Source: Planctomycetota bacterium (GTDB taxonomy: Bacteria > Planctomycetota > MHYJ01 > WSZJ01). Taken from it: 64,000 nt of DNA. Both the position numbers and the translations under genes were made by a program. Each line of letters starts with the position of its first letter. The stretch's first letter is position 1. Shown piece by piece: positions 1 to 64,000 of the stretch. The stretch spans positions 1 to 64,000 of the forward strand of contig JBBTCT010000008.1 in assembly GCA_038060895.1 (NCBI GenBank), in the 5' to 3' direction. Below the pieces are notes generated by a model that worked only from the letters and a program-made list of their open reading frames with translations, did not search any database and was not told where the DNA came from.

Positions 1-131
1 GGCAGGCGGGCCAGCGGGCGGGCGGGCCAGCGGGCAGGCGGGCCAGCGGGCGGGCTAACTGCAAAACGACGCCTGATTCTCGGTGGGTGGCCTTTGCCCG
101 CTCGCCCGCTCGCCCGCTCGCCCGCTGGCCC
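1..131. repeat. Inverted pair of GCGGGCNN octamer arrays (left 1-55, right 96-131)
   Basis: gcgggcca/gcgggcgg/gcgggcag units on the left; (gcccgctc)x3 gcccgctg on the right is the reverse-complement unit; may extend beyond the window start. Confidence 0.8.
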
Positions 132-203
132 TTCCGCCCCCGTGCCTGCTCGCAACTGTCGTGATATTCTCCCCCCCTCTCCCACTCCACAAGGATCCTG
201 CCC

Positions 204-1340
204 ATGCGCTTTGCCCTCGCCGCCGCCCTCCTGGCACTTCCGCTCGCCGCCCGCGCCCAGGCTCCCGAAACGCTCGATGAAAAGGCGTGCATGGAAGTCG
301 TGAAGAAAATCGAAGCCGCCGTTGCAGCAGCCGACGGGGAGGCTTTCGACGAGGTGCTCGGCCTCCGCGTCATCCTGGAGAAGATCGTCAAGGACCTGGA
401 GACGGAGGACAAGAACAAGAAGGACTTCATCGAGGGCGTGATGTCCGCGTCCCTGGGCACCCAGATCACCGACCAGCTCACCGCGGGAGGCACGATCAAG
501 TTCCTTCGCCTCCACGTCGTGGACGGCCGCACCCGCGCCCTTTTCCGGATGCTCAACCCCAACGGCGGCGTGAACTACCACGACTGGATCCTCGTGAAGG
601 ACGGCGACGGCGCCAGGACCGAGGACCTTTACATCTACCTCATGGGCGAGTCGCTCGCGCGGACCTTCAAGCGCGAATTCCTGAAGGGCATCGCGGTCAT
701 GAGCAAGGCGCCCGGGAATCTCAAGGGCTGGGAGAAGGACTTCCTGGACGCCCAGCCGAAAGTGGCCGAGATGCAGGCCGCGGTCAAGGACGGCGACTCG
801 AAGAAGGCGCTCAAGATCTACAACGATCTGCCCCAGACCGTGAGAGAAGACAAGCTCACCATGATCCAGCGTGTCTCCATCGCGCTCGAGGTCGGGGACG
901 CGGAGTACACCGCGGCCCTCGCCGACTGGGAGAAACTCTTCCCCGGCGACCCCAGCATGGACCTCATGCAGATCGACGCCTTCGCGATGAAGGGCGAATT
1001 CGAGAAGTCCGCTGACGTCGTCGCACGGCTGGCGAAAACGATCGGGGGCGACCCGTTTCTCGACGGCATGCGCGCCGGACTTTTCCTGCAAGCCGGGAAA
1101 CTCGACGAAGCGACCGCCAGCGCGGAGAAAGCAGCGAAAGAGGAGAAGGGACTGGCCCTTCCGCACTTCGTCCTGCTGCAGGTCTCGCTGAAGAAGAAGG
1201 ATCACGCCGCGACGGTGCGCGAGCTGACGGTGCTCGAGAAGGAGTGCGGCGTGCCGATTCTCGATTTCGAGGCCGAGGAGGGCTTCGAATCCTTCGTGGA
1301 GTCGGAGGAGTACAAGAAATGGAAGGAAGGGCGGAAGTAG
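204..1340 (+). CDS. Secreted hypothetical protein with TPR-like helical C-terminus
   Basis: 378-aa ORF, signal peptide MRFALAAALLALPLAARA, genome-typical codon usage. Confidence 0.8.
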   Translation: MRFALAAALLALPLAARAQAPETLDEKACMEVVKKIEAAVAAADGEAFDEVLGLRVILEKIVKDLETEDKNKKDFIEGVMSASLGTQITDQLTAGGTIKFLRLHVVDGRTRALFRMLNPNGGVNYHDWILVKDGDGARTEDLYIYLMGESLARTFKREFLKGIAVMSKAPGNLKGWEKDFLDAQPKVAEMQAAVKDGDSKKALKIYNDLPQTVREDKLTMIQRVSIALEVGDAEYTAALADWEKLFPGDPSMDLMQIDAFAMKGEFEKSADVVARLAKTIGGDPFLDGMRAGLFLQAGKLDEATASAEKAAKEEKGLALPHFVLLQVSLKKKDHAATVRELTVLEKECGVPILDFEAEEGFESFVESEEYKKWKEGRK

Positions 1341-1351
1341 GTCGGCGTCCC

Positions 1352-1969
1352 ATGAAGACCGGGTCACTGTCCGCGGCCATCCCCTGTGCGGCGGCGGGGA
1401 TTCACGCGGCGGCGGCGTTCGCGATGCTGCTCGTCATCAGCCCTGCGGCGGACCCGGGGATTCCTCTTCCTGCGCGAATCGACTGGTTCGTGGGGCACCG
1501 CGAGCTCTGGCAGGCCAGTTGGATCTGCTGGATGCTCGGGGCGCTGAGCCTGATCGCCTTTTACGGGTGGTGGGGAACTCGGACCGCTTCCAGGAGGGTC
1601 ACCGGCATCGCCGTCGTGACCGCGGTTCTCGGCGCCTGCTTCGACCTGACGTGGGAAGCGCGGCTCGTGGCGGCGAATCGGGATAACGTGGTCGAAGTGC
1701 TTCGCGGCGCCGGGTTCTGGACCACGGTTTTCGCGAACGGTTTCTACTGCATCGCCGGCGTCATCCTCACGGTTGTCACTCCCGGACTTCCCTGGTGGCT
1801 TCGCGCCTGGACCTGGGCTATCTGGATTGTCGGCTTCGGCATGTCGGCCGCCGGCGCGGTGCAGTGGATGCCCGGCATCAAGATCACGACGGGGGTCATC
1901 ACGGTCCTCCTCGTCCCGTGGTTCGTGGTCCTGGGCCGCTTCCTTAAGACGAGCACCGCTCCCGCATGA
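1352..1969 (+). CDS. Multi-pass membrane protein, function unknown
   Basis: ATG at 1352 just after the previous stop; several hydrophobic Trp-rich segments; ATGA overlap with the next gene. Confidence 0.7.
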   Translation: MKTGSLSAAIPCAAAGIHAAAAFAMLLVISPAADPGIPLPARIDWFVGHRELWQASWICWMLGALSLIAFYGWWGTRTASRRVTGIAVVTAVLGACFDLTWEARLVAANRDNVVEVLRGAGFWTTVFANGFYCIAGVILTVVTPGLPWWLRAWTWAIWIVGFGMSAAGAVQWMPGIKITTGVITVLLVPWFVVLGRFLKTSTAPA

Positions 1970-2499
1970 ATCCGATCATCCGGCCCGCAACGGAGGCCGA
2001 CATCCCTGGCATCGCGCGCGTCCACGTGGACACCTGGCGCACGGCGTACCGCGGGATCGTCGACGCGGGCTACTTGGAGTCGCTGTCCTACGAGGATTTC
2101 GAGAAGCGCCGCCGCGAGCGACTTGCAACTGCAGGGACAAGGACGTTCGTGGGGGAAGTCGGCGGGGAAGTCGTGGCGTTCGCGACGGCGGGGCCGAACC
2201 GCGAGCTCGACGGGAAGCACGACGCGGAGCTCTATGCGATCTACGTACGGAACGCGTATGCCAGGCGCGGCATCGGGCGCGCGCTCGTCGCCGCCGTCGC
2301 CGGGTGGCTCGCCGCGGAGAAACGGCGGGCCATGATCCTGTGGGTGCTGCGCGACAACGCTCCTTCGAAGCGCTTTTACGAATCTCTCGGAGGCGCTCCC
2401 GCCGGCGAAAAGGAGGTCCGGTTCGGCACACAGGACCTGCCCCACGCCGCCTACGGGTGGCCCGACGTGGCCTCCCTCGCCTCCCGACTTTCCACCTGA
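1966..2499 (+). CDS. GNAT family N-acetyltransferase
   Basis: IRPAT..D start, ELYAIYV...RRGIGRAL acetyl-CoA motif, LWVLRDN..SKRFYESLG. Confidence 0.92.
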   Translation: MNPIIRPATEADIPGIARVHVDTWRTAYRGIVDAGYLESLSYEDFEKRRRERLATAGTRTFVGEVGGEVVAFATAGPNRELDGKHDAELYAIYVRNAYARRGIGRALVAAVAGWLAAEKRRAMILWVLRDNAPSKRFYESLGGAPAGEKEVRFGTQDLPHAAYGWPDVASLASRLST

Positions 2500-2575
2500 A
2501 GCGTTGCCCTTTCCGGTTTCCCCGCGCAAAATGTCCGCGCTTCCATTTTCCAGATCACTTTTCCGGGGGGATTTC

Positions 2576-3076
2576 ATGATCAACGCCGCCGTGCTCGAGG
2601 CCGTCAACGAGCAGATCAACAACGAGCTCGTTTCGTCCTACATCTACCTGGCGATGTCCGCGCACTGCGACGCGCAGCATTTTCACGGCTTCTCGAAGTG
2701 GCTCCGCATCCAGAGCACGGAGGAATACGGCCACGCGATGAAGCTCCTCGAGTTCCTGCAGAACCGTGGCGGCGGCGTGAAGCTGAATGCGATTCCCGAG
2801 CCGAAGATGAAATTCAAGACGATGCAGGAGGTGTTCGAGGCCGCGCTGAAGCAGGAGCAGGAGGTGTCGCGGCGGATCGACGCGCTCTACGAGCTGGCGC
2901 AGAAGGAGAAGGCGTTCTCGCTCATGGTGGAGCTGCAGTGGTTCCTGACGGAGCAGGTCGAGGAAGAGAAGTCTGCGCGCGACATCTGCGCGAAGTTCCA
3001 GCTCATCCGGAACGACCCGCTTGCCTTGCTGGAGATCGACCGCGAGCTTGGTTCGCGCGGGCCTGAAGCAAAATAG
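2576..3076 (+). CDS. ftnA: Non-heme ferritin
   Basis: NEQINNELVSSYIYLAM, EEYGHAMK and WFLTEQVEEE ferroxidase motifs; ATG 2576 after GGGGGG. Confidence 0.93.
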   Translation: MINAAVLEAVNEQINNELVSSYIYLAMSAHCDAQHFHGFSKWLRIQSTEEYGHAMKLLEFLQNRGGGVKLNAIPEPKMKFKTMQEVFEAALKQEQEVSRRIDALYELAQKEKAFSLMVELQWFLTEQVEEEKSARDICAKFQLIRNDPLALLEIDRELGSRGPEAK

Positions 3077-3095
3077 TCCGTTCCGCTGGCCTGTC

Positions 3096-3126
3096 CCGGC
3101 CGTTCCTCACGAGGAGCGGCCGGCTT
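3096..3126. terminator. Hairpin between convergent genes
   Basis: ccggccgttcctc-ac-gaggagcggccgg followed by cttt. Confidence 0.6.
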
Positions 3127-4727
3127 TATTTCCCGGGCGCGATGTATTTCCCGAACTCCTCCATGTCCGCGTACTTGTTCTCCCACGTCGTGTACATCAC
3201 TCCCTCACAGCCTCCGGCGACCTTCGCCGCGTCGAGCCATTTGAAAATCTGTTTCGGCGCGCCGTCGTAGTACCCCGCGATGAGGGTCTTGTGACCCCGG
3301 TCCGCGAAGAACTTGAGGGATTCGGCGCGCTTGTCGAAGTACCAGCACGCGACGATGACGTCCTTGTCGAGGCCTTCCCAGGAGCCCTTGAGGTCGCCCT
3401 TCACGAGGTAGTAGCCTGCGCGCGCGTTGTGGTTCGGGTCGAACATGTCGCTCCAGACGAAGATGCGGGCGTCCGGGGCGACCTCGCGGACGATCTTCGT
3501 GCAGGCCTTCACGTTGTCGGCCAGGATCGCGCCGGCGTCGAGTTTGCGCTTCACGCACGCGTCGTCCCAGCCCATCACGCGGATCTCGTCGTGGGACATG
3601 AAGTAGGCTTTCGCGCCGAAGGCGGCGTGGACGCGCTTCATCTGGTCGCGCAGGAGATCCAGCGTCTTTTGCTCGGAAGGGCAGACCATGACCTGGCCGT
3701 CGTGCACCGTGATGGCGTGGAAGTACGAGACGCGGAGGCGCGCGCCGTCCTTGAGCGCCGTTTTCAAGACCGGAGGCTCGTGCCAGACCTCGTACCCGCC
3801 TCGCCACGGAACGGTGCCCATTTTCGGGTCGGCCAGCGCTTCGAAGTCCTTCCCCTCGACGAGCGGGAGGCCGCCGTCCTCGGTGACGATGAGCGGCGCG
3901 CCGTCGCGGCGGACGAGATTCACTGGGCCCGATTCCTCGATCCTCGCGTCGTCCCACCAGAGCGAGCCTGAGTCCGCCCCCCAGGCCCCGAGGTAGACGC
4001 CGACTTCGGCCGCTTCGAGCGAGTTGAAAACGACATGGTGCTCCGTCCAGTCCTGCGTCTCCTTCGCGCCGAGGTTCGCGTGGTTGAGGGACCTCTCGCC
4101 TGCCAGCACCGCGACGCGCGGCTCGCCGCGGAAGTCCTTCGTCTTCACGCGCACCGAGATGTGGTACTGGCGCCAGGGCGCCACCTTGACCTTCTGCACG
4201 ATGCGCGCGTTCCGTTCCTTCGGGTCCTTCATGAGCGCTGCGCCGCCGTCCGCGACCACCGTCTCGTCCTTCCAGTCCCACTTCGCCAGGTCCGCCATGT
4301 CCCCGCCGCGCAGTTCGACCGCCGGGTCTGCCACCACGCGCGCCTCGCCGTTCTTCACGACGAAGAGCGCGTCGCGCACGGGAAGCCCCTCCGCCAGGTC
4401 CGGGTCCCGCGACAGCAGACCTTCCGAGTAACCGATCGGAAACACCGCCGGCACAATCTCCAGCTTCAGCCCCGCCGCCACGCGCTTCAGACGGTCCACG
4501 TTCGAGAAGTACCGCTTGTCCATGTCCTCAAGCCGCGAGAATTTCGAGTCCGAAAGCAGGACTCCCGTGTACCCGGCCATCGAGGCACGCCGGAAGAGCG
4601 CCTCGACCTCGTCCAGGTTCTTGTCCACCCACAGGTTGCGCGAAACGTAAATCCAGCGGTCGCGAAGCGGCTCTTCGGCGGCGGCGGCGCCGGCCAGCAC
4701 GAACAGCAGGGCAAATCGGAGTAGCAT
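3126..4727 (-). CDS. Secreted glycoside hydrolase (GH20-like TIM barrel with inserted CBM-like domain)
   Basis: Signal peptide; YFMSHDEIR acidic pair; VWSDMFDP; TQDWTEHHVVFNS CBM-like insert. Confidence 0.7.
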   Translation of the reverse strand: MLLRFALLFVLAGAAAAEEPLRDRWIYVSRNLWVDKNLDEVEALFRRASMAGYTGVLLSDSKFSRLEDMDKRYFSNVDRLKRVAAGLKLEIVPAVFPIGYSEGLLSRDPDLAEGLPVRDALFVVKNGEARVVADPAVELRGGDMADLAKWDWKDETVVADGGAALMKDPKERNARIVQKVKVAPWRQYHISVRVKTKDFRGEPRVAVLAGERSLNHANLGAKETQDWTEHHVVFNSLEAAEVGVYLGAWGADSGSLWWDDARIEESGPVNLVRRDGAPLIVTEDGGLPLVEGKDFEALADPKMGTVPWRGGYEVWHEPPVLKTALKDGARLRVSYFHAITVHDGQVMVCPSEQKTLDLLRDQMKRVHAAFGAKAYFMSHDEIRVMGWDDACVKRKLDAGAILADNVKACTKIVREVAPDARIFVWSDMFDPNHNARAGYYLVKGDLKGSWEGLDKDVIVACWYFDKRAESLKFFADRGHKTLIAGYYDGAPKQIFKWLDAAKVAGGCEGVMYTTWENKYADMEEFGKYIAPGK

Positions 4728-4772
4728 GACTTCAGGTTGCGCCCCCCGCGGCGCGCGTTCAAGGGGAAACGG

Positions 4773-6200
4773 ATGCGGACGATTCTTGCGGTGCTGCTCG
4801 CCCTTCCGGTCCTCGCCGGCGAGAATCTCCTGGAGAACGGCGACCTTGCCGAGTGGAAGGATGGGTTGCCCGCCGGATGGACTACGGAAAAGGGCGCGGG
4901 CGCGCCCTCGGGGAAGGAATCGGAGATCGTAAAGGGTGAGGATGGCGGAGTGCAGCTGGGCGGGGATGCCTCGACCGCGGTCTGGCGGTCCGTTTCGCAG
5001 GACGTCGCGGCGAGGGGAGGGGCGTATTACCGCCTGACGTATGAAGCGCGCGCGACCGGGCTCAAAGTCGAGCGCGGGCAGTTCGACAACGCGTGGGTCG
5101 GGCTTGCGGCCATGACAGACGAGGGGAAGACAGCCACCCGCATCTTCGACACGATGACGTCAGAAGACTGGACCGCGTTCGAGATCCTGCTGCCCCGCGC
5201 AGCGACCGCAAAACTGAGAGTTACGGCGTTCCTGTCGAAGACCGGGCGCATGGAAGCGCGCCGGTTCGTCCTCGAGGAGATGAAGCCCGCGGACAGCGGG
5301 GACGTGCTGCTCCGGCAGGTCGGGCGCTACTACAGTTATTTCGATCTCAAGAAGCTCGACTGGCCGGCGATGGTGAAGCGGCATCGGGGGAAACTTGAAG
5401 GCGCGGCGGACGCGGAGGCGTTTGCGATCGCGGTCCGCGATTTCCTCGCCGAGCTGAAGGATCCTCACGTCCACTTCTTCAAGCCCGACGGATCGAGGGT
5501 CGAGACTTTTGAGCGGACGTGGGAGCGGAACTACGACTACAAATGGGTTGGGAAGCAGGTCAAGAGTCCAGTCCAGATCGGCAAGATTGCGTTCGCCGGG
5601 ACGACCGGGGACGGTTTCGGCGTCGTCGCGATCGGCTCGCTGGTGCTTGACGACGCGACGGCGGCAAAGATCGTCGCCGAGATCGACGCGAGGCTGGACG
5701 CGCCGGGGTTCATAGTGGATCTGCGGGGGAATTCAGGAGGCGCGGAGAAGCGCGGGATGGAATTCGCGTCGATCTTCGCGGACCAGGAGCGCGTCTACGC
5801 GCTGTCGAGTTACAGGGATGGCCCGAAGCCGGCAGACCTGACCCCGCCGTTCGAGCGCCGCATCGCGCCGCGGAAAGGGAAGACGTTTACGAAGCCCGTC
5901 GTCGTGCTGATCGGGCCTGGATGCATTTCGAGCGGCGAGGGATTCGTGAAGGCAATGAAGTGCCTGCCGCATGTCACGCTCGTGGGACTTGCAACCGCAG
6001 GAGCGAGCGGCAACCCGGCGCCGATCGAGCTCCCGAACGGGGTCACAGTCTGGTTCTCGCGGTGGGTGGACATGCTCCCGGACGGGATTTCGACGGAAGG
6101 GAAGGGGATTGCGCCGGATGTGGAGGTGAAGCAGGAGGGCGCGGGGGATGCTGCGTTCCTGAAGGCGGTCGAGATTCTGAAGGAGAAGACGAAGAAGTAG
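4773..6200 (+). CDS. Secreted S41-family peptidase with N-terminal CBM-like domain
   Basis: IVDLRGNSGG, CISSGE nucleophile region, G.ATAGASG and EGKGIAPDV motifs. Confidence 0.88.
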   Translation: MRTILAVLLALPVLAGENLLENGDLAEWKDGLPAGWTTEKGAGAPSGKESEIVKGEDGGVQLGGDASTAVWRSVSQDVAARGGAYYRLTYEARATGLKVERGQFDNAWVGLAAMTDEGKTATRIFDTMTSEDWTAFEILLPRAATAKLRVTAFLSKTGRMEARRFVLEEMKPADSGDVLLRQVGRYYSYFDLKKLDWPAMVKRHRGKLEGAADAEAFAIAVRDFLAELKDPHVHFFKPDGSRVETFERTWERNYDYKWVGKQVKSPVQIGKIAFAGTTGDGFGVVAIGSLVLDDATAAKIVAEIDARLDAPGFIVDLRGNSGGAEKRGMEFASIFADQERVYALSSYRDGPKPADLTPPFERRIAPRKGKTFTKPVVVLIGPGCISSGEGFVKAMKCLPHVTLVGLATAGASGNPAPIELPNGVTVWFSRWVDMLPDGISTEGKGIAPDVEVKQEGAGDAAFLKAVEILKEKTKK

Positions 6201-6235
6201 CGAGGTCCTGGCGAAAATGACTTCGAATAAAGTCT

Positions 6236-6279
6236 TACGCGGATAAAGGCTGATCTTGCGGAAACGGCCGCGGATACGG
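6236..6279. repeat. Single-arm copy of the REP-like palindrome at 17787-17892
   Basis: tacgcggataaaggc...gcggaaacggccgcggat is shared with 17850-17889. Confidence 0.8.
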
Positions 6280-6299
6280 ACTTCAAAGCGGGCGTGCGA

Positions 6300-7913
6300 T
6301 TACTTCTTCGGGGCTTCTTCCTTTTCCCTCGCACTCGCCAGCACATCCAGCCGCTCCGTCCGGACGTCCCGGGCGACACGCAGGTCGTCGCCAATCTCCA
6401 GCCACCCGTCCATGTTCGCGACGCACGCGGGCCACTCGACGAAATCCTGGATGTTCGGGTCGCCCGTCTTCACGAACTGCGCCCACGCGTCACACAGTTT
6501 CCGCGCGAGCATGTGGTCGGTCTGGTCGTGGCCGACCGGACCGACCATGTTCCCGAACGTGTAGGCGGTTTCCGCGCCGTGGTAGGCGCCGATCTTGCGC
6601 TTCTCCGCTCCAGGTGAGACTCGCGAGAAGAAATAGAGGTACACCTTGCGCCCGCGCTCGGCATGCGCGCGGGCGACGAAGCGTACGGGCTCCACGGCGA
6701 GGGCGTCGGAGTAGAGTTCCACGACCATGGCGGGGACGTCGTCCCGGAGATTCGGCGCGAAGGCCTTCCAGATCGGCTCCGGGTCGCCCGGAAACTCCCG
6801 CTTCACCCAGTCGTTGTACTGCCAGACGTCCACCACGCCCTTCGGCACGCCGAAGATCGACCCGTCGTTTGCGTTGGCGCCGCAGATGATCGGCATATCG
6901 GCCTGCTGCCCGTTGCGCCACATTGTCCAGGGGTCGTCGGGGATGAGCACTCCGTCGATCACGGGACCCCACTGCTCGCCGACGCCGAATGGGCCTTCGG
7001 CAGTCTGGGCGCCCTCGAAAAGCTCCTCGATCGACCTCGACCGAAGCGCCTCGAGCGGCTTGTCGGCGCCGCACTTGAGCCGCGAGAGGAGAAACTCCCC
7101 CTGGTCTTCGCCGGAATCCAGCGAGCCGCGCGGCTCACGCAGCTTGCGCCGGATCCACCGCGGCCCCGCGCCCTGCAGGATCGCGCGCTGAAACAGGCCC
7201 TTCGCCTTTGGACAGACCATGAGCGCCGCGATGCATGCCGCGCCTCCCGACTGCCCCGCGACCGTGACCTTGCCCGGATCGCCGCCGAATTTCGCGATGT
7301 TGCGCTTTACCCACTCCAGCGCCGCGATCTGGTCCATCAGCCCGTAATTCCCCGACACGCCGTCCGCGGATTCTTTCGACAGCTCCGGGTGAGCCAGCCA
7401 CCCGAGCACGCCGAGGCGGTAGTTGAACGAGACTACGACGACTTTCCTCTTCGCCAGGAATTCGCCTTCGTAGATCGGTTCCGAAGAAGCGCCCCTTGCG
7501 AATCCGCCGCAGGAGCCGTGGATCCAGACGAACACGGGGAGCTTGTCGGTCACGCGCTTCGCCGGCGACCAGACGTTGATGCGAAGGCAATCCTCGGCCT
7601 TGTTCTGGACGTCCGGAGGGAGGGCGAGCGCGGACGGCGGCTGGTGGCAGGCGGGGCCGAAGTCGGTGCAGTTCATCAGGCCCTGCCAGGGGGCGACGAG
7701 CTGTGGCGGTTTCCAGCGAAGCGGCCCGACCGGGGGCGCGGCGTAAGGGATGCCCTTCCACGCGGTGACGCCGCCCATGGGCGATTCCTCGCCACCGCCG
7801 ATCTTGCCGCCGTCGACGATGATCGGCTCGGCGATTTTCGGGCCGGGTTCGTCCTGGGCGAGGGCGAGGGTGGAGAGGAAGGCGAAGGGGAGCGAGAGGA
7901 GCCGCTTGAACAT
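6300..7913 (-). CDS. Type-B carboxylesterase/lipase (para-nitrobenzyl esterase-like), secreted
   Basis: GIPYAAPPVG, EDCLRINVW, GNYGLMDQ, GQSGG nucleophile elbow, AYHGAE. Confidence 0.93.
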   Translation of the reverse strand: MFKRLLSLPFAFLSTLALAQDEPGPKIAEPIIVDGGKIGGGEESPMGGVTAWKGIPYAAPPVGPLRWKPPQLVAPWQGLMNCTDFGPACHQPPSALALPPDVQNKAEDCLRINVWSPAKRVTDKLPVFVWIHGSCGGFARGASSEPIYEGEFLAKRKVVVVSFNYRLGVLGWLAHPELSKESADGVSGNYGLMDQIAALEWVKRNIAKFGGDPGKVTVAGQSGGAACIAALMVCPKAKGLFQRAILQGAGPRWIRRKLREPRGSLDSGEDQGEFLLSRLKCGADKPLEALRSRSIEELFEGAQTAEGPFGVGEQWGPVIDGVLIPDDPWTMWRNGQQADMPIICGANANDGSIFGVPKGVVDVWQYNDWVKREFPGDPEPIWKAFAPNLRDDVPAMVVELYSDALAVEPVRFVARAHAERGRKVYLYFFSRVSPGAEKRKIGAYHGAETAYTFGNMVGPVGHDQTDHMLARKLCDAWAQFVKTGDPNIQDFVEWPACVANMDGWLEIGDDLRVARDVRTERLDVLASAREKEEAPKK

Positions 7914-7955
7914 GGGCTTATGGTAACTGTTCGGTCAGGGTCATCCCGCGCCGCT

Positions 7956-9218
7956 CTATCTCAGGTCGACCACGCCCGTGAACCACATCTCCGGGTCTTT
8001 CCTCCGGCCGATCGTGTCCAGCATCACCGCGAGCGACGGCTTCACCGTCCCGTTGAACAGTTCCTTTCCCTCACCATCCACTACGACCACCGGCTGGTCG
8101 AACTTCACCATCTTGTCGTTCACGAAGATCGACAGATTCGCCGCGTTCCCGCGCACCGTGAATTTGTTCCCTTCGCGCTCGACGTCGAACTTTCCGCCGC
8201 CGGCACTGCTGCGGATCCAGTAGAAGTCAGTCTTGTAGCTGCGCGACGGCTCCCAAAGGACGCGCTTCGGCAACGGATCGCGCTTCTTCGCGAACACGTA
8301 CTTCCAGATCTCCTGGCAGCCTTCCTTGGGGAGACCGTGGCCGATGTCGGTGTACTTCTTGAACACGAAGTCGAACGCGCCGTAGTCCTTCTTCAGACCC
8401 TCAAGCACCTCGGCCGCGCGGATCGAACTGTCGGGGCGCACCTGCTTGTCGTCGGTCGAGTTGAAGAACCAGAAGGGCATGTTCTTGAGGTTCGGGAGGA
8501 TGCCGCTGGCAATGATCAGCTTGCCGTCGCCGTCCTTGCCGCCGACGAAAATGCCGCCGGCCATCGCCGCGCCCGCGGCGAACAGGTCCGCGTGGCGCGG
8601 GCCGATCGACCAGGTGCCGTAGCCGCCCATGGAATGGCCGGCGATGTAGACGCGGTTCGTATCGACGGCGTACGTGCGCTTGAGGTCATCGAGGATGGCG
8701 AGGACGTACTGCTCTTCGCGTTCCGTGTTCCACGCCGAGTCCGTCTTCTCGATCACCGTCGGCCAGACGTGCGTCATGCCGGGAGCGGGCGCGCCCAGAA
8801 GCGACCGGATCTGTCCGCTGTCGCCGACCCCCGCGCCGCCGCCGTGGAGGATGATGCAGACCCCGGCCGGCTGCCCCTTCTTCGCGCCCGAGGCCACCTG
8901 GATCTCGAATTCCCCGGCGTGATCCGGGTCCGTGCACGTCACCTTCGGCTTTTCAGCCAGCCGCGGGCCGGCCTTCGTCCACTGAAACGCCTTCGACGCG
9001 AGCTTTCCCATGTCGGTCTTCGAAGGGTGGTCGATCGCCCGCATCCGCTCCACCGCTGTTTCGCGGTCCGCGTCCGTCTTCCCCTCGAAGTACGCCTTGA
9101 TCGCCGCCTCCGCCTCCTTCGACTCCGCGGCGGTCAGCGCCTCCGCCGGCTTTGCGGCCTGGGCGAATGCGAGGGCCGGGAAAAAGAGGATTGCGAGGGC
9201 GAGGGATAGGCGTCTCAT
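7956..9218 (-). CDS. Secreted alpha/beta hydrolase (esterase/peptidase-like)
   Basis: Likely start MRRLSLALAIL at 9218; LHGGG, VDTNRVYIAGHSMGG, D..V and GHG triad motifs. Confidence 0.85.
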   Translation of the reverse strand: MRRLSLALAILFFPALAFAQAAKPAEALTAAESKEAEAAIKAYFEGKTDADRETAVERMRAIDHPSKTDMGKLASKAFQWTKAGPRLAEKPKVTCTDPDHAGEFEIQVASGAKKGQPAGVCIILHGGGAGVGDSGQIRSLLGAPAPGMTHVWPTVIEKTDSAWNTEREEQYVLAILDDLKRTYAVDTNRVYIAGHSMGGYGTWSIGPRHADLFAAGAAMAGGIFVGGKDGDGKLIIASGILPNLKNMPFWFFNSTDDKQVRPDSSIRAAEVLEGLKKDYGAFDFVFKKYTDIGHGLPKEGCQEIWKYVFAKKRDPLPKRVLWEPSRSYKTDFYWIRSSAGGGKFDVEREGNKFTVRGNAANLSIFVNDKMVKFDQPVVVVDGEGKELFNGTVKPSLAVMLDTIGRRKDPEMWFTGVVDLR

Positions 9219-9295
9219 GCGCCGAGAGCATAACGGGAATCGATGGTGAAAAAAAAGGGCGGAAACGCTGGAAGCGCTTCTACCCTGGATAACTC

Positions 9296-9370
9296 TCGAT
9301 TCGACTCGCCCTGCTCGGCCTTCGCGGAGCCCCTTCGATTCGCTTCGCTCGCTCAGTGCGGAGCCAGGCT
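9296..9370. repeat. REP-like structured intergenic sequence
   Basis: tcgattcgactcgc and ccttcgattcgcttcgctcgctcag degenerate repeats; single copy in the window. Confidence 0.35.
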
Positions 9371-9691
9371 TTAATCCAGCTGCAGCATCGGCCTGATCGT
9401 CTGCCATTCCTTTTCGGTGCGGGCGCGGAGCATGTAGGTCTTGTCGCCGATCTCGCCTCGTTCCATCACGGTCCAGCCGAGGCTGCGGAGGGCGACGAGT
9501 GCGGAATCCTGCTCGGCGGGGGTGCCGCGCCGGAGGGTTTCCAGAAGGACCTCGTCGGCTCCGGGAGGCAGCGAACGGCACTGGTCCTCCCATTTCCGCC
9601 GGAACTGGGAACCGTTGGGCGGAATGGGCTGGAGGAGGAACGTCTGGATCTTGGCGACGATGCTGTCTGGGACGGGGTGCAGGTTTCTCAT
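9371..9691 (-). CDS. Hypothetical protein (106 aa)
   Basis: ATG preceded by AGGAG on the minus strand; plausible protein composition. Confidence 0.65.
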   Translation of the reverse strand: MRNLHPVPDSIVAKIQTFLLQPIPPNGSQFRRKWEDQCRSLPPGADEVLLETLRRGTPAEQDSALVALRSLGWTVMERGEIGDKTYMLRARTEKEWQTIRPMLQLD

Positions 9692-9830
9692 TCGTAGTAT
9701 CTCCTGCCCTGTATAACGGCATTTGGGCGGGTGAACATTCCCCCAACATCGCGAATTAAGGAGCTTAAGGGAAGAAAAAAAACACCGGCGGGGGGTGCCC
9801 TCAGTATGGAAAGTGCTTCAGGACAATGAG

Positions 9831-11279
9831 TTACTTCATTCCGGTAAGGATCTTCAGTTTCCCTTTAGGGACCTGCAGGATCAAAGCGTAGCTCGCCGTC
9901 GTCCACCCCGGACCGAGTTCCCGGTCCGTATTGTTGTGCATCGCCACCGATTCCTCCGTCGGCCGCGCGCTGAACGTCCCATCGGGACGGCGCGCGGCGA
10001 GAATCTCGAGGCGGAAGATCCCGATGAATTCCTTCCAGTGCGCCGGACCGAGGTGCATGCAGGCAAACGCGGCGCTCGTGTAGTGCTGAATCGGCGAGAC
10101 ATGCCCGTTCGGCAGGTCTTCCATCGTGCGCTTGAAGTAGGATCCCATCTTGGCGTAGAAGGGGTGCGCCTGCATTCCCAGGAGGCCGAAGGCCCAGGCG
10201 CCCAGCGCCGTCCGCCCGGGGTCGCCGTTCCCCTGCTGCCCAGGATTCGCGCTGTAGCCGATCCCGCCGTCGCCGCCCGACGTCGAAATCATGTACGCCA
10301 CGCCCTTGTCGATGACTTCCTGCGAGGGCTTGAAACCGACCTTCCGAAGCGCCCCCAGCGCCGCGAGCTCGAAATTCCCCACGATCTGCAACTCCAGGTA
10401 CTTCAGCGCGTTCGGGCCGCCCGGGCCATGCGCCCACCCGCCCGACGCCTCCTGGTTCTTCTCGATCGTCTGCATGATCTCCGTCAGCCGCTGCTCGAGC
10501 TCCGGCGTCGGCTCCAGGCGGTAGATCTCGCACAGGAACAGGCACCCGTACGCGAGCGACCAGTTCGTCTGGTTCCAGTTCGCGCCGCCCCGCGGCCGCT
10601 CCACGCCGCCGAAGTCGTCTTCCTTCCCGCACTTTTCGGTGACCCACTTCGCCGCCCGCGCCAGGTTGTCCGCAAACGGCCCTTCCTTCGTCGTGCTCCC
10701 GTTCGCGATGAACGCCAGCCCCGCCAGGCTCGATACCGCCACCTTCCCGTTCTGCCCGCCAATCCCGATCGGGAACGCCCCGTCCGCGTCCTGCAACCCC
10801 GTCAGGATCTTCAGCGAATCCTCGATCAGCTTCTCGCACCGTCCGCACCCCGTCGGGCAGTTCGCCGCGTGCGGCCCGAGCGCCGGCAGCTTCAACTTCA
10901 GAATCTGCGCCTTCCCCTCCCGGATCACCGTCAGCGTCGTCTCCGCCTTCTTCGTCGACGACACCGCTTCCATCGCCGCCACCAGCTGGTACACCGCCAG
11001 CATGTGCTTCGTCGTCAGGAACTGCCCGCCGACGGAGACGATCAGGTCGTTCGCCTGGAGACCCGCCTCAATGGCAGGCCCGCCCTCGAGCACCTTCGTC
11101 ACCTTGATCGCGACGGCCCCTCGCGGCAGCTTGAGCTCTTCGTCTGGCTTTTTGATCGGGAGCCCCTCGGCGCCGAGCACGCCCAGGTTGAACGCATCCG
11201 TGCCTTCTTGCCTGGGCATCTGGGCGAAAGCGGGGATCACGAGAAGGGCGAGGACGAACAGGGCTGCTGCGAAGCGCAT
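9831..11279 (-). CDS. Secreted PDZ-domain protein with alpha/alpha-toroid (DUF6288-like) domain
   Basis: Signal peptide; VTKVLEGGPAIEAGLQANDLIVSVGG PDZ; QDADGAF, QEASGGW and RRPDGTF QW-like repeats. Confidence 0.75.
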   Translation of the reverse strand: MRFAAALFVLALLVIPAFAQMPRQEGTDAFNLGVLGAEGLPIKKPDEELKLPRGAVAIKVTKVLEGGPAIEAGLQANDLIVSVGGQFLTTKHMLAVYQLVAAMEAVSSTKKAETTLTVIREGKAQILKLKLPALGPHAANCPTGCGRCEKLIEDSLKILTGLQDADGAFPIGIGGQNGKVAVSSLAGLAFIANGSTTKEGPFADNLARAAKWVTEKCGKEDDFGGVERPRGGANWNQTNWSLAYGCLFLCEIYRLEPTPELEQRLTEIMQTIEKNQEASGGWAHGPGGPNALKYLELQIVGNFELAALGALRKVGFKPSQEVIDKGVAYMISTSGGDGGIGYSANPGQQGNGDPGRTALGAWAFGLLGMQAHPFYAKMGSYFKRTMEDLPNGHVSPIQHYTSAAFACMHLGPAHWKEFIGIFRLEILAARRPDGTFSARPTEESVAMHNNTDRELGPGWTTASYALILQVPKGKLKILTGMK

Positions 11280-11352
11280 GAGACCTCCGGCGAGGGGTGA
11301 GCATGGTAATACGGGGAAGGTGTCTCGCGTGCTGGCTGTCGCGCGTGCCAAG

Positions 11353-11556
11353 TCAGGCCAGATGAATTTCGAGAGGCTTCCGAATCCGGCTCGCGCCCAG
11401 AATGTGAAAGCCGATCACATGTCCCTGACGATCCACCTTTTCCATCACCTGGTCGTGCGAGGTCTCCCGGAAGTAGCCATGCTTCTTCTCGAAGATGACC
11501 TCGAGGAAGTCGGCCTTTCTGTCAAACCAGATTTGAACTCGCGGCTTCTTGTGCAT
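11353..11556 (-). CDS. DUF2283-family small protein (antitoxin-like)
   Basis: IWFDRKADFLEVIF...DRQGHVIGFHILGAS pattern; GAGG upstream. Confidence 0.8.
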   Translation of the reverse strand: MHKKPRVQIWFDRKADFLEVIFEKKHGYFRETSHDQVMEKVDRQGHVIGFHILGASRIRKPLEIHLA

Positions 11557-11582
11557 GGTTGCTGCCTCACTGCTGCGTGAAT

Positions 11583-11957
11583 CTACCTCTTTGCTTCGAA
11601 GAAGGGACGGCAGACTCGTCGGACTGACTCTTCCTCCCGGTCGTCGAGAAACCGGATGTCGACGTGCTGATCATCGCGAAACAGGGTCTGGAATGGAGCC
11701 TGCAGCGCTGTTAACACACGCTTCCGGTTCTTCGGGCAAGCGACGCAAAGCGAAATGTGTTCCGTGATTTCAGCTCCGTAGACTACTCGCGCGAGGAACG
11801 CACTTTGAACTTCTGGGTATTGAGCAAAGATCGCTATCCACAAATCTTTGATTTCGTTTTCAGTTTTTCCTCCAGCGTGCTCTCCCTTGAAGAGAACCTC
11901 TCCGGGATCGATTTGTCCGGGAAGCATATTGCCCCTGATCCATCTGAACAGGCTCAC
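11583..11957 (-). CDS. SseB C-terminal-domain-like protein
   Basis: VQSAFLARVVYG...FRDDQHVDIRFL...CRPFF resembles stand-alone SseB_C proteins; locally lower GC. Confidence 0.6.
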   Translation of the reverse strand: MSLFRWIRGNMLPGQIDPGEVLFKGEHAGGKTENEIKDLWIAIFAQYPEVQSAFLARVVYGAEITEHISLCVACPKNRKRVLTALQAPFQTLFRDDQHVDIRFLDDREEESVRRVCRPFFEAKR

Positions 11958-11976
11958 GCAGACCTCCCGTCCCGGG

Positions 11977-13941
11977 TCACTTCAACCTTAAGTCGATTGG
12001 CTCGGCTGCCTTACCTGCATCGAATCGCACGACTCGAAGCAATGCGACTCCACCACTCGGCGACCCAGTGAGCGTGAACTCGTCCTTCGCGTCGCCACGA
12101 GTCACCGTGACGACAAGCTTGCCGCCCTTGATCTCGCGCTTAACTTCGGCGGCGGAGTCGGTCGCGGCACGCGGCGAGAGCACGGTCAGGCCGACCCACC
12201 GTCTCCCCCTCACCGTCGCGCGCAGCATGTCGTGCTCGCCGAAGTTGCCGGAAGGGAAGCGCGCCGTCGTGAACGCCGGCGCCTCCTTGTCGAACAGGCA
12301 CGGGACGATGTCGAGCGCAGCGTCGCCGGACTGGTGCGTGGCGCGGTCCTTCGCGCAGTCGAACCGCGAGTCGGCATTGCCGTGCAGCAGCCAGGTGTAC
12401 TCGTGGTCCTTCGCGTCCTTCACGAATGCGTCCGCGACGACGACGTACGGGTCCGGGCCGGTCAGGACAAGGAAGCAGCGCGTGGCCACGGCCATCGGGT
12501 TGTATCCCCGGTCCGCGAACGCTCCCGTCAGGTCGGCCTGCGCCCAGACGAGCGTTTTGCGCTCCTCCCACTGCACGAGCTTCCCTTCGGTGACCTTCCC
12601 GCCGCCCGTGATCACCTCGCCCTTGCCGTCCACCAGCACGAGGTTGTGCCCGATCGACTGGTGAGGCGTTCCTTCCTTGTCGACGTTCGAATACCCGGTG
12701 TCCGCCGCGAGGCAGCGGCCCTTCGCGTAGATCAGGAAATGACCGATGTCCGACTGCCCGTGCGTCCCGGGGATGCGCTTCCCGCACTCGAACGCCGCGA
12801 GAAAATCGTCCTTCTCCCATCCGGTGCGCACCGTCAGCGTGCCGCGGCCCTTCGTGCACGCCACCTTCTTCTCCGGCGGCGTCCCGCCTGCCCGCCCGTC
12901 TTCCCACAGCACCGCGAACGCCCACGTGTGGCCGCCGCTTCCGGCGAAGCGGTCCATGACGTTCGTCCACATCCAGCGCGAGAGCGGGCTTTCGTGACGC
13001 GCTGCGTCATAAAGGAAGAGGGTGCCTCCCCACCCGTGGTAGTTACCGTCGGTGTCGTTGATCGGGAGCATCCGGCCGCGGCCGGGCGTGAGTTCGTTGG
13101 TGAGCTGAGCGAGGACTTTCCCGAGGAATCCTTCCATCGCGTCGCCGGCGCCGAAGCGTGCGCAGCAGTCGGAGAAAGGGAGGATGCGGAAGAGGCCGAA
13201 GGGGCCGTACATCGTTCCCTCGTAACAGGCGCCGTCGGGGTCGAAGCTGGAAGCGATGTACGACTTCATTTTCGCGTGGGCCATCCCGGCCCACGCGGGC
13301 GCGTCGGGGTTTTCGTGCCAGAGCGCGACCGCCGCGAGGCCGACTCCTCCCATCGACGCCATCGAATGGTTGTTCGCGTCGGTCGTCGCTTCCCACGACT
13401 TCTTGCCCACGAATCCGTCGTAGTTGTGCTTTGCGCGGCGCTCGACGGTCGCGCGGAGTTTCGTCCGCGCCTGGGGCGTGAGCAGGTCCCACGTCCAGTC
13501 GAGCACGACAGCCATGCCTTCGAAAAACTCCCCGCTCGACATGAAGTCGTTATCCGCGATGTCCTTCTCCAGAGGTGCGGGGTCCCATGCCTCGAAGAAA
13601 TCGGAAAGAGCTTTCGCCGCCGCTTCGTCCTTCCCGACGAGCGCATGAAGCGCCACGCATTCCAGCCCCTCCGTCATCGTGAACCGCTGCGACTGCCCCG
13701 GTTGGCCGCCGAACGCGCGTTTCGGGTCCAGCTCGCTTCGCCGCACCATTTCCGACCGGCTCACGACGTGCTGCCAGAGTTCCTTCCAGGGCTCGCCTGC
13801 GATGTTCGCGCGGACTTTGTCGAGGTCGGCCGCGGTGATCCCGATGCGCGGGTGAGACTTCGGAACCGTGAGCTTGAGCGGGGCCGGGGCCTGCGCGGAG
13901 GCAATCAGCGAGCCGAACAGGAGGAGGGCCGTGGTCCGCAT
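11977..13941 (-). CDS. Secreted heparinase II/III-family polysaccharide lyase-like protein
   Basis: HPRIG, NNH, YEGTMYG, HGQSD and HNLVLVDG motifs; signal peptide from 13941. Confidence 0.82.
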   Translation of the reverse strand: MRTTALLLFGSLIASAQAPAPLKLTVPKSHPRIGITAADLDKVRANIAGEPWKELWQHVVSRSEMVRRSELDPKRAFGGQPGQSQRFTMTEGLECVALHALVGKDEAAAKALSDFFEAWDPAPLEKDIADNDFMSSGEFFEGMAVVLDWTWDLLTPQARTKLRATVERRAKHNYDGFVGKKSWEATTDANNHSMASMGGVGLAAVALWHENPDAPAWAGMAHAKMKSYIASSFDPDGACYEGTMYGPFGLFRILPFSDCCARFGAGDAMEGFLGKVLAQLTNELTPGRGRMLPINDTDGNYHGWGGTLFLYDAARHESPLSRWMWTNVMDRFAGSGGHTWAFAVLWEDGRAGGTPPEKKVACTKGRGTLTVRTGWEKDDFLAAFECGKRIPGTHGQSDIGHFLIYAKGRCLAADTGYSNVDKEGTPHQSIGHNLVLVDGKGEVITGGGKVTEGKLVQWEERKTLVWAQADLTGAFADRGYNPMAVATRCFLVLTGPDPYVVVADAFVKDAKDHEYTWLLHGNADSRFDCAKDRATHQSGDAALDIVPCLFDKEAPAFTTARFPSGNFGEHDMLRATVRGRRWVGLTVLSPRAATDSAAEVKREIKGGKLVVTVTRGDAKDEFTLTGSPSGGVALLRVVRFDAGKAAEPIDLRLK

Positions 13942-14030
13942 GTCCCGAAGCATAACTCGCTTCCGTTCCCGCTGGCGCGGCTGCGCCCCATTCGATAGCG
14001 TCCACGGCTCAAACAATCAGGGAGTTGCCC

Positions 14031-14726
14031 ATGCGCCCGCTCGCCATCGCCCTCTTCCTCGCCTCCGTGGCTCTTGCCGAGGACCCCGCGCCGGTGAAGT
14101 CCGACCCGGCCGCCGAAGAGCTGCTCAAGAAAGTCGAGGAGAAGATCGGGAAGGCGAAGACCGTGAGCATCCGCGCTTCTCTGACGTTCATGATGGGCCG
14201 CTTCGCGCACAAATTTGAAATTGAACTCGACTTCAAGGAGGGCAACCGCGCGCGGATAATGCTGGCGAGCAGGGACAAGGGCACCGCCGGCGCCGCCTGC
14301 GACGGAAAAGTCGTGCGGAGGAAGACCCCCCAGGGCGACACGACGGCGGATGCCGCAGCGGATTTCGCTGCAAAAGGCAGGGAGATGTCGCTTCGCATCC
14401 CGATGATCGAGCTCTCGGCGCACTTTGAAGGCAAGGAACCGCAGGCGACCCCTGCTTACTCCGAGTTCGCGTTTCTTCCCGACGAGAAGATCGGCGAGCG
14501 CGCGGTCCGGGTTGTGACGTTCGCGTCAACGCGCGACTCGAGGCGCAAGGACGTCCGGGTGTGGATCGACGAGAAGTCGCTGGAAGTCCTGAAGCGCGAA
14601 ATCGTCGAGAAGAAGCAAGCTGCGGAGGAGCGCGAGACTCTGACGTTCGGCTCCATGGCGTACGACGCGGACCTCCCGGATTCGACGTTCGAGTCGGTCG
14701 TGCCGAAGGCGGAGGACAAGAAGTAG
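14031..14726 (+). CDS. Secreted LolA-like fold protein (paralog 1)
   Basis: Signal peptide; CDGK, VWIDEKS..LKRE and LPDSTF LolA-like pattern. Confidence 0.65.
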   Translation: MRPLAIALFLASVALAEDPAPVKSDPAAEELLKKVEEKIGKAKTVSIRASLTFMMGRFAHKFEIELDFKEGNRARIMLASRDKGTAGAACDGKVVRRKTPQGDTTADAAADFAAKGREMSLRIPMIELSAHFEGKEPQATPAYSEFAFLPDEKIGERAVRVVTFASTRDSRRKDVRVWIDEKSLEVLKREIVEKKQAAEERETLTFGSMAYDADLPDSTFESVVPKAEDKK

Positions 14727-14756
14727 GAGCGGTTTCGTTCAACGACGGAGGATTGC

Positions 14757-15479
14757 ATGAAGTCTCTTTTCGCGTTCGTCCTCGTCACGTCGATCGCTTG
14801 CGCCGAGGACGCAGCTCCCGCCCCGCCGGACCCGGCCGCCGAGGCGCTCGTCAAGAAGGTGGAGGCCAGGGTCGCTTCCGCGAAGACGGTCTCGATCAAA
14901 CTCACGATGGAGGTCGCCGCCGGCGACGAGAAACAGGCGTTCGAGGTCGCGATCGACCTGAAGGAAGGAAATCGGGCCCGGCTCGCCGTCGACGGCAAGG
15001 GGCCCGACGGGAAGACCGCATTCTCGATGCTGGCGGTCTGCGACGGTAAGACCGTCCGGCGGACGGACCCGGACGGCTACGACGACGAGGCTGCGGAATC
15101 GAACCTGGCCGCGAAAGTTCGCGAGCTGGCAATCCGCGCGCCACTGAAGGACCTCTCGAAGACGATGGGCGGCAGTGCTTCGAAAACGCCCGTGACCTAC
15201 TCGGACTTCAAGTTCGCGCCCGACGAGAAGGTCGGCGACCGCGCGGCGCGCGTCGTCACCTACTCCGCTTCGCGCGGCTCCGTCCGCCTCGCGATGAAGC
15301 TGTGGATCGACGCGGAGAAGCTCGCGCTTCTCAAGCGCGAGACGGTGGAGACGAAGAAAGGCGTCGAGACCTCCCGCGTGACGGACGCGTTCAGCGCGAT
15401 GACGTGCGACGGGGAACTTGCCGACGACGTGTTTGCGCTGCCGTCAGTGAAGGACGGCGACCGGAAGGAAGAGAAGTAA
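14757..15479 (+). CDS. Secreted LolA-like fold protein (paralog 2)
   Basis: Shares DPAAE.L.KKVE, KEGNRAR, CDGK and PDEK.G.R blocks with the upstream gene; GGAGG RBS. Confidence 0.65.
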
Positions 15480-15510
15480 GACGGTTTCGAACGACGCCTG
15501 GAGGGTGCCG

Positions 15511-15933
15511 ATGAAGTCCACCACCGAATACCTCACGTTCAACATCCCTGCCCGCATGGACTTCCTCAACATTACGCCGCAGGTCGAGCAGATCGTCGCG
15601 AAGTCGGGCGTGAAGGAAGGTCTCTGCCTCGTCAACGCGATGCATATCACCGCGAGTGTCTTTATCAACGACGACGAGAAGGGCCTCCACGCCGACTACA
15701 AGCGCTGGCTCGAACAGCTCGCGCCCTTCGACCCGTCGCCGGAGCGCTACGCGCACAACCGCACCGGCGAGGACAACGCTGACGCGCACCACAAGCGGCA
15801 GATCATGGGGCGCGAAGTCGTGTGCGCGATCACGAAGGGAAAGCTGGACTTCGGGCCGTGGGAACAGATCTTCTACGGGGAGTTTGACGGGAAGCGTGCG
15901 AAGCGCGTGCTGGTCAAAGTCATCGGGGAGTAA
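15511..15933 (+). CDS. yjbQ: YjbQ/UPF0047 secondary thiamine-phosphate synthase
   Basis: [36 protein letters not shown]. Confidence 0.92.
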
Positions 15934-15935
15934 CT

Positions 15936-16283
15936 ATGCCCATCCTTTCGCGGCTAATGCTCAAGACACACAAGCTCGAGGAGCTCCGGGATTTCTACGA
16001 ATGCCTCGGGTTCGACTTCGAGGAAGAGCAAAAGGGGAAGGCGCCGCCGTACTACGCAGCGGAGGCGGGCGAAGCGAGGCTGGAGATTCACCCTCTTTCC
16101 GAGGGCATCGTCGCGGACGCGACGACGCGGCTGGGCTTCGCTGTGCCGGACGTTGTCGTGTGTGTCAGCGCCGCGCGGAATTCGAGCGGCCGGGTCGAGA
16201 ACAAGCCGAATAGCGGGCCCGACGGCCTGCGGGCGCTACTCCGAGACCCGGATGGGCGTGTCGTCGAGCTGTCTCAGGGTTAG
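15936..16283 (+). CDS. VOC/glyoxalase-bleomycin resistance family protein
   Basis: FYECLG, LGFAVPDV, RDPDGRVVEL. Confidence 0.85.
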   Translation: MPILSRLMLKTHKLEELRDFYECLGFDFEEEQKGKAPPYYAAEAGEARLEIHPLSEGIVADATTRLGFAVPDVVVCVSAARNSSGRVENKPNSGPDGLRALLRDPDGRVVELSQG

Positions 16284-16292
16284 AATCGCGTA

Positions 16293-16463
16293 ATGAGACT
16301 TGCGCCAAAGGCAAAGCAGCGGCCGATGAAGTCGGTTTCGGCGTGCATCCCCGCCTCACTTCTGGTGTTGCTGGACCGGGCAGCGCGGGCAAGAGGTGTT
16401 TCGAGATCGCAATTCGCCCGCGACTGCGTTGCGAAAAGCCTGCGCCGAGTGCGGCGTCCCTGA
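16293..16463 (+). CDS. Ribbon-helix-helix (CopG-like) protein, 56 aa, below the ORF-track cutoff
   Basis: Manual translation MRLAPKAKQRPMKSVSACIPASLLVLLDRAARARGVSRSQFARDCVAKSLRRVRRP fits the RHH pattern (beta-strand, LD..A...GVSRS); alternative start 16326. Confidence 0.65.
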   Translation: MRLAPKAKQRPMKSVSACIPASLLVLLDRAARARGVSRSQFARDCVAKSLRRVRRP

Positions 16464-16473
16464 AGGTGCCCAG

Positions 16474-16827
16474 GTGAACTTCAGCATCGTAGAGGGCCGC
16501 CATTGTGTCTCAAGGGTCACTGGGCCAACGCACAACTTCCTCGGGCTTCGCCTGAGCAAGCTGCTTACGGAACGCGTGACAGTCCTGAAACTTCCGCCGG
16601 TCAGAAAGGGTGGAGACGGGCGTCTGGACGAGGCTCAACTCCAGGCTGCCGTCATTGCGGGTGTTGAAATTGCGAATCGGGAATGCGGGACGGAGTGGCA
16701 TGTCACCGAGATTGCCTACATTGCGGACGACACTCCCGTGTATTCCCAGTACGAACTATGCGCGAGGGCCGTGATCAAGCAACTCGCGGCCGGTAAATTC
16801 TCCGGTTCCGGGCAGCATTCGCCTTAA
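16474..16827 (+). CDS. Hypothetical protein
   Basis: GTG at 16474 after GAAGG, in frame with ORF 16396-16827; lower GC. Confidence 0.6.
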   Translation: MNFSIVEGRHCVSRVTGPTHNFLGLRLSKLLTERVTVLKLPPVRKGGDGRLDEAQLQAAVIAGVEIANRECGTEWHVTEIAYIADDTPVYSQYELCARAVIKQLAAGKFSGSGQHSP

Positions 16828-16842
16828 TGAAAATTGGTGGGG

Positions 16843-17754
16843 CTACCACCCCCTCCCGTCCGCCTGCCTGAACTCCGTCCCATCCACGGCGATGACGGCA
16901 GCGCCAGTCCCGGCTTCATTCCGCGCTTCGACCGTGAACGTCTTCGACTCGCCCGAGTCCGTGGTGCAGGTGAGCTGGTCGCCGCTGAGCTTCCAGGAGC
17001 CGGAGATGTCCGTCTGACTGCTGCCGTTGTGGAAGACGCCGTGGGAGGTGCCCTCGGAGTGGTAGTGGTAGCGGCCGCCGGCATCGAAGGTGATGCGCTG
17101 TTCGTTGGAGTTGCCGACCATTGCCGTGCCGGAGCCGAAGGCGCGGACCCAGGTGGTGCACAGGCGGGCGGCGTCGATGGCGGCCGCGGCGGGGCGCCGG
17201 AAAGAGCCGAGGATCGCTTCGAGGTCGGGCTGGCGGCGCTTCAGCGCTTCGGGCGTCGCGACCGCGACCAGCGAGCCCACGTACGAACCCGTGAACGCCC
17301 AGCAGCGGATGTCGACGGCGCGGCCGTCTAGGAGCGTCGCGCTCCAGCTCCACGCGCGGCCGTCGAGCGCCCCGATCTTCACGGACTTCGCTTCGCCGGA
17401 ACGGCGCACGGGGACCTGCAGCATCTGCATGAGCGAGTTGTCGAGGTACGCCTCGAGCGCGGGCGTGTTCAGGTCCTTGAGCGCCGGCGCGCCGAGGAAG
17501 GCGTAGACCTCGTCGATCGACGAAGGGTTCGCGCCGGGCGGGTCGATCATCGTCGCGTCGCCGCGCTGTTGAACGGTCCAGCCGCCAGGGACCTCGGCGA
17601 CGACGCCGGCGAAGCGGCACTCCTGGCCGCCGGAGATGGATTTCCAGGGCTGGGAGGAGGAAGAGCCGCCTGGGGAGGATGCGGAAGAGGAATCGTTCCT
17701 ACCGCAGCCGGCGAGGAGAGCGGAAAGGATAAGGAGCGTGGTGAGCCGCATCAC
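16843..17754 (-). CDS. Hypothetical lipoprotein
   Basis: Lipobox LLAGC followed by a Ser-rich linker; beta-rich C-terminus. Confidence 0.78.
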   Translation of the reverse strand: MMRLTTLLILSALLAGCGRNDSSSASSPGGSSSSQPWKSISGGQECRFAGVVAEVPGGWTVQQRGDATMIDPPGANPSSIDEVYAFLGAPALKDLNTPALEAYLDNSLMQMLQVPVRRSGEAKSVKIGALDGRAWSWSATLLDGRAVDIRCWAFTGSYVGSLVAVATPEALKRRQPDLEAILGSFRRPAAAAIDAARLCTTWVRAFGSGTAMVGNSNEQRITFDAGGRYHYHSEGTSHGVFHNGSSQTDISGSWKLSGDQLTCTTDSGESKTFTVEARNEAGTGAAVIAVDGTEFRQADGRGW

Positions 17755-17786
17755 AAACTCCGATTCAAGGGTCGGGGAATCTTAGT

Positions 17787-17892
17787 CGTATCCGCGGCCG
17801 TTTCCGCGTCATTCGCTTTCATCCGCGAATTCCTTTTTGAAAAAATGAATACGCGGATAAAGGCGAATTTCGCGGAAACGGCCGCGGATGCG
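17787..17892. repeat. Long imperfect inverted repeat (REP-like, about 46-bp arms)
   Basis: cgtatccgcggccgtttccgcg..attcgc..atccgcg.attc pairs with gaat.cgcggat..gcgaat..cgcggaaacggccgcggatgcg around an A/T loop. Confidence 0.88.
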
Positions 17893-17938
17893 GTGCGGGG
17901 ACGAAGGCCATTCTGCGACTCGCTGCTAGACTTCGCTC

Positions 17939-19438
<1,500 letters not shown>

Positions 19439-19453
19439 AGGACGGTAAGGTTT

Positions 19454-20824
19454 CTACTTCGGCGCCACGAACCTGAACCACTTTCCCGGTCCCGCCAGCC
19501 GCGACGAAATCGCGTAGCGCGCCGTCGGCCGCGCTTCGTTAGGCGAAAACAGACCGTACACAACGCCTCGGGTCGTGTCGGCGGCGGCGAGGTGGCCGCA
19601 GGAGCCGGCGTCGTACTCGCGGAGGATCTTCCCGGTGGACTCCTGGACGAAGAGGACCTTCCGGTCGCGCGTGAAGAGGACGATGGAGCGGTCCGCGGGG
19701 AGGAAGGCGGCGGAGAAGTGGCGGGGGAAGGTGGCGGCGACGGCGAGTTCGGCGACGGAGCCGCGGGCGACGCGGAAGAGGCGGCCGTCGGCGTTGAGGG
19801 CGAAGCGGGCGTCGGGGGAAAAGGCGAGGGGCTCGAGGTTGCGTTTGCCGCCAGAGACGGGAGCCCAGGACCAGATGCTGCCGTCGGTGGCGATCGTGCC
19901 TTGAGCGGAGAAAAAACGGCTGCGGTCGGGGGTGGCGTGCAGCAGGCCGCGGACGTCTTTCCACCACAGGGTCGTCGTCTGCGTGGGGACAGTTACGAGC
20001 GCGGCGCCGCCGGGGAAGGAGGCGAGGAAGGCGTCGTCGGAGACGGCCGCGACATCGAGGACGTCCTGCTCGAGCGTGAACGACCGGGCGACGCGCAGGC
20101 CGACGAGGTCCACGACGTGCGCGGACCGGCCGCGCGCGACAAAGGCGATTTTTCCCGAGGGTGCGAGGGACCAGGAAGCGGCGTCCGGCAACGCGCCCGG
20201 GGTTGGTGCCGGGAACGTGATTTCAGCGTAGGCGCGGATGGACATGGATCCGGTCGCAATCGCGAGGATTCGGGCGCTTCCGGCGTCGAATACCGTGAGG
20301 GTCTGGCCGTCCGCGGAGACGATGGCGGGGCCGGCGTAAGTGGAGCCGGGATCGAGGTTCTTCGCCCCGAGGTCCTCGGGGAGGCGGAGTGCGGCCATGG
20401 CGGCCGGCGTCGCGGCATTCGTCGTGGCCGGATCGTCCGTCCCGGGAACGACGGGCGGCAGGTCGCCGTTGATCAGCCCGCCCTCCTTCGTGCCGGTGAT
20501 CGTGAGGGAGCGGACCTTTGCGACCGGGACTTCGACGCGCCCGACGGAGGTCATGAGCGGCCACGACTTCTGCGCAGGCGTGCCGGTGAACTCCGAAGCG
20601 TCCCTGGCGCGGATAGTGAGGCGGCCGTCCGCGATGGTAATCGACTCGATGTTCCGCAGGTGCACTCCGATCGTCCCGAACGTTCCCTCGTACCGCACCC
20701 GCTCGATCAGGATCGTCCCGCGCAGTTCCGTCCCGTCCGTCAAGGCGATCGCGACGGTCCAGGTGTCGGCGTAAGCGGTGGCCGCGAGGGCCGAGAGCGC
20801 GAGGGAGGTGAGGAAGCGCTTCAT
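19454..20824 (-). CDS. Secreted protein with C-terminal beta-propeller
   Basis: Start MKRFLTSLALSALAATAYA overlaps the stop of the upstream protease gene; SADG/SPDA blade repeats. Confidence 0.7.
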   Translation of the reverse strand: MKRFLTSLALSALAATAYADTWTVAIALTDGTELRGTILIERVRYEGTFGTIGVHLRNIESITIADGRLTIRARDASEFTGTPAQKSWPLMTSVGRVEVPVAKVRSLTITGTKEGGLINGDLPPVVPGTDDPATTNAATPAAMAALRLPEDLGAKNLDPGSTYAGPAIVSADGQTLTVFDAGSARILAIATGSMSIRAYAEITFPAPTPGALPDAASWSLAPSGKIAFVARGRSAHVVDLVGLRVARSFTLEQDVLDVAAVSDDAFLASFPGGAALVTVPTQTTTLWWKDVRGLLHATPDRSRFFSAQGTIATDGSIWSWAPVSGGKRNLEPLAFSPDARFALNADGRLFRVARGSVAELAVAATFPRHFSAAFLPADRSIVLFTRDRKVLFVQESTGKILREYDAGSCGHLAAADTTRGVVYGLFSPNEARPTARYAISSRLAGPGKWFRFVAPK

Positions 20825-23800
20825 TTTTTCTCCAGCGGCCAGGCGACGAGATCGCCGGCGACAGGCGCGGGGCGGAGGGCGCCGCCGTCGCGCGGAGGGA
20901 GAGCCGCGAGGTCGCAGCGCAGGGCGTAGAGGACCTTGCGGAAGGGGTCGAGGGCGAGGAGGGGGAAGACGCCGCCGGGCTGGAGGGACTTGCCGGCCGT
21001 CAGGGAGGAGAGAGCGAATGTTTTTATTTCGCCCGCCGCCGTTGAGAAGAAGACAGTGTCGCACCCCGGGGCCGCGGCCGCGGCGATCCAGGGGTCGGCC
21101 TGCGCGCGCCACTCGAGATCCCGGTCCTTCGTCGCGCTGAGGCGCATCACCGCGCCCGTTGAGCCGAATAGCATCTTCCCGTCCGGCGACAGCAGGACGT
21201 CTCCCTCCAGCCGCTGCTCGCCGTTATAACGCGAATCGAAAATGTGGTACGCCTCGCCGGCGATCTGCGGCGCGGCGTCGGTGAGCAGGTAGCAGCACCC
21301 GTAGTCGCCCGGCGTGACGCCGAGGGAGCCCACGTAGAACCTCGCCTGGTCGGGGTGCACCCGCACGAACCCGGCACCAGGAAATCCTTTCGCTTCAGCG
21401 GGCGCGCCGCCGCGCGCCGCGTCAAACATGAGGCAGCGCAGATCTCCCGACCAGCAGGTGATGGCGACGAGGCCGGAATTCGAAGCCGCGATGTCGAGCG
21501 GGTCGCCCTCAAAGTCCACTTCGGACACGAGCTTCAAGGTTCCCGCCTCGATCACTGTCAGCCGTCCCCTCCACCGCGCTCCCTTTCCTTCCACGTCCCT
21601 CACCGCCGCGCGCGACGCCACGTACACGCGATCCCCCTTCGCGCTCACCGCCATCGCCGCGCAGCCGGGCGGCACCGCGGTTTCGGCCTCGACTGAAAGG
21701 TCCGCGGCCTTCAGGCGGAGCACGCGGCCGTCCGAGAGGTCCAGCGCAAACATCGTCGCCCCGTCGGCGGATATCCACAGGTCGGAGACCGCGGCGCGCA
21801 GCGGCAGGCGCGCGGACTCCCGCAGTTCGGCGGGGAACGGCATCGCCGACCCGGGCGCCGGCGAGGGCGGGAGCGGCTCGGGACGCAGCGCGGACGGGGA
21901 AGAGCTTCCGCCGACGGTCGCTTCTCCTCCTCCTAGCTCGACCGCGAAGATTCTCGACTCGGCCAGCACCACGACTTTCGAGCCGTCCGGGTGCGCCAGG
22001 AACTGCCTCACTTCTCCGGCCGCCAGCCTGAATTCCTTTTCCCGGCCGCCCTTTCCCCCGAACACGATCAGCTGGGTCTCGGAGTTCTGCGCGTAGATGC
22101 GCCCCGAGCTCTTGTCGAACGCAACCGCGCGAGGCGTCGCGCCCGCCTCAATGGTGAGGATCGGCATCAGCAGGTCCGAAACACGGTAGATGTACGTGGC
22201 GCTGCGAACTCCCTGCGGGTGGTCGGATACCGGATAGTTCCCCCCGGACGACGGGAGGCAGACGTACTTCGAGTCCGAGCTGATCTCCAGCCGCTGCGGC
22301 CCCTGGCCGATGCGCGGGCCCATTTCGACATAGGTGAGGTCGGCGCCTTCCACCTTGAAGCGGTGCAGGCATTCGAAGCCGACGCAAAAGAGATAGAGGC
22401 CGTCGGGAGTCAGCGTCGGGAAATCGAACCCGGCGAGCGAGACGCCTTCCTTGTGTTTACGGATCGCGCCGCCCTGGTCGGCGATGACCTTCCGGTCCGA
22501 GTACGACTTCACGATCGCGCCGGACTTCAAGTCGATCGCGTCCAGCACTGAGCGCTCCCTCTGGAAGAATGCGAAGGAGGAAGCGGGGGAGCTGGCAAAG
22601 CGGAGCGCGGTCCCGACGCTGAATTTCAGCTTTGGCTCCAGCGTCTGCGGGTCGAGCAGCCACGCCTGCTTGACGGAGGGAAGCAGGACCAGCACGCCTT
22701 CCTTCGTCAGTCCCGCCCAGGCGCACGTTTCCCGCGTCGCGAGACGCTTCACGTCCTCAAGCCCGGGCCAGGAGATGCGGTGGACGACGCCGGACTGCTC
22801 GACGGCGTACATGTTGGAGCCGTCCGGCGACCAGAAGAGGCACGGGAGCGTCGATTTCGCCTCGAGGACGATCTCGGTTGCGACGGCGTCCACGAGCGAC
22901 TTGCGTGCCCCGGCGAGATTGCGCTTCTCGACGTCCAGCTGCGTGCCGCCCTCCTTCGGCGTGGGGGGCTTGTCTCCGCCGATCCAGTCATCGCCGGGCT
23001 TCACGGGGTCCGGCGGTTTCGCGGCGGGCTTGCTTCCCGTGAAGCGCGCGAGAAACTCGCCCGGCGGGTAGTACGTCCCCGTCCCGGTGGATCCGGTGCG
23101 CTTCAGCTGGTACAGGAACTCCACGTCCTTCTTCGGATCTCCCGAGAGAGTGATTTCTCCCCGCGCGAATCCCTGTGCGACGGTGAGGGAAAACGGACGG
23201 GGGTCGGGTCCGATCGGCGCATACGTCCCGTTCTTCGGGGGTTCGACGCGGGAAGCGCGGTCCTTCTGGACGAAGGAGACGGACACACCCTGCGTTTTCC
23301 CGAGCGGGTCGATGAGGGTCACGGTGACTTCGAGTTTCAACGTTCCGGCGGCGTTGGAGAGTTCCTTGAATCCCACCGCCGAAATTCGTCCGAGGAGCAT
23401 GAGGTCCAGCTCGCGCGGCGGGATCGCGAAGCCGATCCCCGTCCCTCTGACTTTCGCGACCGTCACGCCGACGAAGGCGCCGGAAGCGTCGACCACCGGG
23501 CCGCCGCTGTTGCCCGGGTTGATGTCGCCGTCGATCTGGATGAACGCGACCTCGCCGTCGTCGCCGGTGGGGAGGCTCGACACGGAGCCGCGCCCGACGG
23601 TGATCGCGGGGTGCTTGTCGGAGGTCGCCAGCAGTTCCCCGAACGGGAAGCCGAGGATGAACACCGGCGTCGTCTCGCGCACCTTGGCCTTCACGGAGAC
23701 CGAGAGTGGTTTCGGCAGCTTGGCTTTGAAGACGCGAAGGATCGCCAGGTCCCTCTCCGGGTCCTCGCCGATCGGCTCCGCGTCCGCCACCCACTCATCC

Positions 23801-24066
23801 CTTGACCCGCTCAGAAAAACCACCGTGACCCGCCGCTTTTCTCCCTCCGGCACCGCGATCACGTGCGCGTTCGTCGCGATGTACCCGGCGTCACCTTCCT
23901 TCATGAAAAGAAATCCGGTCCCCGTGGACTGAATCTTGTCCGTGACCGTCTTCACAAAAACGGTCGCGTCCTTCAATTCTTTGAGCTTGGCCTCGGAGAG
24001 CGCGTTCTGCGCGGCGGCGACGGAGGCGCAGGTGAGAAAGATCGCGGCGAGGAGGGGGCGGCGCAT
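20821..24066 (-). CDS. Secreted trypsin-like (S1C) serine protease with beta-propeller domains
   Basis: Triad motifs ATNAHV, RDLAIL and PGNSGGP; many SPDG/TPDG propeller blades. Confidence 0.88.
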   Translation of the reverse strand: MRRPLLAAIFLTCASVAAAQNALSEAKLKELKDATVFVKTVTDKIQSTGTGFLFMKEGDAGYIATNAHVIAVPEGEKRRVTVVFLSGSRDEWVADAEPIGEDPERDLAILRVFKAKLPKPLSVSVKAKVRETTPVFILGFPFGELLATSDKHPAITVGRGSVSSLPTGDDGEVAFIQIDGDINPGNSGGPVVDASGAFVGVTVAKVRGTGIGFAIPPRELDLMLLGRISAVGFKELSNAAGTLKLEVTVTLIDPLGKTQGVSVSFVQKDRASRVEPPKNGTYAPIGPDPRPFSLTVAQGFARGEITLSGDPKKDVEFLYQLKRTGSTGTGTYYPPGEFLARFTGSKPAAKPPDPVKPGDDWIGGDKPPTPKEGGTQLDVEKRNLAGARKSLVDAVATEIVLEAKSTLPCLFWSPDGSNMYAVEQSGVVHRISWPGLEDVKRLATRETCAWAGLTKEGVLVLLPSVKQAWLLDPQTLEPKLKFSVGTALRFASSPASSFAFFQRERSVLDAIDLKSGAIVKSYSDRKVIADQGGAIRKHKEGVSLAGFDFPTLTPDGLYLFCVGFECLHRFKVEGADLTYVEMGPRIGQGPQRLEISSDSKYVCLPSSGGNYPVSDHPQGVRSATYIYRVSDLLMPILTIEAGATPRAVAFDKSSGRIYAQNSETQLIVFGGKGGREKEFRLAAGEVRQFLAHPDGSKVVVLAESRIFAVELGGGEATVGGSSSPSALRPEPLPPSPAPGSAMPFPAELRESARLPLRAAVSDLWISADGATMFALDLSDGRVLRLKAADLSVEAETAVPPGCAAMAVSAKGDRVYVASRAAVRDVEGKGARWRGRLTVIEAGTLKLVSEVDFEGDPLDIAASNSGLVAITCWSGDLRCLMFDAARGGAPAEAKGFPGAGFVRVHPDQARFYVGSLGVTPGDYGCCYLLTDAAPQIAGEAYHIFDSRYNGEQRLEGDVLLSPDGKMLFGSTGAVMRLSATKDRDLEWRAQADPWIAAAAAPGCDTVFFSTAAGEIKTFALSSLTAGKSLQPGGVFPLLALDPFRKVLYALRCDLAALPPRDGGALRPAPVAGDLVAWPLEKK

Positions 24067-24128
24067 GATGGGTTTCAGAAGTGGCGACCGGTTGGGTGCG
24101 GGCGGAAAGAGAGTATAGCGAAGGGGGG

Positions 24129-25022
24129 CTACTTCTTCCCTTCGCCTTCCCCCTCCTCAAATCCCGCCTCGCCCGGCACGCTTGACCCCTCCAGCCCGAT
24201 TTTCATCGCGCTCTTCCAGTGCTCCGCAGGCTTCCCGGCGGCCGCTGCGATGTCCCATTCGAGCGTCAGGTCTCCCTTAAGGTCGAAGGCCACGACGCGC
24301 CCGTCTTCCAGGCTCCACCAGACGTCGCCCTTGAGCGTCCACGCGATCTTCTGCTCGGGCTGCTTCTCGCCCGGCTTCGTGGTCCCCTTCGCTGCGAAAT
24401 CGACCTCGATCCGCGCGCACTTCCGTCCCTTTACTGGCGCGACCTCCACCAGCTTGCAGTCGAGCGACGCCTCCTCGACCGTCCGTCCCCGGGCTGAGGC
24501 CCACGCCTTTACGGCGATTCCATCCGCCTTCCAGGTGTCGCCCGCCGCGACCTGTCCCGGAGGCGCCAGCGGGACATCCCATTCGTCGTCCAGGGTCTCC
24601 GACGCCAGGTCCTTCGGTTCGACGTTTTTCTCGGGACTCGTCGCCTGCGTCTTCCCTCCCTTGCGCTCGAGCGTCAGCACGCGTCCCGCCAGCGAACTCG
24701 TCTTCTCTTCCTTCTTCCCGGCCGCGGGCACCTCGAAGACCGACTCCTTGCGCTCGTAGCGGCGCTTCGCTTTCAGCGCCCGCCCGTCCTTCGCCTCGAG
24801 AATCTCCTCGGCCAGTTCTTCGAAGCCCGACATCCGGCATTCGAAGTCCGTGGAAGCGCCGCCCGATTCCCGCGTGATCGTCCCCTTGCCGCGGGTGTTC
24901 ATTGTGCGCGTGATCTTCGCCCCTGGTTTGATCCCGGGACGGATTTCGACGGAAGCGGGCTCTTCGGCGCGCGAGAGGGAAGCAGCGATGAGAAGAGCGG
25001 AGACGAGCGCGGCGCGCGGCAT
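24129..25022 (-). CDS. Secreted hypothetical protein (paralog of 25099-26025)
   Basis: Signal peptide; G.KITRT, KR.Y, GD.W.AD, CKL, KCA.I.V and G.VW blocks shared with the neighbour. Confidence 0.75.
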   Translation of the reverse strand: MPRAALVSALLIAASLSRAEEPASVEIRPGIKPGAKITRTMNTRGKGTITRESGGASTDFECRMSGFEELAEEILEAKDGRALKAKRRYERKESVFEVPAAGKKEEKTSSLAGRVLTLERKGGKTQATSPEKNVEPKDLASETLDDEWDVPLAPPGQVAAGDTWKADGIAVKAWASARGRTVEEASLDCKLVEVAPVKGRKCARIEVDFAAKGTTKPGEKQPEQKIAWTLKGDVWWSLEDGRVVAFDLKGDLTLEWDIAAAAGKPAEHWKSAMKIGLEGSSVPGEAGFEEGEGEGKK

Positions 25023-25047
25023 GGCTGAAGTGTAATCGCGCGGCTGC

Positions 25048-25080
25048 AAAAAAACGCGGAGGCGTTGTTCGCCTCCGCGT
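25048..25080 (-). terminator. Rho-independent terminator
   Basis: Minus strand acgcggaggcg-aacaa-cgcctccgcgt followed by a T run. Confidence 0.85.
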
Positions 25081-25098
25081 CGTGAAATCCTGCTCGGG

Positions 25099-26025
25099 TT
25101 ACTTCATCCCGCCTTCTTCTTCCTCCTCCTCTTCCTCCTCGCCTTCCTCCTCTTCCTCGCTACCGCCCGGCTGGGGCTTCGCGCTGAAGTCGGCTTCGCC
25201 CATCTTGCTGTCGCCCACCATTTTCAGGTTGATCGTCAGCTTCATCTTCTGCCCGTTCGGCATCTCGCCGCTCGACTTCAGCTTTCCCTCGAGCTCCATC
25301 CCGAGCGAACGACCGGCCGTCAGCCCGAACCAGACGGGGCCTTCCACCGACAGCGTGATCTTCATGGTCTGGCCGTTTTCGGTGCGCGTTCCCTTGGTCG
25401 TGACCTTCACGTGAATCTTCGCGCACTTCTGGCCGAACTTTTCCTCGAGCGACTCCAGCTTGCAGGCGACCGAGGCATCCGTGATCTCCTCGCCCTCGTC
25501 GCCGCCGAACGCCAGCTTCGCCTTCTCCGGGTCCGCATCCCACGAGTCCCCGACGTTGACCGGCTTGCCCGGGACCATCGCCGCGTCGATCTCGATCCCC
25601 ATCTTCTCCTTCTTGAGCTCTTCGGCGGCGTCCTCGCCCGCGCCTTCAAACGTGGCTTCGCGCTTGCCATCCTTGAGGGTCACGGTCAGCAGCTTGCCGA
25701 GCAGGACGCTGTCCTTGGATTCGTCGTGCCCGACATCCGGAATCTGGAACGAGCTGTACTTCTTGATGTAGAGCCGCTTCACCTTCGTCGGCGAGCCGTC
25801 CTTCACTTCCAGGAATTCCTCCGCTTCGATGCTCGTCTCGCTCATCTTGCAGTCGAGCTCCTGCTCCTGCTCGCCCATCTTGATCGAGAGCTTTCCCTTG
25901 CCGCCGAACTCCGTCGTCCGCGTGATCTTGTCGCCCTGCTTCAGCCCGAGCTTGATCTCAACGGGATCGGCGAGGGCGGGAAGCGCGAGGGCCGCGCAGA
26001 GGGCGGTGATGACCGAAAGACGCAT
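25099..26025 (-). CDS. Secreted hypothetical protein with poly-Glu tail
   Basis: AGGAGG RBS, signal peptide, C-terminal EEEEEGEEEEEEEEE. Confidence 0.8.
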   Translation of the reverse strand: MRLSVITALCAALALPALADPVEIKLGLKQGDKITRTTEFGGKGKLSIKMGEQEQELDCKMSETSIEAEEFLEVKDGSPTKVKRLYIKKYSSFQIPDVGHDESKDSVLLGKLLTVTLKDGKREATFEGAGEDAAEELKKEKMGIEIDAAMVPGKPVNVGDSWDADPEKAKLAFGGDEGEEITDASVACKLESLEEKFGQKCAKIHVKVTTKGTRTENGQTMKITLSVEGPVWFGLTAGRSLGMELEGKLKSSGEMPNGQKMKLTINLKMVGDSKMGEADFSAKPQPGGSEEEEEGEEEEEEEEEGGMK

Positions 26026-26143
26026 GGTGCCTCCTGAGAAGAGTGAAAGGTCGTGTGGATGGGGGGGGGAATGTAAGGGACAGCCGGGTGGCAATCAATG
26101 TGAGAAAGAGATACGGGCGGGGGCAGCGGGCGTGAGGGCGCGA

Positions 26144-26887
26144 TTACTTTCGCGGGCGACGCTGCCGGATGAAGGCCACCTGCTCTTCTCCCTTCTCGGA
26201 ATCAAAATTCCCGACCCACTCCATATCGAGCAGGACCCCGGCCTTCTTGTCGAAAAACAGGTCTCCCCACATCCGGAGGGACCGGCCGTCTTCCAGGGTC
26301 GCTTCGAGCCCGCTCCGGATCCGCCAGCACTCGAGCCCGTCGCGGTTCACGTCAGGCTCGAGTTTCGACATCAGCCGCGCGGCAGTGGCGGGGGCGCGCG
26401 CGAGAAACGAAGCGATCGCTACGGCTTCCGGGTAGGTCGCTTCCCATTCCGAAAAGTGGTGAACGGGGCGGTCGGGAAGAGCGCCGTAGAAAGGGTCGGG
26501 CCAGGAGGTGGGCGCGGTGGTGAAGGGCTGGCCGTTGGGTTCGAGGCGGGCGCCGTGGGAGTCGAGGAGAACGACCGAGGAGAGGGCGGTGGGGCGAGGC
26601 GGCCCGGAGGCGTCCATTTCGAAGGAAACGTAAGTGCGGCGTATGCCCGTCGGCTTGCCGGCGGCGACGTTCATGATCTCGTCGAGGTGGCTTGCGGACC
26701 AGCGGCGCGCTTCGTTCTCGTAGCCGTGAGTGAGCGTCTCGTTGACGGCGAATTTCATCCCGGGTTTTTCGCGTGTGCGGAGCGAGATGTCGCCCTTTTG
26801 CCGGAAGCCCTCGAGCACGAAGAAGGCGGTGAAGCAGAGCCCTGCGGTGGCGAGGAAGAAGACGCCGATGGTGAGGATGCGGCGCAT
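26144..26887 (-). CDS. Hypothetical N-terminally anchored protein, distant relative of the two downstream genes
   Basis: Hydrophobic N-terminus; GKPTGIRRTY and C.RI...G.LFFD..AG weakly match the neighbours. Confidence 0.6.
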   Translation of the reverse strand: MRRILTIGVFFLATAGLCFTAFFVLEGFRQKGDISLRTREKPGMKFAVNETLTHGYENEARRWSASHLDEIMNVAAGKPTGIRRTYVSFEMDASGPPRPTALSSVVLLDSHGARLEPNGQPFTTAPTSWPDPFYGALPDRPVHHFSEWEATYPEAVAIASFLARAPATAARLMSKLEPDVNRDGLECWRIRSGLEATLEDGRSLRMWGDLFFDKKAGVLLDMEWVGNFDSEKGEEQVAFIRQRRPRK

Positions 26888-26939
26888 GCGGTAAGGGAAG
26901 GATACGAGGGGGCGGGGGGGCGAAGGCAAGAACGGCTTC

Positions 26940-26974
26940 ATATGAAATATATAATATGAAATATCGAATATGGA
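26940..26974. repeat. AT-rich heptamer tandem array (ATATNNA x5) in a divergent intergenic region
   Basis: atatgaa atatata atatgaa atatcga atatgga. Confidence 0.8.
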
Positions 26975-27075
26975 TGGCGGGCCCGCGGAATGAAGCGCCC
27001 CGAGGGGGCCGCGAATTCGGCCGGGAGACAGCCTTCATTGACGCCCTGCTCCCCCTTTGGTCCACTTCCCGCCCC

Positions 27076-27336
27076 ATGGCTGAAGACCTCGTCGCGGACC
27101 TCAAGGTCCTGATCGTCACCCGCCTCAAAATGGAGATCGACCCCGCGTCGATCGACTCCGCCGCTTCGCTCTTCGGCGAAGGGCTCGGCCTCGATTCGAT
27201 CGACGCGCTGGAACTCGTCGTCGGGATCGAGCGCCAGTACGGCATCCGCATCGCCGACGCCGAGATGGGAAAGAAGGCGTTCGGGAGCGTGAACGCGCTG
27301 GCGGCCTTCATTTCCGAGAAGCGCCTCGCGAAGTAG
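27076..27336 (+). CDS. Acyl carrier protein
   Basis: LFGEGLGLDSIDALE phosphopantetheine-Ser motif. Confidence 0.92.
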   Translation: MAEDLVADLKVLIVTRLKMEIDPASIDSAASLFGEGLGLDSIDALELVVGIERQYGIRIADAEMGKKAFGSVNALAAFISEKRLAK

Positions 27337-27358
27337 GCAGGCGGTAGAATGCCGGCCC

Positions 27359-27781
27359 ATGCGCATCGACGACCCTTCTTCCTGGATTCCGCACCGGCCT
27401 CCGATTCTGACCGTGGACGCCGTGGAGGTCGATGAGCCCGGCGTGAAGGGACGCGGGATGCGGCGGTTCGCGGCGGGGGATCCCTGGCTGGCGGGGCATT
27501 TTCCTGGAAACCCGGTGGTCCCCGGCGTCGCGATGATCGAGGGCGCCGCCCAGACGGCGGCGATCGTGCTGCTCGCGGCGCGCGGAAAAGGCGGCGGCGG
27601 GTTCCTCGCCGACGTGTCGAAGTTCCGCTTCAAGGCCCCCGTGATCCCTCCTGCGGACGTCGTGTTCGAAATCACCGTCGCCGGCGTCTTCGGCGCCCTG
27701 TGCAAGGTGTCGGTCCGCGTTCTCTCGCGCGGCGTTCTCGCGGCGGAGGGAGAGCTCGTCCTTTCGGCGAGTCCGCAATGA
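27359..27781 (+). CDS. 3-hydroxyacyl-ACP dehydratase (FabZ/FabA hot-dog fold)
   Basis: IPHRPP.L.VD, GHFPGNPVVPGV.MIE..AQ. Confidence 0.9.
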   Translation: MRIDDPSSWIPHRPPILTVDAVEVDEPGVKGRGMRRFAAGDPWLAGHFPGNPVVPGVAMIEGAAQTAAIVLLAARGKGGGGFLADVSKFRFKAPVIPPADVVFEITVAGVFGALCKVSVRVLSRGVLAAEGELVLSASPQ

Positions 27782-28854
27782 GTCGTGAGCGCTGGCAGGG
27801 TCGCTCGCCGCTCGAGGCGTTTCCGGTCTCGATCGGCCTGCTCGGCGCGTGCGCGATTCTCTTCGTGGCGACCGACTTCGTTTACCCGGGCGAACGCGGC
27901 GACGCGATCAAGCACTGGGGAATGAACATGCAGGCCGGCTTCTCCGAGGGAGAGTTCTGGCGCCCGGTCACCGCGATGTTTCTTCATGCCGACGTGCTCC
28001 ACGTTCTCCTGAACATGTACGCGCTCCTGCAGCTCTGCCCGGCCCTGGAGCGCACGATCGGCTCCGCCCGGTTCTCCGCCATTTACTTCGGCGGCGGCAT
28101 CGCAGGTTCGCTCGCCAGCCTCGCGATTGAGCCGGCAAGCCTCGGCGCCTCGGGCGCCATCTGCGGAATCATGGCCACCTTCGTCCGCTTCGAACGCGTG
28201 CGCCTCGGGTCGTTTCGGGCCGTTCTTCGCGACCCCATCGGCAGCCAGTTCCTGGTCTGGCTCCTCATCACCATCGCATTCGGCTTCAGTGTCGCCCGCA
28301 TCTCGAACGCCGGACATATCGGCGGCATGATCGGCGGCTGGGCAGTCTCCGCGGCGGTCGTTCCAGCCCTCTCGGGCCAGGACCGCGGCCGGCTCTCCGT
28401 CCGCCCTTCCTGGATCAGGTCCGCCCTCGTGCTCGCCGGCCTGGCCGCCCTCGCCGTCGCCGACGCCCGCCCCGTCTGGAGCGCCGATTACTGCGCCCGC
28501 GCCGCGGCGCGCGCATCAGAGAGGGGCGAACGGATCCGCGCTCTTGAACTCATCGGCGCCGCCCGGCGCGCGCCGCTTGCCCGGGACAAAGGGCTCTACT
28601 TCGCCCTGGGCGCCGCCGAGCAGGACGCCGGGCGGGAAGAAGTTGCGGAAGCGTTCTATTCGCTCGCGGAGGACTCGGGCTACCGGGGAGAGGAACTCGG
28701 ACACAACCAGGCGATCCTGATCGAGGGGCGCGGCGACGAGAAGGCGCTTCTCGCGCACCTTAGAAAATGGAAAGGGCGCGGAGGGCTGGACCAGTGGGAA
28801 GAGCGGCGCCTGCAACTCGAGGCGATGGAGGCGCGCGGTGAGCTCAAGCGCTGA
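27778..28854 (+). CDS. Rhomboid intramembrane serine protease with TPR-like tail
   Basis: WRPVTAMFLH..HVLLNM, GASG and AGHIGG motifs. Confidence 0.9.
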   Translation: MSRERWQGRSPLEAFPVSIGLLGACAILFVATDFVYPGERGDAIKHWGMNMQAGFSEGEFWRPVTAMFLHADVLHVLLNMYALLQLCPALERTIGSARFSAIYFGGGIAGSLASLAIEPASLGASGAICGIMATFVRFERVRLGSFRAVLRDPIGSQFLVWLLITIAFGFSVARISNAGHIGGMIGGWAVSAAVVPALSGQDRGRLSVRPSWIRSALVLAGLAALAVADARPVWSADYCARAAARASERGERIRALELIGAARRAPLARDKGLYFALGAAEQDAGREEVAEAFYSLAEDSGYRGEELGHNQAILIEGRGDEKALLAHLRKWKGRGGLDQWEERRLQLEAMEARGELKR

Positions 28855-29800
28855 CGTCGAGCGGCAGATCCGGCGCTTCAGGCGCCTCACCACCCTCGTG
28901 GGCTGGATGCCGCGCTGGCTCGCGCGCGCGTTTTCGCCGGTGCGGACGCGCTGGACGATCACGTTCGGGTCTTTCGGGAAGGTGCGCAAGATCCTGGAGA
29001 AGAACCTCGAGCCCGTGATGCCGCCGGGAACGGATCTCGCGGCGGCGGCCGACCGCCTGCTCATGAACTACGGAATGTTCATGATGGACTACTTCCGGAT
29101 CCCGCGCATGACGAAGGAGTGGATCCCGAAGATGTTCCACCCGATGCGCGGGATCGAAAGGGTGGGCGAGGCCCTGAAGGCGGGCAAGGGCGTGATCATC
29201 GCGACGGCACACCTCGGCTGCTGGGAGCTGGGAGGCATTGCGATCCGGCTGCAGGGCATGCCGGTGACTGTCGTGAGCGTGCCGGATCCGACGAACGACG
29301 CGCTCAACCAGTGGCGCGACTCCGTCCGGCGTTCGTTCGGGATCGACGTGGTCACGATCGCGCCGGGACAGATGTCGCCGCTCGACCTCATGCGTGCGCT
29401 CGAGGCGAACCGCGTCGTCTGCATGCTGACCGATCGCAATTTCGTGGAAGCGGACCCGGTCGAACTCGATTTCTTCGGCAGGCGCGTCCGGTTCCCGAGA
29501 GGACCGGCTCTTCTCTCCCTCACCACCGGCGCGCCGATCCTGCCGTCGTTCGTCACCCTCGGGCCAGGGGGCCGCTACTACGCGGACGTCGGGGAGCCCG
29601 TGCGCGTGCCGGAGGGCGGGACGAAGATGGAGAGGATCGAGGCGACGATGCAGGCGCTGGTGAAGGTGCTCGAGTCGAAGATCCGTGAGAACGCCGAGCA
29701 GTGGTACATCTTCGACCCGTACTGGGAGAAGAGCGAGCCGATGAGCAACATTGCGCGAAAGCTCGCCGGACTTGAGGGTGGCGTCAGCCCCCTGAAGTAA
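28838..29800 (+). CDS. LpxL/HtrB-like lysophospholipid acyltransferase
   Basis: TAHLGCWE (HxxxxE), DR...FFG, GPA.L...TGAPILP, EQWY.F. Confidence 0.88.
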   Translation: MSSSADVERQIRRFRRLTTLVGWMPRWLARAFSPVRTRWTITFGSFGKVRKILEKNLEPVMPPGTDLAAAADRLLMNYGMFMMDYFRIPRMTKEWIPKMFHPMRGIERVGEALKAGKGVIIATAHLGCWELGGIAIRLQGMPVTVVSVPDPTNDALNQWRDSVRRSFGIDVVTIAPGQMSPLDLMRALEANRVVCMLTDRNFVEADPVELDFFGRRVRFPRGPALLSLTTGAPILPSFVTLGPGGRYYADVGEPVRVPEGGTKMERIEATMQALVKVLESKIRENAEQWYIFDPYWEKSEPMSNIARKLAGLEGGVSPLK

Positions 29801-29845
29801 GGAGTGGGGAGTTTTGAGTGGTGAGTAGGACGGAGTGTGGAGTGA
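29801..29845. repeat. (T/G)GAGTNN heptamer array, copy 1
   Basis: ggagtgg ggagttt tgagtgg tgagtag gac ggagtgt ggagtga. Confidence 0.75.
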
Positions 29846-29979
29846 GCATCAACCAAGGGTGAGGCCGGGCAAATCGGACCCGACTTTCGAGCGAGATTCC
29901 ACGTTTCATAGGACATGCACAGCGCGTTATAGTGCCGGACCGTCCGCAGCACGGCTTCCTCTCCCATCCGGAGCCCTCC

Positions 29980-32900
29980 ATGCGTCCATTCCCGCTCGCC
30001 TGTCTCGCCCTGTCTCTCGCCGCCCTCATCGCGGGATGTGCGTCCGAATCGGATAAGAAGCCCGCGGATTCCGGCGGCGGCGGGACGACCGCGGCTACCG
30101 ACAAGCCCGCGGACAAACCCGCGGACAAACCGGCTGAACCGCCCGCGGAAAAGGTGAAGACCGTCTCCCTCGGTGACGAAGAAGCCGCTCTCCGGCAGAT
30201 GCTAGCCGGAGACTTCGACGCCGAAATGAAGTCCTACGAGGCGCTCATGGCCACGAACGCCGCTTCGCCGATGTGCGACTACTACTGGTCGCGCTACATG
30301 GAAGCCGCGGACTTCGCGGACGACGACGTGACCGAGGAAATCGTCCGGGCGACGGACCGGCTGCTGCCCAAGGGGCTGCACCCGCTGGCGGAAGCGCACG
30401 CGCGGAACTACCGGATGCTGGTGTCGCGCGGGAAAGGAAAGATCGCGGACGCGGAGAAGGAAGCGGTCGAGCTGGGATACGTGCGCGACTGGTTCCTCTG
30501 CGGCCCGTTTGACAACGAGTCGGAGACCGGGTTCAAGAACGCGTACGGGCCCGAGAAGGACTTCGGCCTCGACAAGGAGTACGAAGGGAAGCACGGGAAG
30601 AACCGCTGGTTCCGCTCGGGGGCGCGCGCGAGTTTCGGAGAAGTGGACCTGGCGCAGCTGTTCCGGCTTGCGAGCGATGTCTGCGCCTACGCGGTGGCGT
30701 ACGTGAAGAGCGACGCGACGAAGCCCGTGGCTCTTCGGCTGGGGAGCGATGGAGCGACGAAGATCTGGGTGAACGGGAAGCCCGCGATGGCCTCCGACAG
30801 CTACCGGCAGGCGGGATTCGACCAGGATGCAGCGGGGGCAGTGCTGGAGAAGGGCTGGAACGTGATTCTCGTGAAGGTCTGCCAGAAGGGCGGCGGCGAG
30901 GACACGAAGAACCTCGAGGACCTGTCGTGGGAATTCGGCCTTCGCCTGACGGAGCCGGACGGGCGGAAGCTGGCCGGGTGGGAAAGCGAAGGGGATCTTG
31001 CGAAGGCGAAGGGGCTGAAGATCTCTGAGCCGTCGGGCGTCGAGGCGGCGAAGGTCGAGACTGGATCCGAGGGCGTTCTGCTCGAGAACGTGAAGGCGAA
31101 GAGCGACGACGCGGCATCGCGGGCGCGGCTGGCGTTCCTGAAAATGCACCGGCACGAGCTCGACGAAAACGACCGCGGCGTGCGGGACGTGCTGCGCGAA
31201 GCCGTCAAGATCGCGGACGGCGAACCCGTCTTCTGGCTCTGGCTGGGCATGGCGGAAGATGCCAAGAACCGCCAGCTCCCGGCGCTCCACAAGGCCCTCG
31301 ATCTTTCGCCCGGCTCCCCCCTCATCCTCTGCAAGGACGGCGAGCTCCACGCGGGGCAGATCGACGAGAAGGCCGAGGCGCGCTTCAAGGAGGCCCTCGC
31401 GTCGCGCAAGGGGATCGTCATGGCGCGGATGGACCTCGCGCAGCTCTACGCGCGGAGGGGCGGCGTGTGGGTGAACGAGGCGAAGAAAATCTACCAGGGG
31501 ATCATCAAGGACTTCCCGAACCACGGGATCGCGAAGGCGGACCTGGCGCGGATGTCGAACGAAGCGCCGGTGGAGCAGACGAAGTTCCTCGAGGAGCGGC
31601 TTGCGGGCTGGGGGCTGGACTTCGCGGTGCGCGGGCAGCTCATCGGCGTCTACCGGCGGACGGGGCAGTTTGAGAAGGCCATCGCGCTCTGCGACGCCCG
31701 CCTCGCGATGCAGCCCTTCGACGTGAACGCGCACATGCTCGCCGCCGTGATTTACGAATCCCAGGGGCAGTGGGACAAGGCGACGGCGCGCTACCAGGCG
31801 GCGCTCGCGATTTCGCCCGAGAACATCAGCGTCATGATCGCGGCCGCGAACTGCGCGATCTCGGCGGAGAAGAACGAGGAGGCGGTGAAGTGGCTCGGCG
31901 ACGCGCTCGCCGTCCGGCCGAACCAGCCCGACGTGACGAAGCGGCTGCGCTCGCTCAAGCCGAAGGAGAAGGAGTTCTGGCGCGGGTACGAAGTCGAGCT
32001 GAAGCCCTACATCGATGCGGCGAAGGCGGCGAAGAAGCAGGGCGACGAGTCGGCGACCTACGTCTTCAAGCACGACGCCGTCTTCGTGAACGAGAACGGG
32101 ACCTGCAATTACTTCACGCAACAGGTCGTCAAGCTGCACGACGACAAGGCCGCCAACGAGTTCCGCTTCGCCTCCGCCATCGGCGGGCACTTCGACACGT
32201 TCAGCGGCGGGCGCGCGGAATTCAGGACGGCGCGGCTCATCCGCCCGGACGGGACCGAGGTCGAGGGCGAGCGCCGCGAAGGACAGTGGGGCTGCCGCTT
32301 CGCCAACCCGAACGCCGGCGACGTCATCGTGCTCGAGTTCCAGATGGAGGAGAGCGGCGAGCCCCGCTACAAGGGGTACTTCGGGCTGCTCCTGCCTCTT
32401 CAGCCGGAATTCCAGCCGGTGGCGAACGCGAAGATCACGCTGGTGCACCCGGAGACGAAACCGATCTATCACGAAGCGGTGCGGTTCAACTCGAAGCCGG
32501 AGATCAGGCAGGTCGACAAGACGCTGATCACGACGTGGGAAATCGCGAATATCGGCTACATCCAGGACGAGCCGGCGATGCCCGCGTTCTACGAGACGGT
32601 GCCGTACCTGCACTTCTCGACCTTCAAGACCTGGCAGGACGTCGGCGAGTGGTTCAGCGGGCTGGTGAAGGACCGGTTTGAAGCGTCGGAAGAGATGAAG
32701 ACGGAGGTGAAGAAGGCGGTTGCCGGCGCGAAGACGAAGATGGAGAAGATCGAGGCGCTGTACCAGCTGATGGTGAGCCGGACGCGGTACGAGGCGCTCG
32801 GGCTCGAGAACCACGCGTACCTGCCGTTCAAGGCGAGCGAGACGTTTGAGCGGCACTACGGCGACTGCAAGGACACGGCGACGCTCTTCGTGACGATGAT

Positions 32901-33804
32901 GCGCGAGGCGGGGGAGGAAGCGAACATGGTCCTCATCCGCACGAACCAGGGCGGTGCGATCGCGACGGGGCTGCCGTCGATGAAGGTGTTCGACCACTGC
33001 ATCGCGTGGGTGCCGGACGCGGGGAACGGGAAGGGGATGTTCGTGGACGGGACGGCGCGGTACTACTCGGTGAAGGATCTGCCGTCGATGGACCAGGGGG
33101 CGCTCGTCTTCATCGTGCGGCAGGACGACAAGGCTGCCGCGCAGATCAGCGAGTGGCTTCCGCCGGAGATGAACGCCCGCCAGCGCGTGATCACGGTGAC
33201 GATCAAGGAGGACGGGAGCGCGACGGTGGTCGAGAAGGGGACCGTGACCGGGATGGACGCCGGCCAGATGCGGAGCCGCTTCCAGGAGGGGGCGAAGCGC
33301 GAGAAGGAGTGGGAGAACTGGTACAACCGCGTGTTCGACTCCGTGAAGGTCGACAAGCTCTCGTTCAACGACCTGTCGAACTACAACCTGCCGGTCGAGT
33401 ACACGGCGGAGTACAGCGTGCCGCACTTTGCGCGCAAGGAAGGGCGCGGCGTGGTGATCCGGCCGTCCCTGTTCCCCTCGAAGATGCTCGAGAACTACGG
33501 GCAGCTTTCGGAGCGCCAGCACGACCTCCTGCTCGAGTTCCCGCGGACGCGCAGCGAGAAGGTGATCTTCGAGTTGCCCGCCGGCTGGAAGGCGCGCAGC
33601 CTGCCCGCGGCCGTCGACCGCGACACGCCCCTCGGCGCGTTCCACCTGAAGGCGAAGGCGGAGGGGAACCGGATCGAGGTCGAGAGCGGGATGACGCTGA
33701 AGGCGCCGCGGATCCCGAAGGGGGACTACAAGGCGTGGAGAGATTTTGCCGGCGAGGTCGACCGGGCGCAGGAGGATGAGATCGTGATCGAGCCGGAGAA
33801 GTAG
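29980..33804 (+). CDS. Lipoprotein with TPR repeats, DUF3857 and an intact transglutaminase-like domain
   Basis: Lipobox IAGC, DKPA linker repeats, TPRs, GDCKD/FDHCI/FVDGT triad. Confidence 0.85.
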   Translation: MRPFPLACLALSLAALIAGCASESDKKPADSGGGGTTAATDKPADKPADKPAEPPAEKVKTVSLGDEEAALRQMLAGDFDAEMKSYEALMATNAASPMCDYYWSRYMEAADFADDDVTEEIVRATDRLLPKGLHPLAEAHARNYRMLVSRGKGKIADAEKEAVELGYVRDWFLCGPFDNESETGFKNAYGPEKDFGLDKEYEGKHGKNRWFRSGARASFGEVDLAQLFRLASDVCAYAVAYVKSDATKPVALRLGSDGATKIWVNGKPAMASDSYRQAGFDQDAAGAVLEKGWNVILVKVCQKGGGEDTKNLEDLSWEFGLRLTEPDGRKLAGWESEGDLAKAKGLKISEPSGVEAAKVETGSEGVLLENVKAKSDDAASRARLAFLKMHRHELDENDRGVRDVLREAVKIADGEPVFWLWLGMAEDAKNRQLPALHKALDLSPGSPLILCKDGELHAGQIDEKAEARFKEALASRKGIVMARMDLAQLYARRGGVWVNEAKKIYQGIIKDFPNHGIAKADLARMSNEAPVEQTKFLEERLAGWGLDFAVRGQLIGVYRRTGQFEKAIALCDARLAMQPFDVNAHMLAAVIYESQGQWDKATARYQAALAISPENISVMIAAANCAISAEKNEEAVKWLGDALAVRPNQPDVTKRLRSLKPKEKEFWRGYEVELKPYIDAAKAAKKQGDESATYVFKHDAVFVNENGTCNYFTQQVVKLHDDKAANEFRFASAIGGHFDTFSGGRAEFRTARLIRPDGTEVEGERREGQWGCRFANPNAGDVIVLEFQMEESGEPRYKGYFGLLLPLQPEFQPVANAKITLVHPETKPIYHEAVRFNSKPEIRQVDKTLITTWEIANIGYIQDEPAMPAFYETVPYLHFSTFKTWQDVGEWFSGLVKDRFEASEEMKTEVKKAVAGAKTKMEKIEALYQLMVSRTRYEALGLENHAYLPFKASETFERHYGDCKDTATLFVTMMREAGEEANMVLIRTNQGGAIATGLPSMKVFDHCIAWVPDAGNGKGMFVDGTARYYSVKDLPSMDQGALVFIVRQDDKAAAQISEWLPPEMNARQRVITVTIKEDGSATVVEKGTVTGMDAGQMRSRFQEGAKREKEWENWYNRVFDSVKVDKLSFNDLSNYNLPVEYTAEYSVPHFARKEGRGVVIRPSLFPSKMLENYGQLSERQHDLLLEFPRTRSEKVIFELPAGWKARSLPAAVDRDTPLGAFHLKAKAEGNRIEVESGMTLKAPRIPKGDYKAWRDFAGEVDRAQEDEIVIEPEK

Positions 33805-33837
33805 GTTGAAGGTCAGAGGTCGAAGGTCGAAGGTTCG
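33803..33837. repeat. AGGTCGA heptamer array x5
   Basis: aggttga aggtcag aggtcga aggtcga aggttcg. Confidence 0.8.
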
Positions 33838-33862
33838 CCCGGGACACCAACGTGGAGATTCC

Positions 33863-36800
33863 ATGAACAGGCTTCGTGTTTTCGCCCTGCTGCTCCTGAC
33901 GGCCCTCTCGATCTCTGCCGATGATTCCGTCTTCTGGCTCGACAAGGAATCTGCCGAAGCGGCGACCGCGAAGCTGACGAGCATTCCCGAAGCCAAGCGC
34001 ACCTGCGCGGACCAGGTGAAGCTCGGCTGGGCGATCCTCCTCTACCAGAACGACGCCGACCGGGCGCTCGTGGAGTTCAAGCGCGCAACGGAGCTGGACC
34101 CGAAGTCCGGCGACGCGTGGGAAGGCGTGCACACGGCGTCGCTCGCACGGATGCAGAATGACGTCGGCGCCGAGGCCGTGAAGAACATCGCTCTTGCAGA
34201 ACCCGACTCCGCCCGCGTCGAAGCCCTCTTCCGCGTCGGCCGCGTCCAGCAGAGCCTCTTCAACCAGTGGGCAGTCCCGAAGCGGATCGAGTTCGCGAAG
34301 GAACTGCTCGGGAAAACGAAGAACGTCTTCACGCAGTTCGCGCTTCACCAGTGGCTGGAGGGTCTTTACGAGACGCAGGTGCGCACGGACCTCGCATTCG
34401 AGGAGTGGAAGGCTCAGGGCCACGTCGCGAAGTGGCAGTCGATCGGGTTCTTCGGCCCGGGCGGGGCGGCTTGCTGGGACGACGCGCTTCCGCCGGAGAG
34501 CGAATTCAAACCGGTTGCGGAGTACACGGTCGGGATGGGGAAGGCGGCGTGGGCGGCGGTGGAGCATGGTGTCGGCGACACGGACGGCGTTACGGCGGTG
34601 CGGACGTTCACAAGCCGCGGGACGTGCTTCTTCATGCACGCGGCGCTGACGTGCCCGGAAGAGCGCGAAGCGTGGATCCGTGTGGTGACGTCGATGAGCT
34701 CGAAGGTGTGGCTGAACGGCGTGCTGGTTGGCGTGAACGACCTCGTGAGGCACGAGGGATCGAACGAGAAATGGTTCGGCGTGACGCTGTCAAAGGGCGC
34801 AAACGTTCTGCTCGTGAAGTACGTCGCGCCTGGATTCCAGTACGCGCACGAGCTGACGCTTCATCATGCCGACGGCCGCGCGATGACGGACGTCGAGAGC
34901 GCGATCGTCGAGAAGGACCCGGCCGTGAAGCCGAACGGCCGCGAGGCGCGCGGCGGGCAGGTCGCCGGAGACTGCTACGCGACGCTCGTCCCCAAGGCGA
35001 AGGACCTCGCGGCGTGCACCCTTCGGGAAGCGGTGCTCGTGACGCAGCTGTACCAGGTCGCGGGGCTCTCGCAGGAAGCCGAGGACGTCTGCCAGCGCGC
35101 GTTCGACAAGGCCGCGCTCTCGGCGTACGTGCAGTTCTTCCGCGGCGCTTTCGTGGCCGAATACGAATTCCTGCCTCCGTCCCGCCGCGCGAACATCGCG
35201 CGCACGCACCAGGAGCGCGCCGTCGCGCTCGACCCGCGCTTCGTCCCCTCGCTCCTCTCGCTCGCGCGCGAAAAGGCCGAGAAAGAAACCGAGAAGGCGG
35301 TCGATCTCCTCCAGCAGGTCCTTTCCGCCAACCCGGACTGTCCCGAGGGCTGGTCCGCGCTCGCGCAGATCCAGGCAAACCGCGGCTGGCGCGCGGAGCA
35401 GATCAAGGCCCTCAAGAAGGCCGCCGAGTGCGGCGCTGGCGACTACGGCAACACCGCCGCCGTCGCGCGCGAACACGCCGCCGAGCTGAACTACGACGCG
35501 GCGTTCGAGGTCATCGCCGCGATCAAGAAGGCCAACGGGTTCGTGGCCTACTGGGAAGAGATCGAGCTGCTCGGGCAGGCCGGCAGGACTGACGAACAGA
35601 TGGCGGCGCTCGAGGCCTACCGCAAGTGCTACCCGCGCAACGACAACGTCGTCCAGCTCATCGCCGCGCTCCGCGAACGCCAGGGGAAGGTCGAGGAGGC
35701 CGAAGCGCTTCTCAAGGAAGCCGTTGCCATGAATCCCCGCAACGGCGGAACGCTCCAGCGTCTTCTCAAGTTCTACATAGACCACAATCTTCTCGAAAAG
35801 GCGCGTGCCCTTCTGGCCGAGGTCATGAAATCCCCCGCGCGACTCAACGCCTACGACGAGGCCTCGCGCCGCTACATGGCGTTCCTCGCCGGCGAGGGCG
35901 ACGACTGGACGAAGCCGTGGGACATGGATGTCGTAAAGCTCGTGAAGGAAGCTCCGTCCCCGGACAAGTTCGGGAAGACGCTCCACACCGCGACGCTTTT
36001 CGAACAGCGCCTCGTCCGCGTCATCGGCGCCGACTTCAAGTGGATCGAAGAGGACGAGCACCGCGTCATCATGATCCTGTCGAAGGAAGGCGGCGAGCAG
36101 TACGGCCAGCTTCCGCTGGGCCGCGGGGATTGGGAACACTTTCGCATCCGCGAGCTCCGCGTCTTCACCCCCGACGGCCGCATCCTCGAGGCCGACAGCG
36201 CGCAGGACCGCGGCGGGATCCGCATGCCCGAGCTCGAGCGCGGCGCCGTGCTCGAGTTCCGCACATCGACCGCGCGCGGCCCGATCGGCGTCGACCAGCC
36301 GGCCTTCGCCGTCGAAACGCCCGCGCCGTTCCGGCACTTCAATGAGCCCGTCCTCCGCAGCCGCTATGTCGTCGTGATGCCCAAGGGCGCGCCCGTCCGG
36401 CTCGTTGCGCCGCGCATGGAAGAAGCGAAGGTCACGGAGACGCCGGAAACGACGACGCACGAGTGGGATTTCCGCGACCTCGCGGAGATCGAGGAAGAAC
36501 TGAGCATGGCGCCTGAAGACGAGTGGCTCCCGACGGTGCGCTTCCTGTCGGGCAAATCGACGATGGAGCCGGTCATTGAGAATTTCCGCTCGCAGGCGAT
36601 GGGGCTGCCCGTGACGCTCGACGTCGTGGCGAAGGCCGCGGAGCTGACGAAGGGGTGCGCGGACAAGGAAGCGAAGGTGCGGGCGATCTTCAAGTACGTC
36701 GTGAGCGAGATCAAGGCCGGCCAGAACCGGATCCCGAGCCACACGCTCGCGGAGAAGGAAGGCCAGGCGGACGACCTCTTCATGGCCCTTCTCCGCGCCT

Positions 36801-37708
36801 GCGACATTCCGTTCGGGGTCGCGTTCGCGCGCGGTCCGAAGCCGATGTGGAAGGAGTACGACCCCGAGCTCGGCCAGCCCCCCTACGGCACGCCGGTATT
36901 CCTCGTCCACCTCGACAAGCGCGACATCTGGCTCTGGCCGTCCCGCTGGAACAGCTGGGGCGCCCTGCCGAACAACGTTTACGGCGGCGACGCGATGGTC
37001 GTCGAGGGCCGCAACGTGTACTTCCGCAACATGCCTTCGGTGCCGCTGGAGGAAAAGGTGATCTCCGTCCGCCTCCACGCGAAGATCGACCAAGAAGCGA
37101 TGGCCGACGTCGGCGGCGCGCTCGTCTTCTCGCAGGGGATCGCCGGCATGGTCCGCAACCAGCTGGAGCAGGTCGTCGACCCCGCGCAGCTCCGCACGAT
37201 CGTCCAGCAGCGCGCGAACATGTTCTTCAAGGGCGTCACCGTCACGAAGACCGAGGTGAACGCGTTCGACCTCGACCAGTCCGAGCTCGCCATCTCGTTC
37301 GAAGGAACCTGCAAGGGCTTCGCGCAGCGCAAGGCCGACTCCGACAGGATCACGTTCCGCGGCTGCTCCCCTCCGCTCAACCTCTCGCAGCAGCTCGTCC
37401 GCGAAAGCGACCGCAAGCTCCCGATGCGCGCCTACTGGGCCCAGCAGGTCACAACCTGCGGAACGATGGTCATCGAGCTTCCCGAGTACGCCGAGATCAA
37501 GGTCCCCGACAGCGTCGCGCTCGCGACCGAGTTCGGGACGTACAACCTCACGTACCGGTTGGACGGAAGAACACTCAGTGTCGAGCGCCGCGCCGAGTTC
37601 AACCAGATGGACATCGATCCGTCACGGTGGGCGGCGTTTGGTGATCTGTGTAAGGCGATCGACGATGCGGAGAAGAGGCAGGTGGTTCTGAAGGTGAAGG
37701 GGAAGTAA
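33863..37708 (+). CDS. Secreted TPR + DUF3857/transglutaminase-like paralog lacking the catalytic Cys
   Basis: Same architecture as the upstream gene; EGQADDL in place of GDCKD; GGAG RBS. Confidence 0.8.
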   Translation: MNRLRVFALLLLTALSISADDSVFWLDKESAEAATAKLTSIPEAKRTCADQVKLGWAILLYQNDADRALVEFKRATELDPKSGDAWEGVHTASLARMQNDVGAEAVKNIALAEPDSARVEALFRVGRVQQSLFNQWAVPKRIEFAKELLGKTKNVFTQFALHQWLEGLYETQVRTDLAFEEWKAQGHVAKWQSIGFFGPGGAACWDDALPPESEFKPVAEYTVGMGKAAWAAVEHGVGDTDGVTAVRTFTSRGTCFFMHAALTCPEEREAWIRVVTSMSSKVWLNGVLVGVNDLVRHEGSNEKWFGVTLSKGANVLLVKYVAPGFQYAHELTLHHADGRAMTDVESAIVEKDPAVKPNGREARGGQVAGDCYATLVPKAKDLAACTLREAVLVTQLYQVAGLSQEAEDVCQRAFDKAALSAYVQFFRGAFVAEYEFLPPSRRANIARTHQERAVALDPRFVPSLLSLAREKAEKETEKAVDLLQQVLSANPDCPEGWSALAQIQANRGWRAEQIKALKKAAECGAGDYGNTAAVAREHAAELNYDAAFEVIAAIKKANGFVAYWEEIELLGQAGRTDEQMAALEAYRKCYPRNDNVVQLIAALRERQGKVEEAEALLKEAVAMNPRNGGTLQRLLKFYIDHNLLEKARALLAEVMKSPARLNAYDEASRRYMAFLAGEGDDWTKPWDMDVVKLVKEAPSPDKFGKTLHTATLFEQRLVRVIGADFKWIEEDEHRVIMILSKEGGEQYGQLPLGRGDWEHFRIRELRVFTPDGRILEADSAQDRGGIRMPELERGAVLEFRTSTARGPIGVDQPAFAVETPAPFRHFNEPVLRSRYVVVMPKGAPVRLVAPRMEEAKVTETPETTTHEWDFRDLAEIEEELSMAPEDEWLPTVRFLSGKSTMEPVIENFRSQAMGLPVTLDVVAKAAELTKGCADKEAKVRAIFKYVVSEIKAGQNRIPSHTLAEKEGQADDLFMALLRACDIPFGVAFARGPKPMWKEYDPELGQPPYGTPVFLVHLDKRDIWLWPSRWNSWGALPNNVYGGDAMVVEGRNVYFRNMPSVPLEEKVISVRLHAKIDQEAMADVGGALVFSQGIAGMVRNQLEQVVDPAQLRTIVQQRANMFFKGVTVTKTEVNAFDLDQSELAISFEGTCKGFAQRKADSDRITFRGCSPPLNLSQQLVRESDRKLPMRAYWAQQVTTCGTMVIELPEYAEIKVPDSVALATEFGTYNLTYRLDGRTLSVERRAEFNQMDIDPSRWAAFGDLCKAIDDAEKRQVVLKVKGK

Positions 37709-37711
37709 GAG

Positions 37712-38050
37712 TTGCGCATCTTCCAACCGGTCAAGCCGTCGGCGGAGGATTTGGCGCGCGCAAGCAAGTTGGCTGTTTTGACCGCCTGCCCTCGACGGTA
37801 TTGCTGGTGGTGGAAGACCTTGGGATTCGATTGGGATATCCCGGTTGAAGAAGGGTGCCAGTTCCTGAAGGTCTCCAAGCCAGCCGGCTGGAGTTCTACT
37901 GACGTCCCGTGCTCACGGTGCGTATCTAACTCGGGGATCGACCACTACGAACCGCGGGAGCCTCATCTGATCGAGGACGGGTTCCATGAGAATCGGTTCT
38001 GTGGCCCTACGCATCGCATCCGGGATGATGAACGTCCGCCAATTGCCTGA
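37712..38050 (+). CDS. Cys/Trp-rich hypothetical protein
   Basis: 112-aa ORF, TTG start 3 nt after the previous stop; CPRRYCWWW and CSRC; lower GC. Confidence 0.5.
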   Translation: MRIFQPVKPSAEDLARASKLAVLTACPRRYCWWWKTLGFDWDIPVEEGCQFLKVSKPAGWSSTDVPCSRCVSNSGIDHYEPREPHLIEDGFHENRFCGPTHRIRDDERPPIA

Positions 38051-38073
38051 ACCGGGAGCGGTGACTGCCTTAC

Positions 38074-38343
38074 CTAGCCAGCTTCGACGAATTTCCCGAC
38101 CGGAACCTTCACGACGGGACCGCTCCGACGGCGCATGAGCAACGCGGCCTGCCGGAGCACCGAAGCGTGGTAGTACTTCGCTTTGCAGCGGTTGCAAACC
38201 CCGATCGGGGCCTGCTCGAGCGCAACGAACCCGATCTTGCCAACCCGGATCAGTTCGCGCGGCAGGACTACGCAGTCGACGCGGCCGCCGTCGCAGTACT
38301 CGCAGGGGTGGCTGTACATCCCGTCAGGCTTCCGCGATTTCAT
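38074..38343 (-). CDS. YgiT-type zinc-finger protein (MqsA-like antitoxin domain)
   Basis: CEYC...AP.GVCNRCKAKYY.A.V pattern. Confidence 0.82.
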   Translation of the reverse strand: MKSRKPDGMYSHPCEYCDGGRVDCVVLPRELIRVGKIGFVALEQAPIGVCNRCKAKYYHASVLRQAALLMRRRSGPVVKVPVGKFVEAG

Positions 38344-38375
38344 ACACAGTGATTATAACTTGCTGCGATGTGCCT
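38324..38375 (-). pseudogene. 3' remnant of a DUF4258-like toxin gene
   Basis: Frame reads QQVIITVYEIAEA*, the typical DUF4258 C-terminus, overlapping the YgiT start; no recognisable N-terminal part upstream. Confidence 0.45.
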
Positions 38376-38714
38376 TCCCCACCCGCATCCACTGCGGGCT
38401 GTGCGCTCGGCCCGGGTACCGATGATGAAAAGGGGGGGGACAAATTGCCCCCACCCCTCGGTGCCCCTGCCACTCGGGACGGCAGAACCCCCACTGCGAA
38501 GAAGGAGGGCTTCGCGGTAAATTTTGTCGTAAGAAGTGTCTCGCCGAGCGGGGTACGGCAGGCGCGAAGGCGGCATTCAGCGGTGGGGAGGGATCGGCCT
38601 GGTTTTCTCGTGGTACTGGCACGGCGCTTGGTCGACGTTTTCCAGGTCGACATGGATGACTTGAAGCGCGAAATCTTACGCGTCTGAGGTTTGCGTCGTG
38701 AATCGGACCGCCTT

Positions 38715-39602
38715 CTAGAACACCCCGGCCGTTCCCAGCTGCATCCATTTCGCGCTATGCGCCCCGCCCAGCCGCCCCTTCGCATCCACGCCGATGATCC
38801 CGCATTCGACGCCGTGCTTAAGCGCGTACTTCGCGGTCGCATCGAGCGCAGCCTGGCAAGGCAGCCGCTTCATGAGATCGACCGCGTGCCGGCCGAGGCA
38901 CAGGCGCATCACGCCCTCGCCGTGGCCGGTCATTGAGATCGCACCGTACCGGTTGGCGCACGTCCCGGCTCCCGGAATCGGCGAGTCGCCCACGCGCCCG
39001 GGGAGCTTCATCCAGATGCCGCCGGTACTGGTCGCAACCGCGAACCGGCCCTTTGCATCCATCGCGCACGCGCCGACCGTGTCGAACAGGCCGTAGGCCT
39101 TCTGCCACTTCGAGATCCTCTTCCAGAAGCGGAAATCGGGGCCGGTCTTTCCGCGGCGAAGTTCTTCCTTGAGCTGGTTCCAGACGGTGACGCGCTCGGG
39201 GGTGCGGGGGTCGTAGTCGGGGTGGCCCATGATGCGGGCGAAGCGCGTGGCGCCTTTGCCGACGAGGAGGTGGTGGTCGGTCTTTTCCATGACGGCGCGG
39301 GCGATGGCGATGGGGTACTGGGTGCGGCGGAGGCCGGCGACGGCGCCGATGCGGCCATCGTCGGTCATGAGGCAGGCGTCGAGTTCGCAGTCGCCTTCCA
39401 TGGTGAGGACGGCGCCGGTGGCGGCGTCGAAGATCGGGTGGTCTTCGAGGACGTTGACGGCGAGTTCGACCATGTCGACGGCGCTTCGGCCGCGCATCCC
39501 GGCCTGCGCCGCGCGGTCGAGCACGGACTGGCGCTCGCCGGTTGGGCCTGTGGGGCCGCGGCCGGCGCCGCCGTGGACGATGATCGACTTGGTGGAGCTC
39601 AT
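38715..39602 (-). CDS. Isoaspartyl peptidase/L-asparaginase (Ntn hydrolase), paralog 1
   Basis: VHGGAG, LEDHP.FDA, DTVGAC, ATSTGG, GRVGDSPIPGAG, TGHGE. Confidence 0.92.
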   Translation of the reverse strand: MSSTKSIIVHGGAGRGPTGPTGERQSVLDRAAQAGMRGRSAVDMVELAVNVLEDHPIFDAATGAVLTMEGDCELDACLMTDDGRIGAVAGLRRTQYPIAIARAVMEKTDHHLLVGKGATRFARIMGHPDYDPRTPERVTVWNQLKEELRRGKTGPDFRFWKRISKWQKAYGLFDTVGACAMDAKGRFAVATSTGGIWMKLPGRVGDSPIPGAGTCANRYGAISMTGHGEGVMRLCLGRHAVDLMKRLPCQAALDATAKYALKHGVECGIIGVDAKGRLGGAHSAKWMQLGTAGVF

Positions 39603-39608
39603 CTGGTT

Positions 39609-39655
39609 TGAGTTTTGAGTCTTGAGTATTGAGTAGGAAGGAGTGCGGAGTTGGG
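39609..39655. repeat. (T/G)GAGTNN heptamer array, copy 2
   Basis: tgagttt tgagtct tgagtat tgagtag gaa ggagtgc ggagttg; core shared with 29801-29845. Confidence 0.75.
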
Positions 39656-39666
39656 AGGGAGCAGGG

Positions 39667-40566
39667 TCATGACTGGTTGGTGGGCATCCATTCGGCGTTT
39701 CTTGAAGACCCGGGACGGCCTCTCTTGTCGACGCCGATCAGGCCGGCTTCGACACCCTCCCGGCGCGCGAACGCGGTCGCGCGGTCGAGGGCTTTCTGGC
39801 AGGGGAGGGACTTCATCAGGTCGCAGGCGAATTTTGCGAGGCCCAGGCGGAGGATTCCTTCGCCGAATCCGGTTGCCGAAACAGCGCCGTATTCGCAGGC
39901 GTAGGTGCCGCCTCCCAGGACCGGCGAGTCGCCTACTCGCCCGGGCAGCTTGAGCCAGATCCCGCCCGTGGACGTCGCGACCGCCAGGCGGCCCTTTGCG
40001 TCGCACGCGACGGCGCCAACCGTCGAACGGTGGCCTCGCTCATCACGTGAGAGGTAGCGCTCGAGCCATGACCGCGTCCGCTTCCAGTAGCGATCCTCCG
40101 AGGCTTCACCGCCGTCACGAAGCCTCGCGATCAGCTCCTTCCAGCGCTTGCGCCGCGCGGTCGTCCGGGGGTCGTATACGGGGAAGCCGGCGTGGCGCGC
40201 GAATTTCGTCGCGCCTTCGCCGACGAGGAGGTGGTGGTCGGTCTCTTCCATGACGGCGCGAGCGACGGAGATGGGGTGGCGGACGCCCGTGATGCCGCCG
40301 ACCGCGCCGGCCTCCAGCTCGCTGGTCATCACGGCCGCGTCCATTTCGACCTGGCCCTCAAGCGTCAGCACGCTGCCGGTGCCCGCGTTGAAGAACGGGC
40401 TGTCCTCGAGGAAGCGCGCCGCGCGCTCGACCATGTCGATGGCGTTCTTGCCGCGCAGGCCCTCGGAAACGGCGCGCGCGAGCGCTTCGTCGCGGCCCTC
40501 GGGGAGAACTGCCGGACGCCGGCCGCAACCGCCGTGGACTAGAAGTGTTTTCCTGGGTGTGGGCAT
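39667..40566 (-). CDS. Isoaspartyl peptidase/L-asparaginase, paralog 2
   Basis: VHGG, FNAGTGS, STVGAVA, ATSTGG, GRVGDSP, TGFGE. Confidence 0.92.
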   Translation of the reverse strand: MPTPRKTLLVHGGCGRRPAVLPEGRDEALARAVSEGLRGKNAIDMVERAARFLEDSPFFNAGTGSVLTLEGQVEMDAAVMTSELEAGAVGGITGVRHPISVARAVMEETDHHLLVGEGATKFARHAGFPVYDPRTTARRKRWKELIARLRDGGEASEDRYWKRTRSWLERYLSRDERGHRSTVGAVACDAKGRLAVATSTGGIWLKLPGRVGDSPVLGGGTYACEYGAVSATGFGEGILRLGLAKFACDLMKSLPCQKALDRATAFARREGVEAGLIGVDKRGRPGSSRNAEWMPTNQS

Positions 40567-40636
40567 GGTGCGACGGGGAAGGGTAACTGGTGGGGGGCGG
40601 GGTGTCATCGGAGCGAAGGGGTAGGGCAAATGCAAC

Positions 40637-40737
40637 GACAACTCCAAATCCCAACTCCAACCCCAACTTCCAAAGAGGACCGGCTCCTGGAGGATGTCAT
40701 CTTGGGGTTTGAGTTGGGGTTGGGATTTGGAGTTGTC
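40637..40737. repeat. Inverted repeat built from CCAA(C/A)-type hexamers
   Basis: gacaactccaaatcccaac is the exact reverse complement of gttgggatttggagttgtc; arms about 38 bp. Confidence 0.88.
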
Positions 40738-40889
40738 TTTCCGCGCTTGTGCGAAGTGCTTGTCCCAGTGGGAGTTCCGTCCTTTTCAGCGCGAGGGCAA
40801 GGGCGGGGCGAGGGCAATGGAAACGGCAAAGAACGCTCCAAACACGGCGAATCCTGTGATAGGCTGGCCCTCCCACTTCAGGAGGTTCC

Positions 40890-42236
40890 ATGGCCGACAA
40901 CAGCCAATACGAAAATATTGCGCGCGCGATCGAGAAGGGTACGCGCGTCGCGACGCTGGAAGAGCTGAAGGCGAAGGGGCAGAGCTCTTTCAAGGTCATC
41001 AACGCCGCCAAGATCATGGAGTTGATCAAGGAGGCGGTGGACATGGCGGTCGACTCGATGGCGGGGTCGAAGCTGGCGGGTGAGAAGGAGAAGTTGCAGG
41101 CGCTGGCGAAGAAGGAATTCGACGACCTGTTGAAGCGGTACCAGGACACGCAGAAGGGCAAAGGCGAAATCGAGAGCCAGGCCCAGAAGATGCAGGCGGA
41201 GATCGACGAGGTTGCGAGGCTGCTGGCGGGCGGCGGCGGCGACGCGGCGAAGATGGGGCTCGCCGGAATTTCCGGGCAGATTGCCCAGCTGGTGCAGAAG
41301 CTGCAGGCGTCGGAGAAGGCGCGCATTGACGGCGGCGTGCAGCAGCGCAAGACCGAGGAAGCCCTCGAGCAGATGAAGCAGAAGTACGCGGCGATGGAGC
41401 AGGAGAGGTCGGCCGCGATGGAGACCGGGCAGGGCGTGGCGCGCGCGGTGGACGCGGCCTATAGCAAGATCGACGCCGGCCTCGGCCAGAAGGCGCGCGA
41501 GATGGGTCTCGCCATGGGCCCCGAGCCGCGGACGCCCGAGGAGAAGATGGAGCGCCTCGCGCAGATCGCCAACGCGGCGGTGGCCGGGATCGAGAAGGAG
41601 AGGGCTGAGAAGGCAGAAATGAAGCGCCAGCTGGCCGACCTGGTCGTGAAGTTCCAGATGGCGGAGCGCGAGCTCGCGCAGCTCCGGCAGGAGCTCTCGA
41701 CGACGCAATCAAAGGGAAAGCTGCTCGAAGCCGAGCTGTCCGCAACGTCGGGGAACAAGTCCAGCGTCGAGCGTGAGCTCTCGCAGGCGCGGCAGTCGCT
41801 GGCGCAGACGGAGGCGAAGAAGTCCGCCGCCGAGAAGGAGCTAGGCGAGCTGCAGGAATTCAAGAAGAAGCTCGAGGAGAAGGTCGACGAGCAGGGCTCG
41901 CAGTACGCCGAGGTGCACCAGATGATGGCGCGCATCGGCCAGCGCGCGGACGACCTGATCCGGGAGGTCGAAAGCGGCCGCCTCAAGCACCTGAAGCCCG
42001 AGGAAAAGAAAATCATCATCGACGCGATGACCGCGATCAACGCGGACCTGAAAAAACTGCAGGACGAGCGCGCCTTCCTCGAGAAGAAGCTCTTCTACAT
42101 GAGCATGACGATCGACAGCCTCGAAGCGGAGCTGCTGGCCGCGAAGGGCCTGACGCCCTCGGTCGGCGGAAGCGCCCACTTGAAGGACGACGGGCTGGTG
42201 GTCACGTTCGACGAGGCCGGAGTGCTGGCGTTGTAG
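40890..42236 (+). CDS. Long coiled-coil cytoplasmic protein
   Basis: AGGAGG RBS; E/K/Q/L heptad-rich over most of 448 aa; no signal peptide. Confidence 0.82.
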   Translation: MADNSQYENIARAIEKGTRVATLEELKAKGQSSFKVINAAKIMELIKEAVDMAVDSMAGSKLAGEKEKLQALAKKEFDDLLKRYQDTQKGKGEIESQAQKMQAEIDEVARLLAGGGGDAAKMGLAGISGQIAQLVQKLQASEKARIDGGVQQRKTEEALEQMKQKYAAMEQERSAAMETGQGVARAVDAAYSKIDAGLGQKAREMGLAMGPEPRTPEEKMERLAQIANAAVAGIEKERAEKAEMKRQLADLVVKFQMAERELAQLRQELSTTQSKGKLLEAELSATSGNKSSVERELSQARQSLAQTEAKKSAAEKELGELQEFKKKLEEKVDEQGSQYAEVHQMMARIGQRADDLIREVESGRLKHLKPEEKKIIIDAMTAINADLKKLQDERAFLEKKLFYMSMTIDSLEAELLAAKGLTPSVGGSAHLKDDGLVVTFDEAGVLAL

Positions 42237-42257
42237 GTTGTTCCGGGAAATCCCAGG

Positions 42258-42294
42258 AACCGCCCGGCGCCGCGAGGTCCGGGCGGTTTTTTTT
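42258..42294 (+). terminator. Rho-independent terminator
   Basis: aaccgcccgg...ccgggcggtt followed by a T run. Confidence 0.88.
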
Positions 42295-42306
42295 CGGCGA
42301 GGGAGA

Positions 42307-42630
42307 ATGTCCGAGCATTCGGTGATCCTCATGACCGCACCCGACGCGGCCTGCGCGGACCGCATCGCGCGGGCGCTCGTGGAGGAGCGCCTGGCCGCAT
42401 GTGTCAACGTGTTGCCCGAAATGCAGAGCATTTATCGCTGGGAAGGGAAACTGGAAGAGTCGCGCGAAGTCCTCCTCATCGCGAAGACCCGCTCCGTGCT
42501 CTTCCAGAAGCTCGAAGCCCGCGTCCGCTCCCTCCATCCCTACCAGGTGCCGGAAATCATCGCATGGCCTCTCACCGACGGCTCCCGTCCGTATCTCTCG
42601 TGGCTGGACGCTTCCGTCCTCCCCGCATGA
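42307..42630 (+). CDS. cutA: Divalent-cation tolerance protein CutA
   Basis: LVEERLAACVN, SIYRWEG, HPYQVPEI. Confidence 0.95.
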   Translation: MSEHSVILMTAPDAACADRIARALVEERLAACVNVLPEMQSIYRWEGKLEESREVLLIAKTRSVLFQKLEARVRSLHPYQVPEIIAWPLTDGSRPYLSWLDASVLPA

Positions 42631-44750
42631 CACGAACCATTCCCACGCTTTGCCTCGTGCTCATCGCCCCGGCGCTCGCCGCGGCTGAGGCCGCTTCCGA
42701 GTCCGTTTTCTTCGACGAAGAGAGCGATGTCACGGCGCTGGTGGAAAAGGGGGACGCGGCGCTCAAGAAAGGCGATTGGGAAGGCGCGCTCGACGCGTGG
42801 CAGAAGGTGCTGGGAGACTTCCCGGGCGCGGTTCTGCCGGCGGCGGACGGCCTCTGGCTTCCTGCGACGGTCGCCTGCTCGCGCCGGATCGCGGCGTTGC
42901 CTCCCGCGGCGATCGCCGCGTACCGCGACCGTTACGAAACGCAGGCATCGCAGAAGATGGCGCTCGGGACGGTGGAGGGGCTGCGCGCGGCCGCGGAGCA
43001 GTTCTTCTGCACGGACTCGGGCGGCGTCGCGATGGAACGGCTGGGTGCGATGCACGCCGACGCCGGAGCGATCGAGCTCGCGATGCGGTGCTGGGAACAG
43101 GTCGCCGAGCGGCATCCGGCGAAAAAAGCGACGCCGGCGACGCTTGCGCGCCTGGGTCTGATCTACGTGCGGCTGGGCTTCCCGGACAAGGCGAAGGCGC
43201 TCGTTGAGAAACACGGGACGCTCAAGGTGAAGCTGAAGGGGGTCGAGACCACGATCGCGGTGGCGCTGAACAACGCGATGGCCGCGCCGCCGCCGGCGCC
43301 GCGCACGGCCGTCATTCTTCCCGACCTGACGTTTGCGCCGATTCCCGATTCCGCGCTGGAGCCGCGAAGCGTGAAGTGGCGGCTCGAGCTCGGACAGCCC
43401 GTCGAGGAGCGGCCGCGGCCCGGCGTCTGGATCCGCCGCGGAGGCAGCAGCGGCGCCCTGCAGACCTACCCATCGACCGCGGACGGAAAACTCTTCGTCA
43501 ACCTCGGCCGCAGCCTGATCGCCCTCGACAGCGCGACCGGGGAATTCCAGTGGCAGCTGGGCGGCCCGCGCGGCGACGCCGTGGTCGGACAGCCCTTCAA
43601 GCTTTCCGCCGATTTCTTCCAGCACGTCACCCCGGATTTCTGGGTGCATCGCTGGTACGCGGTGATCTCGGACGGGGTGCTCTACGCGAACCTCACGACG
43701 ACGGGGAAGTGGTGCCACCTGAAGGCGGTGCGCGTGGACAACAGCCGCGCCATCTGGTCCAACCCCGACGCCGGCTCCGTTCCCGACTTCGACCTCTCCG
43801 GTCCGCCGCTTCCGTGGCGCGATCACGTCTACGTCGGTGGCGTCCCGCGTGACGATGCCAAGCGCGGGGAGGTCTGGCTGTTCGCGTTCGACCGGCGGAC
43901 GGGGATGCTGGAATGGAAGACGTTCATCGCCGGGTACCAGCAGCAGGGGAACCGGTTCGGAGGCGGGATGCCGATGCCCGTGTTCGCGCCGGTCGTCGCG
44001 GCGAGCGGGAGCTATGTCTACGTCTGCACGAACAACGGAGCGCTGGCCTGCGTCGGCCATACGGGGAGCATCGTGTGGGCGACGAAATACCCGAAGCCCA
44101 CGAACTACAACCCGTGGGGGTGGATGGAGCAGGCAGAAGAGGACACCTGGGACCTGAGCCCGATCTTCGCGATCGGCCGCGACCTCGTGTTCCTGCCCGC
44201 CGACGGGACGCATTGCTGCCGGCTGGACGCCATCACGGGGCGCGGGTTCAAGGCGCCTGCCGACCCAGACGAGCCAATCGAGAACCCACTCCGCGCGATG
44301 AAGGTCGTGGCTCGCGAGGGCTGCCGCCACCTGATCGCCGTGGATGGGGAGAACGCAACGCTGGTGGGTGCGGAGGGGAAAATCTACGACCTCCGGGGAA
44401 GCGGGATCGTGAAGTTCGACGGCAAGGCCGCGTTCTCGCAGATCCCGTCCCAGTATTGCGGAAGGGCCCTGGTCACGAAGGAATCAGTCCTGGTCCCCGT
44501 CCGCGGGAAAAGCACTTCCCGCCTGCTGGTTTTCGACCGGAAGTTCGGCGCCAGCCGCGAGATTCCGTGGCCTGCCGAGGGCGCCCCCGGCACACTGATG
44601 ATCGCCGGCAAGCTGCTTCTCTCGATCTCGCCGCGCGAAATCGTCGCGCTTTCCGACGAGCCGCCCAAAGACGGCGAAAAGAAGCCCGGCGAGGACGACG
44701 ACAAACCGGAAGATCCCGATCCTCCGCAGGACCCTGACGACCCCAAATGA
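42627..44750 (+). CDS. Secreted TPR + PQQ-like beta-propeller (BamB-like repeat) protein
   Basis: Signal peptide; ALDSATGEFQW, AFDRRTGMLEW and GSIVW blades. Confidence 0.8.
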   Translation: MTRTIPTLCLVLIAPALAAAEAASESVFFDEESDVTALVEKGDAALKKGDWEGALDAWQKVLGDFPGAVLPAADGLWLPATVACSRRIAALPPAAIAAYRDRYETQASQKMALGTVEGLRAAAEQFFCTDSGGVAMERLGAMHADAGAIELAMRCWEQVAERHPAKKATPATLARLGLIYVRLGFPDKAKALVEKHGTLKVKLKGVETTIAVALNNAMAAPPPAPRTAVILPDLTFAPIPDSALEPRSVKWRLELGQPVEERPRPGVWIRRGGSSGALQTYPSTADGKLFVNLGRSLIALDSATGEFQWQLGGPRGDAVVGQPFKLSADFFQHVTPDFWVHRWYAVISDGVLYANLTTTGKWCHLKAVRVDNSRAIWSNPDAGSVPDFDLSGPPLPWRDHVYVGGVPRDDAKRGEVWLFAFDRRTGMLEWKTFIAGYQQQGNRFGGGMPMPVFAPVVAASGSYVYVCTNNGALACVGHTGSIVWATKYPKPTNYNPWGWMEQAEEDTWDLSPIFAIGRDLVFLPADGTHCCRLDAITGRGFKAPADPDEPIENPLRAMKVVAREGCRHLIAVDGENATLVGAEGKIYDLRGSGIVKFDGKAAFSQIPSQYCGRALVTKESVLVPVRGKSTSRLLVFDRKFGASREIPWPAEGAPGTLMIAGKLLLSISPREIVALSDEPPKDGEKKPGEDDDKPEDPDPPQDPDDPK

Positions 44751-44776
44751 CTCCGACCAATCGAGGCTCAAAGACC

Positions 44777-45595
44777 ATGCGTCACTTCATTGCCATTGCC
44801 GTACTCCTCTCCGTCGCCGCTTCAACATCGGCCGCCGAGGACCGCAACACGATCACCGTTCGAGGGAAAGGATCGGTGCGCGTGCGTCCGGACAAGCTGA
44901 TTCTCGTGCTGGGAGCCAGCGGGAAGGCGGAGAAGGCGTCGGACGCGGTGGCGAAGCTGGGAAAGAAACGCACCGAGATCGGCGAGGCGATCAAGCAGGC
45001 GCTTGCGGGGAAGCAGGGGCTGGACGCGAAGGTGAAGGATTCGGGGATGACGTTTGGTGGAGCGGCTGACGAGATGGCCCAGATCCGGATGCTGGGCGGA
45101 CAGCAGCCGGAGGCCGCGGGAGAGATGACGGTGACGACCGAGCTCGAGATCACCGTCGCCGGCATCGACAAAATGACGGACGAAGATCTCGCGGGGATCA
45201 TCAGTTCCCTGGTCGACAAGACCACGGACGCGGGCGCCGAGATGAAGCCGCCCGGGAACCGCTACAACCCGTTCATGGGCGGCGGCTCCGGCAACCAGGG
45301 GGTTTTCTTCGGGTTCTCCGACTACGAGGCACAGGTCGAGAAGGCGTGGGACGAAGCGGCGAAGAAGGCGAAGGAGCGCGCGGAGGCGATTGCAAAGAGA
45401 CTGGGCCTGAGCGTCGGTGAGGCGGTGCGCGTGAAGGACACGACGAGCGAAGGGCCGTCGGCAACGAAGGCTTTGAACCCCTACGCGGCGATGATGGGGC
45501 TGGGAGGGGACGACGACGGGCCGAAGATCAAATCGAGCGGGGAGATGGAGATGTCGGTGGAGATGGAAGTGGAGTTCGAGCTGAAGAAGAAGTAG
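44777..45595 (+). CDS. SIMPL/DUF541-family periplasmic protein
   Basis: TITVRGKGSVRVRPD, AKERAEAIA..LG..VG, VEVEFEL-like end. Confidence 0.85.
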   Translation: MRHFIAIAVLLSVAASTSAAEDRNTITVRGKGSVRVRPDKLILVLGASGKAEKASDAVAKLGKKRTEIGEAIKQALAGKQGLDAKVKDSGMTFGGAADEMAQIRMLGGQQPEAAGEMTVTTELEITVAGIDKMTDEDLAGIISSLVDKTTDAGAEMKPPGNRYNPFMGGGSGNQGVFFGFSDYEAQVEKAWDEAAKKAKERAEAIAKRLGLSVGEAVRVKDTTSEGPSATKALNPYAAMMGLGGDDDGPKIKSSGEMEMSVEMEVEFELKKK

Positions 45596-45605
45596 GAACC
45601 GGCCG

Positions 45606-46022
45606 CTACATCCGGGAAATCCCGGCGACGATCCAGCGATCCCCCTTTTTGCGGAGCGAAACCAGGAGCTGCGCCTTCCGCTTCTTGCCGTCGGCGTCCT
45701 TGTATTCGTATTCGTAGGTCGCGGACGGATTGTTTCCGCCTTCGTATCCGTCCTTCTCAAGGAGCTCGAGAGAGACGGTCGGATTGGAATCGAGGTACTC
45801 GTCCAGCTTGGCGATCGCCTGGTCGCGCGAATACGAGCCGCTGTCGTCGAGGTTGAGCGAGACCTTGGTGTCCTTGTCGAGATGCGCCCCGATTGCCTTT
45901 GCGTTGCCGGAAGACCAGGCTGAGGCCACGGACTCGAAGACGGCGATCGCCGCTTTGTCCGGAGCATCGGCGGCGACGGGGAGCGCGAAGGCAATCAGGA
46001 GAAGGGTGATCAGGGACTTCAT
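45606..46022 (-). CDS. Secreted DUF4783-like (NTF2-like) protein
   Basis: Signal peptide; GNAKAI..HL...V.L....G.YSRDQA; GAGG RBS. Confidence 0.7.
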   Translation of the reverse strand: MKSLITLLLIAFALPVAADAPDKAAIAVFESVASAWSSGNAKAIGAHLDKDTKVSLNLDDSGSYSRDQAIAKLDEYLDSNPTVSLELLEKDGYEGGNNPSATYEYEYKDADGKKRKAQLLVSLRKKGDRWIVAGISRM

Positions 46023-46079
46023 GGATGGCCTCAACTCTGGCAGGTTCGCGTGTGGCGCGTTCTGCCCATGGGAACAGAA

Positions 46080-46096
46080 CGCAAAACAGGTGCCTT
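46080..46096 (-). promoter_or_regulatory. Sigma-54 (-24/-12) promoter for the DUF4783-like gene
   Basis: Minus strand AAGGCACCTGTTTTGCG, with GG-N10-GC matching TGGCAC-N5-TTGC. Confidence 0.7.
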
Positions 46097-46155
46097 GGCT
46101 GGATTCTATAACACCTTGCTGCTCAATAAGTTGCGATTCTCTGGAATTGTGACCT

Positions 46156-46193
46156 CGTCCTCTTCCGGGGACAAACGGCCTTCTCCAGGGACA
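46156..46193. promoter_or_regulatory. Tandem enhancer-like sites (candidate bEBP UAS)
   Basis: cgtcctcttccggggaca and cggccttctccagggaca at a 20-bp period, 60-100 bp upstream of the -24 element. Confidence 0.5.
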
Positions 46194-46202
46194 TCCGGCC
46201 CC

Positions 46203-47585
46203 TCACTTCATCCCGTACTTCTCGATTTTCTTGTAGAAATTGCTCCGCGGCATATCCAGCGCTTCCGCCGTTTTCGAAACGTTCCCGTCATTGGCCCGGA
46301 GGCGGGATTCGAGGAAGAGCCGCTCGCTCATCTCCTTGAACTCCTCGTAGGTGCGGCAGCTGAGGAACGGTGTCATCGGGTCCGTGTCGGCAACCGCGGC
46401 CGCGGCCGCCGCGGCCATCTGCCTGGTGCCCCCCATCGCCCTGGCGACGTCCGTCTCGCTGATCACGTCCTTGTCCGCCAGGATGGCCATCCGTTCCACC
46501 ACGTTCTTCAATTCCCTCACGTTCCCCGGCCACGCGTGCCCCGCCAGCCGCGCTTCGGCGCTTCCGTCGAGCCTCCTCGCCGGCAGCCCGCTCGCCGCGC
46601 AGAAGTCCGCGAGGAATCCCCGGCCCAGCACCGCCACGTCGGCCCTGCGGTCGCGCAAGGGCGGCACCCGAACGGGAAAGACGTTCAAACGGTAGTACAG
46701 ATCCTCGCGAAACTCGCCCTTCGCGATCATCCCGGGCAGGTCGCGGTTCGTGGCGGCGACGACGCGCGTGTCGATCGCCAGCGTCTTCTGTCCGCCGAGA
46801 CGCCGCACCTGCCGCTCTTCCAGGACGCGCAGAACCTTCGCCTGCGCCTGGAGAGGCATGTCGCCGATTTCGTCGAGGAAGAGCGTCCCGCCTTTTGCCT
46901 GCTCGAATTTCCCGGGCATCGACTTGTTGGCGCCGGTGAATGCGCCGGGTTCGTACCCGAACAGCTCGCTCTCGATGAGCGTTTCAGGCAGCGCCGCGCA
47001 GTTCACGTCCACGAACGGCCCGTCCGCGCGCGCGGACTGTTCGTGAATCAGTCGCGCGACCAGCTCCTTTCCCGACCCGTTCTCGCCGAGGATGAGCACC
47101 CGTGCTTCCGTCGCAGCGACTTTCGCAATCATCGCGCGCACTTCTTTCATTCCTTCGCTCTCGCCGAGCATCCGCGTTCGCGAAGCGACGCGCGTCCGCA
47201 GCACCCGGTTTTCCGTTGCGAGGCGTCCGTGCACCGCCGCGTTGCGCACCGCGAGGAGCAGCCGGTCGCGGTCGAACGGCTTCTGGATGAAGTCGAGTGC
47301 GCCCCGCCGCGTGGCGTCGAGCGCGTCGTCGATCGTCCCGTGGCCGCTCATCATGACGACCGGGATATCGATTCCACGGTCCTTGAGAGCGTTGAGCAGC
47401 TCTTTCCCGTCCATCCCCGGCATTTTCAGGTCGATCAGCGCGAGATCGAACGTATCGCCCTCCAGCTTCTCCAGGGCTTCCTTTCCGTTCGAAGCGCCGG
47501 CGGACTCGTGCTTCTCGCTCAAGAGCGTCTGCGCGACCGTCTTTCGGATCGCGTCTTCATCGTCCACGATCAGGATGCGGGCCAT
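46203..47585 (-). CDS. Sigma-54-dependent response regulator (NtrC/NtrX family)
   Basis: Receiver VDDE/DLKMPG, GENGSGKE, GAFTGA, FLDEIG, WPGNVREL, Fis-type HTH. Confidence 0.96.
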   Translation of the reverse strand: MARILIVDDEDAIRKTVAQTLLSEKHESAGASNGKEALEKLEGDTFDLALIDLKMPGMDGKELLNALKDRGIDIPVVMMSGHGTIDDALDATRRGALDFIQKPFDRDRLLLAVRNAAVHGRLATENRVLRTRVASRTRMLGESEGMKEVRAMIAKVAATEARVLILGENGSGKELVARLIHEQSARADGPFVDVNCAALPETLIESELFGYEPGAFTGANKSMPGKFEQAKGGTLFLDEIGDMPLQAQAKVLRVLEERQVRRLGGQKTLAIDTRVVAATNRDLPGMIAKGEFREDLYYRLNVFPVRVPPLRDRRADVAVLGRGFLADFCAASGLPARRLDGSAEARLAGHAWPGNVRELKNVVERMAILADKDVISETDVARAMGGTRQMAAAAAAAVADTDPMTPFLSCRTYEEFKEMSERLFLESRLRANDGNVSKTAEALDMPRSNFYKKIEKYGMK

Positions 47586-47634
47586 CCGCTTATTGTGCCG
47601 CGCTTCCCCGCGGGTGCGACCGGAAAACTCACCT

Positions 47635-48336
47635 TCACACCTTCGCGGCCTCGATCACCATCCGCTCCCCGCGTTCCTCAAATCGCCCCTCCCGCCAGTC
47701 ACCGAAGATCGCAAAGAGCTCGAAGCCCGCGGCGCGGAGTTCCTGTTCCAGCGAGCGCCTCCCCAGGGCAGCAAGCCGCCGCGTCGCCTCTGCAACCGGC
47801 TTTCCCGCCTGGTACCACTCCGACTTCACTTCCACGGTTCCCCCCTCGCGACGGATGGTCTCGAAGCGCGACCAGCGCTTCCCGCTCGAAGTGATCTCCC
47901 CCGCGAGCTTTCGTGGCGCGGCGGCCGCTGCGCGGGGGGAATGGTTCTCCAGGTCGAGGACCACGCATCCGTCGGTGTCGAGAGACTCGCGCGCGCAGGA
48001 GAGGCAGCGCGCCCGGTCATCCGCGGACAGCAGGGCCTGGAACGAGCCGTAGAGCGAAAAGACCGCGCCGATTCCGCGCGCCGCGAACCTGCGCAGGTCC
48101 CCCCTCATGAGCGGCACGCCGGGAGCATTGCGGCGCGCCCGGTCCAGCATGGCTGCGGATGGCTCGAGACCGACGTACCAGACGGCCTGCCGTCTGAGAA
48201 GCGCCGCCAGGCGGCCCGTTCCGCAACCGAGCTCCAGCACTTTCCCGCGCGCGCGCGTCCCCCAGTAACGGAGGTCGTCGTCATGCAGAGCGCGCTCGGC
48301 GTCGAGCAACTCCACGGCCAGCGCCTCGCCCTCCAT
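47635..48336 (-). CDS. Class I SAM-dependent methyltransferase
   Basis: VLELGCGTGR, GLEPS.AML; start ATG 48336 or GTG 48342. Confidence 0.85.
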   Translation of the reverse strand: MEGEALAVELLDAERALHDDDLRYWGTRARGKVLELGCGTGRLAALLRRQAVWYVGLEPSAAMLDRARRNAPGVPLMRGDLRRFAARGIGAVFSLYGSFQALLSADDRARCLSCARESLDTDGCVVLDLENHSPRAAAAAPRKLAGEITSSGKRWSRFETIRREGGTVEVKSEWYQAGKPVAEATRRLAALGRRSLEQELRAAGFELFAIFGDWREGRFEERGERMVIEAAKV

Positions 48337-48338
48337 GC

Positions 48339-48731
48339 TCACGCCCTGTCGAGCTGCAGGGAGTCCCACGCGCGCACGGCCCAGTCGAGCTGTCCTTCGG
48401 CGTCGTACGTGAAGGAAACGAGGGCGAGGCGGTGGCGGGAAGCGGTGAGGGTGGTCAGGGTCCACTGCGCGTGGCCGTCCTCGACCTCGCGTGTCAGGTA
48501 ACCGCGGGCGTAGCGACCGTCGCTCCGGACTTCCCACTCTTCTTCGGGCTTCCGCCCCGGCGCGTAGATTTCGTTCACCGTGCGGTCCGGCTCGCGGAAC
48601 TTGGAAGCGTAGAGCGCGATCCAGACGGTGCGGTGGCCTGCCGAGAGGCAAAGGTCCCCGTTTTCGACGCGGCGCTGGAAGCCGGCGCCGACGTCGATGG
48701 AACACTGGCGTGTGATGCGCTCGACGGGCAC
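48339..48731 (-). CDS. Hypothetical protein
   Basis: 130-aa GTG-start ORF abutting the methyltransferase gene; genome-typical codons. Confidence 0.6.
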   Translation of the reverse strand: MPVERITRQCSIDVGAGFQRRVENGDLCLSAGHRTVWIALYASKFREPDRTVNEIYAPGRKPEEEWEVRSDGRYARGYLTREVEDGHAQWTLTTLTASRHRLALVSFTYDAEGQLDWAVRAWDSLQLDRA

Positions 48732-48759
48732 GTTGAAATCTTATCGAGAATCCCGGGGA

Positions 48760-48797
48760 AACGAAAGGGGGGCCCGGCCGATTCGCCGGGCCCCCCC
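48760..48797 (-). terminator. Rho-independent terminator
   Basis: Minus strand ggggggcccggc-gaatcg-gccgggcccccc then tttcgttt. Confidence 0.8.
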
Positions 48798-48930
48798 GGA
48801 GTCGAAGAGGGCGCCCCCCGAATGATCCGGAGGGGGAAGGCTCCGGAGGGGAAGATTCCGGAGGACGCCCCAGTCATCTCGCGCGTGCGGCCGAGGGAGC
48901 GAACCATGTGTCACTCCCTCGGCTTCGACC
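48760..48930 (-). ncRNA. Candidate structured sRNA or 3'UTR with C-rich repeats, ending in a terminator
   Basis: Nested helices gtcgaag/cttcgac, gccgagggag/ctccctcggc and gggcg/cgccc enclose three tccggagg repeats; a GC hairpin with a U-rich tail closes it on the minus strand. Confidence 0.45.
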
Positions 48931-49007
48931 GTAAGACACTGAGACTCGCCCCTCGGGCTGACTCAGGCAAAGCCGGTTCAGGCACGGTTATGGTGTGCCT
49001 CCCCGGC

Positions 49008-50363
49008 CTAGAAGTCGATCTGAGCCCTGAAGATGAACATGTCAACGCCGTCCTCACGCGTTCCAGCGAGCACCAGCGACTCGGTGTGCGCTTCGCTCCG
49101 GTACTGCTCGTGAACGTACGCAACCGAGACCCGCGTGTGCATATTCGGGTACCAGTTCACTCCGATGGCGTACTCGTAAACCTCCTTCGCCGACGTGTCC
49201 CTGTTGAGAACCCCGTCGTCGAAGATGTCCCGGTCGAACCAGAGCTTGCTGAACCGGGCCGCGATTTCGATCGCTCCGACGCCTCCGCCGAACAACGGCT
49301 TGTTGGGACGGATGCGATCCCAGGTCTTCATTTCGCCGGTGAGGAGGACCGAAGCGCTGACGTAGTAGCTGTGAATGTTGGTGCGATTGTGATCTCCGGC
49401 GTTCAGGTCCGTGAAACGGTCGCTCGTGCGGAGCCACTCGGCCTTGAACGACGCCGGGCCGAAGAGCCACGCCAGCTCGGCCTGCAGCCGGTAACGGTTC
49501 TCGTCGAACTTGAACGAGGCCCCTGCACTGCCACGGTTCGCGAACGTCGTCGCCGTCATCGGGTCGCTGAAGGTGTAAGGAAGGACACCCGCCGCGACGT
49601 CGCGCCGGCCGGCGCTGCCGGAGACGGCGATGTGGAGATTCTTGATGAAGTCACTCTCCATCGTCGCGAACGGCCGGAGGTAGGCGCGCGCGATGATGTC
49701 CTTGTCGCTGTTCTCATCCGGGCCGTTGCGGCCGTTTCCGTTCGCCAGCATGATCTGGTAGCCAACGATTTTCTCGAAGGGCTCACCGAAGAGCATCAGG
49801 CCGACCTCGCGCGCCGGCACCAGCCGGTTTAGAACGCTGCGCTCCGGAAGGTCGATGAAGCGGGTCGTCGTCAGCTCTTCGAGGGACATGGGCGCCTTGA
49901 ACTGGCCGATGTGAAGCTTGGCGAAGTAAAAGCGCTCGAAACCCACGATGCCGTCGTCAAGGGCGACGCTGGAGCCCGTCGTGTTCAGCTGAACCTTGAA
50001 AGCGAAGTCCTTCCAGAGCTTGCCGCTCATCTCCAGCTTGACCTGCCGGAACGCAAACGTATCGACCTTCTGGCGCTCGTTCATGTTGCTGAAAAGGCGG
50101 GCGTGCCAGATGACCCGGCCGCCGATATGGCCCGAGAAGTTCCCGTCCTTGGACTTGAACTTGAAACCTTCATTGAAAAACACGTCGATCGCTTTCGATG
50201 CTGCCTCCGCCGCGGGCGACCCGGGCGCAGGCGCCTCCCCCTCATCTTCTTCCTTAAGCTTCAACTTCTCCTCGAGCGCTTTCACCCGCTCTTCCATCGT
50301 CTCTGCACCGGCGAAGCCGGCGAGGATCGCGAAGAGCCCCAGCGTTCTGGACAGACGCTTCAT
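49008..50363 (-). CDS. Phosphate-selective porin (OprO/OprP family)
   Basis: GQFKAPMSLEEL, ERS, AIEIAARFS, GVNWYPN, C-terminal RAQIDF; AGGAGG RBS; next to the pst operon. Confidence 0.9.
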   Translation of the reverse strand: MKRLSRTLGLFAILAGFAGAETMEERVKALEEKLKLKEEDEGEAPAPGSPAAEAASKAIDVFFNEGFKFKSKDGNFSGHIGGRVIWHARLFSNMNERQKVDTFAFRQVKLEMSGKLWKDFAFKVQLNTTGSSVALDDGIVGFERFYFAKLHIGQFKAPMSLEELTTTRFIDLPERSVLNRLVPAREVGLMLFGEPFEKIVGYQIMLANGNGRNGPDENSDKDIIARAYLRPFATMESDFIKNLHIAVSGSAGRRDVAAGVLPYTFSDPMTATTFANRGSAGASFKFDENRYRLQAELAWLFGPASFKAEWLRTSDRFTDLNAGDHNRTNIHSYYVSASVLLTGEMKTWDRIRPNKPLFGGGVGAIEIAARFSKLWFDRDIFDDGVLNRDTSAKEVYEYAIGVNWYPNMHTRVSVAYVHEQYRSEAHTESLVLAGTREDGVDMFIFRAQIDF

Positions 50364-50445
50364 CTTGCCTCCTGAGAAAGGGAACCCCGTTGGTGTCATG
50401 GCGCGGAAGGGTAGGAGGAGGAAGTTCAGGGTCCACAAACGCTTC

Positions 50446-50511
50446 TTTAAGAAGCGGTAAAGAATGCAGGCCGGTGCCGCGGGTTTGTCCGGGACTTCAC
50501 GGGGGCTTTAC
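50446..50511. promoter_or_regulatory. Pho-box-like 11-bp-period repeats between the porin and STAS genes
   Basis: Minus strand ctttac-N5-cttaaa (50446-50462) facing the porin; plus strand cttcac-N5-ctttac (50495-50511) facing the STAS gene. Confidence 0.4.
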
Positions 50512-50584
50512 GCGGCTCAAACGAGTGTTTCCGATAATTCGGGGGAGAGGGGGGGGCTCCGGCGAACACTTTCGGAGGCGAGCC

Positions 50585-50974
50585 ATGATGGGACTCACGA
50601 TCCGGACGGCGATTTTCGACGGCGGGCTTGCGTGCATTTCGTTGGATGGCGATCTCGACGGCCGGACTTCCGCAGCCCTGGAGAAAGTGGTTCTCGACGT
50701 GCTCGAACTCGGTCCGGTGCGACTGGCGTTCGACCTCGAGCGGCTGGTGCTGATGACGAGCGCCGGCGCAGGAGTCTTTGTCGGAGCTCTCGTCATGGCG
50801 CAGGAGCAGGGCGGGGCGCTGGCGCTTGTCCGGCCGGCCCCCTGTGTACAGCAGGTGATCGACGTGCTGGGCCTGGGCGCAATCCTTCCGGTGGCCGACA
50901 GCCTGACGGCCGCCGCCGCAAGGATCGAGTCCCTCTGCGGGCGCTCCCGGCGAGAGGTTGCCGGTACCGCGTAA
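50585..50974 (+). CDS. STAS-domain anti-sigma-factor antagonist
   Basis: LDGDLD, FDLERLVLMTSAG with the phosphorylatable Ser position, V.QVIDVLGL; GGAGG RBS. Confidence 0.85.
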   Translation: MMGLTIRTAIFDGGLACISLDGDLDGRTSAALEKVVLDVLELGPVRLAFDLERLVLMTSAGAGVFVGALVMAQEQGGALALVRPAPCVQQVIDVLGLGAILPVADSLTAAAARIESLCGRSRREVAGTA

Positions 50975-50982
50975 ACGCGTTG

Positions 50983-51660
50983 TTACGCTCCCGCCCGCTT
51001 GGCGAGCCCGCGGGTATGTCGCACGATCTCGCCTGTGACCAGGTAGATGGTGTCCTCTGCGATGTTCGTGGCCAGGTCGGCGATCCGCTCGAGTTCGCGG
51101 CCGATTCGATAGAGCTTGAGAGCCGCATCCACATGGGTCGGTCCCTGGCACATCGTGCGGCGCGCCTCCTCCGTGATTTCGGCGTCGAGCTTGTCGATGA
51201 CGAGATCGGCCGCCAGGACGGAGCGGGCCTCCTCGACGTCCTGCCGCCGGAGCGCGCGGATCCCGCGCGAAATCGCCTCCGTCACGCGGGCCGCCATCTC
51301 GCCGGCCTGGGGCGGAAGCGCGAAGGCGCGGTCCTCGAGAAGCGACAGCGTCAGGCGGGCCACATTGTTCCCGTGGTCCGCAATCCGCTCGAGGTCGTTG
51401 TTCACCTTGAGAACCGTGGTCAGGTACCGCAGGTCGCGAGCCACCGGCGCGTAGAGCGCAATCATCTTCAGGCACTCTTCCTCGATCCGTACTTCCGCCC
51501 GGTCGACGTCCCGGTCCATCTGCGACGCGCGGCGCGCCCGCTCGGCGTCGCCCGTGACCAGCGCGTGCACGCCGTCCTCGACGCAGCGCATCACCAGGTC
51601 CTCCTGGCGCGACAGGGCATCATTCAAGGCTTCAATTGCCTGTGCGAAGTGTCTGGACAT
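50983..51660 (-). CDS. phoU: Phosphate signalling protein PhoU
   Basis: PVARDLR, DLERIADH, ELERIADLATNIAE. Confidence 0.95.
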   Translation of the reverse strand: MSRHFAQAIEALNDALSRQEDLVMRCVEDGVHALVTGDAERARRASQMDRDVDRAEVRIEEECLKMIALYAPVARDLRYLTTVLKVNNDLERIADHGNNVARLTLSLLEDRAFALPPQAGEMAARVTEAISRGIRALRRQDVEEARSVLAADLVIDKLDAEITEEARRTMCQGPTHVDAALKLYRIGRELERIADLATNIAEDTIYLVTGEIVRHTRGLAKRAGA

Positions 51661-51720
51661 CGTCGTGCGTCTCCTCTCAGGAAAGGCGTTGGGTCCTTCG
51701 ATTGCGATTGGCCACAAACC

Positions 51721-51810
51721 TGGAGTTGGCAGTGGGTTGGAGGTCGTGGGTAGGAACAACCGCTTCCGGGTCTCGTTCCTGCCCCCTACCTCCTACCCCC
51801 TACCCACTGA
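51721..51810. repeat. Inverted heptamer-array element inside the pst operon
   Basis: cagtgggt..ggtaggaac versus gttcct..(cctacc)n..cccactg. Confidence 0.7.
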
Positions 51811-52581
51811 CTACCCGAACTTGCCCGAGACGTAGTCCTCCGTCTCGCGGCGCTTCGGCCGCTGGAAGATCTCCTCCGTCGGCCCCTCCTCGACGATGTC
51901 GCCCAGGAGGAAGAACGCGGTTCGGTCGCTGCAGCGCGCGGCCTGCTGCATGTTGTGCGTGACGATGACGATCGTGTACTGCTGGCGAAGCTCGCGGATC
52001 GTCTCTTCGATCTTGGCCGTCGAGATCGGGTCGAGGGCGCTGGCGGGCTCGTCCATCAGGATGATTTCAGGGTCGTTGGCGAGCGTGCGGGCGATGCAGA
52101 GGCGCTGCTGCTGTCCGCCGGACATGTCGATGGCGGATCGGTCGAGCCGGTCTTTCGCTTCGGTCCACATGTCCGCCTGCCGGAGCGCGCGCTCCAGGAT
52201 GCGCTCGAGGGCGTCCTTGTCGCGAAGTCCCGCCATGCGAGGCCCGAAGGTGACGTTTTCGCGGATCGACATGGGAAACGGGTTCGACTTCTGGAAGACC
52301 ATACCGACTTTTTTCCGCAAGGCCTCGATAGAGACGCGCGGGTCCGAGATGTCTTCGCCGTCGATGAGGATGCGGCCCTGCATGCGGAAGCTCTGGATGA
52401 CGTCGTTCATGCGGTTCAGGCAGCGCAGGAGAGTGGACTTGCCGCATCCGGAAGGGCCGATGAACGCGGTGACCTGGCGCGCGGGAATGGCGAGACTGAT
52501 GTCTTTGAGGGCGTGCTGATCCCCGTACCAGGCATCGAGGTTGTGGATTGCAATCGCGGTGGTTTCCGTAGCCATGATCAC
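51811..52581 (-). CDS. pstB: Phosphate ABC transporter ATP-binding protein
   Basis: [39 protein letters not shown]. Confidence 0.97.
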
Positions 52582-54182
52582 AGCGCGGAACCCTGGAAAC
52601 GCTTTCGGAGCCGGTTTCGGACGATGATGGCGACGAGATTGAGGCCGAGGACGAGGAAGAGGAGGACCATGGTGCTGGCGTAGGTCATGGGCTTGGCGGC
52701 CTCGACGTTGGGGGACTGCATGGAGACGTCGTAGATGTGGAACCCGAGGTGCGTGAACTTGCGGTCGAGGTGGAAGAACGGGAACGCGGAGTCGACGAGG
52801 GGCTGTGGGGCCAGCTTGACGGCGGCTCCGAGGACCATGAGCGGGGCGACCTCGCCCGCGCCGCGGCCGACGGCGAGGATCATGCCGGTGAGGATGCCGG
52901 GAAGCGCCTGGGGGAGGACGACGTTGCGAATGGTCTGCCAGCGCGTGGCGCCGAGGGCGAGGGCCCCGTCGCGATAGGCCTGCGGGACCGAGCGGAAGCC
53001 CTCGGTCGCGGCAACGATGACGACCGGGACTGTAAGCAGCGCCAGAGTAAGGGAGCCCCAGAGGATGCCGCCCGTTCCGAATGTCGGGTGACCCGTGCCC
53101 GGGAAAAACGACCGGTCAACGCCCGCGCCGATCGTGTAGACGAATAGTCCCAGGCCGAAGATGCCGAAGACGATCGAAGGCACGCCCGCGAGGTTGGCCA
53201 TGGCGAGACGCACCGCGCGAAGAAGCCAGCCCTCGCGGGCGTACTCGTTCAGGTACATCGCGGCCACGACTCCCAGGGGGACCGCGGCGATCGTCATGAC
53301 GATGACCAGAAAAAGCGTCCCCATGATGACGGGAAAGATGCCGCCCTCCGAGTTGGATTCGCGCGGATCCGTCGTCAGAAACGCCCACGCGCCCGAAAGG
53401 TAGTGTCCGATCTTCGAGAAGAACCCCATGCGGTTCGGTTGCCAGGCCCGCACGATGGAAATCGCGGAAATCGTCGCGGTCGATCCGTCCGCCTGGCGCC
53501 AGTCGATGGTGATGGCTTTACCGGCTTCTTCGAGAGACTTCCGCTTTTTTTCCAGAGAAGAAAGCAGCGCTGAGTCGCGAGCGCTGTTCATCTGGTCGCG
53601 CACCCCCTCGAGTTCCGCGAGCAGCGAAGAGCCGCGGGAGAGCGCTTCGTCGAGCGAAGCGGCGCCGTGAACTCCCGCGAAGTACCCGTAGAGCCGACCG
53701 TACTCCACGCGGTCCAGCGTCCACGCGTCCCCTGGTGTCGATTCCGATGCGACTTCAGGGTCGTCGATCCAGACGAAATCGTTCACGCCTGCGGTTTCGC
53801 GACGGCCGGAGTAAATCAGCCGGCGCTTCACCCCCGACGACTTCCCGGGCTCACGTCGCTCGCTGCGATCGCGGACTTCGCCGAGAATGACCGAGCCGTC
53901 CTTGCGACGGACCTCGACGGCGCTGGACGGCCAGAACTGGGCGAACCCCTCGACGAGCGTGATTCCGAGGATGAAAACGAGCATCACCGCCACGACGACC
54001 AGGCCTGCAGCCGTGGACCAGATCCAGCCCCGGCCCTGCGAGCGCCCGTCATGCCGGTAGACCGACTCCGGCGAGGGAGACGATTCCGCGGGTGCAGGCG
54101 GCGGATTCATCGGAGGCTCTTCGGGAGCGCGCTCCTTTGCAGGCGGCCGGATCGCTTCTTCGAGCACGCTAGATCCGCCCAT
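52578..54182 (-). CDS. pstA: Phosphate ABC transporter permease PstA (long form)
   Basis: [39 protein letters not shown]. Confidence 0.95.
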
Positions 54183-56424
54183 ATTTTCTCCTGAGCCGGT
54201 TCCCGACGATTTCGGCGACGGTGTTGAGGGAAGCGGTGAATGCGAAGAGGAGGAGGCCGGTGAGGAAGAGGACGCGGTAGAGGGAGCCGTTGACGGGGGC
54301 CTCCGGGATTTCGATGGCCATGGCGGCGGAGAGGGTGCGCATGCCGTTCCAGGGGGCGGGGTCGAGGATGGGGGTATTGCCGGCGGCCATGACGACGATC
54401 ATGGTTTCTCCCGCGGCGCGTCCCAGGCCGAGGATGATGGCGGCGAAGAGGCCGGAGGCGGCGGCGGGGAGGATGACGTGGCGGACGGTCTGCCACCGGG
54501 TGGCGCCGAGGGCCAGGGCGGCGCTGGTCATGGTGGCGGGAACGTTGGAGATGGCATCTTCGGCGATCGTGAATATGACGGGGATGACGGCGAAACCGAG
54601 AGCGATGCCGACGAGGAAGCCGTTACGGATGTCGTAGTGGACGTTGAGGGTGTCGAAGAGCCACTGGCGGAGGTCGCCGCCGAAGAAGGCGCGCTCGACG
54701 GGGGAGCCGAGTGTGGCGGCCAGCAAAGCGGTCAGGAGGAGGACGGCGACGACGCCGGCCAGCTCGATGCCGACCACGGGGTGGCGGTCCGGGCGGCGCG
54801 GAATGCGGCCGGTGACGAAGACGCCGCCCGCGAAGACGAGAGGGAGGAGAAGGCCGCCGACAAGGATGACGCAGAGGGCGCGTTCCACGACGGGCGCGAG
54901 CCAGAGGGCGGCGATCATGCCGACGACGACGCTGGGAATGCCGGCCATGAGCTCGATCGAGGGCTTTACCCAGGCGCGCAGTCCCGGCGGACCAAAGCGC
55001 GCGACGTAGATGGCCGCGGCCAGGGCGATCGGGACCGAGAAAATGAGCGCGTAGAGGGTGCCCTTGAGAGTCCCGGCGAAGAGGGGCCACAGCGAGTACT
55101 TGGGTTCTGAGTCCTGCGTGCCGGAACTGGACTGCCACACGAATTCCTTCCCGGCATAGCTCTCGTACCAGACGGGGGACAGCAGGGCGCTTGCGGAGAC
55201 GTCGGGGTGGGGATTGCGAAGCACCCACGAGCGGAGGCCGTCGGTCCACCCGGCAATCTCTTCTCCGGTTTCCCCGAACGCGACGCGCGCCACCGGCTGG
55301 GCGGCGTCCGGGGGTATCGTGAGACAGAGCTGCTCCGTCGTCGCGTAGAAGACGGCGATGCCGCCCGCAGCGTCGCCGATGGCGAAGCACTTGTTGCGGG
55401 AACTCACCGCGATCGTTCGCGCCGCGGCGGCAAGGCGCTTGAACGTGCGCGCCGGGACCATCTTGTTGCCACCGGGGCCGATCTTCACCGCGCCGTTCTT
55501 GGCGATGTTCTTGCCGTGGTCCCGGTCGATCACCACGACGCTTCCGCCCGCCGGGACCGCGTCGCCCAGCACCACGACCTCGGCGGGGCCCGAATTCGTC
55601 AGGGTGACATGCCGGGCCCTCATCCAGCCGGAGACGTCGCCGCGTTCGTCGGCGGCGATGAGCGTTTCATCGCCGATGAGGTACGCGAGGACCGTCCGCG
55701 GGGCGGGACCCGCGGGGAGCGTCTGCACCTTCCGGGGCTCGGAGACGTCGTCGACGTCCCAGATATCGACTTCGCCCGACTGCCGAGCGACCGCCAGGAT
55801 TTTCCCCGTACTTGAAATCGCGACGGCGCGGGCGTCCGTGGTTTCCAGGGGTGTTTCGGCCGTACCGGCCAGCCCCGCGGGCCCGCACACGGTGACGCCA
55901 CCGTCGCGGAGGATCGCGATCCGCGCATGCCCTTCATCGTCTCGCGTCGCGGAAATCTCGCAGGGCGCCGGTGCGGAAAGGGTCTGCTCGTCGAGAAGCG
56001 AGACGCCGATGTTGCCGTCCCGCTTCTTCTCAACGCGGACGAGCGCCAGGCGCCCGTCGGCGTACAGGATAGCGGTGGCCCGCGAAGTGCCCGCCTGGGC
56101 CGCGGCCACCGGCTTGCCCTTCTCGTATCCAGGGACGACGAGCGGCGCCGGACGACCGTCTTCTCCCGCCTTCCAGGTGCCCTCCCGGGTGACCCACCAG
56201 GGCTTTCCGACGCCCTCGATGTAGTCCAACGCCAGGCATCCACCCTGGTCGGCGATGTTCAAAGCCGGCTTTGCTGCCGCCGGCAGGAAAAGTGGAATTG
56301 AAACCGAGATGAGGAAGACGAGGATTCCAAGCACGCACGCCACGATCAGCATTCCCCCTCCGGGGATTACCTTCGCGGCAATCCGGTCAATGAAGACCGC
56401 CTTCAGATTGGGCTGGTGGGCCAT
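54169..56424 (-). CDS. pstC: Phosphate ABC transporter permease PstC with a periplasmic beta-propeller insert
   Basis: VWYESY...VWQSSS, KPSIELMAGIPSVV, GRAAGETMIV, EIPEAP. Confidence 0.93.
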   Translation of the reverse strand: MAHQPNLKAVFIDRIAAKVIPGGGMLIVACVLGILVFLISVSIPLFLPAAAKPALNIADQGGCLALDYIEGVGKPWWVTREGTWKAGEDGRPAPLVVPGYEKGKPVAAAQAGTSRATAILYADGRLALVRVEKKRDGNIGVSLLDEQTLSAPAPCEISATRDDEGHARIAILRDGGVTVCGPAGLAGTAETPLETTDARAVAISSTGKILAVARQSGEVDIWDVDDVSEPRKVQTLPAGPAPRTVLAYLIGDETLIAADERGDVSGWMRARHVTLTNSGPAEVVVLGDAVPAGGSVVVIDRDHGKNIAKNGAVKIGPGGNKMVPARTFKRLAAAARTIAVSSRNKCFAIGDAAGGIAVFYATTEQLCLTIPPDAAQPVARVAFGETGEEIAGWTDGLRSWVLRNPHPDVSASALLSPVWYESYAGKEFVWQSSSGTQDSEPKYSLWPLFAGTLKGTLYALIFSVPIALAAAIYVARFGPPGLRAWVKPSIELMAGIPSVVVGMIAALWLAPVVERALCVILVGGLLLPLVFAGGVFVTGRIPRRPDRHPVVGIELAGVVAVLLLTALLAATLGSPVERAFFGGDLRQWLFDTLNVHYDIRNGFLVGIALGFAVIPVIFTIAEDAISNVPATMTSAALALGATRWQTVRHVILPAAASGLFAAIILGLGRAAGETMIVVMAAGNTPILDPAPWNGMRTLSAAMAIEIPEAPVNGSLYRVLFLTGLLLFAFTASLNTVAEIVGNRLRRKYGRI

Positions 56425-56430
56425 GGGCGC

Positions 56431-56466
56431 AAAAGGCGCGGGGGCCGGGACAGTGTCCCGGCCCCC
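56431..56466 (-). terminator. Hairpin between pstS and pstC (stabiliser or partial terminator)
   Basis: gggggccgggaca-g-tgtcccggccccc, followed by gcgcctttt on the minus strand. Confidence 0.6.
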
Positions 56467-56474
56467 TGGATCGC

Positions 56475-57461
56475 CTACTTTGCGTTCAGCTTCTCCAGCT
56501 CCTTGGTCACCATCCCCGGAGTCATCGGCATGTACCCGTCCTTGATCACGATCTCCTGCCCTTCCTTCGACAGCAGGAACCTCACGAACTCGCCCACGAC
56601 CGGGTCAGCACCCTTCCCGGAAGCGACATCGACGTAAACCATGAGGAAGCGTGCCAGCGGGTACTTTCCCGACAGCGCGTTCTCGTAGGTCGGCTTGAAG
56701 ATCTTCGCCTGGAATGTCTTCGCGAGCGGAATCGCGCGGACGCCCGGCGTGAGGTAGCCGATCCCGCCGTAGCCGATCCCGTAGAGGTCCTCGGCAACTC
56801 CCTGCACCACGGCCGCCGTACCGGGCTGCTCCTTCACGGTGTTCTTGAAGTCGCCCTTGTAGAGGGCGTGCTCCTTGAAGAATCCGTACGTGCCGCTCGC
56901 GCTGTTACGGCCGTAGATGCTGATCGGCTTGTTTTCCCACTCTCCCGCCAGGCCCAGGTCGCCCCACTTTGAGATGTCGATGTGGTGGCCGCCCTTACGC
57001 GTCTTCGAGAAGATCGCGTCGATGAGCTCGAAGGTCAGATTCTGAAGCGGGTTGTCCTTGTGGACGAAGACCGCAAGGGCGTCGATCGCCACGTTCACGC
57101 CGGTCGGCTTGTAGCCCCACTTGCTTGCGACCGTGTCCATCTCCTCGGGCTTCATCGCACGGCTCATCGGGCCGACGTTCGCGGTCCGGCTGGCCAGGGC
57201 CGGGGGGGCGGTCGCCGAACCCTTGGCTTCAACCGTTACGTTCACCTCCGGGTAAACCTTCTTGAACCCCTCGCCCCAGAGCGTGTCCAGGTTCGCGCAG
57301 GAGTCCGACCCGATGATGTTGATGTTCCCCTTGATCCCATCGACCTTCGCGTACTCCTTGATCCCCGGATCCACCGTCAGCGCGGTGTCGGCCACGACCG
57401 CCACCGTGAGGGCCGCCGAGCCGATCAGGGACGCCAGCCAGAAACGACCGTTGAAGTTCAT
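56475..57461 (-). CDS. pstS: Phosphate ABC transporter substrate-binding protein
   Basis: GSDS, EAKGSATAPPAL, MSR, YGRNSASGT, YPLAR. Confidence 0.95.
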   Translation of the reverse strand: MNFNGRFWLASLIGSAALTVAVVADTALTVDPGIKEYAKVDGIKGNINIIGSDSCANLDTLWGEGFKKVYPEVNVTVEAKGSATAPPALASRTANVGPMSRAMKPEEMDTVASKWGYKPTGVNVAIDALAVFVHKDNPLQNLTFELIDAIFSKTRKGGHHIDISKWGDLGLAGEWENKPISIYGRNSASGTYGFFKEHALYKGDFKNTVKEQPGTAAVVQGVAEDLYGIGYGGIGYLTPGVRAIPLAKTFQAKIFKPTYENALSGKYPLARFLMVYVDVASGKGADPVVGEFVRFLLSKEGQEIVIKDGYMPMTPGMVTKELEKLNAK

Positions 57462-57508
57462 TCAAGGCTCCTTTCCTCGTGTTTGTGCGGGGAAAGGTAG
57501 ATCGGCGC

Positions 57509-57548
57509 GTTAAAGGAAGGATGAGCCGCCTGTTAAGGTCCGGCTAAT
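57509..57548 (-). promoter_or_regulatory. Pho-box-like repeats upstream of pstS
   Basis: Minus-strand attagc/cttaac/ctcatc/tttaac at 11-12 bp spacing. Confidence 0.5.
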
Positions 57549-57626
57549 TCGAGTTGCCGGGAGCCTGCCGGGAGAAGCGTGTTCCGCAAGCTGTTCCCCG
57601 CGCCGCCCCGAGCCTAGACTTCCCGC

Positions 57627-59528
57627 ATGTCTTCTTCCTGGCAGGACCATCTCCGTGCACGGACGGTTTCCGCCGCGCAGGCTGTCGCCTGCGTGAAGCG
57701 CGGCTCGCGCGTTTTCGTGGGATCGGGGTGTGCGGAGCCGGTTCCGCTGGTTGAGGCGCTGGCGGCGCGGCCCGACGTCGAGGACGTCGAAGTGCTGCAC
57801 ATCATGACGGTGGGCCATGCTCCCTACGCAAAAGCGGGGCAGACGAGGCGCTTCCGCGCGAACGCCTTCTTCATCGGCTCGAACGTCCGCGACGCGGTCG
57901 CCCAGGGGACGGCGGACTTCACGCCCATTTTCCTGTCGGAGATTCCGGGGCTGTTCCGGTCGCGGCGAATCCCGCTGGACGTCGCGCTGGTCTGCACGAC
58001 GCCGCCCGACCGGCACGGGTTCGTTTCGCTGGGAGTGTCGGTGGACGTGGTGAAGTCTGCGGTGGAGAGTGCGGACGTCGTCGTCGCCGAGCTGAACCCG
58101 ACGATGCCGAGGACGCACGGCGCGAGTTTCGTGCACGTTGAGGACATCGATTTCTTCGTCCAGGGCACGGCGCCCATCCTGGAGCGGCCGATGGAAGCGC
58201 CCGACAAGGTGTCGCTCGCGATCGGGGCGTTCTGCGCGAGCCTGATCGACCATGGTGCGACGATCCAGATGGGAATCGGCGGCATCCCGAACGCGGTCCT
58301 TGAGAATCTCGGCAACAAGATCGACCTCGGCGTACACACGGAGATGCTCGCAGACGGCGCAATCCCGCTGATCGAGGCCGGCGTCATCAACGGCCGCCGA
58401 AAAACTCTTCATCCACGCAAGGCCGTGACGTCCTTCTGCATGGGCTCGCGCCGCCTCTACGACTTCGTTGACGACAATCCCTTCTTCGAGTTCCTGCCGA
58501 ACGAATTCGTCAACGACCCTTTCGTCATCGCGAAGAACGACCGCATGGTCTCGATCAACTCCGCGCTCCAGATCGACCTCACCGGCCAGGTCTGCGCGGA
58601 CTCCATCGGGACCCGCTTCTACTCCGGCATCGGCGGCCAGGTGGATTTCATCCGCGGCGCCGCCCGGTCGGCCGGAGGGCGCAGCATCATCGCCATCGAG
58701 TCCACGGCGAAGCAGGGGACTCTGTCGCGGATCGTCCCCGTGCTGGCGGAGGGAGCGGGCGTCGTCACGACGCGCGGCGACGTCCATACCGTCGTGACGG
58801 AGTACGGCATTGCGGAATTGAAGGGACGCACGGTGCGCGAACGTGCGCTGTCCCTGATCAGTGTTTCGCATCCGGACTTCCGCGGGGAACTGCTCGCGGC
58901 GGCAAAGAAGCGCCACATCGTTGCGGTCGACCAGGTGCCGTGGCCTGAGAAGGGCCGGCCGTACCCGGTCGAGCTGGAAGCACGGGAATCGTTTGGCGGC
59001 GCGGAGGTGTTCTTCAGGCCTCTCCGCCCCGACGACGAGCGGCTCCTGCGCGCGTTCTTCTACTCGCACTCGCCCGAGACGGTGTACCAGCGCTACGGCG
59101 CTTCGCTCAAGTCGCTCACCCCTCAGCAGATCCAGGACCAGTGCGCACTCGATTATGACTCCGAGATGGCGATCGCCGGCTTCGTCCGTGACGGCGAGGG
59201 TGAGCGCCTCATCGCCCTCGGCCGCTACGAACTCGAAAGGTCTTCCGGATTCGCCGACCTCAACTTCGCCGTCTCCGAGGACTTCCAGGGCCGCGGCGTC
59301 GGCACCTGGCTCTTCAAGCGCCTTGCGCGCGTCGCCCGCGAACGCGGCATCGGCGGCTTCACGGGAGTCGTGCTCGCCGGAAACGCGCGGATGATGGGGA
59401 TCTTCCACAAGAGCGGCGAACCAGTGGAGTCGAGGCTCGAGGACGGAAGGTACCGCGTAGTCGTCCGGTTCGGGGGTCACCCAACAGGAGATCGCGTTCA
59501 TGCAACCATCGTTTCGGGGAGCCCGTGA
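57627..59528 (+). CDS. Acetyl-CoA hydrolase/CoA-transferase fused to a C-terminal GNAT domain
   Basis: QMGIGGIP, GVHTEM, SGIGGQVDF, VVTEYGIA; C-terminal FQGRGVG...N..M..IF. Confidence 0.92.
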   Translation: MSSSWQDHLRARTVSAAQAVACVKRGSRVFVGSGCAEPVPLVEALAARPDVEDVEVLHIMTVGHAPYAKAGQTRRFRANAFFIGSNVRDAVAQGTADFTPIFLSEIPGLFRSRRIPLDVALVCTTPPDRHGFVSLGVSVDVVKSAVESADVVVAELNPTMPRTHGASFVHVEDIDFFVQGTAPILERPMEAPDKVSLAIGAFCASLIDHGATIQMGIGGIPNAVLENLGNKIDLGVHTEMLADGAIPLIEAGVINGRRKTLHPRKAVTSFCMGSRRLYDFVDDNPFFEFLPNEFVNDPFVIAKNDRMVSINSALQIDLTGQVCADSIGTRFYSGIGGQVDFIRGAARSAGGRSIIAIESTAKQGTLSRIVPVLAEGAGVVTTRGDVHTVVTEYGIAELKGRTVRERALSLISVSHPDFRGELLAAAKKRHIVAVDQVPWPEKGRPYPVELEARESFGGAEVFFRPLRPDDERLLRAFFYSHSPETVYQRYGASLKSLTPQQIQDQCALDYDSEMAIAGFVRDGEGERLIALGRYELERSSGFADLNFAVSEDFQGRGVGTWLFKRLARVARERGIGGFTGVVLAGNARMMGIFHKSGEPVESRLEDGRYRVVVRFGGHPTGDRVHATIVSGSP

Positions 59529-60378
59529 CGTCCTTTCAGTAACGTTTCTCCTTCTGCTGATAACCGGCTCCGCCTCCGCCCAGCTTGTCACGGAAAACGC
59601 CGGCACCGTTTCTCCCGAGACGCCGCTCGCCCGGCTCGTCATCAATGCGGCGCAGTGGCGGCACGTGGACGAGTTCTCGGCGGTCGGAGAGTTTCACTAC
59701 GGATTCCACCCCCGCTTCGAGGGCTCCGTGTCCGTTCCGTTCATCTACCGGTACTTCGAGATCGGCAATAACGATGACGAAGAGATCGCAGGCTTCGGAG
59801 ACGTCGCACTGAAGGGCAAGGTCGTGGTGCACAAGGAGGACGGCGTCATGACCTCCATGCGGACCGCGGTGCTGGCGGGGATCGAATTCCCGACGGGGAA
59901 GTGGGATGACCGGATCGGCGACGCAACGGAACCTTACGCGCGTAAGTTGCAACTCGGAAGCGGCACGTTCGATTTTACGCTCGGCCTGGCGTTCACCTAC
60001 ATCAACGACCGGCATCGCATCGCCATCGACGCGCTCGGCCGGGCGAGCACCTCACGGGACAACGTGAGCCCGGGTCCCGTGCTCCGGGTCGACCTGGCGT
60101 ACTGGTTCCGGCTGTTCCCGGCAGTTTTCGAGCCGGGAGAATCGGGGATGGAGCTCCGGCTCGTCGTGGATGCCTGGTACCTCCACCGGTACCACACGCG
60201 CGGGGAAAAGCTGGACGACAGCGGCGACCAGGTCTGGCTGGCGCCCGGACTGCAGTTTTACGCGACGAACTGGCTGCTTCTTGAAGGGAACGCAGCGTAC
60301 GCGCTGATGGACACGACGGACGACGAGTATGGCCGCGCGCGCTGGAGCGCTTTCGTGGCGGTCAAGATCCTGTTCTGA
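59500..60378 (+). CDS. Outer-membrane beta-barrel protein (transporter/MetA-pathway-like)
   Basis: AGGAG RBS, signal peptide, GFGDV.L.GK, PTG...LQLGSGTFD, alternating beta-strands, terminal Phe. Confidence 0.8.
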   Translation: MQPSFRGARDVLSVTFLLLLITGSASAQLVTENAGTVSPETPLARLVINAAQWRHVDEFSAVGEFHYGFHPRFEGSVSVPFIYRYFEIGNNDDEEIAGFGDVALKGKVVVHKEDGVMTSMRTAVLAGIEFPTGKWDDRIGDATEPYARKLQLGSGTFDFTLGLAFTYINDRHRIAIDALGRASTSRDNVSPGPVLRVDLAYWFRLFPAVFEPGESGMELRLVVDAWYLHRYHTRGEKLDDSGDQVWLAPGLQFYATNWLLLEGNAAYALMDTTDDEYGRARWSAFVAVKILF

Positions 60379-60407
60379 GCCCTGCGGCCACTCTTTAGGA
60401 TGCACCC

Positions 60408-60872
60408 ATGCGATACCTGCCCTGGTTCATCCTCACCCTCGCTGGCTGCGCCGTGGCGCCGCCTGCCGGACCTGCGCCCACCGAGGGCATTCTCAGCGTC
60501 ATCGTAGACATCTCCGGAATGGAGTGAAGCCCCTGAGTCAAGAGCGTCACGGACGCTCTGGGACGCCTGGATGGCGTCGAAAACGTCTCTGTCGATCTGC
60601 AGAACGGCAAGGCGACCTTGCGTCCCCGGCTCTCTGCCCGGATCCAGGCCGGCGAAGTTTTCGAGGCACTCAGCCACGCGGGATATCGCGGTGACGCGGT
60701 GACATTCGAAGTCACGGGCGAGGTGAAGCGTTCCGCTTCCGCGGGCTTCATTCTTCCGGGCGACACCGAGCCGTGGTTGTCGCTGCCTGAGCCCGCACCG
60801 CCGGACGGGCCTGCGCGGCTCAAGGTGCGGATTCTGCCCGACGGAAAGGTCGAACTTCTCGACGGTTTGTAA
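60408..60872 (+). CDS. HMA (MerP/CopZ-like) lipoprotein with two in-frame TGA codons at the metal site; candidate UxxU selenoprotein, 154 aa
   Basis: AGGA RBS; MRYLPWFILTLAGC lipobox; VDISGME*SP*VKSVTDALGRLDGVENVSVDLQNGKATL with TGA at 60525 and 60534 at the CxxC positions; the frame continues to TAA 60872. Confidence 0.85.
60537..60578 (+). promoter_or_regulatory. Two candidate bacterial SECIS hairpins
   Basis: AGAGCGTC-ACG-GACGCTCT (60541-60559) and GACGCC-TGGAT-GGCGTC (60562-60578) directly 3' of the UGA codons. Confidence 0.55.
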
Positions 60873-60875
60873 AGG

Positions 60876-61232
60876 CTAGGCGGGGAATCGAGTCGAGTAG
60901 GCCGCGCGAGCCTCGGCCATGAAGGCCTGGAGCGTCAGCAGCTTCAGAATGCCGCCCCTGGCCCGCACGGCGCCCGACGCAGCCGCCTGCGCGACGGGCA
61001 GTCGCCCCGAGAGGATTTCGTGCGCCGCCGCGCAAGTCAGCGTGAGCTCAACCGCCGGCTCCGGATGCTCTTCCGCCGATACCGAAAACGGGTCGAGCGA
61101 CAGGTCCATCACGACGAATGAAACCGGCGCAAGCAGCCGGAACTGCAGCACGGCGCCGGACTTCTTCGCCGCCGCGCACGCTTCCGGGCTCGTCCGCATT
61201 CCCTCGAACAGCGCGATGAACTCCGCGCTCAC
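60876..61232 (-). CDS. SCP2 sterol/lipid-binding domain protein
   Basis: LSGRLPVAQAAASGAVRARGG..KLL SCP2 signature; overlaps the cysS stop. Confidence 0.8.
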   Translation of the reverse strand: MSAEFIALFEGMRTSPEACAAAKKSGAVLQFRLLAPVSFVVMDLSLDPFSVSAEEHPEPAVELTLTCAAAHEILSGRLPVAQAAASGAVRARGGILKLLTLQAFMAEARAAYSTRFPA

Positions 61233-62638
61233 TTGCGCGCCCGCCGGGGGCGCGTGCCGCGCGGCGAGTCTTCCACCAGGACGCCTTTCGACTCGAGCTC
61301 GCTGCGGAGGCGGTCGGACTCGTCCCAGTTCTTGGAAGCGCGCGCCGCGGCGCGGGCCTCGAGGAGTTTCTGTTCCGCGGCGCTGAAGACGTCCGGCGGC
61401 GCGCTGCCGATGTTGAACACCGTGTCGAGCTTGTCGAACGCGTCGCGCACGTACGCCGCTGCCTGAGGGTTCGGGTCGAGCCGGTTGATCTCGCGGGCGA
61501 GCATGAAGAGCGCGGCTGTCGCTTCGGAGACGTTGAGGTCGTCGTCCATGCCCTTCTCGAAATCCTTCCGCGCCTTCTCGACGATCGGCTTCACCATTTC
61601 CAGCGTCGCCGCGCCGTGCGCGTCGGAGAGGCGCCGGCGGAACTCGATCAGCTTGTCCACCGAGCCCTGCGCGACCTGCATGCTTTCCCAGCTGAAGTTC
61701 ATCTGCTGGCGGTAGTGCGAGGTCGCGAGCCCCCAGCGGAGCGCGGAGGCCGAGACCCCGTGCTTGAAGACGTCCTCGACGGTGTAGAAATTCCCCTTCG
61801 ACTTCGACATTTTTTCGCCGTCAACGAGCAGGAAGCGGGCGTGCATCCACATCTTGCAGAAGAGTTTGCCGTTGGCGGCCTCGCTCTGCGCGATTTCGCA
61901 TTCGTGGTGCGGGAAGATGTTGTCCTCGCCGCCGGTGTGGATGTCGAGCGTCTCGCCGAGGTATTTCATGGACATGGCGGAGCACTCGATGTGCCAGCCG
62001 GGGAACCCTTTCCCCCACGGCGAGTCCCACTGCATGACGTGCTTGGGGTCGTGCTTCCAGAGAGCGAAGTCGCGAGGGTCTTTCTTGTCGGGGTGGGGCT
62101 CGATGCGCGCGCCGGCTTCGAGGTCCTCGGTGACGTTGCCGCTGAGCTTCCCGTAGTTCGGGAACGTCGCGACCGAGAAGTACACGTTGTGCCCGACGAC
62201 GTACGCATTTCCCTTCTCGATGAGCTTCTCGATGATCGCGATCATCTCAGGGATGTGATCGGTCGCCTTGGGGTGCGCTAGCGCGTCCGCAAAGCCGAGC
62301 TGCTTGCGCAGGTCGAGGAAGATCCCCCCGTAGTGTGCTGCGATCTGCCAGGGGTCTTTCTTCTCTTTCAGCGCCTGCAGCTCCATCTTGTCCTCGCCCT
62401 CGTCCGCATCGTGCGTGATGTGCCCGACGTCGGTGATGTTCATCACCTGCCGGACGTCGAACCCGCGGTAGTCGAGGTAGCGGCGCAGCACGTCCGCGAA
62501 CACGAACGACCGGAAATTCCCGATGTGCGGGTACGAGTACACCGTCGGCCCGCAGTTGTACATGCGGACCACGCCCTTCTCTTGCGGCGCAAAGTCTTCC
62601 TTCTTCTTCGTCAGCGAGTTGTAGAACTGAATGGCCAA
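61229..62638 (-). CDS. cysS: Cysteine--tRNA ligase
   Basis: CGPTVY..HIGN, GFPGWHIECSAM, KMSKS; TTG start. Confidence 0.97.
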   Translation of the reverse strand: MAIQFYNSLTKKKEDFAPQEKGVVRMYNCGPTVYSYPHIGNFRSFVFADVLRRYLDYRGFDVRQVMNITDVGHITHDADEGEDKMELQALKEKKDPWQIAAHYGGIFLDLRKQLGFADALAHPKATDHIPEMIAIIEKLIEKGNAYVVGHNVYFSVATFPNYGKLSGNVTEDLEAGARIEPHPDKKDPRDFALWKHDPKHVMQWDSPWGKGFPGWHIECSAMSMKYLGETLDIHTGGEDNIFPHHECEIAQSEAANGKLFCKMWMHARFLLVDGEKMSKSKGNFYTVEDVFKHGVSASALRWGLATSHYRQQMNFSWESMQVAQGSVDKLIEFRRRLSDAHGAATLEMVKPIVEKARKDFEKGMDDDLNVSEATAALFMLAREINRLDPNPQAAAYVRDAFDKLDTVFNIGSAPPDVFSAAEQKLLEARAAARASKNWDESDRLRSELESKGVLVEDSPRGTRPRRARK

Positions 62639-62746
62639 GGGTTTCTCCGGGGGTTCATCGTTCTTCGCGAACGGGCGGTTCGGGCAAAACGTAACCGAAA
62701 GAGTGGTCGAATTGAAGGAAGGGCCGCTGGTCGGCGTGCGCGCGCC

Positions 62747-63247
62747 CTATTTCTTCCGCCTGGCTTTCGGCGCCGTGGTTTCTTCAAGGACCACCAGCAC
62801 CTGCGCCGCGATCGCCTCGCCCTGGCCAATCGCGCCCAGTCCTTCCATCGTCTTCGCCTTCACGCACGCACGGTCCTTCGTGATGCCGAGGAGGGAAGCG
62901 AGGGCGGCCGCGAGCTCCGGCTTGCGTTTCCCGAGTTTCGGCAACTCCAGAAACACGGTTGAATCAACCTGCGTGGGCTTGAGCCCTTTCGCCGCGACGA
63001 GCGCAAGCGCCTTCGCCACGAACACTTTCCCGGCCGTACCCTTCCATTTCGGGTCGTTGTCCGGAAAATGATCCCCGATGTCGCCGAGGGCCGCGGCACC
63101 CAGGAGGGCGTCCACGAGCGCGTGAAGCAGGACGTCGCCGTCGGAATGCCCCGACGGTCCGCGCGGGTGGTCGAACGTCAGGCCGCCGAGAACGAAAGGG
63201 CGACCGGGGACGAGGCGGTGGATGTCGAAGCCGAGGCCGTGGCGCAT
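62747..63247 (-). CDS. ispF: 2-C-methyl-D-erythritol 2,4-cyclodiphosphate synthase
   Basis: G.GFDIHRL, GHSDGDVLLHA..DALLGA, DIG.HFP, KAKT.EGLG. Confidence 0.96.
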   Translation of the reverse strand: MRHGLGFDIHRLVPGRPFVLGGLTFDHPRGPSGHSDGDVLLHALVDALLGAAALGDIGDHFPDNDPKWKGTAGKVFVAKALALVAAKGLKPTQVDSTVFLELPKLGKRKPELAAALASLLGITKDRACVKAKTMEGLGAIGQGEAIAAQVLVVLEETTAPKARRKK

Positions 63248-63281
63248 GGGCGCCCACGTTATCGGCGCTGGGCGCGAAGCG

Positions 63282-63956
63282 CTACTTGCCGTTAACGGTC
63301 ACGGTGCCTTCCGGCGCTTTCGCGGTGCCCGGCTTTCCCTTTTGTCTCGCGTTCCCGGCGATGGCGACCATCTTCTCAGCCACTTTGCCGGCGATCTCGA
63401 CCGAGGCGCCGTCCGGATTCCGGTCGTCGCCGTTGGCACCGATGAGGACGAGGAGCTTCCCGTCGATTGAAAAAGCAGCGATGACTCCGCGCGTCGGCCG
63501 GTGCTTGGAAATCTCCTCGATTGCGGCCTTGCGTTTTTCCGCGTCTTCCCAGGCTACGTTTAATTTTTCCACAGAATCCGCCACCGCCTCAACGTCGTTC
63601 TTGGGGATCAGGTCGTCGTCCCCGCCCCGCAGGAGCACGGTGGAGCCTTTCGGAGGAGTCGCCACAGCCACCGTGTAGCCATCCCGGGCGCCCTTGCCGC
63701 CAACCACGAAAATCAGTTTGCCGTCCGAGCTGGCGATCGCAAGGGCGCCGCCAGCGGGAGCGCTCGCGGCGCTGAATTCGTCGGAAATCGCTTTCAATTC
63801 GTCGGACATCTTGTCAGTGCCGCCGCCGTCCAGATGCAACTTCGCGACCCTCGCGGAGGCCTTGTCGGCCGCCTCCTGCCGCAGGTCGGGTTTGTCCTCG
63901 GCGCGGGGAGACAGCGAGAGAACGAGGGAGAGCGGCAAGATCGCAAAGTGACGCAT
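63282..63956 (-). CDS. Secreted hypothetical protein with an internal duplication
   Basis: Signal-like N-terminus; SDGKLIFVVGGKG and IDGKLLVLIGANG repeats. Confidence 0.65.
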   Translation of the reverse strand: MRHFAILPLSLVLSLSPRAEDKPDLRQEAADKASARVAKLHLDGGGTDKMSDELKAISDEFSAASAPAGGALAIASSDGKLIFVVGGKGARDGYTVAVATPPKGSTVLLRGGDDDLIPKNDVEAVADSVEKLNVAWEDAEKRKAAIEEISKHRPTRGVIAAFSIDGKLLVLIGANGDDRNPDGASVEIAGKVAEKMVAIAGNARQKGKPGTAKAPEGTVTVNGK

Positions 63957-64000
63957 GGAATCATCCGGAATGGAGTGGCCTGAGATTAGTGGAACGCCGC

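Follow-up and report, generated by a model that had tools for sequence, protein, structure and literature searches.

A barrel protein and a predicted double-selenocysteine HMA lipoprotein encoded side by side: a possible new envelope device of two genes for handling copper-like metals

The window analysed here, a 64-kb stretch of DNA, carries two closely spaced genes on its forward strand. The upstream gene (59500..60378, +, by ORF call; stop codon TGA at 60376-60378) encodes a beta-barrel protein of 292 aa of the COG4313/Phenol_MetA_deg type, and the downstream gene (60408..60872, +; stop codon TAA at 60870-60872) encodes an HMA selenoprotein of the lipoprotein type, 154 aa long when its in-frame TGA codons are read as selenocysteine (Sec, U). 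Under translation table 11 the HMA region yields just an 84-aa ORF (60618..60872). The intergenic gap (60379..60407, +) is 29 nt long and includes an AGGA sequence at 60397-60400, 7 nt before the ATG. The original prediction had placed the barrel stop 29 nt before the HMA start on the same strand, with no obvious terminator between the genes, and both statements hold: the ORF coordinates agree, and a simple terminator scan of the region 59200-61300 finds no terminator-like site in the gap, the two sites that it reports (1.3 expected) lying outside it. The barrel and HMA genes are probably co-transcribed. An antisense ORF of 142 aa (60395..60823) was dismissed as an artefact of the high GC content.

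The match of the barrel protein to the Pfam family PF13557 (Phenol_MetA_deg) is marginal (E 3.9e-5; 24.3 bits vs a gathering cut-off of 22). Its AF2 model (pLDDT 85.7, 13 strand elements) finds chains of the polypeptide transporter FapF as its top Foldseek matches (E 4e-11, TM 0.62-0.74) and also matches Pput2725 (4rl8_C; E 6.4e-8, TM 0.71/0.77). Searched against PDB sequences, the barrel profile found weak matches only (FapF, E 0.11). Judged by the model, the protein is a 12-stranded outer-membrane protein of the COG4313/FapF type resembling Pput2725. Its 42 homologues come for the most part from Planctomycetota, and a precomputed Pfam label is attached to seven of them. The best-conserved stretch comprises residues 27-42 (59578..59625, +), right after the predicted signal peptide, where A27, Q28, E32, N33, A34, G35, S38, P39, E40 and P42 are invariant or at least 90% conserved; residues 21-40 are modelled at pLDDT 36-54 in the AF2 monomer. 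In Pput2725 the N-terminal ~14 residues sit in the lumen, according to the part of the structural report available (PMC4493636), and the conserved N-terminal segment of our barrel, a candidate lumen plug or gate, probably has such a function. No Met, His or Cys marking a soft-metal path is present among the invariant barrel residues.

The downstream protein begins with a predicted signal peptide and lipobox, L-A-G-C, with the lipid-bearing position at Cys14 (60408..60449, +), followed by a Pro/Ala-rich tether. We take L-A-G-C after the hydrophobic stretch to be a lipobox on a by-eye reading against the lipobox consensus; read in the same way across the 12 family members (the window and the related loci L001-L011 described below), the box is canonical in nine, has a Cys in a non-canonical context in two (L006 and L008) and lacks the Cys in L007. 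The HMA (ferredoxin-like) domain occupies residues 33-93 (60504..60686, +) and is recognised both by Pfam (PF00403; 49.2 bits vs a gathering threshold of 24.8, E 6.9e-13) and by Foldseek. The AF2 model of the protein (pLDDT 88.9) consists of the HMA fold and an extra sheet, the beta-alpha-beta-beta-alpha-beta order being made up of strand 27-36, helix 41-52, strands 57-63 and 68-73, helix 81-90 and a strand starting at residue 94; its HMA part aligns with CopZ, MerP and ATP7B domains at a target-normalised TM of 0.79-0.88 and an rmsd of 1.2-2.3 over 66-71 columns. The ligand loop reads G-M-E-U-S-P-U, with Sec codons where the motif G-M-x-C-x-x-C has Cys.

The extra beta-rich C-terminal domain noticed in the sequence at the outset is borne out by the AF2 model, which places four strands (94-108, 112-115, 134-142 and 148-151) beyond the HMA fold. 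This domain of ~60 aa (60687..60869, +) is family-specific, conserved in 11 of the 12 members and shortened in L007. It has no Pfam match at E up to 10 and no fold match in Foldseek, where only the HMA part of the protein aligned. A likeness to the SOD copper chaperone was rejected on alignments at rmsd 8-16, as were the atlas leads, an unnamed cluster at 0.92 and CYTH at 0.86-0.89, which fell under the meaningful level.

To stay open, the HMA frame requires both TGAs to be read through, the first (60525..60527, +) as Sec40 at the first ligand position of G-M-x-C-x-x-C and the second (60534..60536, +) as Sec43 at the second. In HMA profiles both columns correspond to the ligand Cys. TGA stands at the first position in 12 of 12 sequences and at the second in 10, being replaced by TGC in L007 and TGT in L011; the motif in the 11 relatives is UxxU in nine and UxxC in two. 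In 7 of the 12 sequences the same triplet, only a short way upstream, acts as the ordinary stop of the barrel gene. Downstream of the ligand codons lie two hairpins, which are candidate SECIS elements for Sec40 (hairpin 1; 60541..60559, +; 8-bp stem, 3-nt loop) and Sec43 (hairpin 2; 60561..60579, +; stem of 5-7 bp, 6 bp in the window, loop U-G-G-A-U). Hairpin 1 is present in all 12 sequences at -10.6 to -13.2 kcal/mol, with its loop 21 nt past the first TGA and compensatory changes in two pairs; hairpin 2, likewise present in all 12, has -7.9 to -12.8 kcal/mol, a loop 31 nt past the second TGA with G at its position 2 in every sequence, and compensatory changes in three pairs. Across the two hairpins the share of paired cells is 93.3%, and 5 of the 15 pairs have changed on both sides; the covariation score was reached by 1 of 500 shuffles, and slid controls were 33-48% paired.

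The published description of bSECIS elements, in the portion of PMC13188914 at hand, calls for a stem of 4-16 bp, a loop of 3-9 nt with G in loop positions 1-2, a distance of 16-37 nt from the UGA and an energy of -7.5 kcal/mol or lower. Relative to UGA2, hairpin 2 falls within all of these limits in the 10 sequences that have this codon. Hairpin 1 fits UGA1 in spacing, stem and energy in all 12 sequences and in the G rule in nine, its loop having no G in positions 1-2 in the window, L004 and L009. The hairpins overlie conserved peptide motifs, so that part of their conservation is coding. The 91-nt region around the TGAs folds no better than shuffles (z = -0.22); in GC-rich DNA this means that raw stability is not evidence, and the case for the hairpins is made by conservation and covariation. 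L007 and L011, with one TGA each, still keep both hairpins, which weakens the idea that each hairpin serves one UGA. Searches of the whole 64-kb window gave no Rfam match at the gathering threshold and no tRNA by ARAGORN, and selA, selB, selC and selD were not seen within it. The selenocysteine reading proposed earlier is supported by the in-frame TGAs at Cys positions (the first in 12 of 12), by the conservation of the protein sequence on both sides of the TGAs in the window and the 11 relatives, and by the conserved hairpins downstream. The two adjacent UGAs would then be decoded as Sec with the help of the two tandem hairpins.

The relatives were found by a barrel-based genome scan through one N-terminal barrel motif, barrels without this motif lying outside the sample. 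The scan yielded 11 loci, ten in MAGs of Planctomycetota and one in a MAG of Burkholderiales, the barrel identity spanning 34-81%. At every one of them the same HMA gene lies 9-69 nt downstream on the same strand and has TGA in place of the first ligand Cys. A CoA-transferase/GNAT gene and cysS flank the pair only in the window and in L001-L004. In L001-L004 nearly all flanking genes were judged by likeness to those of the window, three ORFs being scanned. No flanking ORF family of L005-L011 is shared with the window. The small ORFs that precede the barrel gene in distant loci do not resemble one another by blastp (E up to 1) and have no significant Pfam family. The pair alone persists while its neighbours change. 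The co-location in relatives by which the original prediction was to be checked is thus found in 11 of 11 loci amid differing surroundings, and because it recurs in this way the arrangement is more than chance.

All 20-odd public database entries of this family that we encountered are 5'-truncated, the recognised relatives (P0003, P0004, P0053, P0077 and P0143, as well as P0155, P0167, P0198-P0208 and probably P0210) starting immediately behind the second TGA position or further on. The exhaustive whole-protein representative search was dominated by multi-HMA ATPases, family members being 5 of the 150 matches listed, and no full-length Cys form of the family occurs among the matches listed (3, 150 and 15). 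The HMA family is systematically mis-annotated, and it appears to exist only with selenocysteine.

The window itself has no metal gene by Pfam (49 ORFs, of which 43 represent the window at large and six the vicinity of the pair), and the earlier statement that merA, merT, merR and a P-type ATPase are missing near the pair stands. Among the seven distant loci, four have metal genes within 6 kb of the pair. L007 has a P1B (CopA-type) ATPase (TIGR01525, 587.7 bits), an OEP gene and a multicopper oxidase with HMBD, the pair following the oxidase gene with one 149-aa ORF between them. L008 has CusBA-like genes, one encoding an HlyD_D23 protein with HMBD that resembles CusB and another ACR_tran, and in L009 a YHS protein is encoded near the pair. 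In L010 a MerR-family regulator with three Cys lies directly upstream; its best model is TIGR02051 MerR at 137.3 bits, under the model cut-off of 150.85, with CueR at 107.5. Three of the four contexts (L007, L008 and L009) are copper-type. The scan of the 12 neighbourhoods turned up no merA, merB, merT or hgcAB, and no inner-membrane partner is conserved across the loci. The original prediction had offered trafficking of soft metals or of selenium. The soft-metal half gains support because the relatives L007-L010 adjoin genes of copper or mercury type; nothing points to the selenium half.

On balance we favour the view that the pair is a two-gene, probably co-transcribed envelope module for soft metals, with Cu(I) the most likely substrate and Ag(I) or Hg(II) possible ones. 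The gene pair, its in-frame TGAs, the hairpins, the folds and the metal genes beside the relatives are observed; within this scheme we infer where the lipoprotein resides, that it contacts the barrel, which metal is bound and in which direction it is moved. The lipoprotein would be held on its short Pro/Ala tether, probably on the side of the outer membrane that faces the periplasm. Its HMA domain would bind the metal between two selenolates (UxxU) and not thiolates, and the family-specific C-terminal beta domain is a likely docking surface. Such a diselenolate chaperone may capture periplasmic metal with very high affinity and exchange it with the barrel, which would give the pair an outer-membrane role analogous to that of PcoB with PcoC or CusC with CusF in copper systems. 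As to the purpose, we lean towards removal or sequestration, that is defence, over acquisition.

The barrel could instead be a dedicated polypeptide pore like FapF that delivers the HMA lipoprotein to the cell surface or passes its tether through, so that the selenoprotein would be a surface-exposed metal trap and not a chaperone of the periplasm. The FapF chains at the head of the structural matches speak for this, as do the resemblance of the COG4313 structure to post-cleavage autotransporter barrels, mentioned in the available text of PMC4493636, and the strict 1:1 pairing with a small secreted protein (12 of 12), which fits a transporter and its cargo. We nevertheless regard this role as unlikely: the small-molecule channel Pput2725 matches equally well by TM, no other fap-like genes occur in the window or in the neighbourhoods of the loci, and the plain signal peptide of L007, without Cys, indicates that the lipid anchor is not essential. 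Its most elaborate version, a private export pore for a surface-displayed double-Sec HMA lipoprotein with tandem SECIS elements each serving one UGA, seems improbable to us; if true, soft metals would be trapped outside the cell by a new kind of defence at the outer membrane, and two Sec codons decoded at such close range would be unusual for bacteria. There is also a small chance that what the pair deals with is a soft element in lipophilic or organic form (such as methylmercury, neutral Hg complexes or an organoselenium or organocopper compound), with the COG4313 channel in its customary role for hydrophobic molecules and the diselenolate as the acceptor. [quoted passage not shown]

Redox proteins with motifs of the UxxC type form the majority of the selenoproteins predicted in bacteria (PMC13188914 and PMC9312934, in their available sections), and UxxU could likewise be a diselenide redox centre in place of a metal site, the protein being a periplasmic oxidoreductase or selenium carrier on an HMA scaffold. 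We find this very doubtful, since the fold is that of HMA and not thioredoxin-like, the Sec residues occupy canonical metal-ligand positions and the relatives are surrounded by metal genes, not redox genes. It is hardly credible, finally, that the two genes adjoin each other with no shared role, or that stop codons have turned the HMA gene into a pseudogene. The short ORF left by table 11 and the uniformly truncated public gene calls for the relatives would agree with a pseudogene, but the TGA of the first ligand codon is conserved across 12 genomes and that of the second in 10 of 12, the peptide is conserved on both sides of the TGAs, the hairpins co-vary, and the adjacency is kept in 12 of 12 cases despite changed surroundings.

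If the pair is the soft-metal module that we favour, it bears on the handling of copper, silver and mercury ions at the outer membrane, a less understood step of bacterial metal homeostasis. It would amount to a minimal system of two components in which selenium provides an intrinsic chemical handle, and its conservation extends from Planctomycetota to one MAG of Burkholderiales; it would link the COG4313 channels, hitherto tied to hydrophobic organics, to metals, and it offers a natural test case for the decoding of two UGA codons six bases apart.

Among known metallochaperones, the HMA protein shares with MerP and the CopZ/CusF-type proteins the small HMA domain with two ligands in G-M-x-C-x-x-C, and its structural matches include 1osd (MerP) and 2qif and 6ff2 (CopZ). 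MerP is periplasmic, and proteins of the MerP/CopZ type bind Hg(II) or Cu(I). The window protein differs from them in its predicted lipid anchor, its Sec ligands, its extra domain and the lack of adjoining merT/merA, and it scores under the cut-off of all the curated models concerned (MerP, TIGR02052, 25.5 vs 92.55; CopZ, 39-46 vs 85-95). It does not belong to a mer operon either, there being no mer genes in the window and a MerR-like regulator in L010 only. As in PcoB/PcoC and CopB/CopC of copper-resistance operons, an outer-membrane barrel is encoded together with a small protein, known there and predicted here to be periplasmic and copper-binding, and the order in L007, where the pair follows a multicopper oxidase gene, matches the gene order pcoA-pcoB-pcoC. 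The likeness is confined to function and position, and there is no sequence relationship: neither of our proteins matches CopB or CopC (Pfam, NCBIfam), and here the barrel is of the COG4313 type, the chaperone of the HMA type and the ligands are selenium. The direction of PcoB itself is disputed between import (PMC9210255) and efflux (PMC12509749) in what is available of these two sources.

The barrel resembles the COG4313 channels (Pput2725, TcpY, SphA) and FapF in its 12 strands, its length (~270-320 aa in this group) and the N-terminal segment before strand 1. FapF acts in amyloid secretion and its likeness to the window barrel concerns the barrel fold only, no fap operon or amyloid subunit genes being found in the window or the loci. 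In the available part of PMC4493636 the link drawn for the known COG4313 channels is with hydrophobic organic molecules and not with metals, and among the publications listed we found no COG4313/MetA-pathway channel with a metallochaperone partner or a copper link, nor anything on a selenocysteine HMA protein associated with the outer membrane or on a Planctomycetes metal-binding selenoprotein of this kind. The replacement of both ligand Cys of an HMA domain by Sec is shared with the UxxU family (NCBIfam NF041115), catalogued with 2 Sec as a 'putative mercuric reductase' in the accessible text of PMC13188914 and PMC9312934. The window protein is not a member of this family, scoring 33.7 bits on the equivalog model NF041115 UxxU_metal_bind vs a cut-off of 95; that model has 74 positions and a single domain, to which our protein adds the lipoprotein signal, the tether and the C-terminal domain. 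Proteins of the window type are always paired with a barrel, whereas a partner barrel of the NF041115 family was not found described in the portions of the literature available. UxxU HMA selenoproteins are already catalogued, and the present protein is set apart from them by the pairing with a barrel and the extra architecture.

The two genes lie on the forward strand of the window (G+C 65.5%), which its protein matches assign to a Planctomycetota MAG, and the coordinates and 29-nt spacing given for them by the original prediction proved correct. The barrel ORF (59500-60378, 292 aa) stops at a TGA, and the HMA ORF runs from the ATG at 60408 to the TAA at 60870-60872, being open only when the TGA codons at 60525-60527 (UGA1) and 60534-60536 (UGA2) are read through; under translation table 11 the sole ORF remaining in this region is one of 84 aa (60618-60872). 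The gap contains an AGGA 7 nt 5' of the HMA ATG and shows no terminator-like site in a simple scan, in line with the earlier remark that no obvious terminator separates the genes. Within one probable operon TGA serves as the barrel stop (60376-60378) and, about 150 nt further on, twice as an apparent sense codon. The gene 5' of the barrel (57627-59528, forward strand), conserved at this place in the closest relatives only, encodes an acetyl-CoA hydrolase/CoA-transferase (both domains) fused to a C-terminal Pat-like GNAT acetyltransferase, and its last 29 nt overlap the beginning of the barrel gene.

The pair was sought in one genome per species with a profile from 42 aligned barrel homologues. 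The scan relied on a single N-terminal barrel peptide pattern (window 59578-59625), so that the sample consists of barrels with that motif; it matched 151 stretches, 11 of which encode a barrel relative (34-81% identity; ten Planctomycetota MAGs and one Burkholderiales MAG). In all 11 loci the barrel gene is followed on its own strand, after a gap of 9-69 nt, by an HMA gene whose first ligand codon is an in-frame TGA; the motif is UxxU in nine and UxxC in two (L007 and L011). The co-location in relatives by which the pairing was to be checked is thus borne out in every locus found with this motif. An all-against-all ORF comparison shows that the CoA-transferase/GNAT gene on the upstream side and cysS on the downstream side are common to the window and its four close relatives (L001-L004) only, while the seven distant loci (L005-L011) have the pair alone in common and no other neighbouring ORF; the two genes have thus stayed together in changing surroundings.

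The hydrophobic N-terminus of the 154-aa HMA protein ends in L-A-G-C, which we take to be the lipobox of a putative lipoprotein signal, and continues into a Pro/Ala-rich tether. In the HMA domain that follows (Pfam E 6.9e-13) both ligand positions are TGA codons, giving G-M-E-U-S-P-U. The AF2 model (17 sequences, pLDDT 88.9) predicts an HMA fold and then further strands at residues 94-108, 112-115, 134-142 and 148-151, which belong to a C-terminal domain of about 60 aa. Foldseek matched the HMA part alone, to CopZ, MerP and ATP7B domains; for the C-terminal domain Pfam returned nothing at E up to 10 and an Atlas search gave no credible lead.

Reading of the TGAs as selenocysteine is favoured by their exact coincidence with the Cys ligands of the HMA motif and by conservation of the peptide both before and after them in each of the 12 sequences (the window and its 11 relatives). 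Seven of the 12 barrel genes themselves end in TGA, a few bases 5' of the HMA gene, so the host organisms do not generally read this codon as sense. The recognisable family members in protein collections all start just past the second TGA position or later (P0003, P0004, P0053, P0077, P0143, P0155, P0167, P0198-P0208 and probably P0210), the manner in which gene callers truncate selenoproteins. No full-length Cys form was present among the matches listed in three protein searches, two of them word-based and the third comprising the best 150 of 2477 matches. Neither sel genes nor any tRNA were found within the 64-kb window.

Two hairpins lie 3' of the second TGA on the forward strand, at 60541-60559 and 60561-60579. 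Across the 12 sequences standard pairs fill 93.3% of the hairpin pair cells, falling to 33-48% when the partner is slid by 1-3 columns; 5 of the 15 pairs show changes on both sides, some of them joining a non-synonymous change on one side to a synonymous one on the other, and the covariation score was equalled by one of 500 column shuffles. Folded alone, each hairpin reaches -7.9 to -13.2 kcal/mol in 12/12. The bacterial SECIS model is described as a stem of 4-16 bp with a loop of 3-9 nt placed 16-37 nt from the UGA, a G in the first two loop positions and an energy of -7.5 kcal/mol or lower (PMC13188914). The loop of hairpin 1 lies 21 nt after UGA1 and only 12 nt after UGA2, that of hairpin 2 31 nt after UGA2 and 40 nt after UGA1; the latter has G at loop position 2 in every sequence, and the former satisfies the G rule in 9 of 12. 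Compared with the model, these distances and loops suggest one hairpin per UGA, against which stand the retention of both hairpins in the two UxxC genes and their position over conserved peptide motifs. On the side against the selenocysteine reading stand the lack of any Rfam match and the stability of the 91-nt TGA region, which does not exceed that of its shuffles (z = -0.22).

Pfam analysis of 43 window ORFs and six near the pair detected no metal genes, in keeping with the remark of the original prediction that no merA, merT, merR or P-type ATPase is nearby; the families found are those of phosphate transport, cysS, ispF, peptidases and TPR proteins, which give the pair no functional context. 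The phosphate-uptake cluster (49011-57461, reverse strand) comprises a phosphate-selective porin (49011-50438), pstB, pstS and two very long permease genes (534 and 751 aa), the longer with an N-terminal extension weakly matching a beta-propeller. Elsewhere in the window two giant paralogues adjoin on the forward strand (29932-33801, 1290 aa; 33806-37705, 1300 aa), with TPR repeats and DUF3857, to which the first adds a transglutaminase core, and two Asparaginase_2 genes of isoaspartyl peptidase type stand in tandem on the reverse strand (38718-39602 and 39670-40647).

The distant relatives have a different kind of neighbourhood. One strand of L007 has genes for a P1B-type ATPase (TIGR01525, 587.7 bits; copper subfamily TIGR01511, 546.4 bits), for an outer-membrane efflux protein and for a multicopper oxidase that includes a heavy-metal-binding domain (HMBD), then a Cys-rich ORF, the pair itself and a DUF2891 gene. 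In L008 an RND pump fragment and a CusB-like adaptor containing an HMBD are encoded about 2 kb upstream on the opposite strand, and in L009 a YHS-domain protein about 4.4 kb downstream. Directly upstream of the barrel in L010 (3-545, forward strand) is a MerR-family regulator whose best model is Hg-type MerR (137.3 bits, below the cut-off of 150.85; CueR 107.5); of its three Cys, presumably metal ligands, one precedes the long helix and two form a C-x8-C close to the C-terminus, and the regulator is a candidate sensor for the metal handled by the pair. The Kelch/galactose-oxidase-like protein of L006 was counted as an ambiguous context. Short ORFs whose products would have a hydrophobic N-terminus and densely clustered Cys (CCC...CC, CC-x-H) adjoin the barrel in four of the seven distant loci (L005:5443-5628(+), L007:5515-5961(+), L008:5263-5604(-), L011:5503-5907(+)), and L006 has a 47-aa Cys-rich ORF without signal peptide (984-1124, reverse strand); the window has no counterpart. 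These ORFs might encode a third component that binds metal, or they might be artefacts of a wrong reading frame in GC-rich DNA.

Since four of the seven independent contexts carry soft-metal genes, mostly for copper defence, we read the pair as a putative envelope module for Cu(I)-like metals, in which a tethered diselenolate chaperone would work together with an outer-membrane channel; the neighbouring genes in relatives make us lean towards metal defence as its role. Adjacency by chance, or an HMA pseudogene, is strongly disfavoured by the conservation data. Less probably, the UxxU site, placed at the ligand positions of an HMA domain, could be a redox centre.

The barrel passes the Pfam Phenol_MetA_deg (COG4313) gathering score only just (24.3 vs 22 bits) and matches no NCBIfam model; the AF2 model (42 homologues, pLDDT 85.7) has 13 predicted strand elements and in structure comes closest to the FapF polypeptide transporter (E 4e-11) and to the COG4313 channel Pput2725 (4rl8, TM 0.71/0.77). 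By analogy with FapF, the barrel might, as a rival reading, export its HMA partner to the cell surface. The peptide most conserved in the family, residues 27-42 (59578-59625, forward strand) immediately after the signal peptide in the 42-homologue alignment, is also where the confidence of the monomer model is lowest. The first ~14 residues of Pput2725 are described as occupying the lumen (PMC4493636). Two points count against a metal channel: Met, His and Cys are absent among the invariant residues of that alignment, and the COG4313 members so far known are tied, by the account in PMC4493636, to hydrophobic organics. A lipophilic organometal would be a less probable alternative substrate to Cu(I)-like ions.

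If the pair is an envelope module for such ions, it may work in the way that PcoB does with PcoC, or CusC with CusF. A single 149-aa ORF separates the pair in L007 from the oxidase gene 5' of it, a placement much like that of pcoB and pcoC in pco operons. PcoB is assigned to import in one source (PMC9210255) and, contrary to that view, to efflux in another (PMC12509749). The HMA protein falls outside the UxxU equivalog NF041115 (33.7 vs 95 bits), to which it adds a lipoprotein signal, a tether, an extra domain and a barrel partner (11/11 scanned loci), and none of the CopZ, MerP and MerTP models gives it a score that reaches the cut-off. Our literature search found no report joining a COG4313 barrel with a metallochaperone or selenoprotein, an uncommented listing in a catalogue supplement being possible. 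Both the chemistry, with Sec in an HMA site, and the logic of a barrel with a periplasmic metal binder are already known; what appears to be undescribed is their combination, along with the tandem hairpins, the C-terminal domain and the apparent lack of Cys forms.

Follow-up and report, generated by a model that had tools for sequence, protein, structure and literature searches.

A predicted two-selenocysteine HMA lipoprotein of Planctomycetota with a putative two-hairpin decoding element and an outer-membrane channel partner gene

RESULTS

A lipoprotein gene with two in-frame TGA codons

The window, that is the whole stretch of DNA analysed here (64,000 nt of contig JBBTCT010000008.1 of a Planctomycetota bacterium), carries a frame of 154 codons at 60408-60872 of the forward strand when TGA is translated as U, starting with the ATG at 60408. 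The features of the locus are listed in Table 1. The product reads MRYLPWFILTLAGC-AVAPPAGPAPTEG-ILSVIVDISGME-U-SP-U-VKSVTDALGRLDGV... and its metal loop, GME-U-SP-U, spans residues 37-43: the Sec codons occupy both Cys columns of the GMxCxxC motif. Bacterial lipoboxes follow the motif [LVI][ASTVI][GAS]C; here the sequence LAGC is found at residues 11-14 (Cys14 codon at 60447-60449) and is followed by a Pro/Ala linker, AVAPPAGPAP. The initial annotation had described an ATG with a ribosome-binding site, the lipobox with Cys14, the linker and an HMA domain, and we saw each of these elements again. The same holds for its reading of GME-TGA-SP-TGA at codons 40 and 43 in a frame that stays open to the TAA, and for its remark on the automatic ORF list, which was reproduced: with translation table 11 only an 84-aa tail (60618-60872) is reported. 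Directly after the second TGA the window copy has GTC, which is no start codon, and the first table 11 start is a TTG at 60618 within the HMA fold. A scan for promoters and terminators yielded nothing above shuffled sequences.

Table 1. Coordinates of the features at the lipoprotein locus (positions in the window)
Feature	Position	Strand	Basis
Partner gene, 292-aa outer-membrane beta-barrel with signal peptide	59500-60378	+	Pfam, AF2, Foldseek
Putative ribosome-binding motif AGGA, about 7-8 nt spacer to ATG	60396-60399	+	Direct sequence reading
Lipoprotein signal peptide MRYLPWFILTLAG and lipobox Cys14	60408-60449	+	Translation
HMA domain, residues 33-93	60504-60686	+	Pfam match and AF2 fold
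First in-frame TGA, codon 40, first metal-ligand Cys column	60525-60527	+	Read as Sec
Second in-frame TGA, codon 43, second metal-ligand Cys column	60534-60536	+	Read as Sec
Hairpin 1, 8-bp stem AGAGCGUC/GACGCUCU, 3-nt loop	60541-60559	+	Covariation
Hairpin 2, 6-bp stem GACGCC/GGCGUC, loop UGGAU	60562-60578	+	Covariation
C-terminal beta-strand extension, residues ~98-154, defines the subfamily	60699-60869	+	AF2 model and alignment
Stop codon TAA	60870-60872	+	Translation

TGA terminates 13 of the 34 non-overlapping ORFs of at least 250 aa in the window, including the adjoining upstream gene and cysS. Since it serves as the ordinary stop of many ORFs, the organism does not generally read TGA as sense. 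An alternative genetic code, against which the initial annotation had argued on the same grounds, is ruled out by this normal stop use.

The adjoining upstream gene ends 29 nt ahead of the lipoprotein start and encodes the predicted outer-membrane partner. Its Pfam match is weak (PF13557, Phenol_MetA_deg, 24.3 bits against a cut-off of 22). The AF2 model of the partner (pLDDT 81.2) has 13 DSSP strands, and Foldseek returned FapF (5o65; E 2e-12, TM 0.69-0.72) and the COG4313 channel (4rl8; TM 0.70-0.76); the count of 12 strands that we use for the partner is that of these matches.

Fold and lipid anchor of the predicted protein

The HMA domain was recognized by Pfam (PF00403) with an E-value of 6.9e-13 and a score of 49.2 bits, compared with a cut-off of 24.8. 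An AF2 model based on an alignment of 11 sequences (pLDDT 86.8, pTM 0.75) displays the beta-alpha-beta-beta-alpha-beta order of the HMA fold, with strands (E) and helices (H) at E27-34, H41-52, E57-63, E68-73, H81-90 and E98-108. In the same model the C-terminal extension is a block with pLDDT 90-94 and strands at residues 98-108, 112-115, 134-142 and 148-153; it aligns in 11 of 11 members. The top Foldseek match was MerP (1osd) with a TM of 0.80 on the target and an rmsd of 1.8 over 68 columns, amid near-equal HMA domains. TM values on HMA targets ranged from 0.76 to 0.84 and VIA gave Z scores of 8-9.7 to HMA domains. When the whole lipoprotein was used in the fold searches (Foldseek, VIA), matches were confined to the HMA part. 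Each of the 11 aligned members has the lipobox Cys, and the genome encodes lgt (149 and 127.5 bits) and lspA (92.8 and 90.9 bits).

The genome encodes the Sec machinery

The genome to which the window belongs has a size of 5.4 Mb, distributed over 47 contigs, and a completeness of 86.5%. The initial annotation had named selA, selB, selD and selC as the genes to look for, and all four are present: selA (541 bits), selB (344 bits with neighbouring pieces) and selD (364 bits) score above their curated cut-offs, and tRNA-Sec was found with 71.7 bits and called by ARAGORN as tRNA-SeC with anticodon TCA. The selD gene itself contains one in-frame TGA.

Both TGA codons are conserved across a family of lipoproteins

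Both TGAs are kept in 20 of 20 distinct family sequences, all of them from Planctomycetota genomes; the ten members that were aligned with the window protein are 23-66% identical to it. Sixty-one related genomes were searched in six frames: five of the seven from the same genus contain an orthologue (51-65% identity, all five with the motif GMEUSPU), and the other two, which are 89% and 81% complete, gave no match. The same search yielded a 33%-identical gene from another family of the same class with the motif GMEULPU. We scanned the DNA pattern GMEUxPU...RL[DE] over 185,579 species, represented by one genome each, and obtained 10 loci, six repeats and four new ones, whose record titles all name Planctomycetota, Planctomycetia or Brocadiia. 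Furthermore, 401 genomes of the phylum were searched with a profile, and 23 matches extend into its C-terminal part, to position 130 or further: two in-frame TGAs are present in 19 of them, one in two and none in two. Thirteen of these 23 loci were read; they comprise two repeats, nine new UxxU lipoprotein genes (motifs GLEUMPU, GLEULPU, GMEULPU, KLKUMGU, RIEULLU and PLEULPU), one CxxU gene (L068) and one UxxC gene (L070). Cysteine at both columns was found in four full-length CxxC relatives from the protein databases: P0017, a homologue with the C-terminal extension, and P0084, P0119 and P0150, which carry GCPFC. Hence all four combinations for which a homologue search had been proposed (CxxC, UxxC, CxxU and UxxU) occur at these columns, and a mixture of Sec and Cys of this kind is typical of true Sec sites. 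The initial annotation had considered it improbable that two mutations had fallen on both ligand codons; since 19 other distinct genes have this pair of TGAs at the matching columns, the feature is indeed more than chance.

We compared the same-genus orthologues and found dN/dS values below 1 in 15 of 15 pairs, namely 0.22-0.75 before the TGAs and 0.24-0.90 after them; the values are rough because dS is saturated (0.46-1.44). A decaying copy among Cys-only homologues, as had been considered initially, is thus not what the orthologues show: they keep both TGAs, with dN/dS below 1 on either side. Data from other studies agree with the window sequence. Contigs of two other DNA studies (X3 records 3 and 5; X9 record 14) carry both TGAs, and not TGC or TGT, without any difference. 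A metatranscriptome contig (X7 record 10) covers 60211-60544, from the end of the channel gene through both TGAs, and its sole difference is an intergenic C>T at 60388; this RNA-library contig could stem from contaminating DNA. As all these data are contigs, they speak for presence only and not for an expression level.

In public protein data the family appears in truncated form: the best eight matches in a set of 5.8 billion proteins are fragments of 105-115 aa, six of which start just past the second TGA. Several relatives (P0002-P0009) have an ATG or GTG after the second TGA, and public gene calls start there. Fragments of this kind are the expected fate of a Sec gene under automatic annotation.

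Two covarying hairpins follow the second TGA

In bacteria, each UGA that is to be read as Sec needs a hairpin at a defined distance. At the window locus a pair of putative hairpins begins 4 nt past the second UGA. The loop of hairpin 1 lies 21 nt from TGA1 and 12 nt from TGA2, with an MFE of -11.1 kcal/mol. Over the 20 family sequences 95% of its cells are paired and six of eight pairs show compensatory changes; a G in the first two loop positions is present in 13 of 20 sequences and absent from the window copy (ACG). The loop of hairpin 2 lies 31 nt from TGA2 and 40 nt from TGA1. Its MFE is -10.1 kcal/mol in the window and ranges from -7.4 to -10.1 kcal/mol, 99.2% of its cells are paired, three of six pairs show compensatory changes and all 20 sequences have a G as first or second loop nucleotide. 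For both hairpins together we count 96.8% paired cells, with compensatory changes in nine of 14 pairs (20 cells); nine of the 20 sequences had been obtained via the protein profile and not via the DNA pattern.

Among the first 11 sequences 98.1% of the cells pair and five pairs are compensatory, and RNAalifold predicts the same two helices. The observed pairing was reached by none of 500 shuffles, and shifted registers pair at 31-49%. Several compensations need amino-acid changes on both arms, for example from Gly-Val...Asp-Ala to Ala-Val...Asn-Gly. As a control we took 13 CxxC HMA domains of the same loci in the same register: they pair at 2-6 of the eight and 1-5 of the six positions, compared with 7-8 of eight and 5-6 of six in the first 11 family sequences (the control leaves out two genes that belong to a different UxxU type and three matches that arose by chance in non-coding frames). 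The single-sequence fold of the 72-nt region is unexceptional for its composition (z -1.2; 26 of 200 shuffles were as good), so that the case for an RNA structure rests on covariation and not on energy. A search against 4227 Rfam families with E up to 10 gave no match within 60350-60900.

The bacterial SECIS model as drawn in Fig. 2 of PMC13188914 comprises a loop of 3-9 nt, a stem of 4-16 bp, a G in the first two loop positions, a UGA-to-loop distance of 16-37 nt and an MFE of at most -7.5 kcal/mol. Hairpin 2 of the window copy satisfies all of these criteria with respect to UGA2 and is, at 40 nt, just outside the 16-37 nt range for UGA1. Hairpin 1 lies within the SECIS spacing for UGA1. Because hairpin 2 combines the SECIS criteria for UGA2 with covariation, we regard it as the likeliest SelB site and the best candidate for a SECIS loop; hairpin 1 may be the SECIS of UGA1 in its own right, a spacer or a pause element. 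The CxxU relative L068 has kept hairpin 2 (six of six positions in register). By eye, a stem shifted from hairpin 1 can be drawn in L068, and the computed fold pairs this stretch differently. Two successive hairpins also follow the UGA of the genome's own selD, the second of which (GCCCU-GGA-AGGGC) has a GGA-type loop.

Genomic context of the gene pair

The channel gene is located directly upstream and on the same strand in 17 of the 20 UxxU loci; no match to it was found within the 1.5-kb flanks of the other three. We also ran a complex prediction of channel residues 28-292 with lipoprotein residues 44-154 without alignments, which gave a score of 0.04 (mark 0.34) and is evidence neither way.

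The surroundings of the pair in the genus of the window are otherwise made up of unrelated genes (an acetyl-CoA hydrolase/GNAT fusion, an SCP2-like gene and cysS), and neither a metal regulator nor mer genes adjoin the window copy. Five distant loci were examined. In three of them a MerR-family regulator lies directly upstream of the channel gene; the best NCBIfam match of these regulators is the Hg-responsive MerR model with 105-132 bits, below its cut-off of 150.85. In two of the three, three Cys coincide in the alignment with those that bind Hg in solved MerR; the remaining regulator carries Pro in the first of these positions. One of the five loci, a MerR cluster, contains a MerC-like gene, and at another a CusA/CzcA pump (605 bits) is encoded directly upstream. 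In the 86.5% complete genome of the window MerT and MerC were not found, and the best MerA-like match remained below threshold with 414.5 against 454.45 bits. The MerR-type, MerC-like and CusA/CzcA neighbours indicate that the context is the handling of thiophilic-metal stress in the periplasm and not the classical mer pathway of import and reduction. We can only guess at the metal and at the direction of its transport, because MerT and MerC were not found, MerA stays below its cut-off and no metal regulator adjoins the window copy.

DISCUSSION

We consider it highly probable, judging from sequence, that 60408-60872 is a real and conserved gene for an HMA lipoprotein with two Sec residues. With slightly less assurance, yet still with good probability, it can be described as an intact gene whose product would be a lipid-anchored periplasmic UxxU HMA selenoprotein that binds soft metals and is partnered with a channel.

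Relation to known metal-binding proteins

The closest precedent is the NCBIfam family NF041115 ('UxxU_metal_bind' metal-binding (seleno)protein), a predicted two-Sec HMA protein that is listed in two reviews (PMC9312934, PMC13188914). According to tables in these reviews the first UxxU prediction was a 'putative mercuric reductase' from an Olavius symbiont. NF041115 shares with the window protein the HMA-type domain and Sec at both ligand positions, and is itself a prediction, not a characterized protein. However, the window protein scores only 33.7 bits against the cut-off of 95. The model describes a single domain of 74 positions, whereas the window protein has 154 residues and adds a lipoprotein signal, the Pro/Ala linker and a C-terminal beta extension of ~55 residues; in addition its family has an outer-membrane channel as partner gene and was found here in Planctomycetota genomes only. 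The initial annotation knew of no characterized UxxU HMA lipoprotein. The UxxU HMA motif as such had already been catalogued: since the NF041115 family and two reviews list it, the motif is not new.

Other relatives are more distant. Like MerP (TIGR02052; 1osd, 1afi), the top Foldseek match, the window protein would be exported and has one HMA domain with a loop of the GMxCxxC type, and one distant member of the window family sits in a MerR/MerC-like cluster. In contrast to MerP it has Sec instead of Cys, is predicted to be lipid-anchored and not soluble, carries an extra C-terminal part and reaches 25.5 bits where TIGR02052 requires 92.55; the mer operon context of MerP (merT/merC and merA) is absent beside the window copy. 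The best profile matches are copper chaperones of the CopZ/Atx1 type, which have the same fold (NF047957, 45.5 bits; NF033795, 43.6 bits), but the window protein stays below their cut-offs of 85 and 91 bits, and CopZ is cytoplasmic and Cys-based. A weak match of 23.4 bits was obtained for NF045683, a MerT/CopZ fusion-like selenoprotein with an HMA-like domain in heavy-metal transport; its cut-off is 375 bits and it has another architecture, that of a membrane-transporter fusion. The window protein passes the cut-off of no NCBIfam model. The upstream partner superposes on the COG4313/FapF channels (4rl8, 5o65) at a TM of ~0.7, with a sequence identity of 11-18%. Known channels of this type move hydrophobic compounds or amyloid subunits, and to our knowledge none of them pairs with an HMA protein.

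The window gene therefore falls among the UxxU HMA selenoproteins, which are a known kind, but belongs to a distinct and mis-annotated subfamily, which is marked by its own architecture, the outer-membrane partner and a putative decoding element of two hairpins. The accessible parts of the literature describe neither a lipoprotein UxxU HMA family nor its channel partner; supplements may list the family, for example S9 Table of PMC4807772 with its planctomycete selenoprotein candidates.

Alternative readings of the two TGA codons

The alternative that survives best, though we regard it as improbable, takes UxxU as a redox centre: the protein would be a periplasmic diselenide/selenol oxidoreductase or a redox sensor built on an HMA scaffold. 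The periplasm is oxidizing, so that a diselenide would form readily. The same genome encodes another lipoprotein, which joins an HMA-like UxxU domain to a thioredoxin-like domain with the sequence GPG-U-VTC, and in one homologue, P0166, both ligand columns lack Cys as well as Sec; both observations fit a redox role. The UxxU and UxxC motifs among catalogued prokaryotic selenoproteins are, according to tables in PMC9312934 and PMC13188914, mostly redox motifs. However, fold and loop are those of a metal-binding HMA domain, with MerP, CopZ and the metal-binding domains of ATPases as best matches. The neighbours of the distant members (regulators of the MerR type with the Cys triad, a MerC-like gene and CusA/CzcA) are likewise metal-specific, and no conserved gene for a redox partner adjoins. 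Binding of a soft metal in the periplasm is therefore the likely function in our analysis.

Less probable still is that the UGAs are passed without Sec, by near-cognate Trp or Cys insertion, or that the gene is expressed in pieces, as a lipopeptide of 39 residues and a C-terminal fragment. The public gene calls that, in several relatives, begin immediately behind the second TGA would suit separate pieces, and the loop of hairpin 1 in the window copy breaks the G rule of SECIS elements. But the window copy offers only the TTG inside the HMA fold as first start after TGA2, and the fragment made from it would be devoid of strand 1 and of the metal loop. Moreover, at the ligand columns the family invariably has the two TGAs and no other codon, relatives carry Cys at these very columns, the genome has the Sec machinery, and two hairpins covary.

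Two stops within one domain of a fragmented and incomplete assembly might also suggest a pseudogene or a sequencing or assembly error, but we give this almost no credence: the pseudogene is effectively refuted by TGAs conserved in 20 distinct genes down to 23% aligned identity, a frame open on both sides with dN/dS below 1, and contigs of three other studies (two of DNA, one of RNA) that are identical at the TGA positions.

A model for decoding and function

For the two-Sec metal-binding lipoprotein, which we thus prefer, we infer a scheme that reaches from Sec insertion and the assignment of hairpins to UGAs as far as the kind of metal bound, the direction in which it is moved and contact with the channel. 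Both UGA codons of the GMxCxxC loop would be decoded as selenocysteine by the genome's own SelA, SelB, SelD and tRNA-Sec, giving GMEUSPU. The two conserved hairpins behind the second UGA would probably steer this decoding: hairpin 2 with its loop UGGAN fits the SECIS model for the second UGA, and hairpin 1 stands at canonical spacing for the first. Two arrangements can be envisaged. In a tandem SECIS, hairpin 1 would serve UGA1 and hairpin 2 would serve UGA2, the UGAs being 9 nt apart; alternatively, hairpin 2 could be the only SECIS, and hairpin 1 a spacer that collapses and so puts hairpin 2 within range of both UGAs.

The mature protein would be tethered by Cys14, its predicted lipid anchor, and the bis-selenolate site, or the diselenide once oxidized, which the initial annotation had likewise proposed, would bind a thiophilic metal ion. 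Our first guess for this ion is Hg(II) or another soft divalent ion and our second Cu(I)/Ag(I). The lipoprotein would cooperate with the product of the adjoining upstream gene, the 12-stranded outer-membrane channel, and the most likely role of the lipoprotein would be to sequester ions and pass them out of the periplasm, that is detoxification; sequestration with hand-off at the outer membrane is the reading that we favour. The complete picture, in which a tandem SECIS or collapsible spacer decodes both UGAs and an Hg(II)-like ion is captured and handed to a dedicated channel, is a tentative proposal that we consider less likely than not.

Significance

The public gene calls of this family are cut at the UxxU motif, and the finding corrects the annotation of a conserved gene pair of Planctomycetota. 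It also provides a natural system in which selenium would supply both ligands of a classic CxxC metal site, together with CxxU, UxxC and CxxC relatives; these natural Sec/Cys variants thus allow a direct test of what selenolates contribute to the binding of soft metals in an oxidizing compartment. With respect to decoding, the family represents 20 natural variants, with compensatory changes, of a two-hairpin arrangement for two UGAs that lie three codons apart. If it holds true, the hand-off to a dedicated 12-stranded channel would give metals a way across the outer membrane that has not been described so far.

A second candidate multi-selenocysteine lipoprotein gene

A further lipoprotein gene with several selenocysteine (U) codons may be present in the window's own assembly (L053). 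The predicted product carries a lipobox and an HMA-like domain reading GLT-U-LG-U-P, followed C-terminally by a thioredoxin-like domain with the motif DFSGPG-U-VTC. Three in-frame TGAs precede the terminal TGA, which is probably a true stop. The best match of the HMA part is the NCBIfam model NF041115 'UxxU_metal_bind', at 49.2 bits where the cut-off is 95; weak matches to DsbD/thioredoxin models were also found. A single hairpin, GCCCU-GGA-GGGGC, lies 3′ of the UxxU codons. A similar gene combining HMA(UxxU) and thioredoxin-like parts was observed in another genome (L038): it reads GKT-U-MA-U and then DCMGDD-U-AAC, and GIPDT-U-ILGPDG contains a fourth TGA in frame. Upstream of this gene lies one for a Cys-rich membrane protein whose C-terminal HMA domain has GMT-U-PQSC.

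Features discussed in this part, with their positions
Feature	Location	Strand	Remark
Candidate multi-Sec lipoprotein gene (L053)	own-genome contig C1, ~25.0-26.4 kb (locus + coordinates ~1102-1770)	minus	
HMA(UxxU)-thioredoxin-like gene (L038)	locus + coordinates 612-1325		genome G053
Orthologue of window lipoprotein gene (L024)	oriented coordinates 1501-2190		genome G007
MerC-like protein gene (L045)	locus + coordinates 2614-3369	minus	adjoins distant family member
Acetyl-CoA hydrolase/GNAT gene	window 57627-59528	+	Pfam-supported
711-aa ORF	window 57510-59645	minus	antisense to acetyl-CoA hydrolase/GNAT gene
selD (L010)	own-genome contig C2:48628-49548	minus	

Variation in and around the family

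Two HMA-like genes contain an in-frame TGA pair separated by three residues, GL-U-GAS-U in L033 (genome G025) and R-U-ADG-U in L032 (genome G012), a pattern of UxxxU and not UxxU. P0166, a 163-aa protein from the representative protein library, spans the full length of the family and has a lipobox; its two ligand columns are occupied by Glu and Ala (GVDEWPAARAV), without Sec or Cys. The L024 orthologue lacks the usual stop and runs on for ~75 low-complexity residues before a TGA, which may reflect a genuine extension, a stop loss or an assembly error. The N-terminal domain of the MerC-like protein at L045 scores 45 bits with NCBIfam NF049942 'DF family (seleno)protein', a model whose cut-off is 70.

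Genomic context and selD

In the window, the 3′ end of the acetyl-CoA hydrolase/GNAT gene and the start of the gene for the predicted outer-membrane channel overlap by 29 nt; the 711-aa ORF on the opposite strand is probably a spurious high-GC frame. The selD gene of the assembly, which shares its strand with a copy of lgt ~1.3 kb away, is itself a selenoprotein gene (SCAG-U-ASK). A hairpin, GGUCC-GGC-GGACC, is found 12 nt 3′ of its UGA, and a second one, GCCCU-GGA-AGGGC, comes next.
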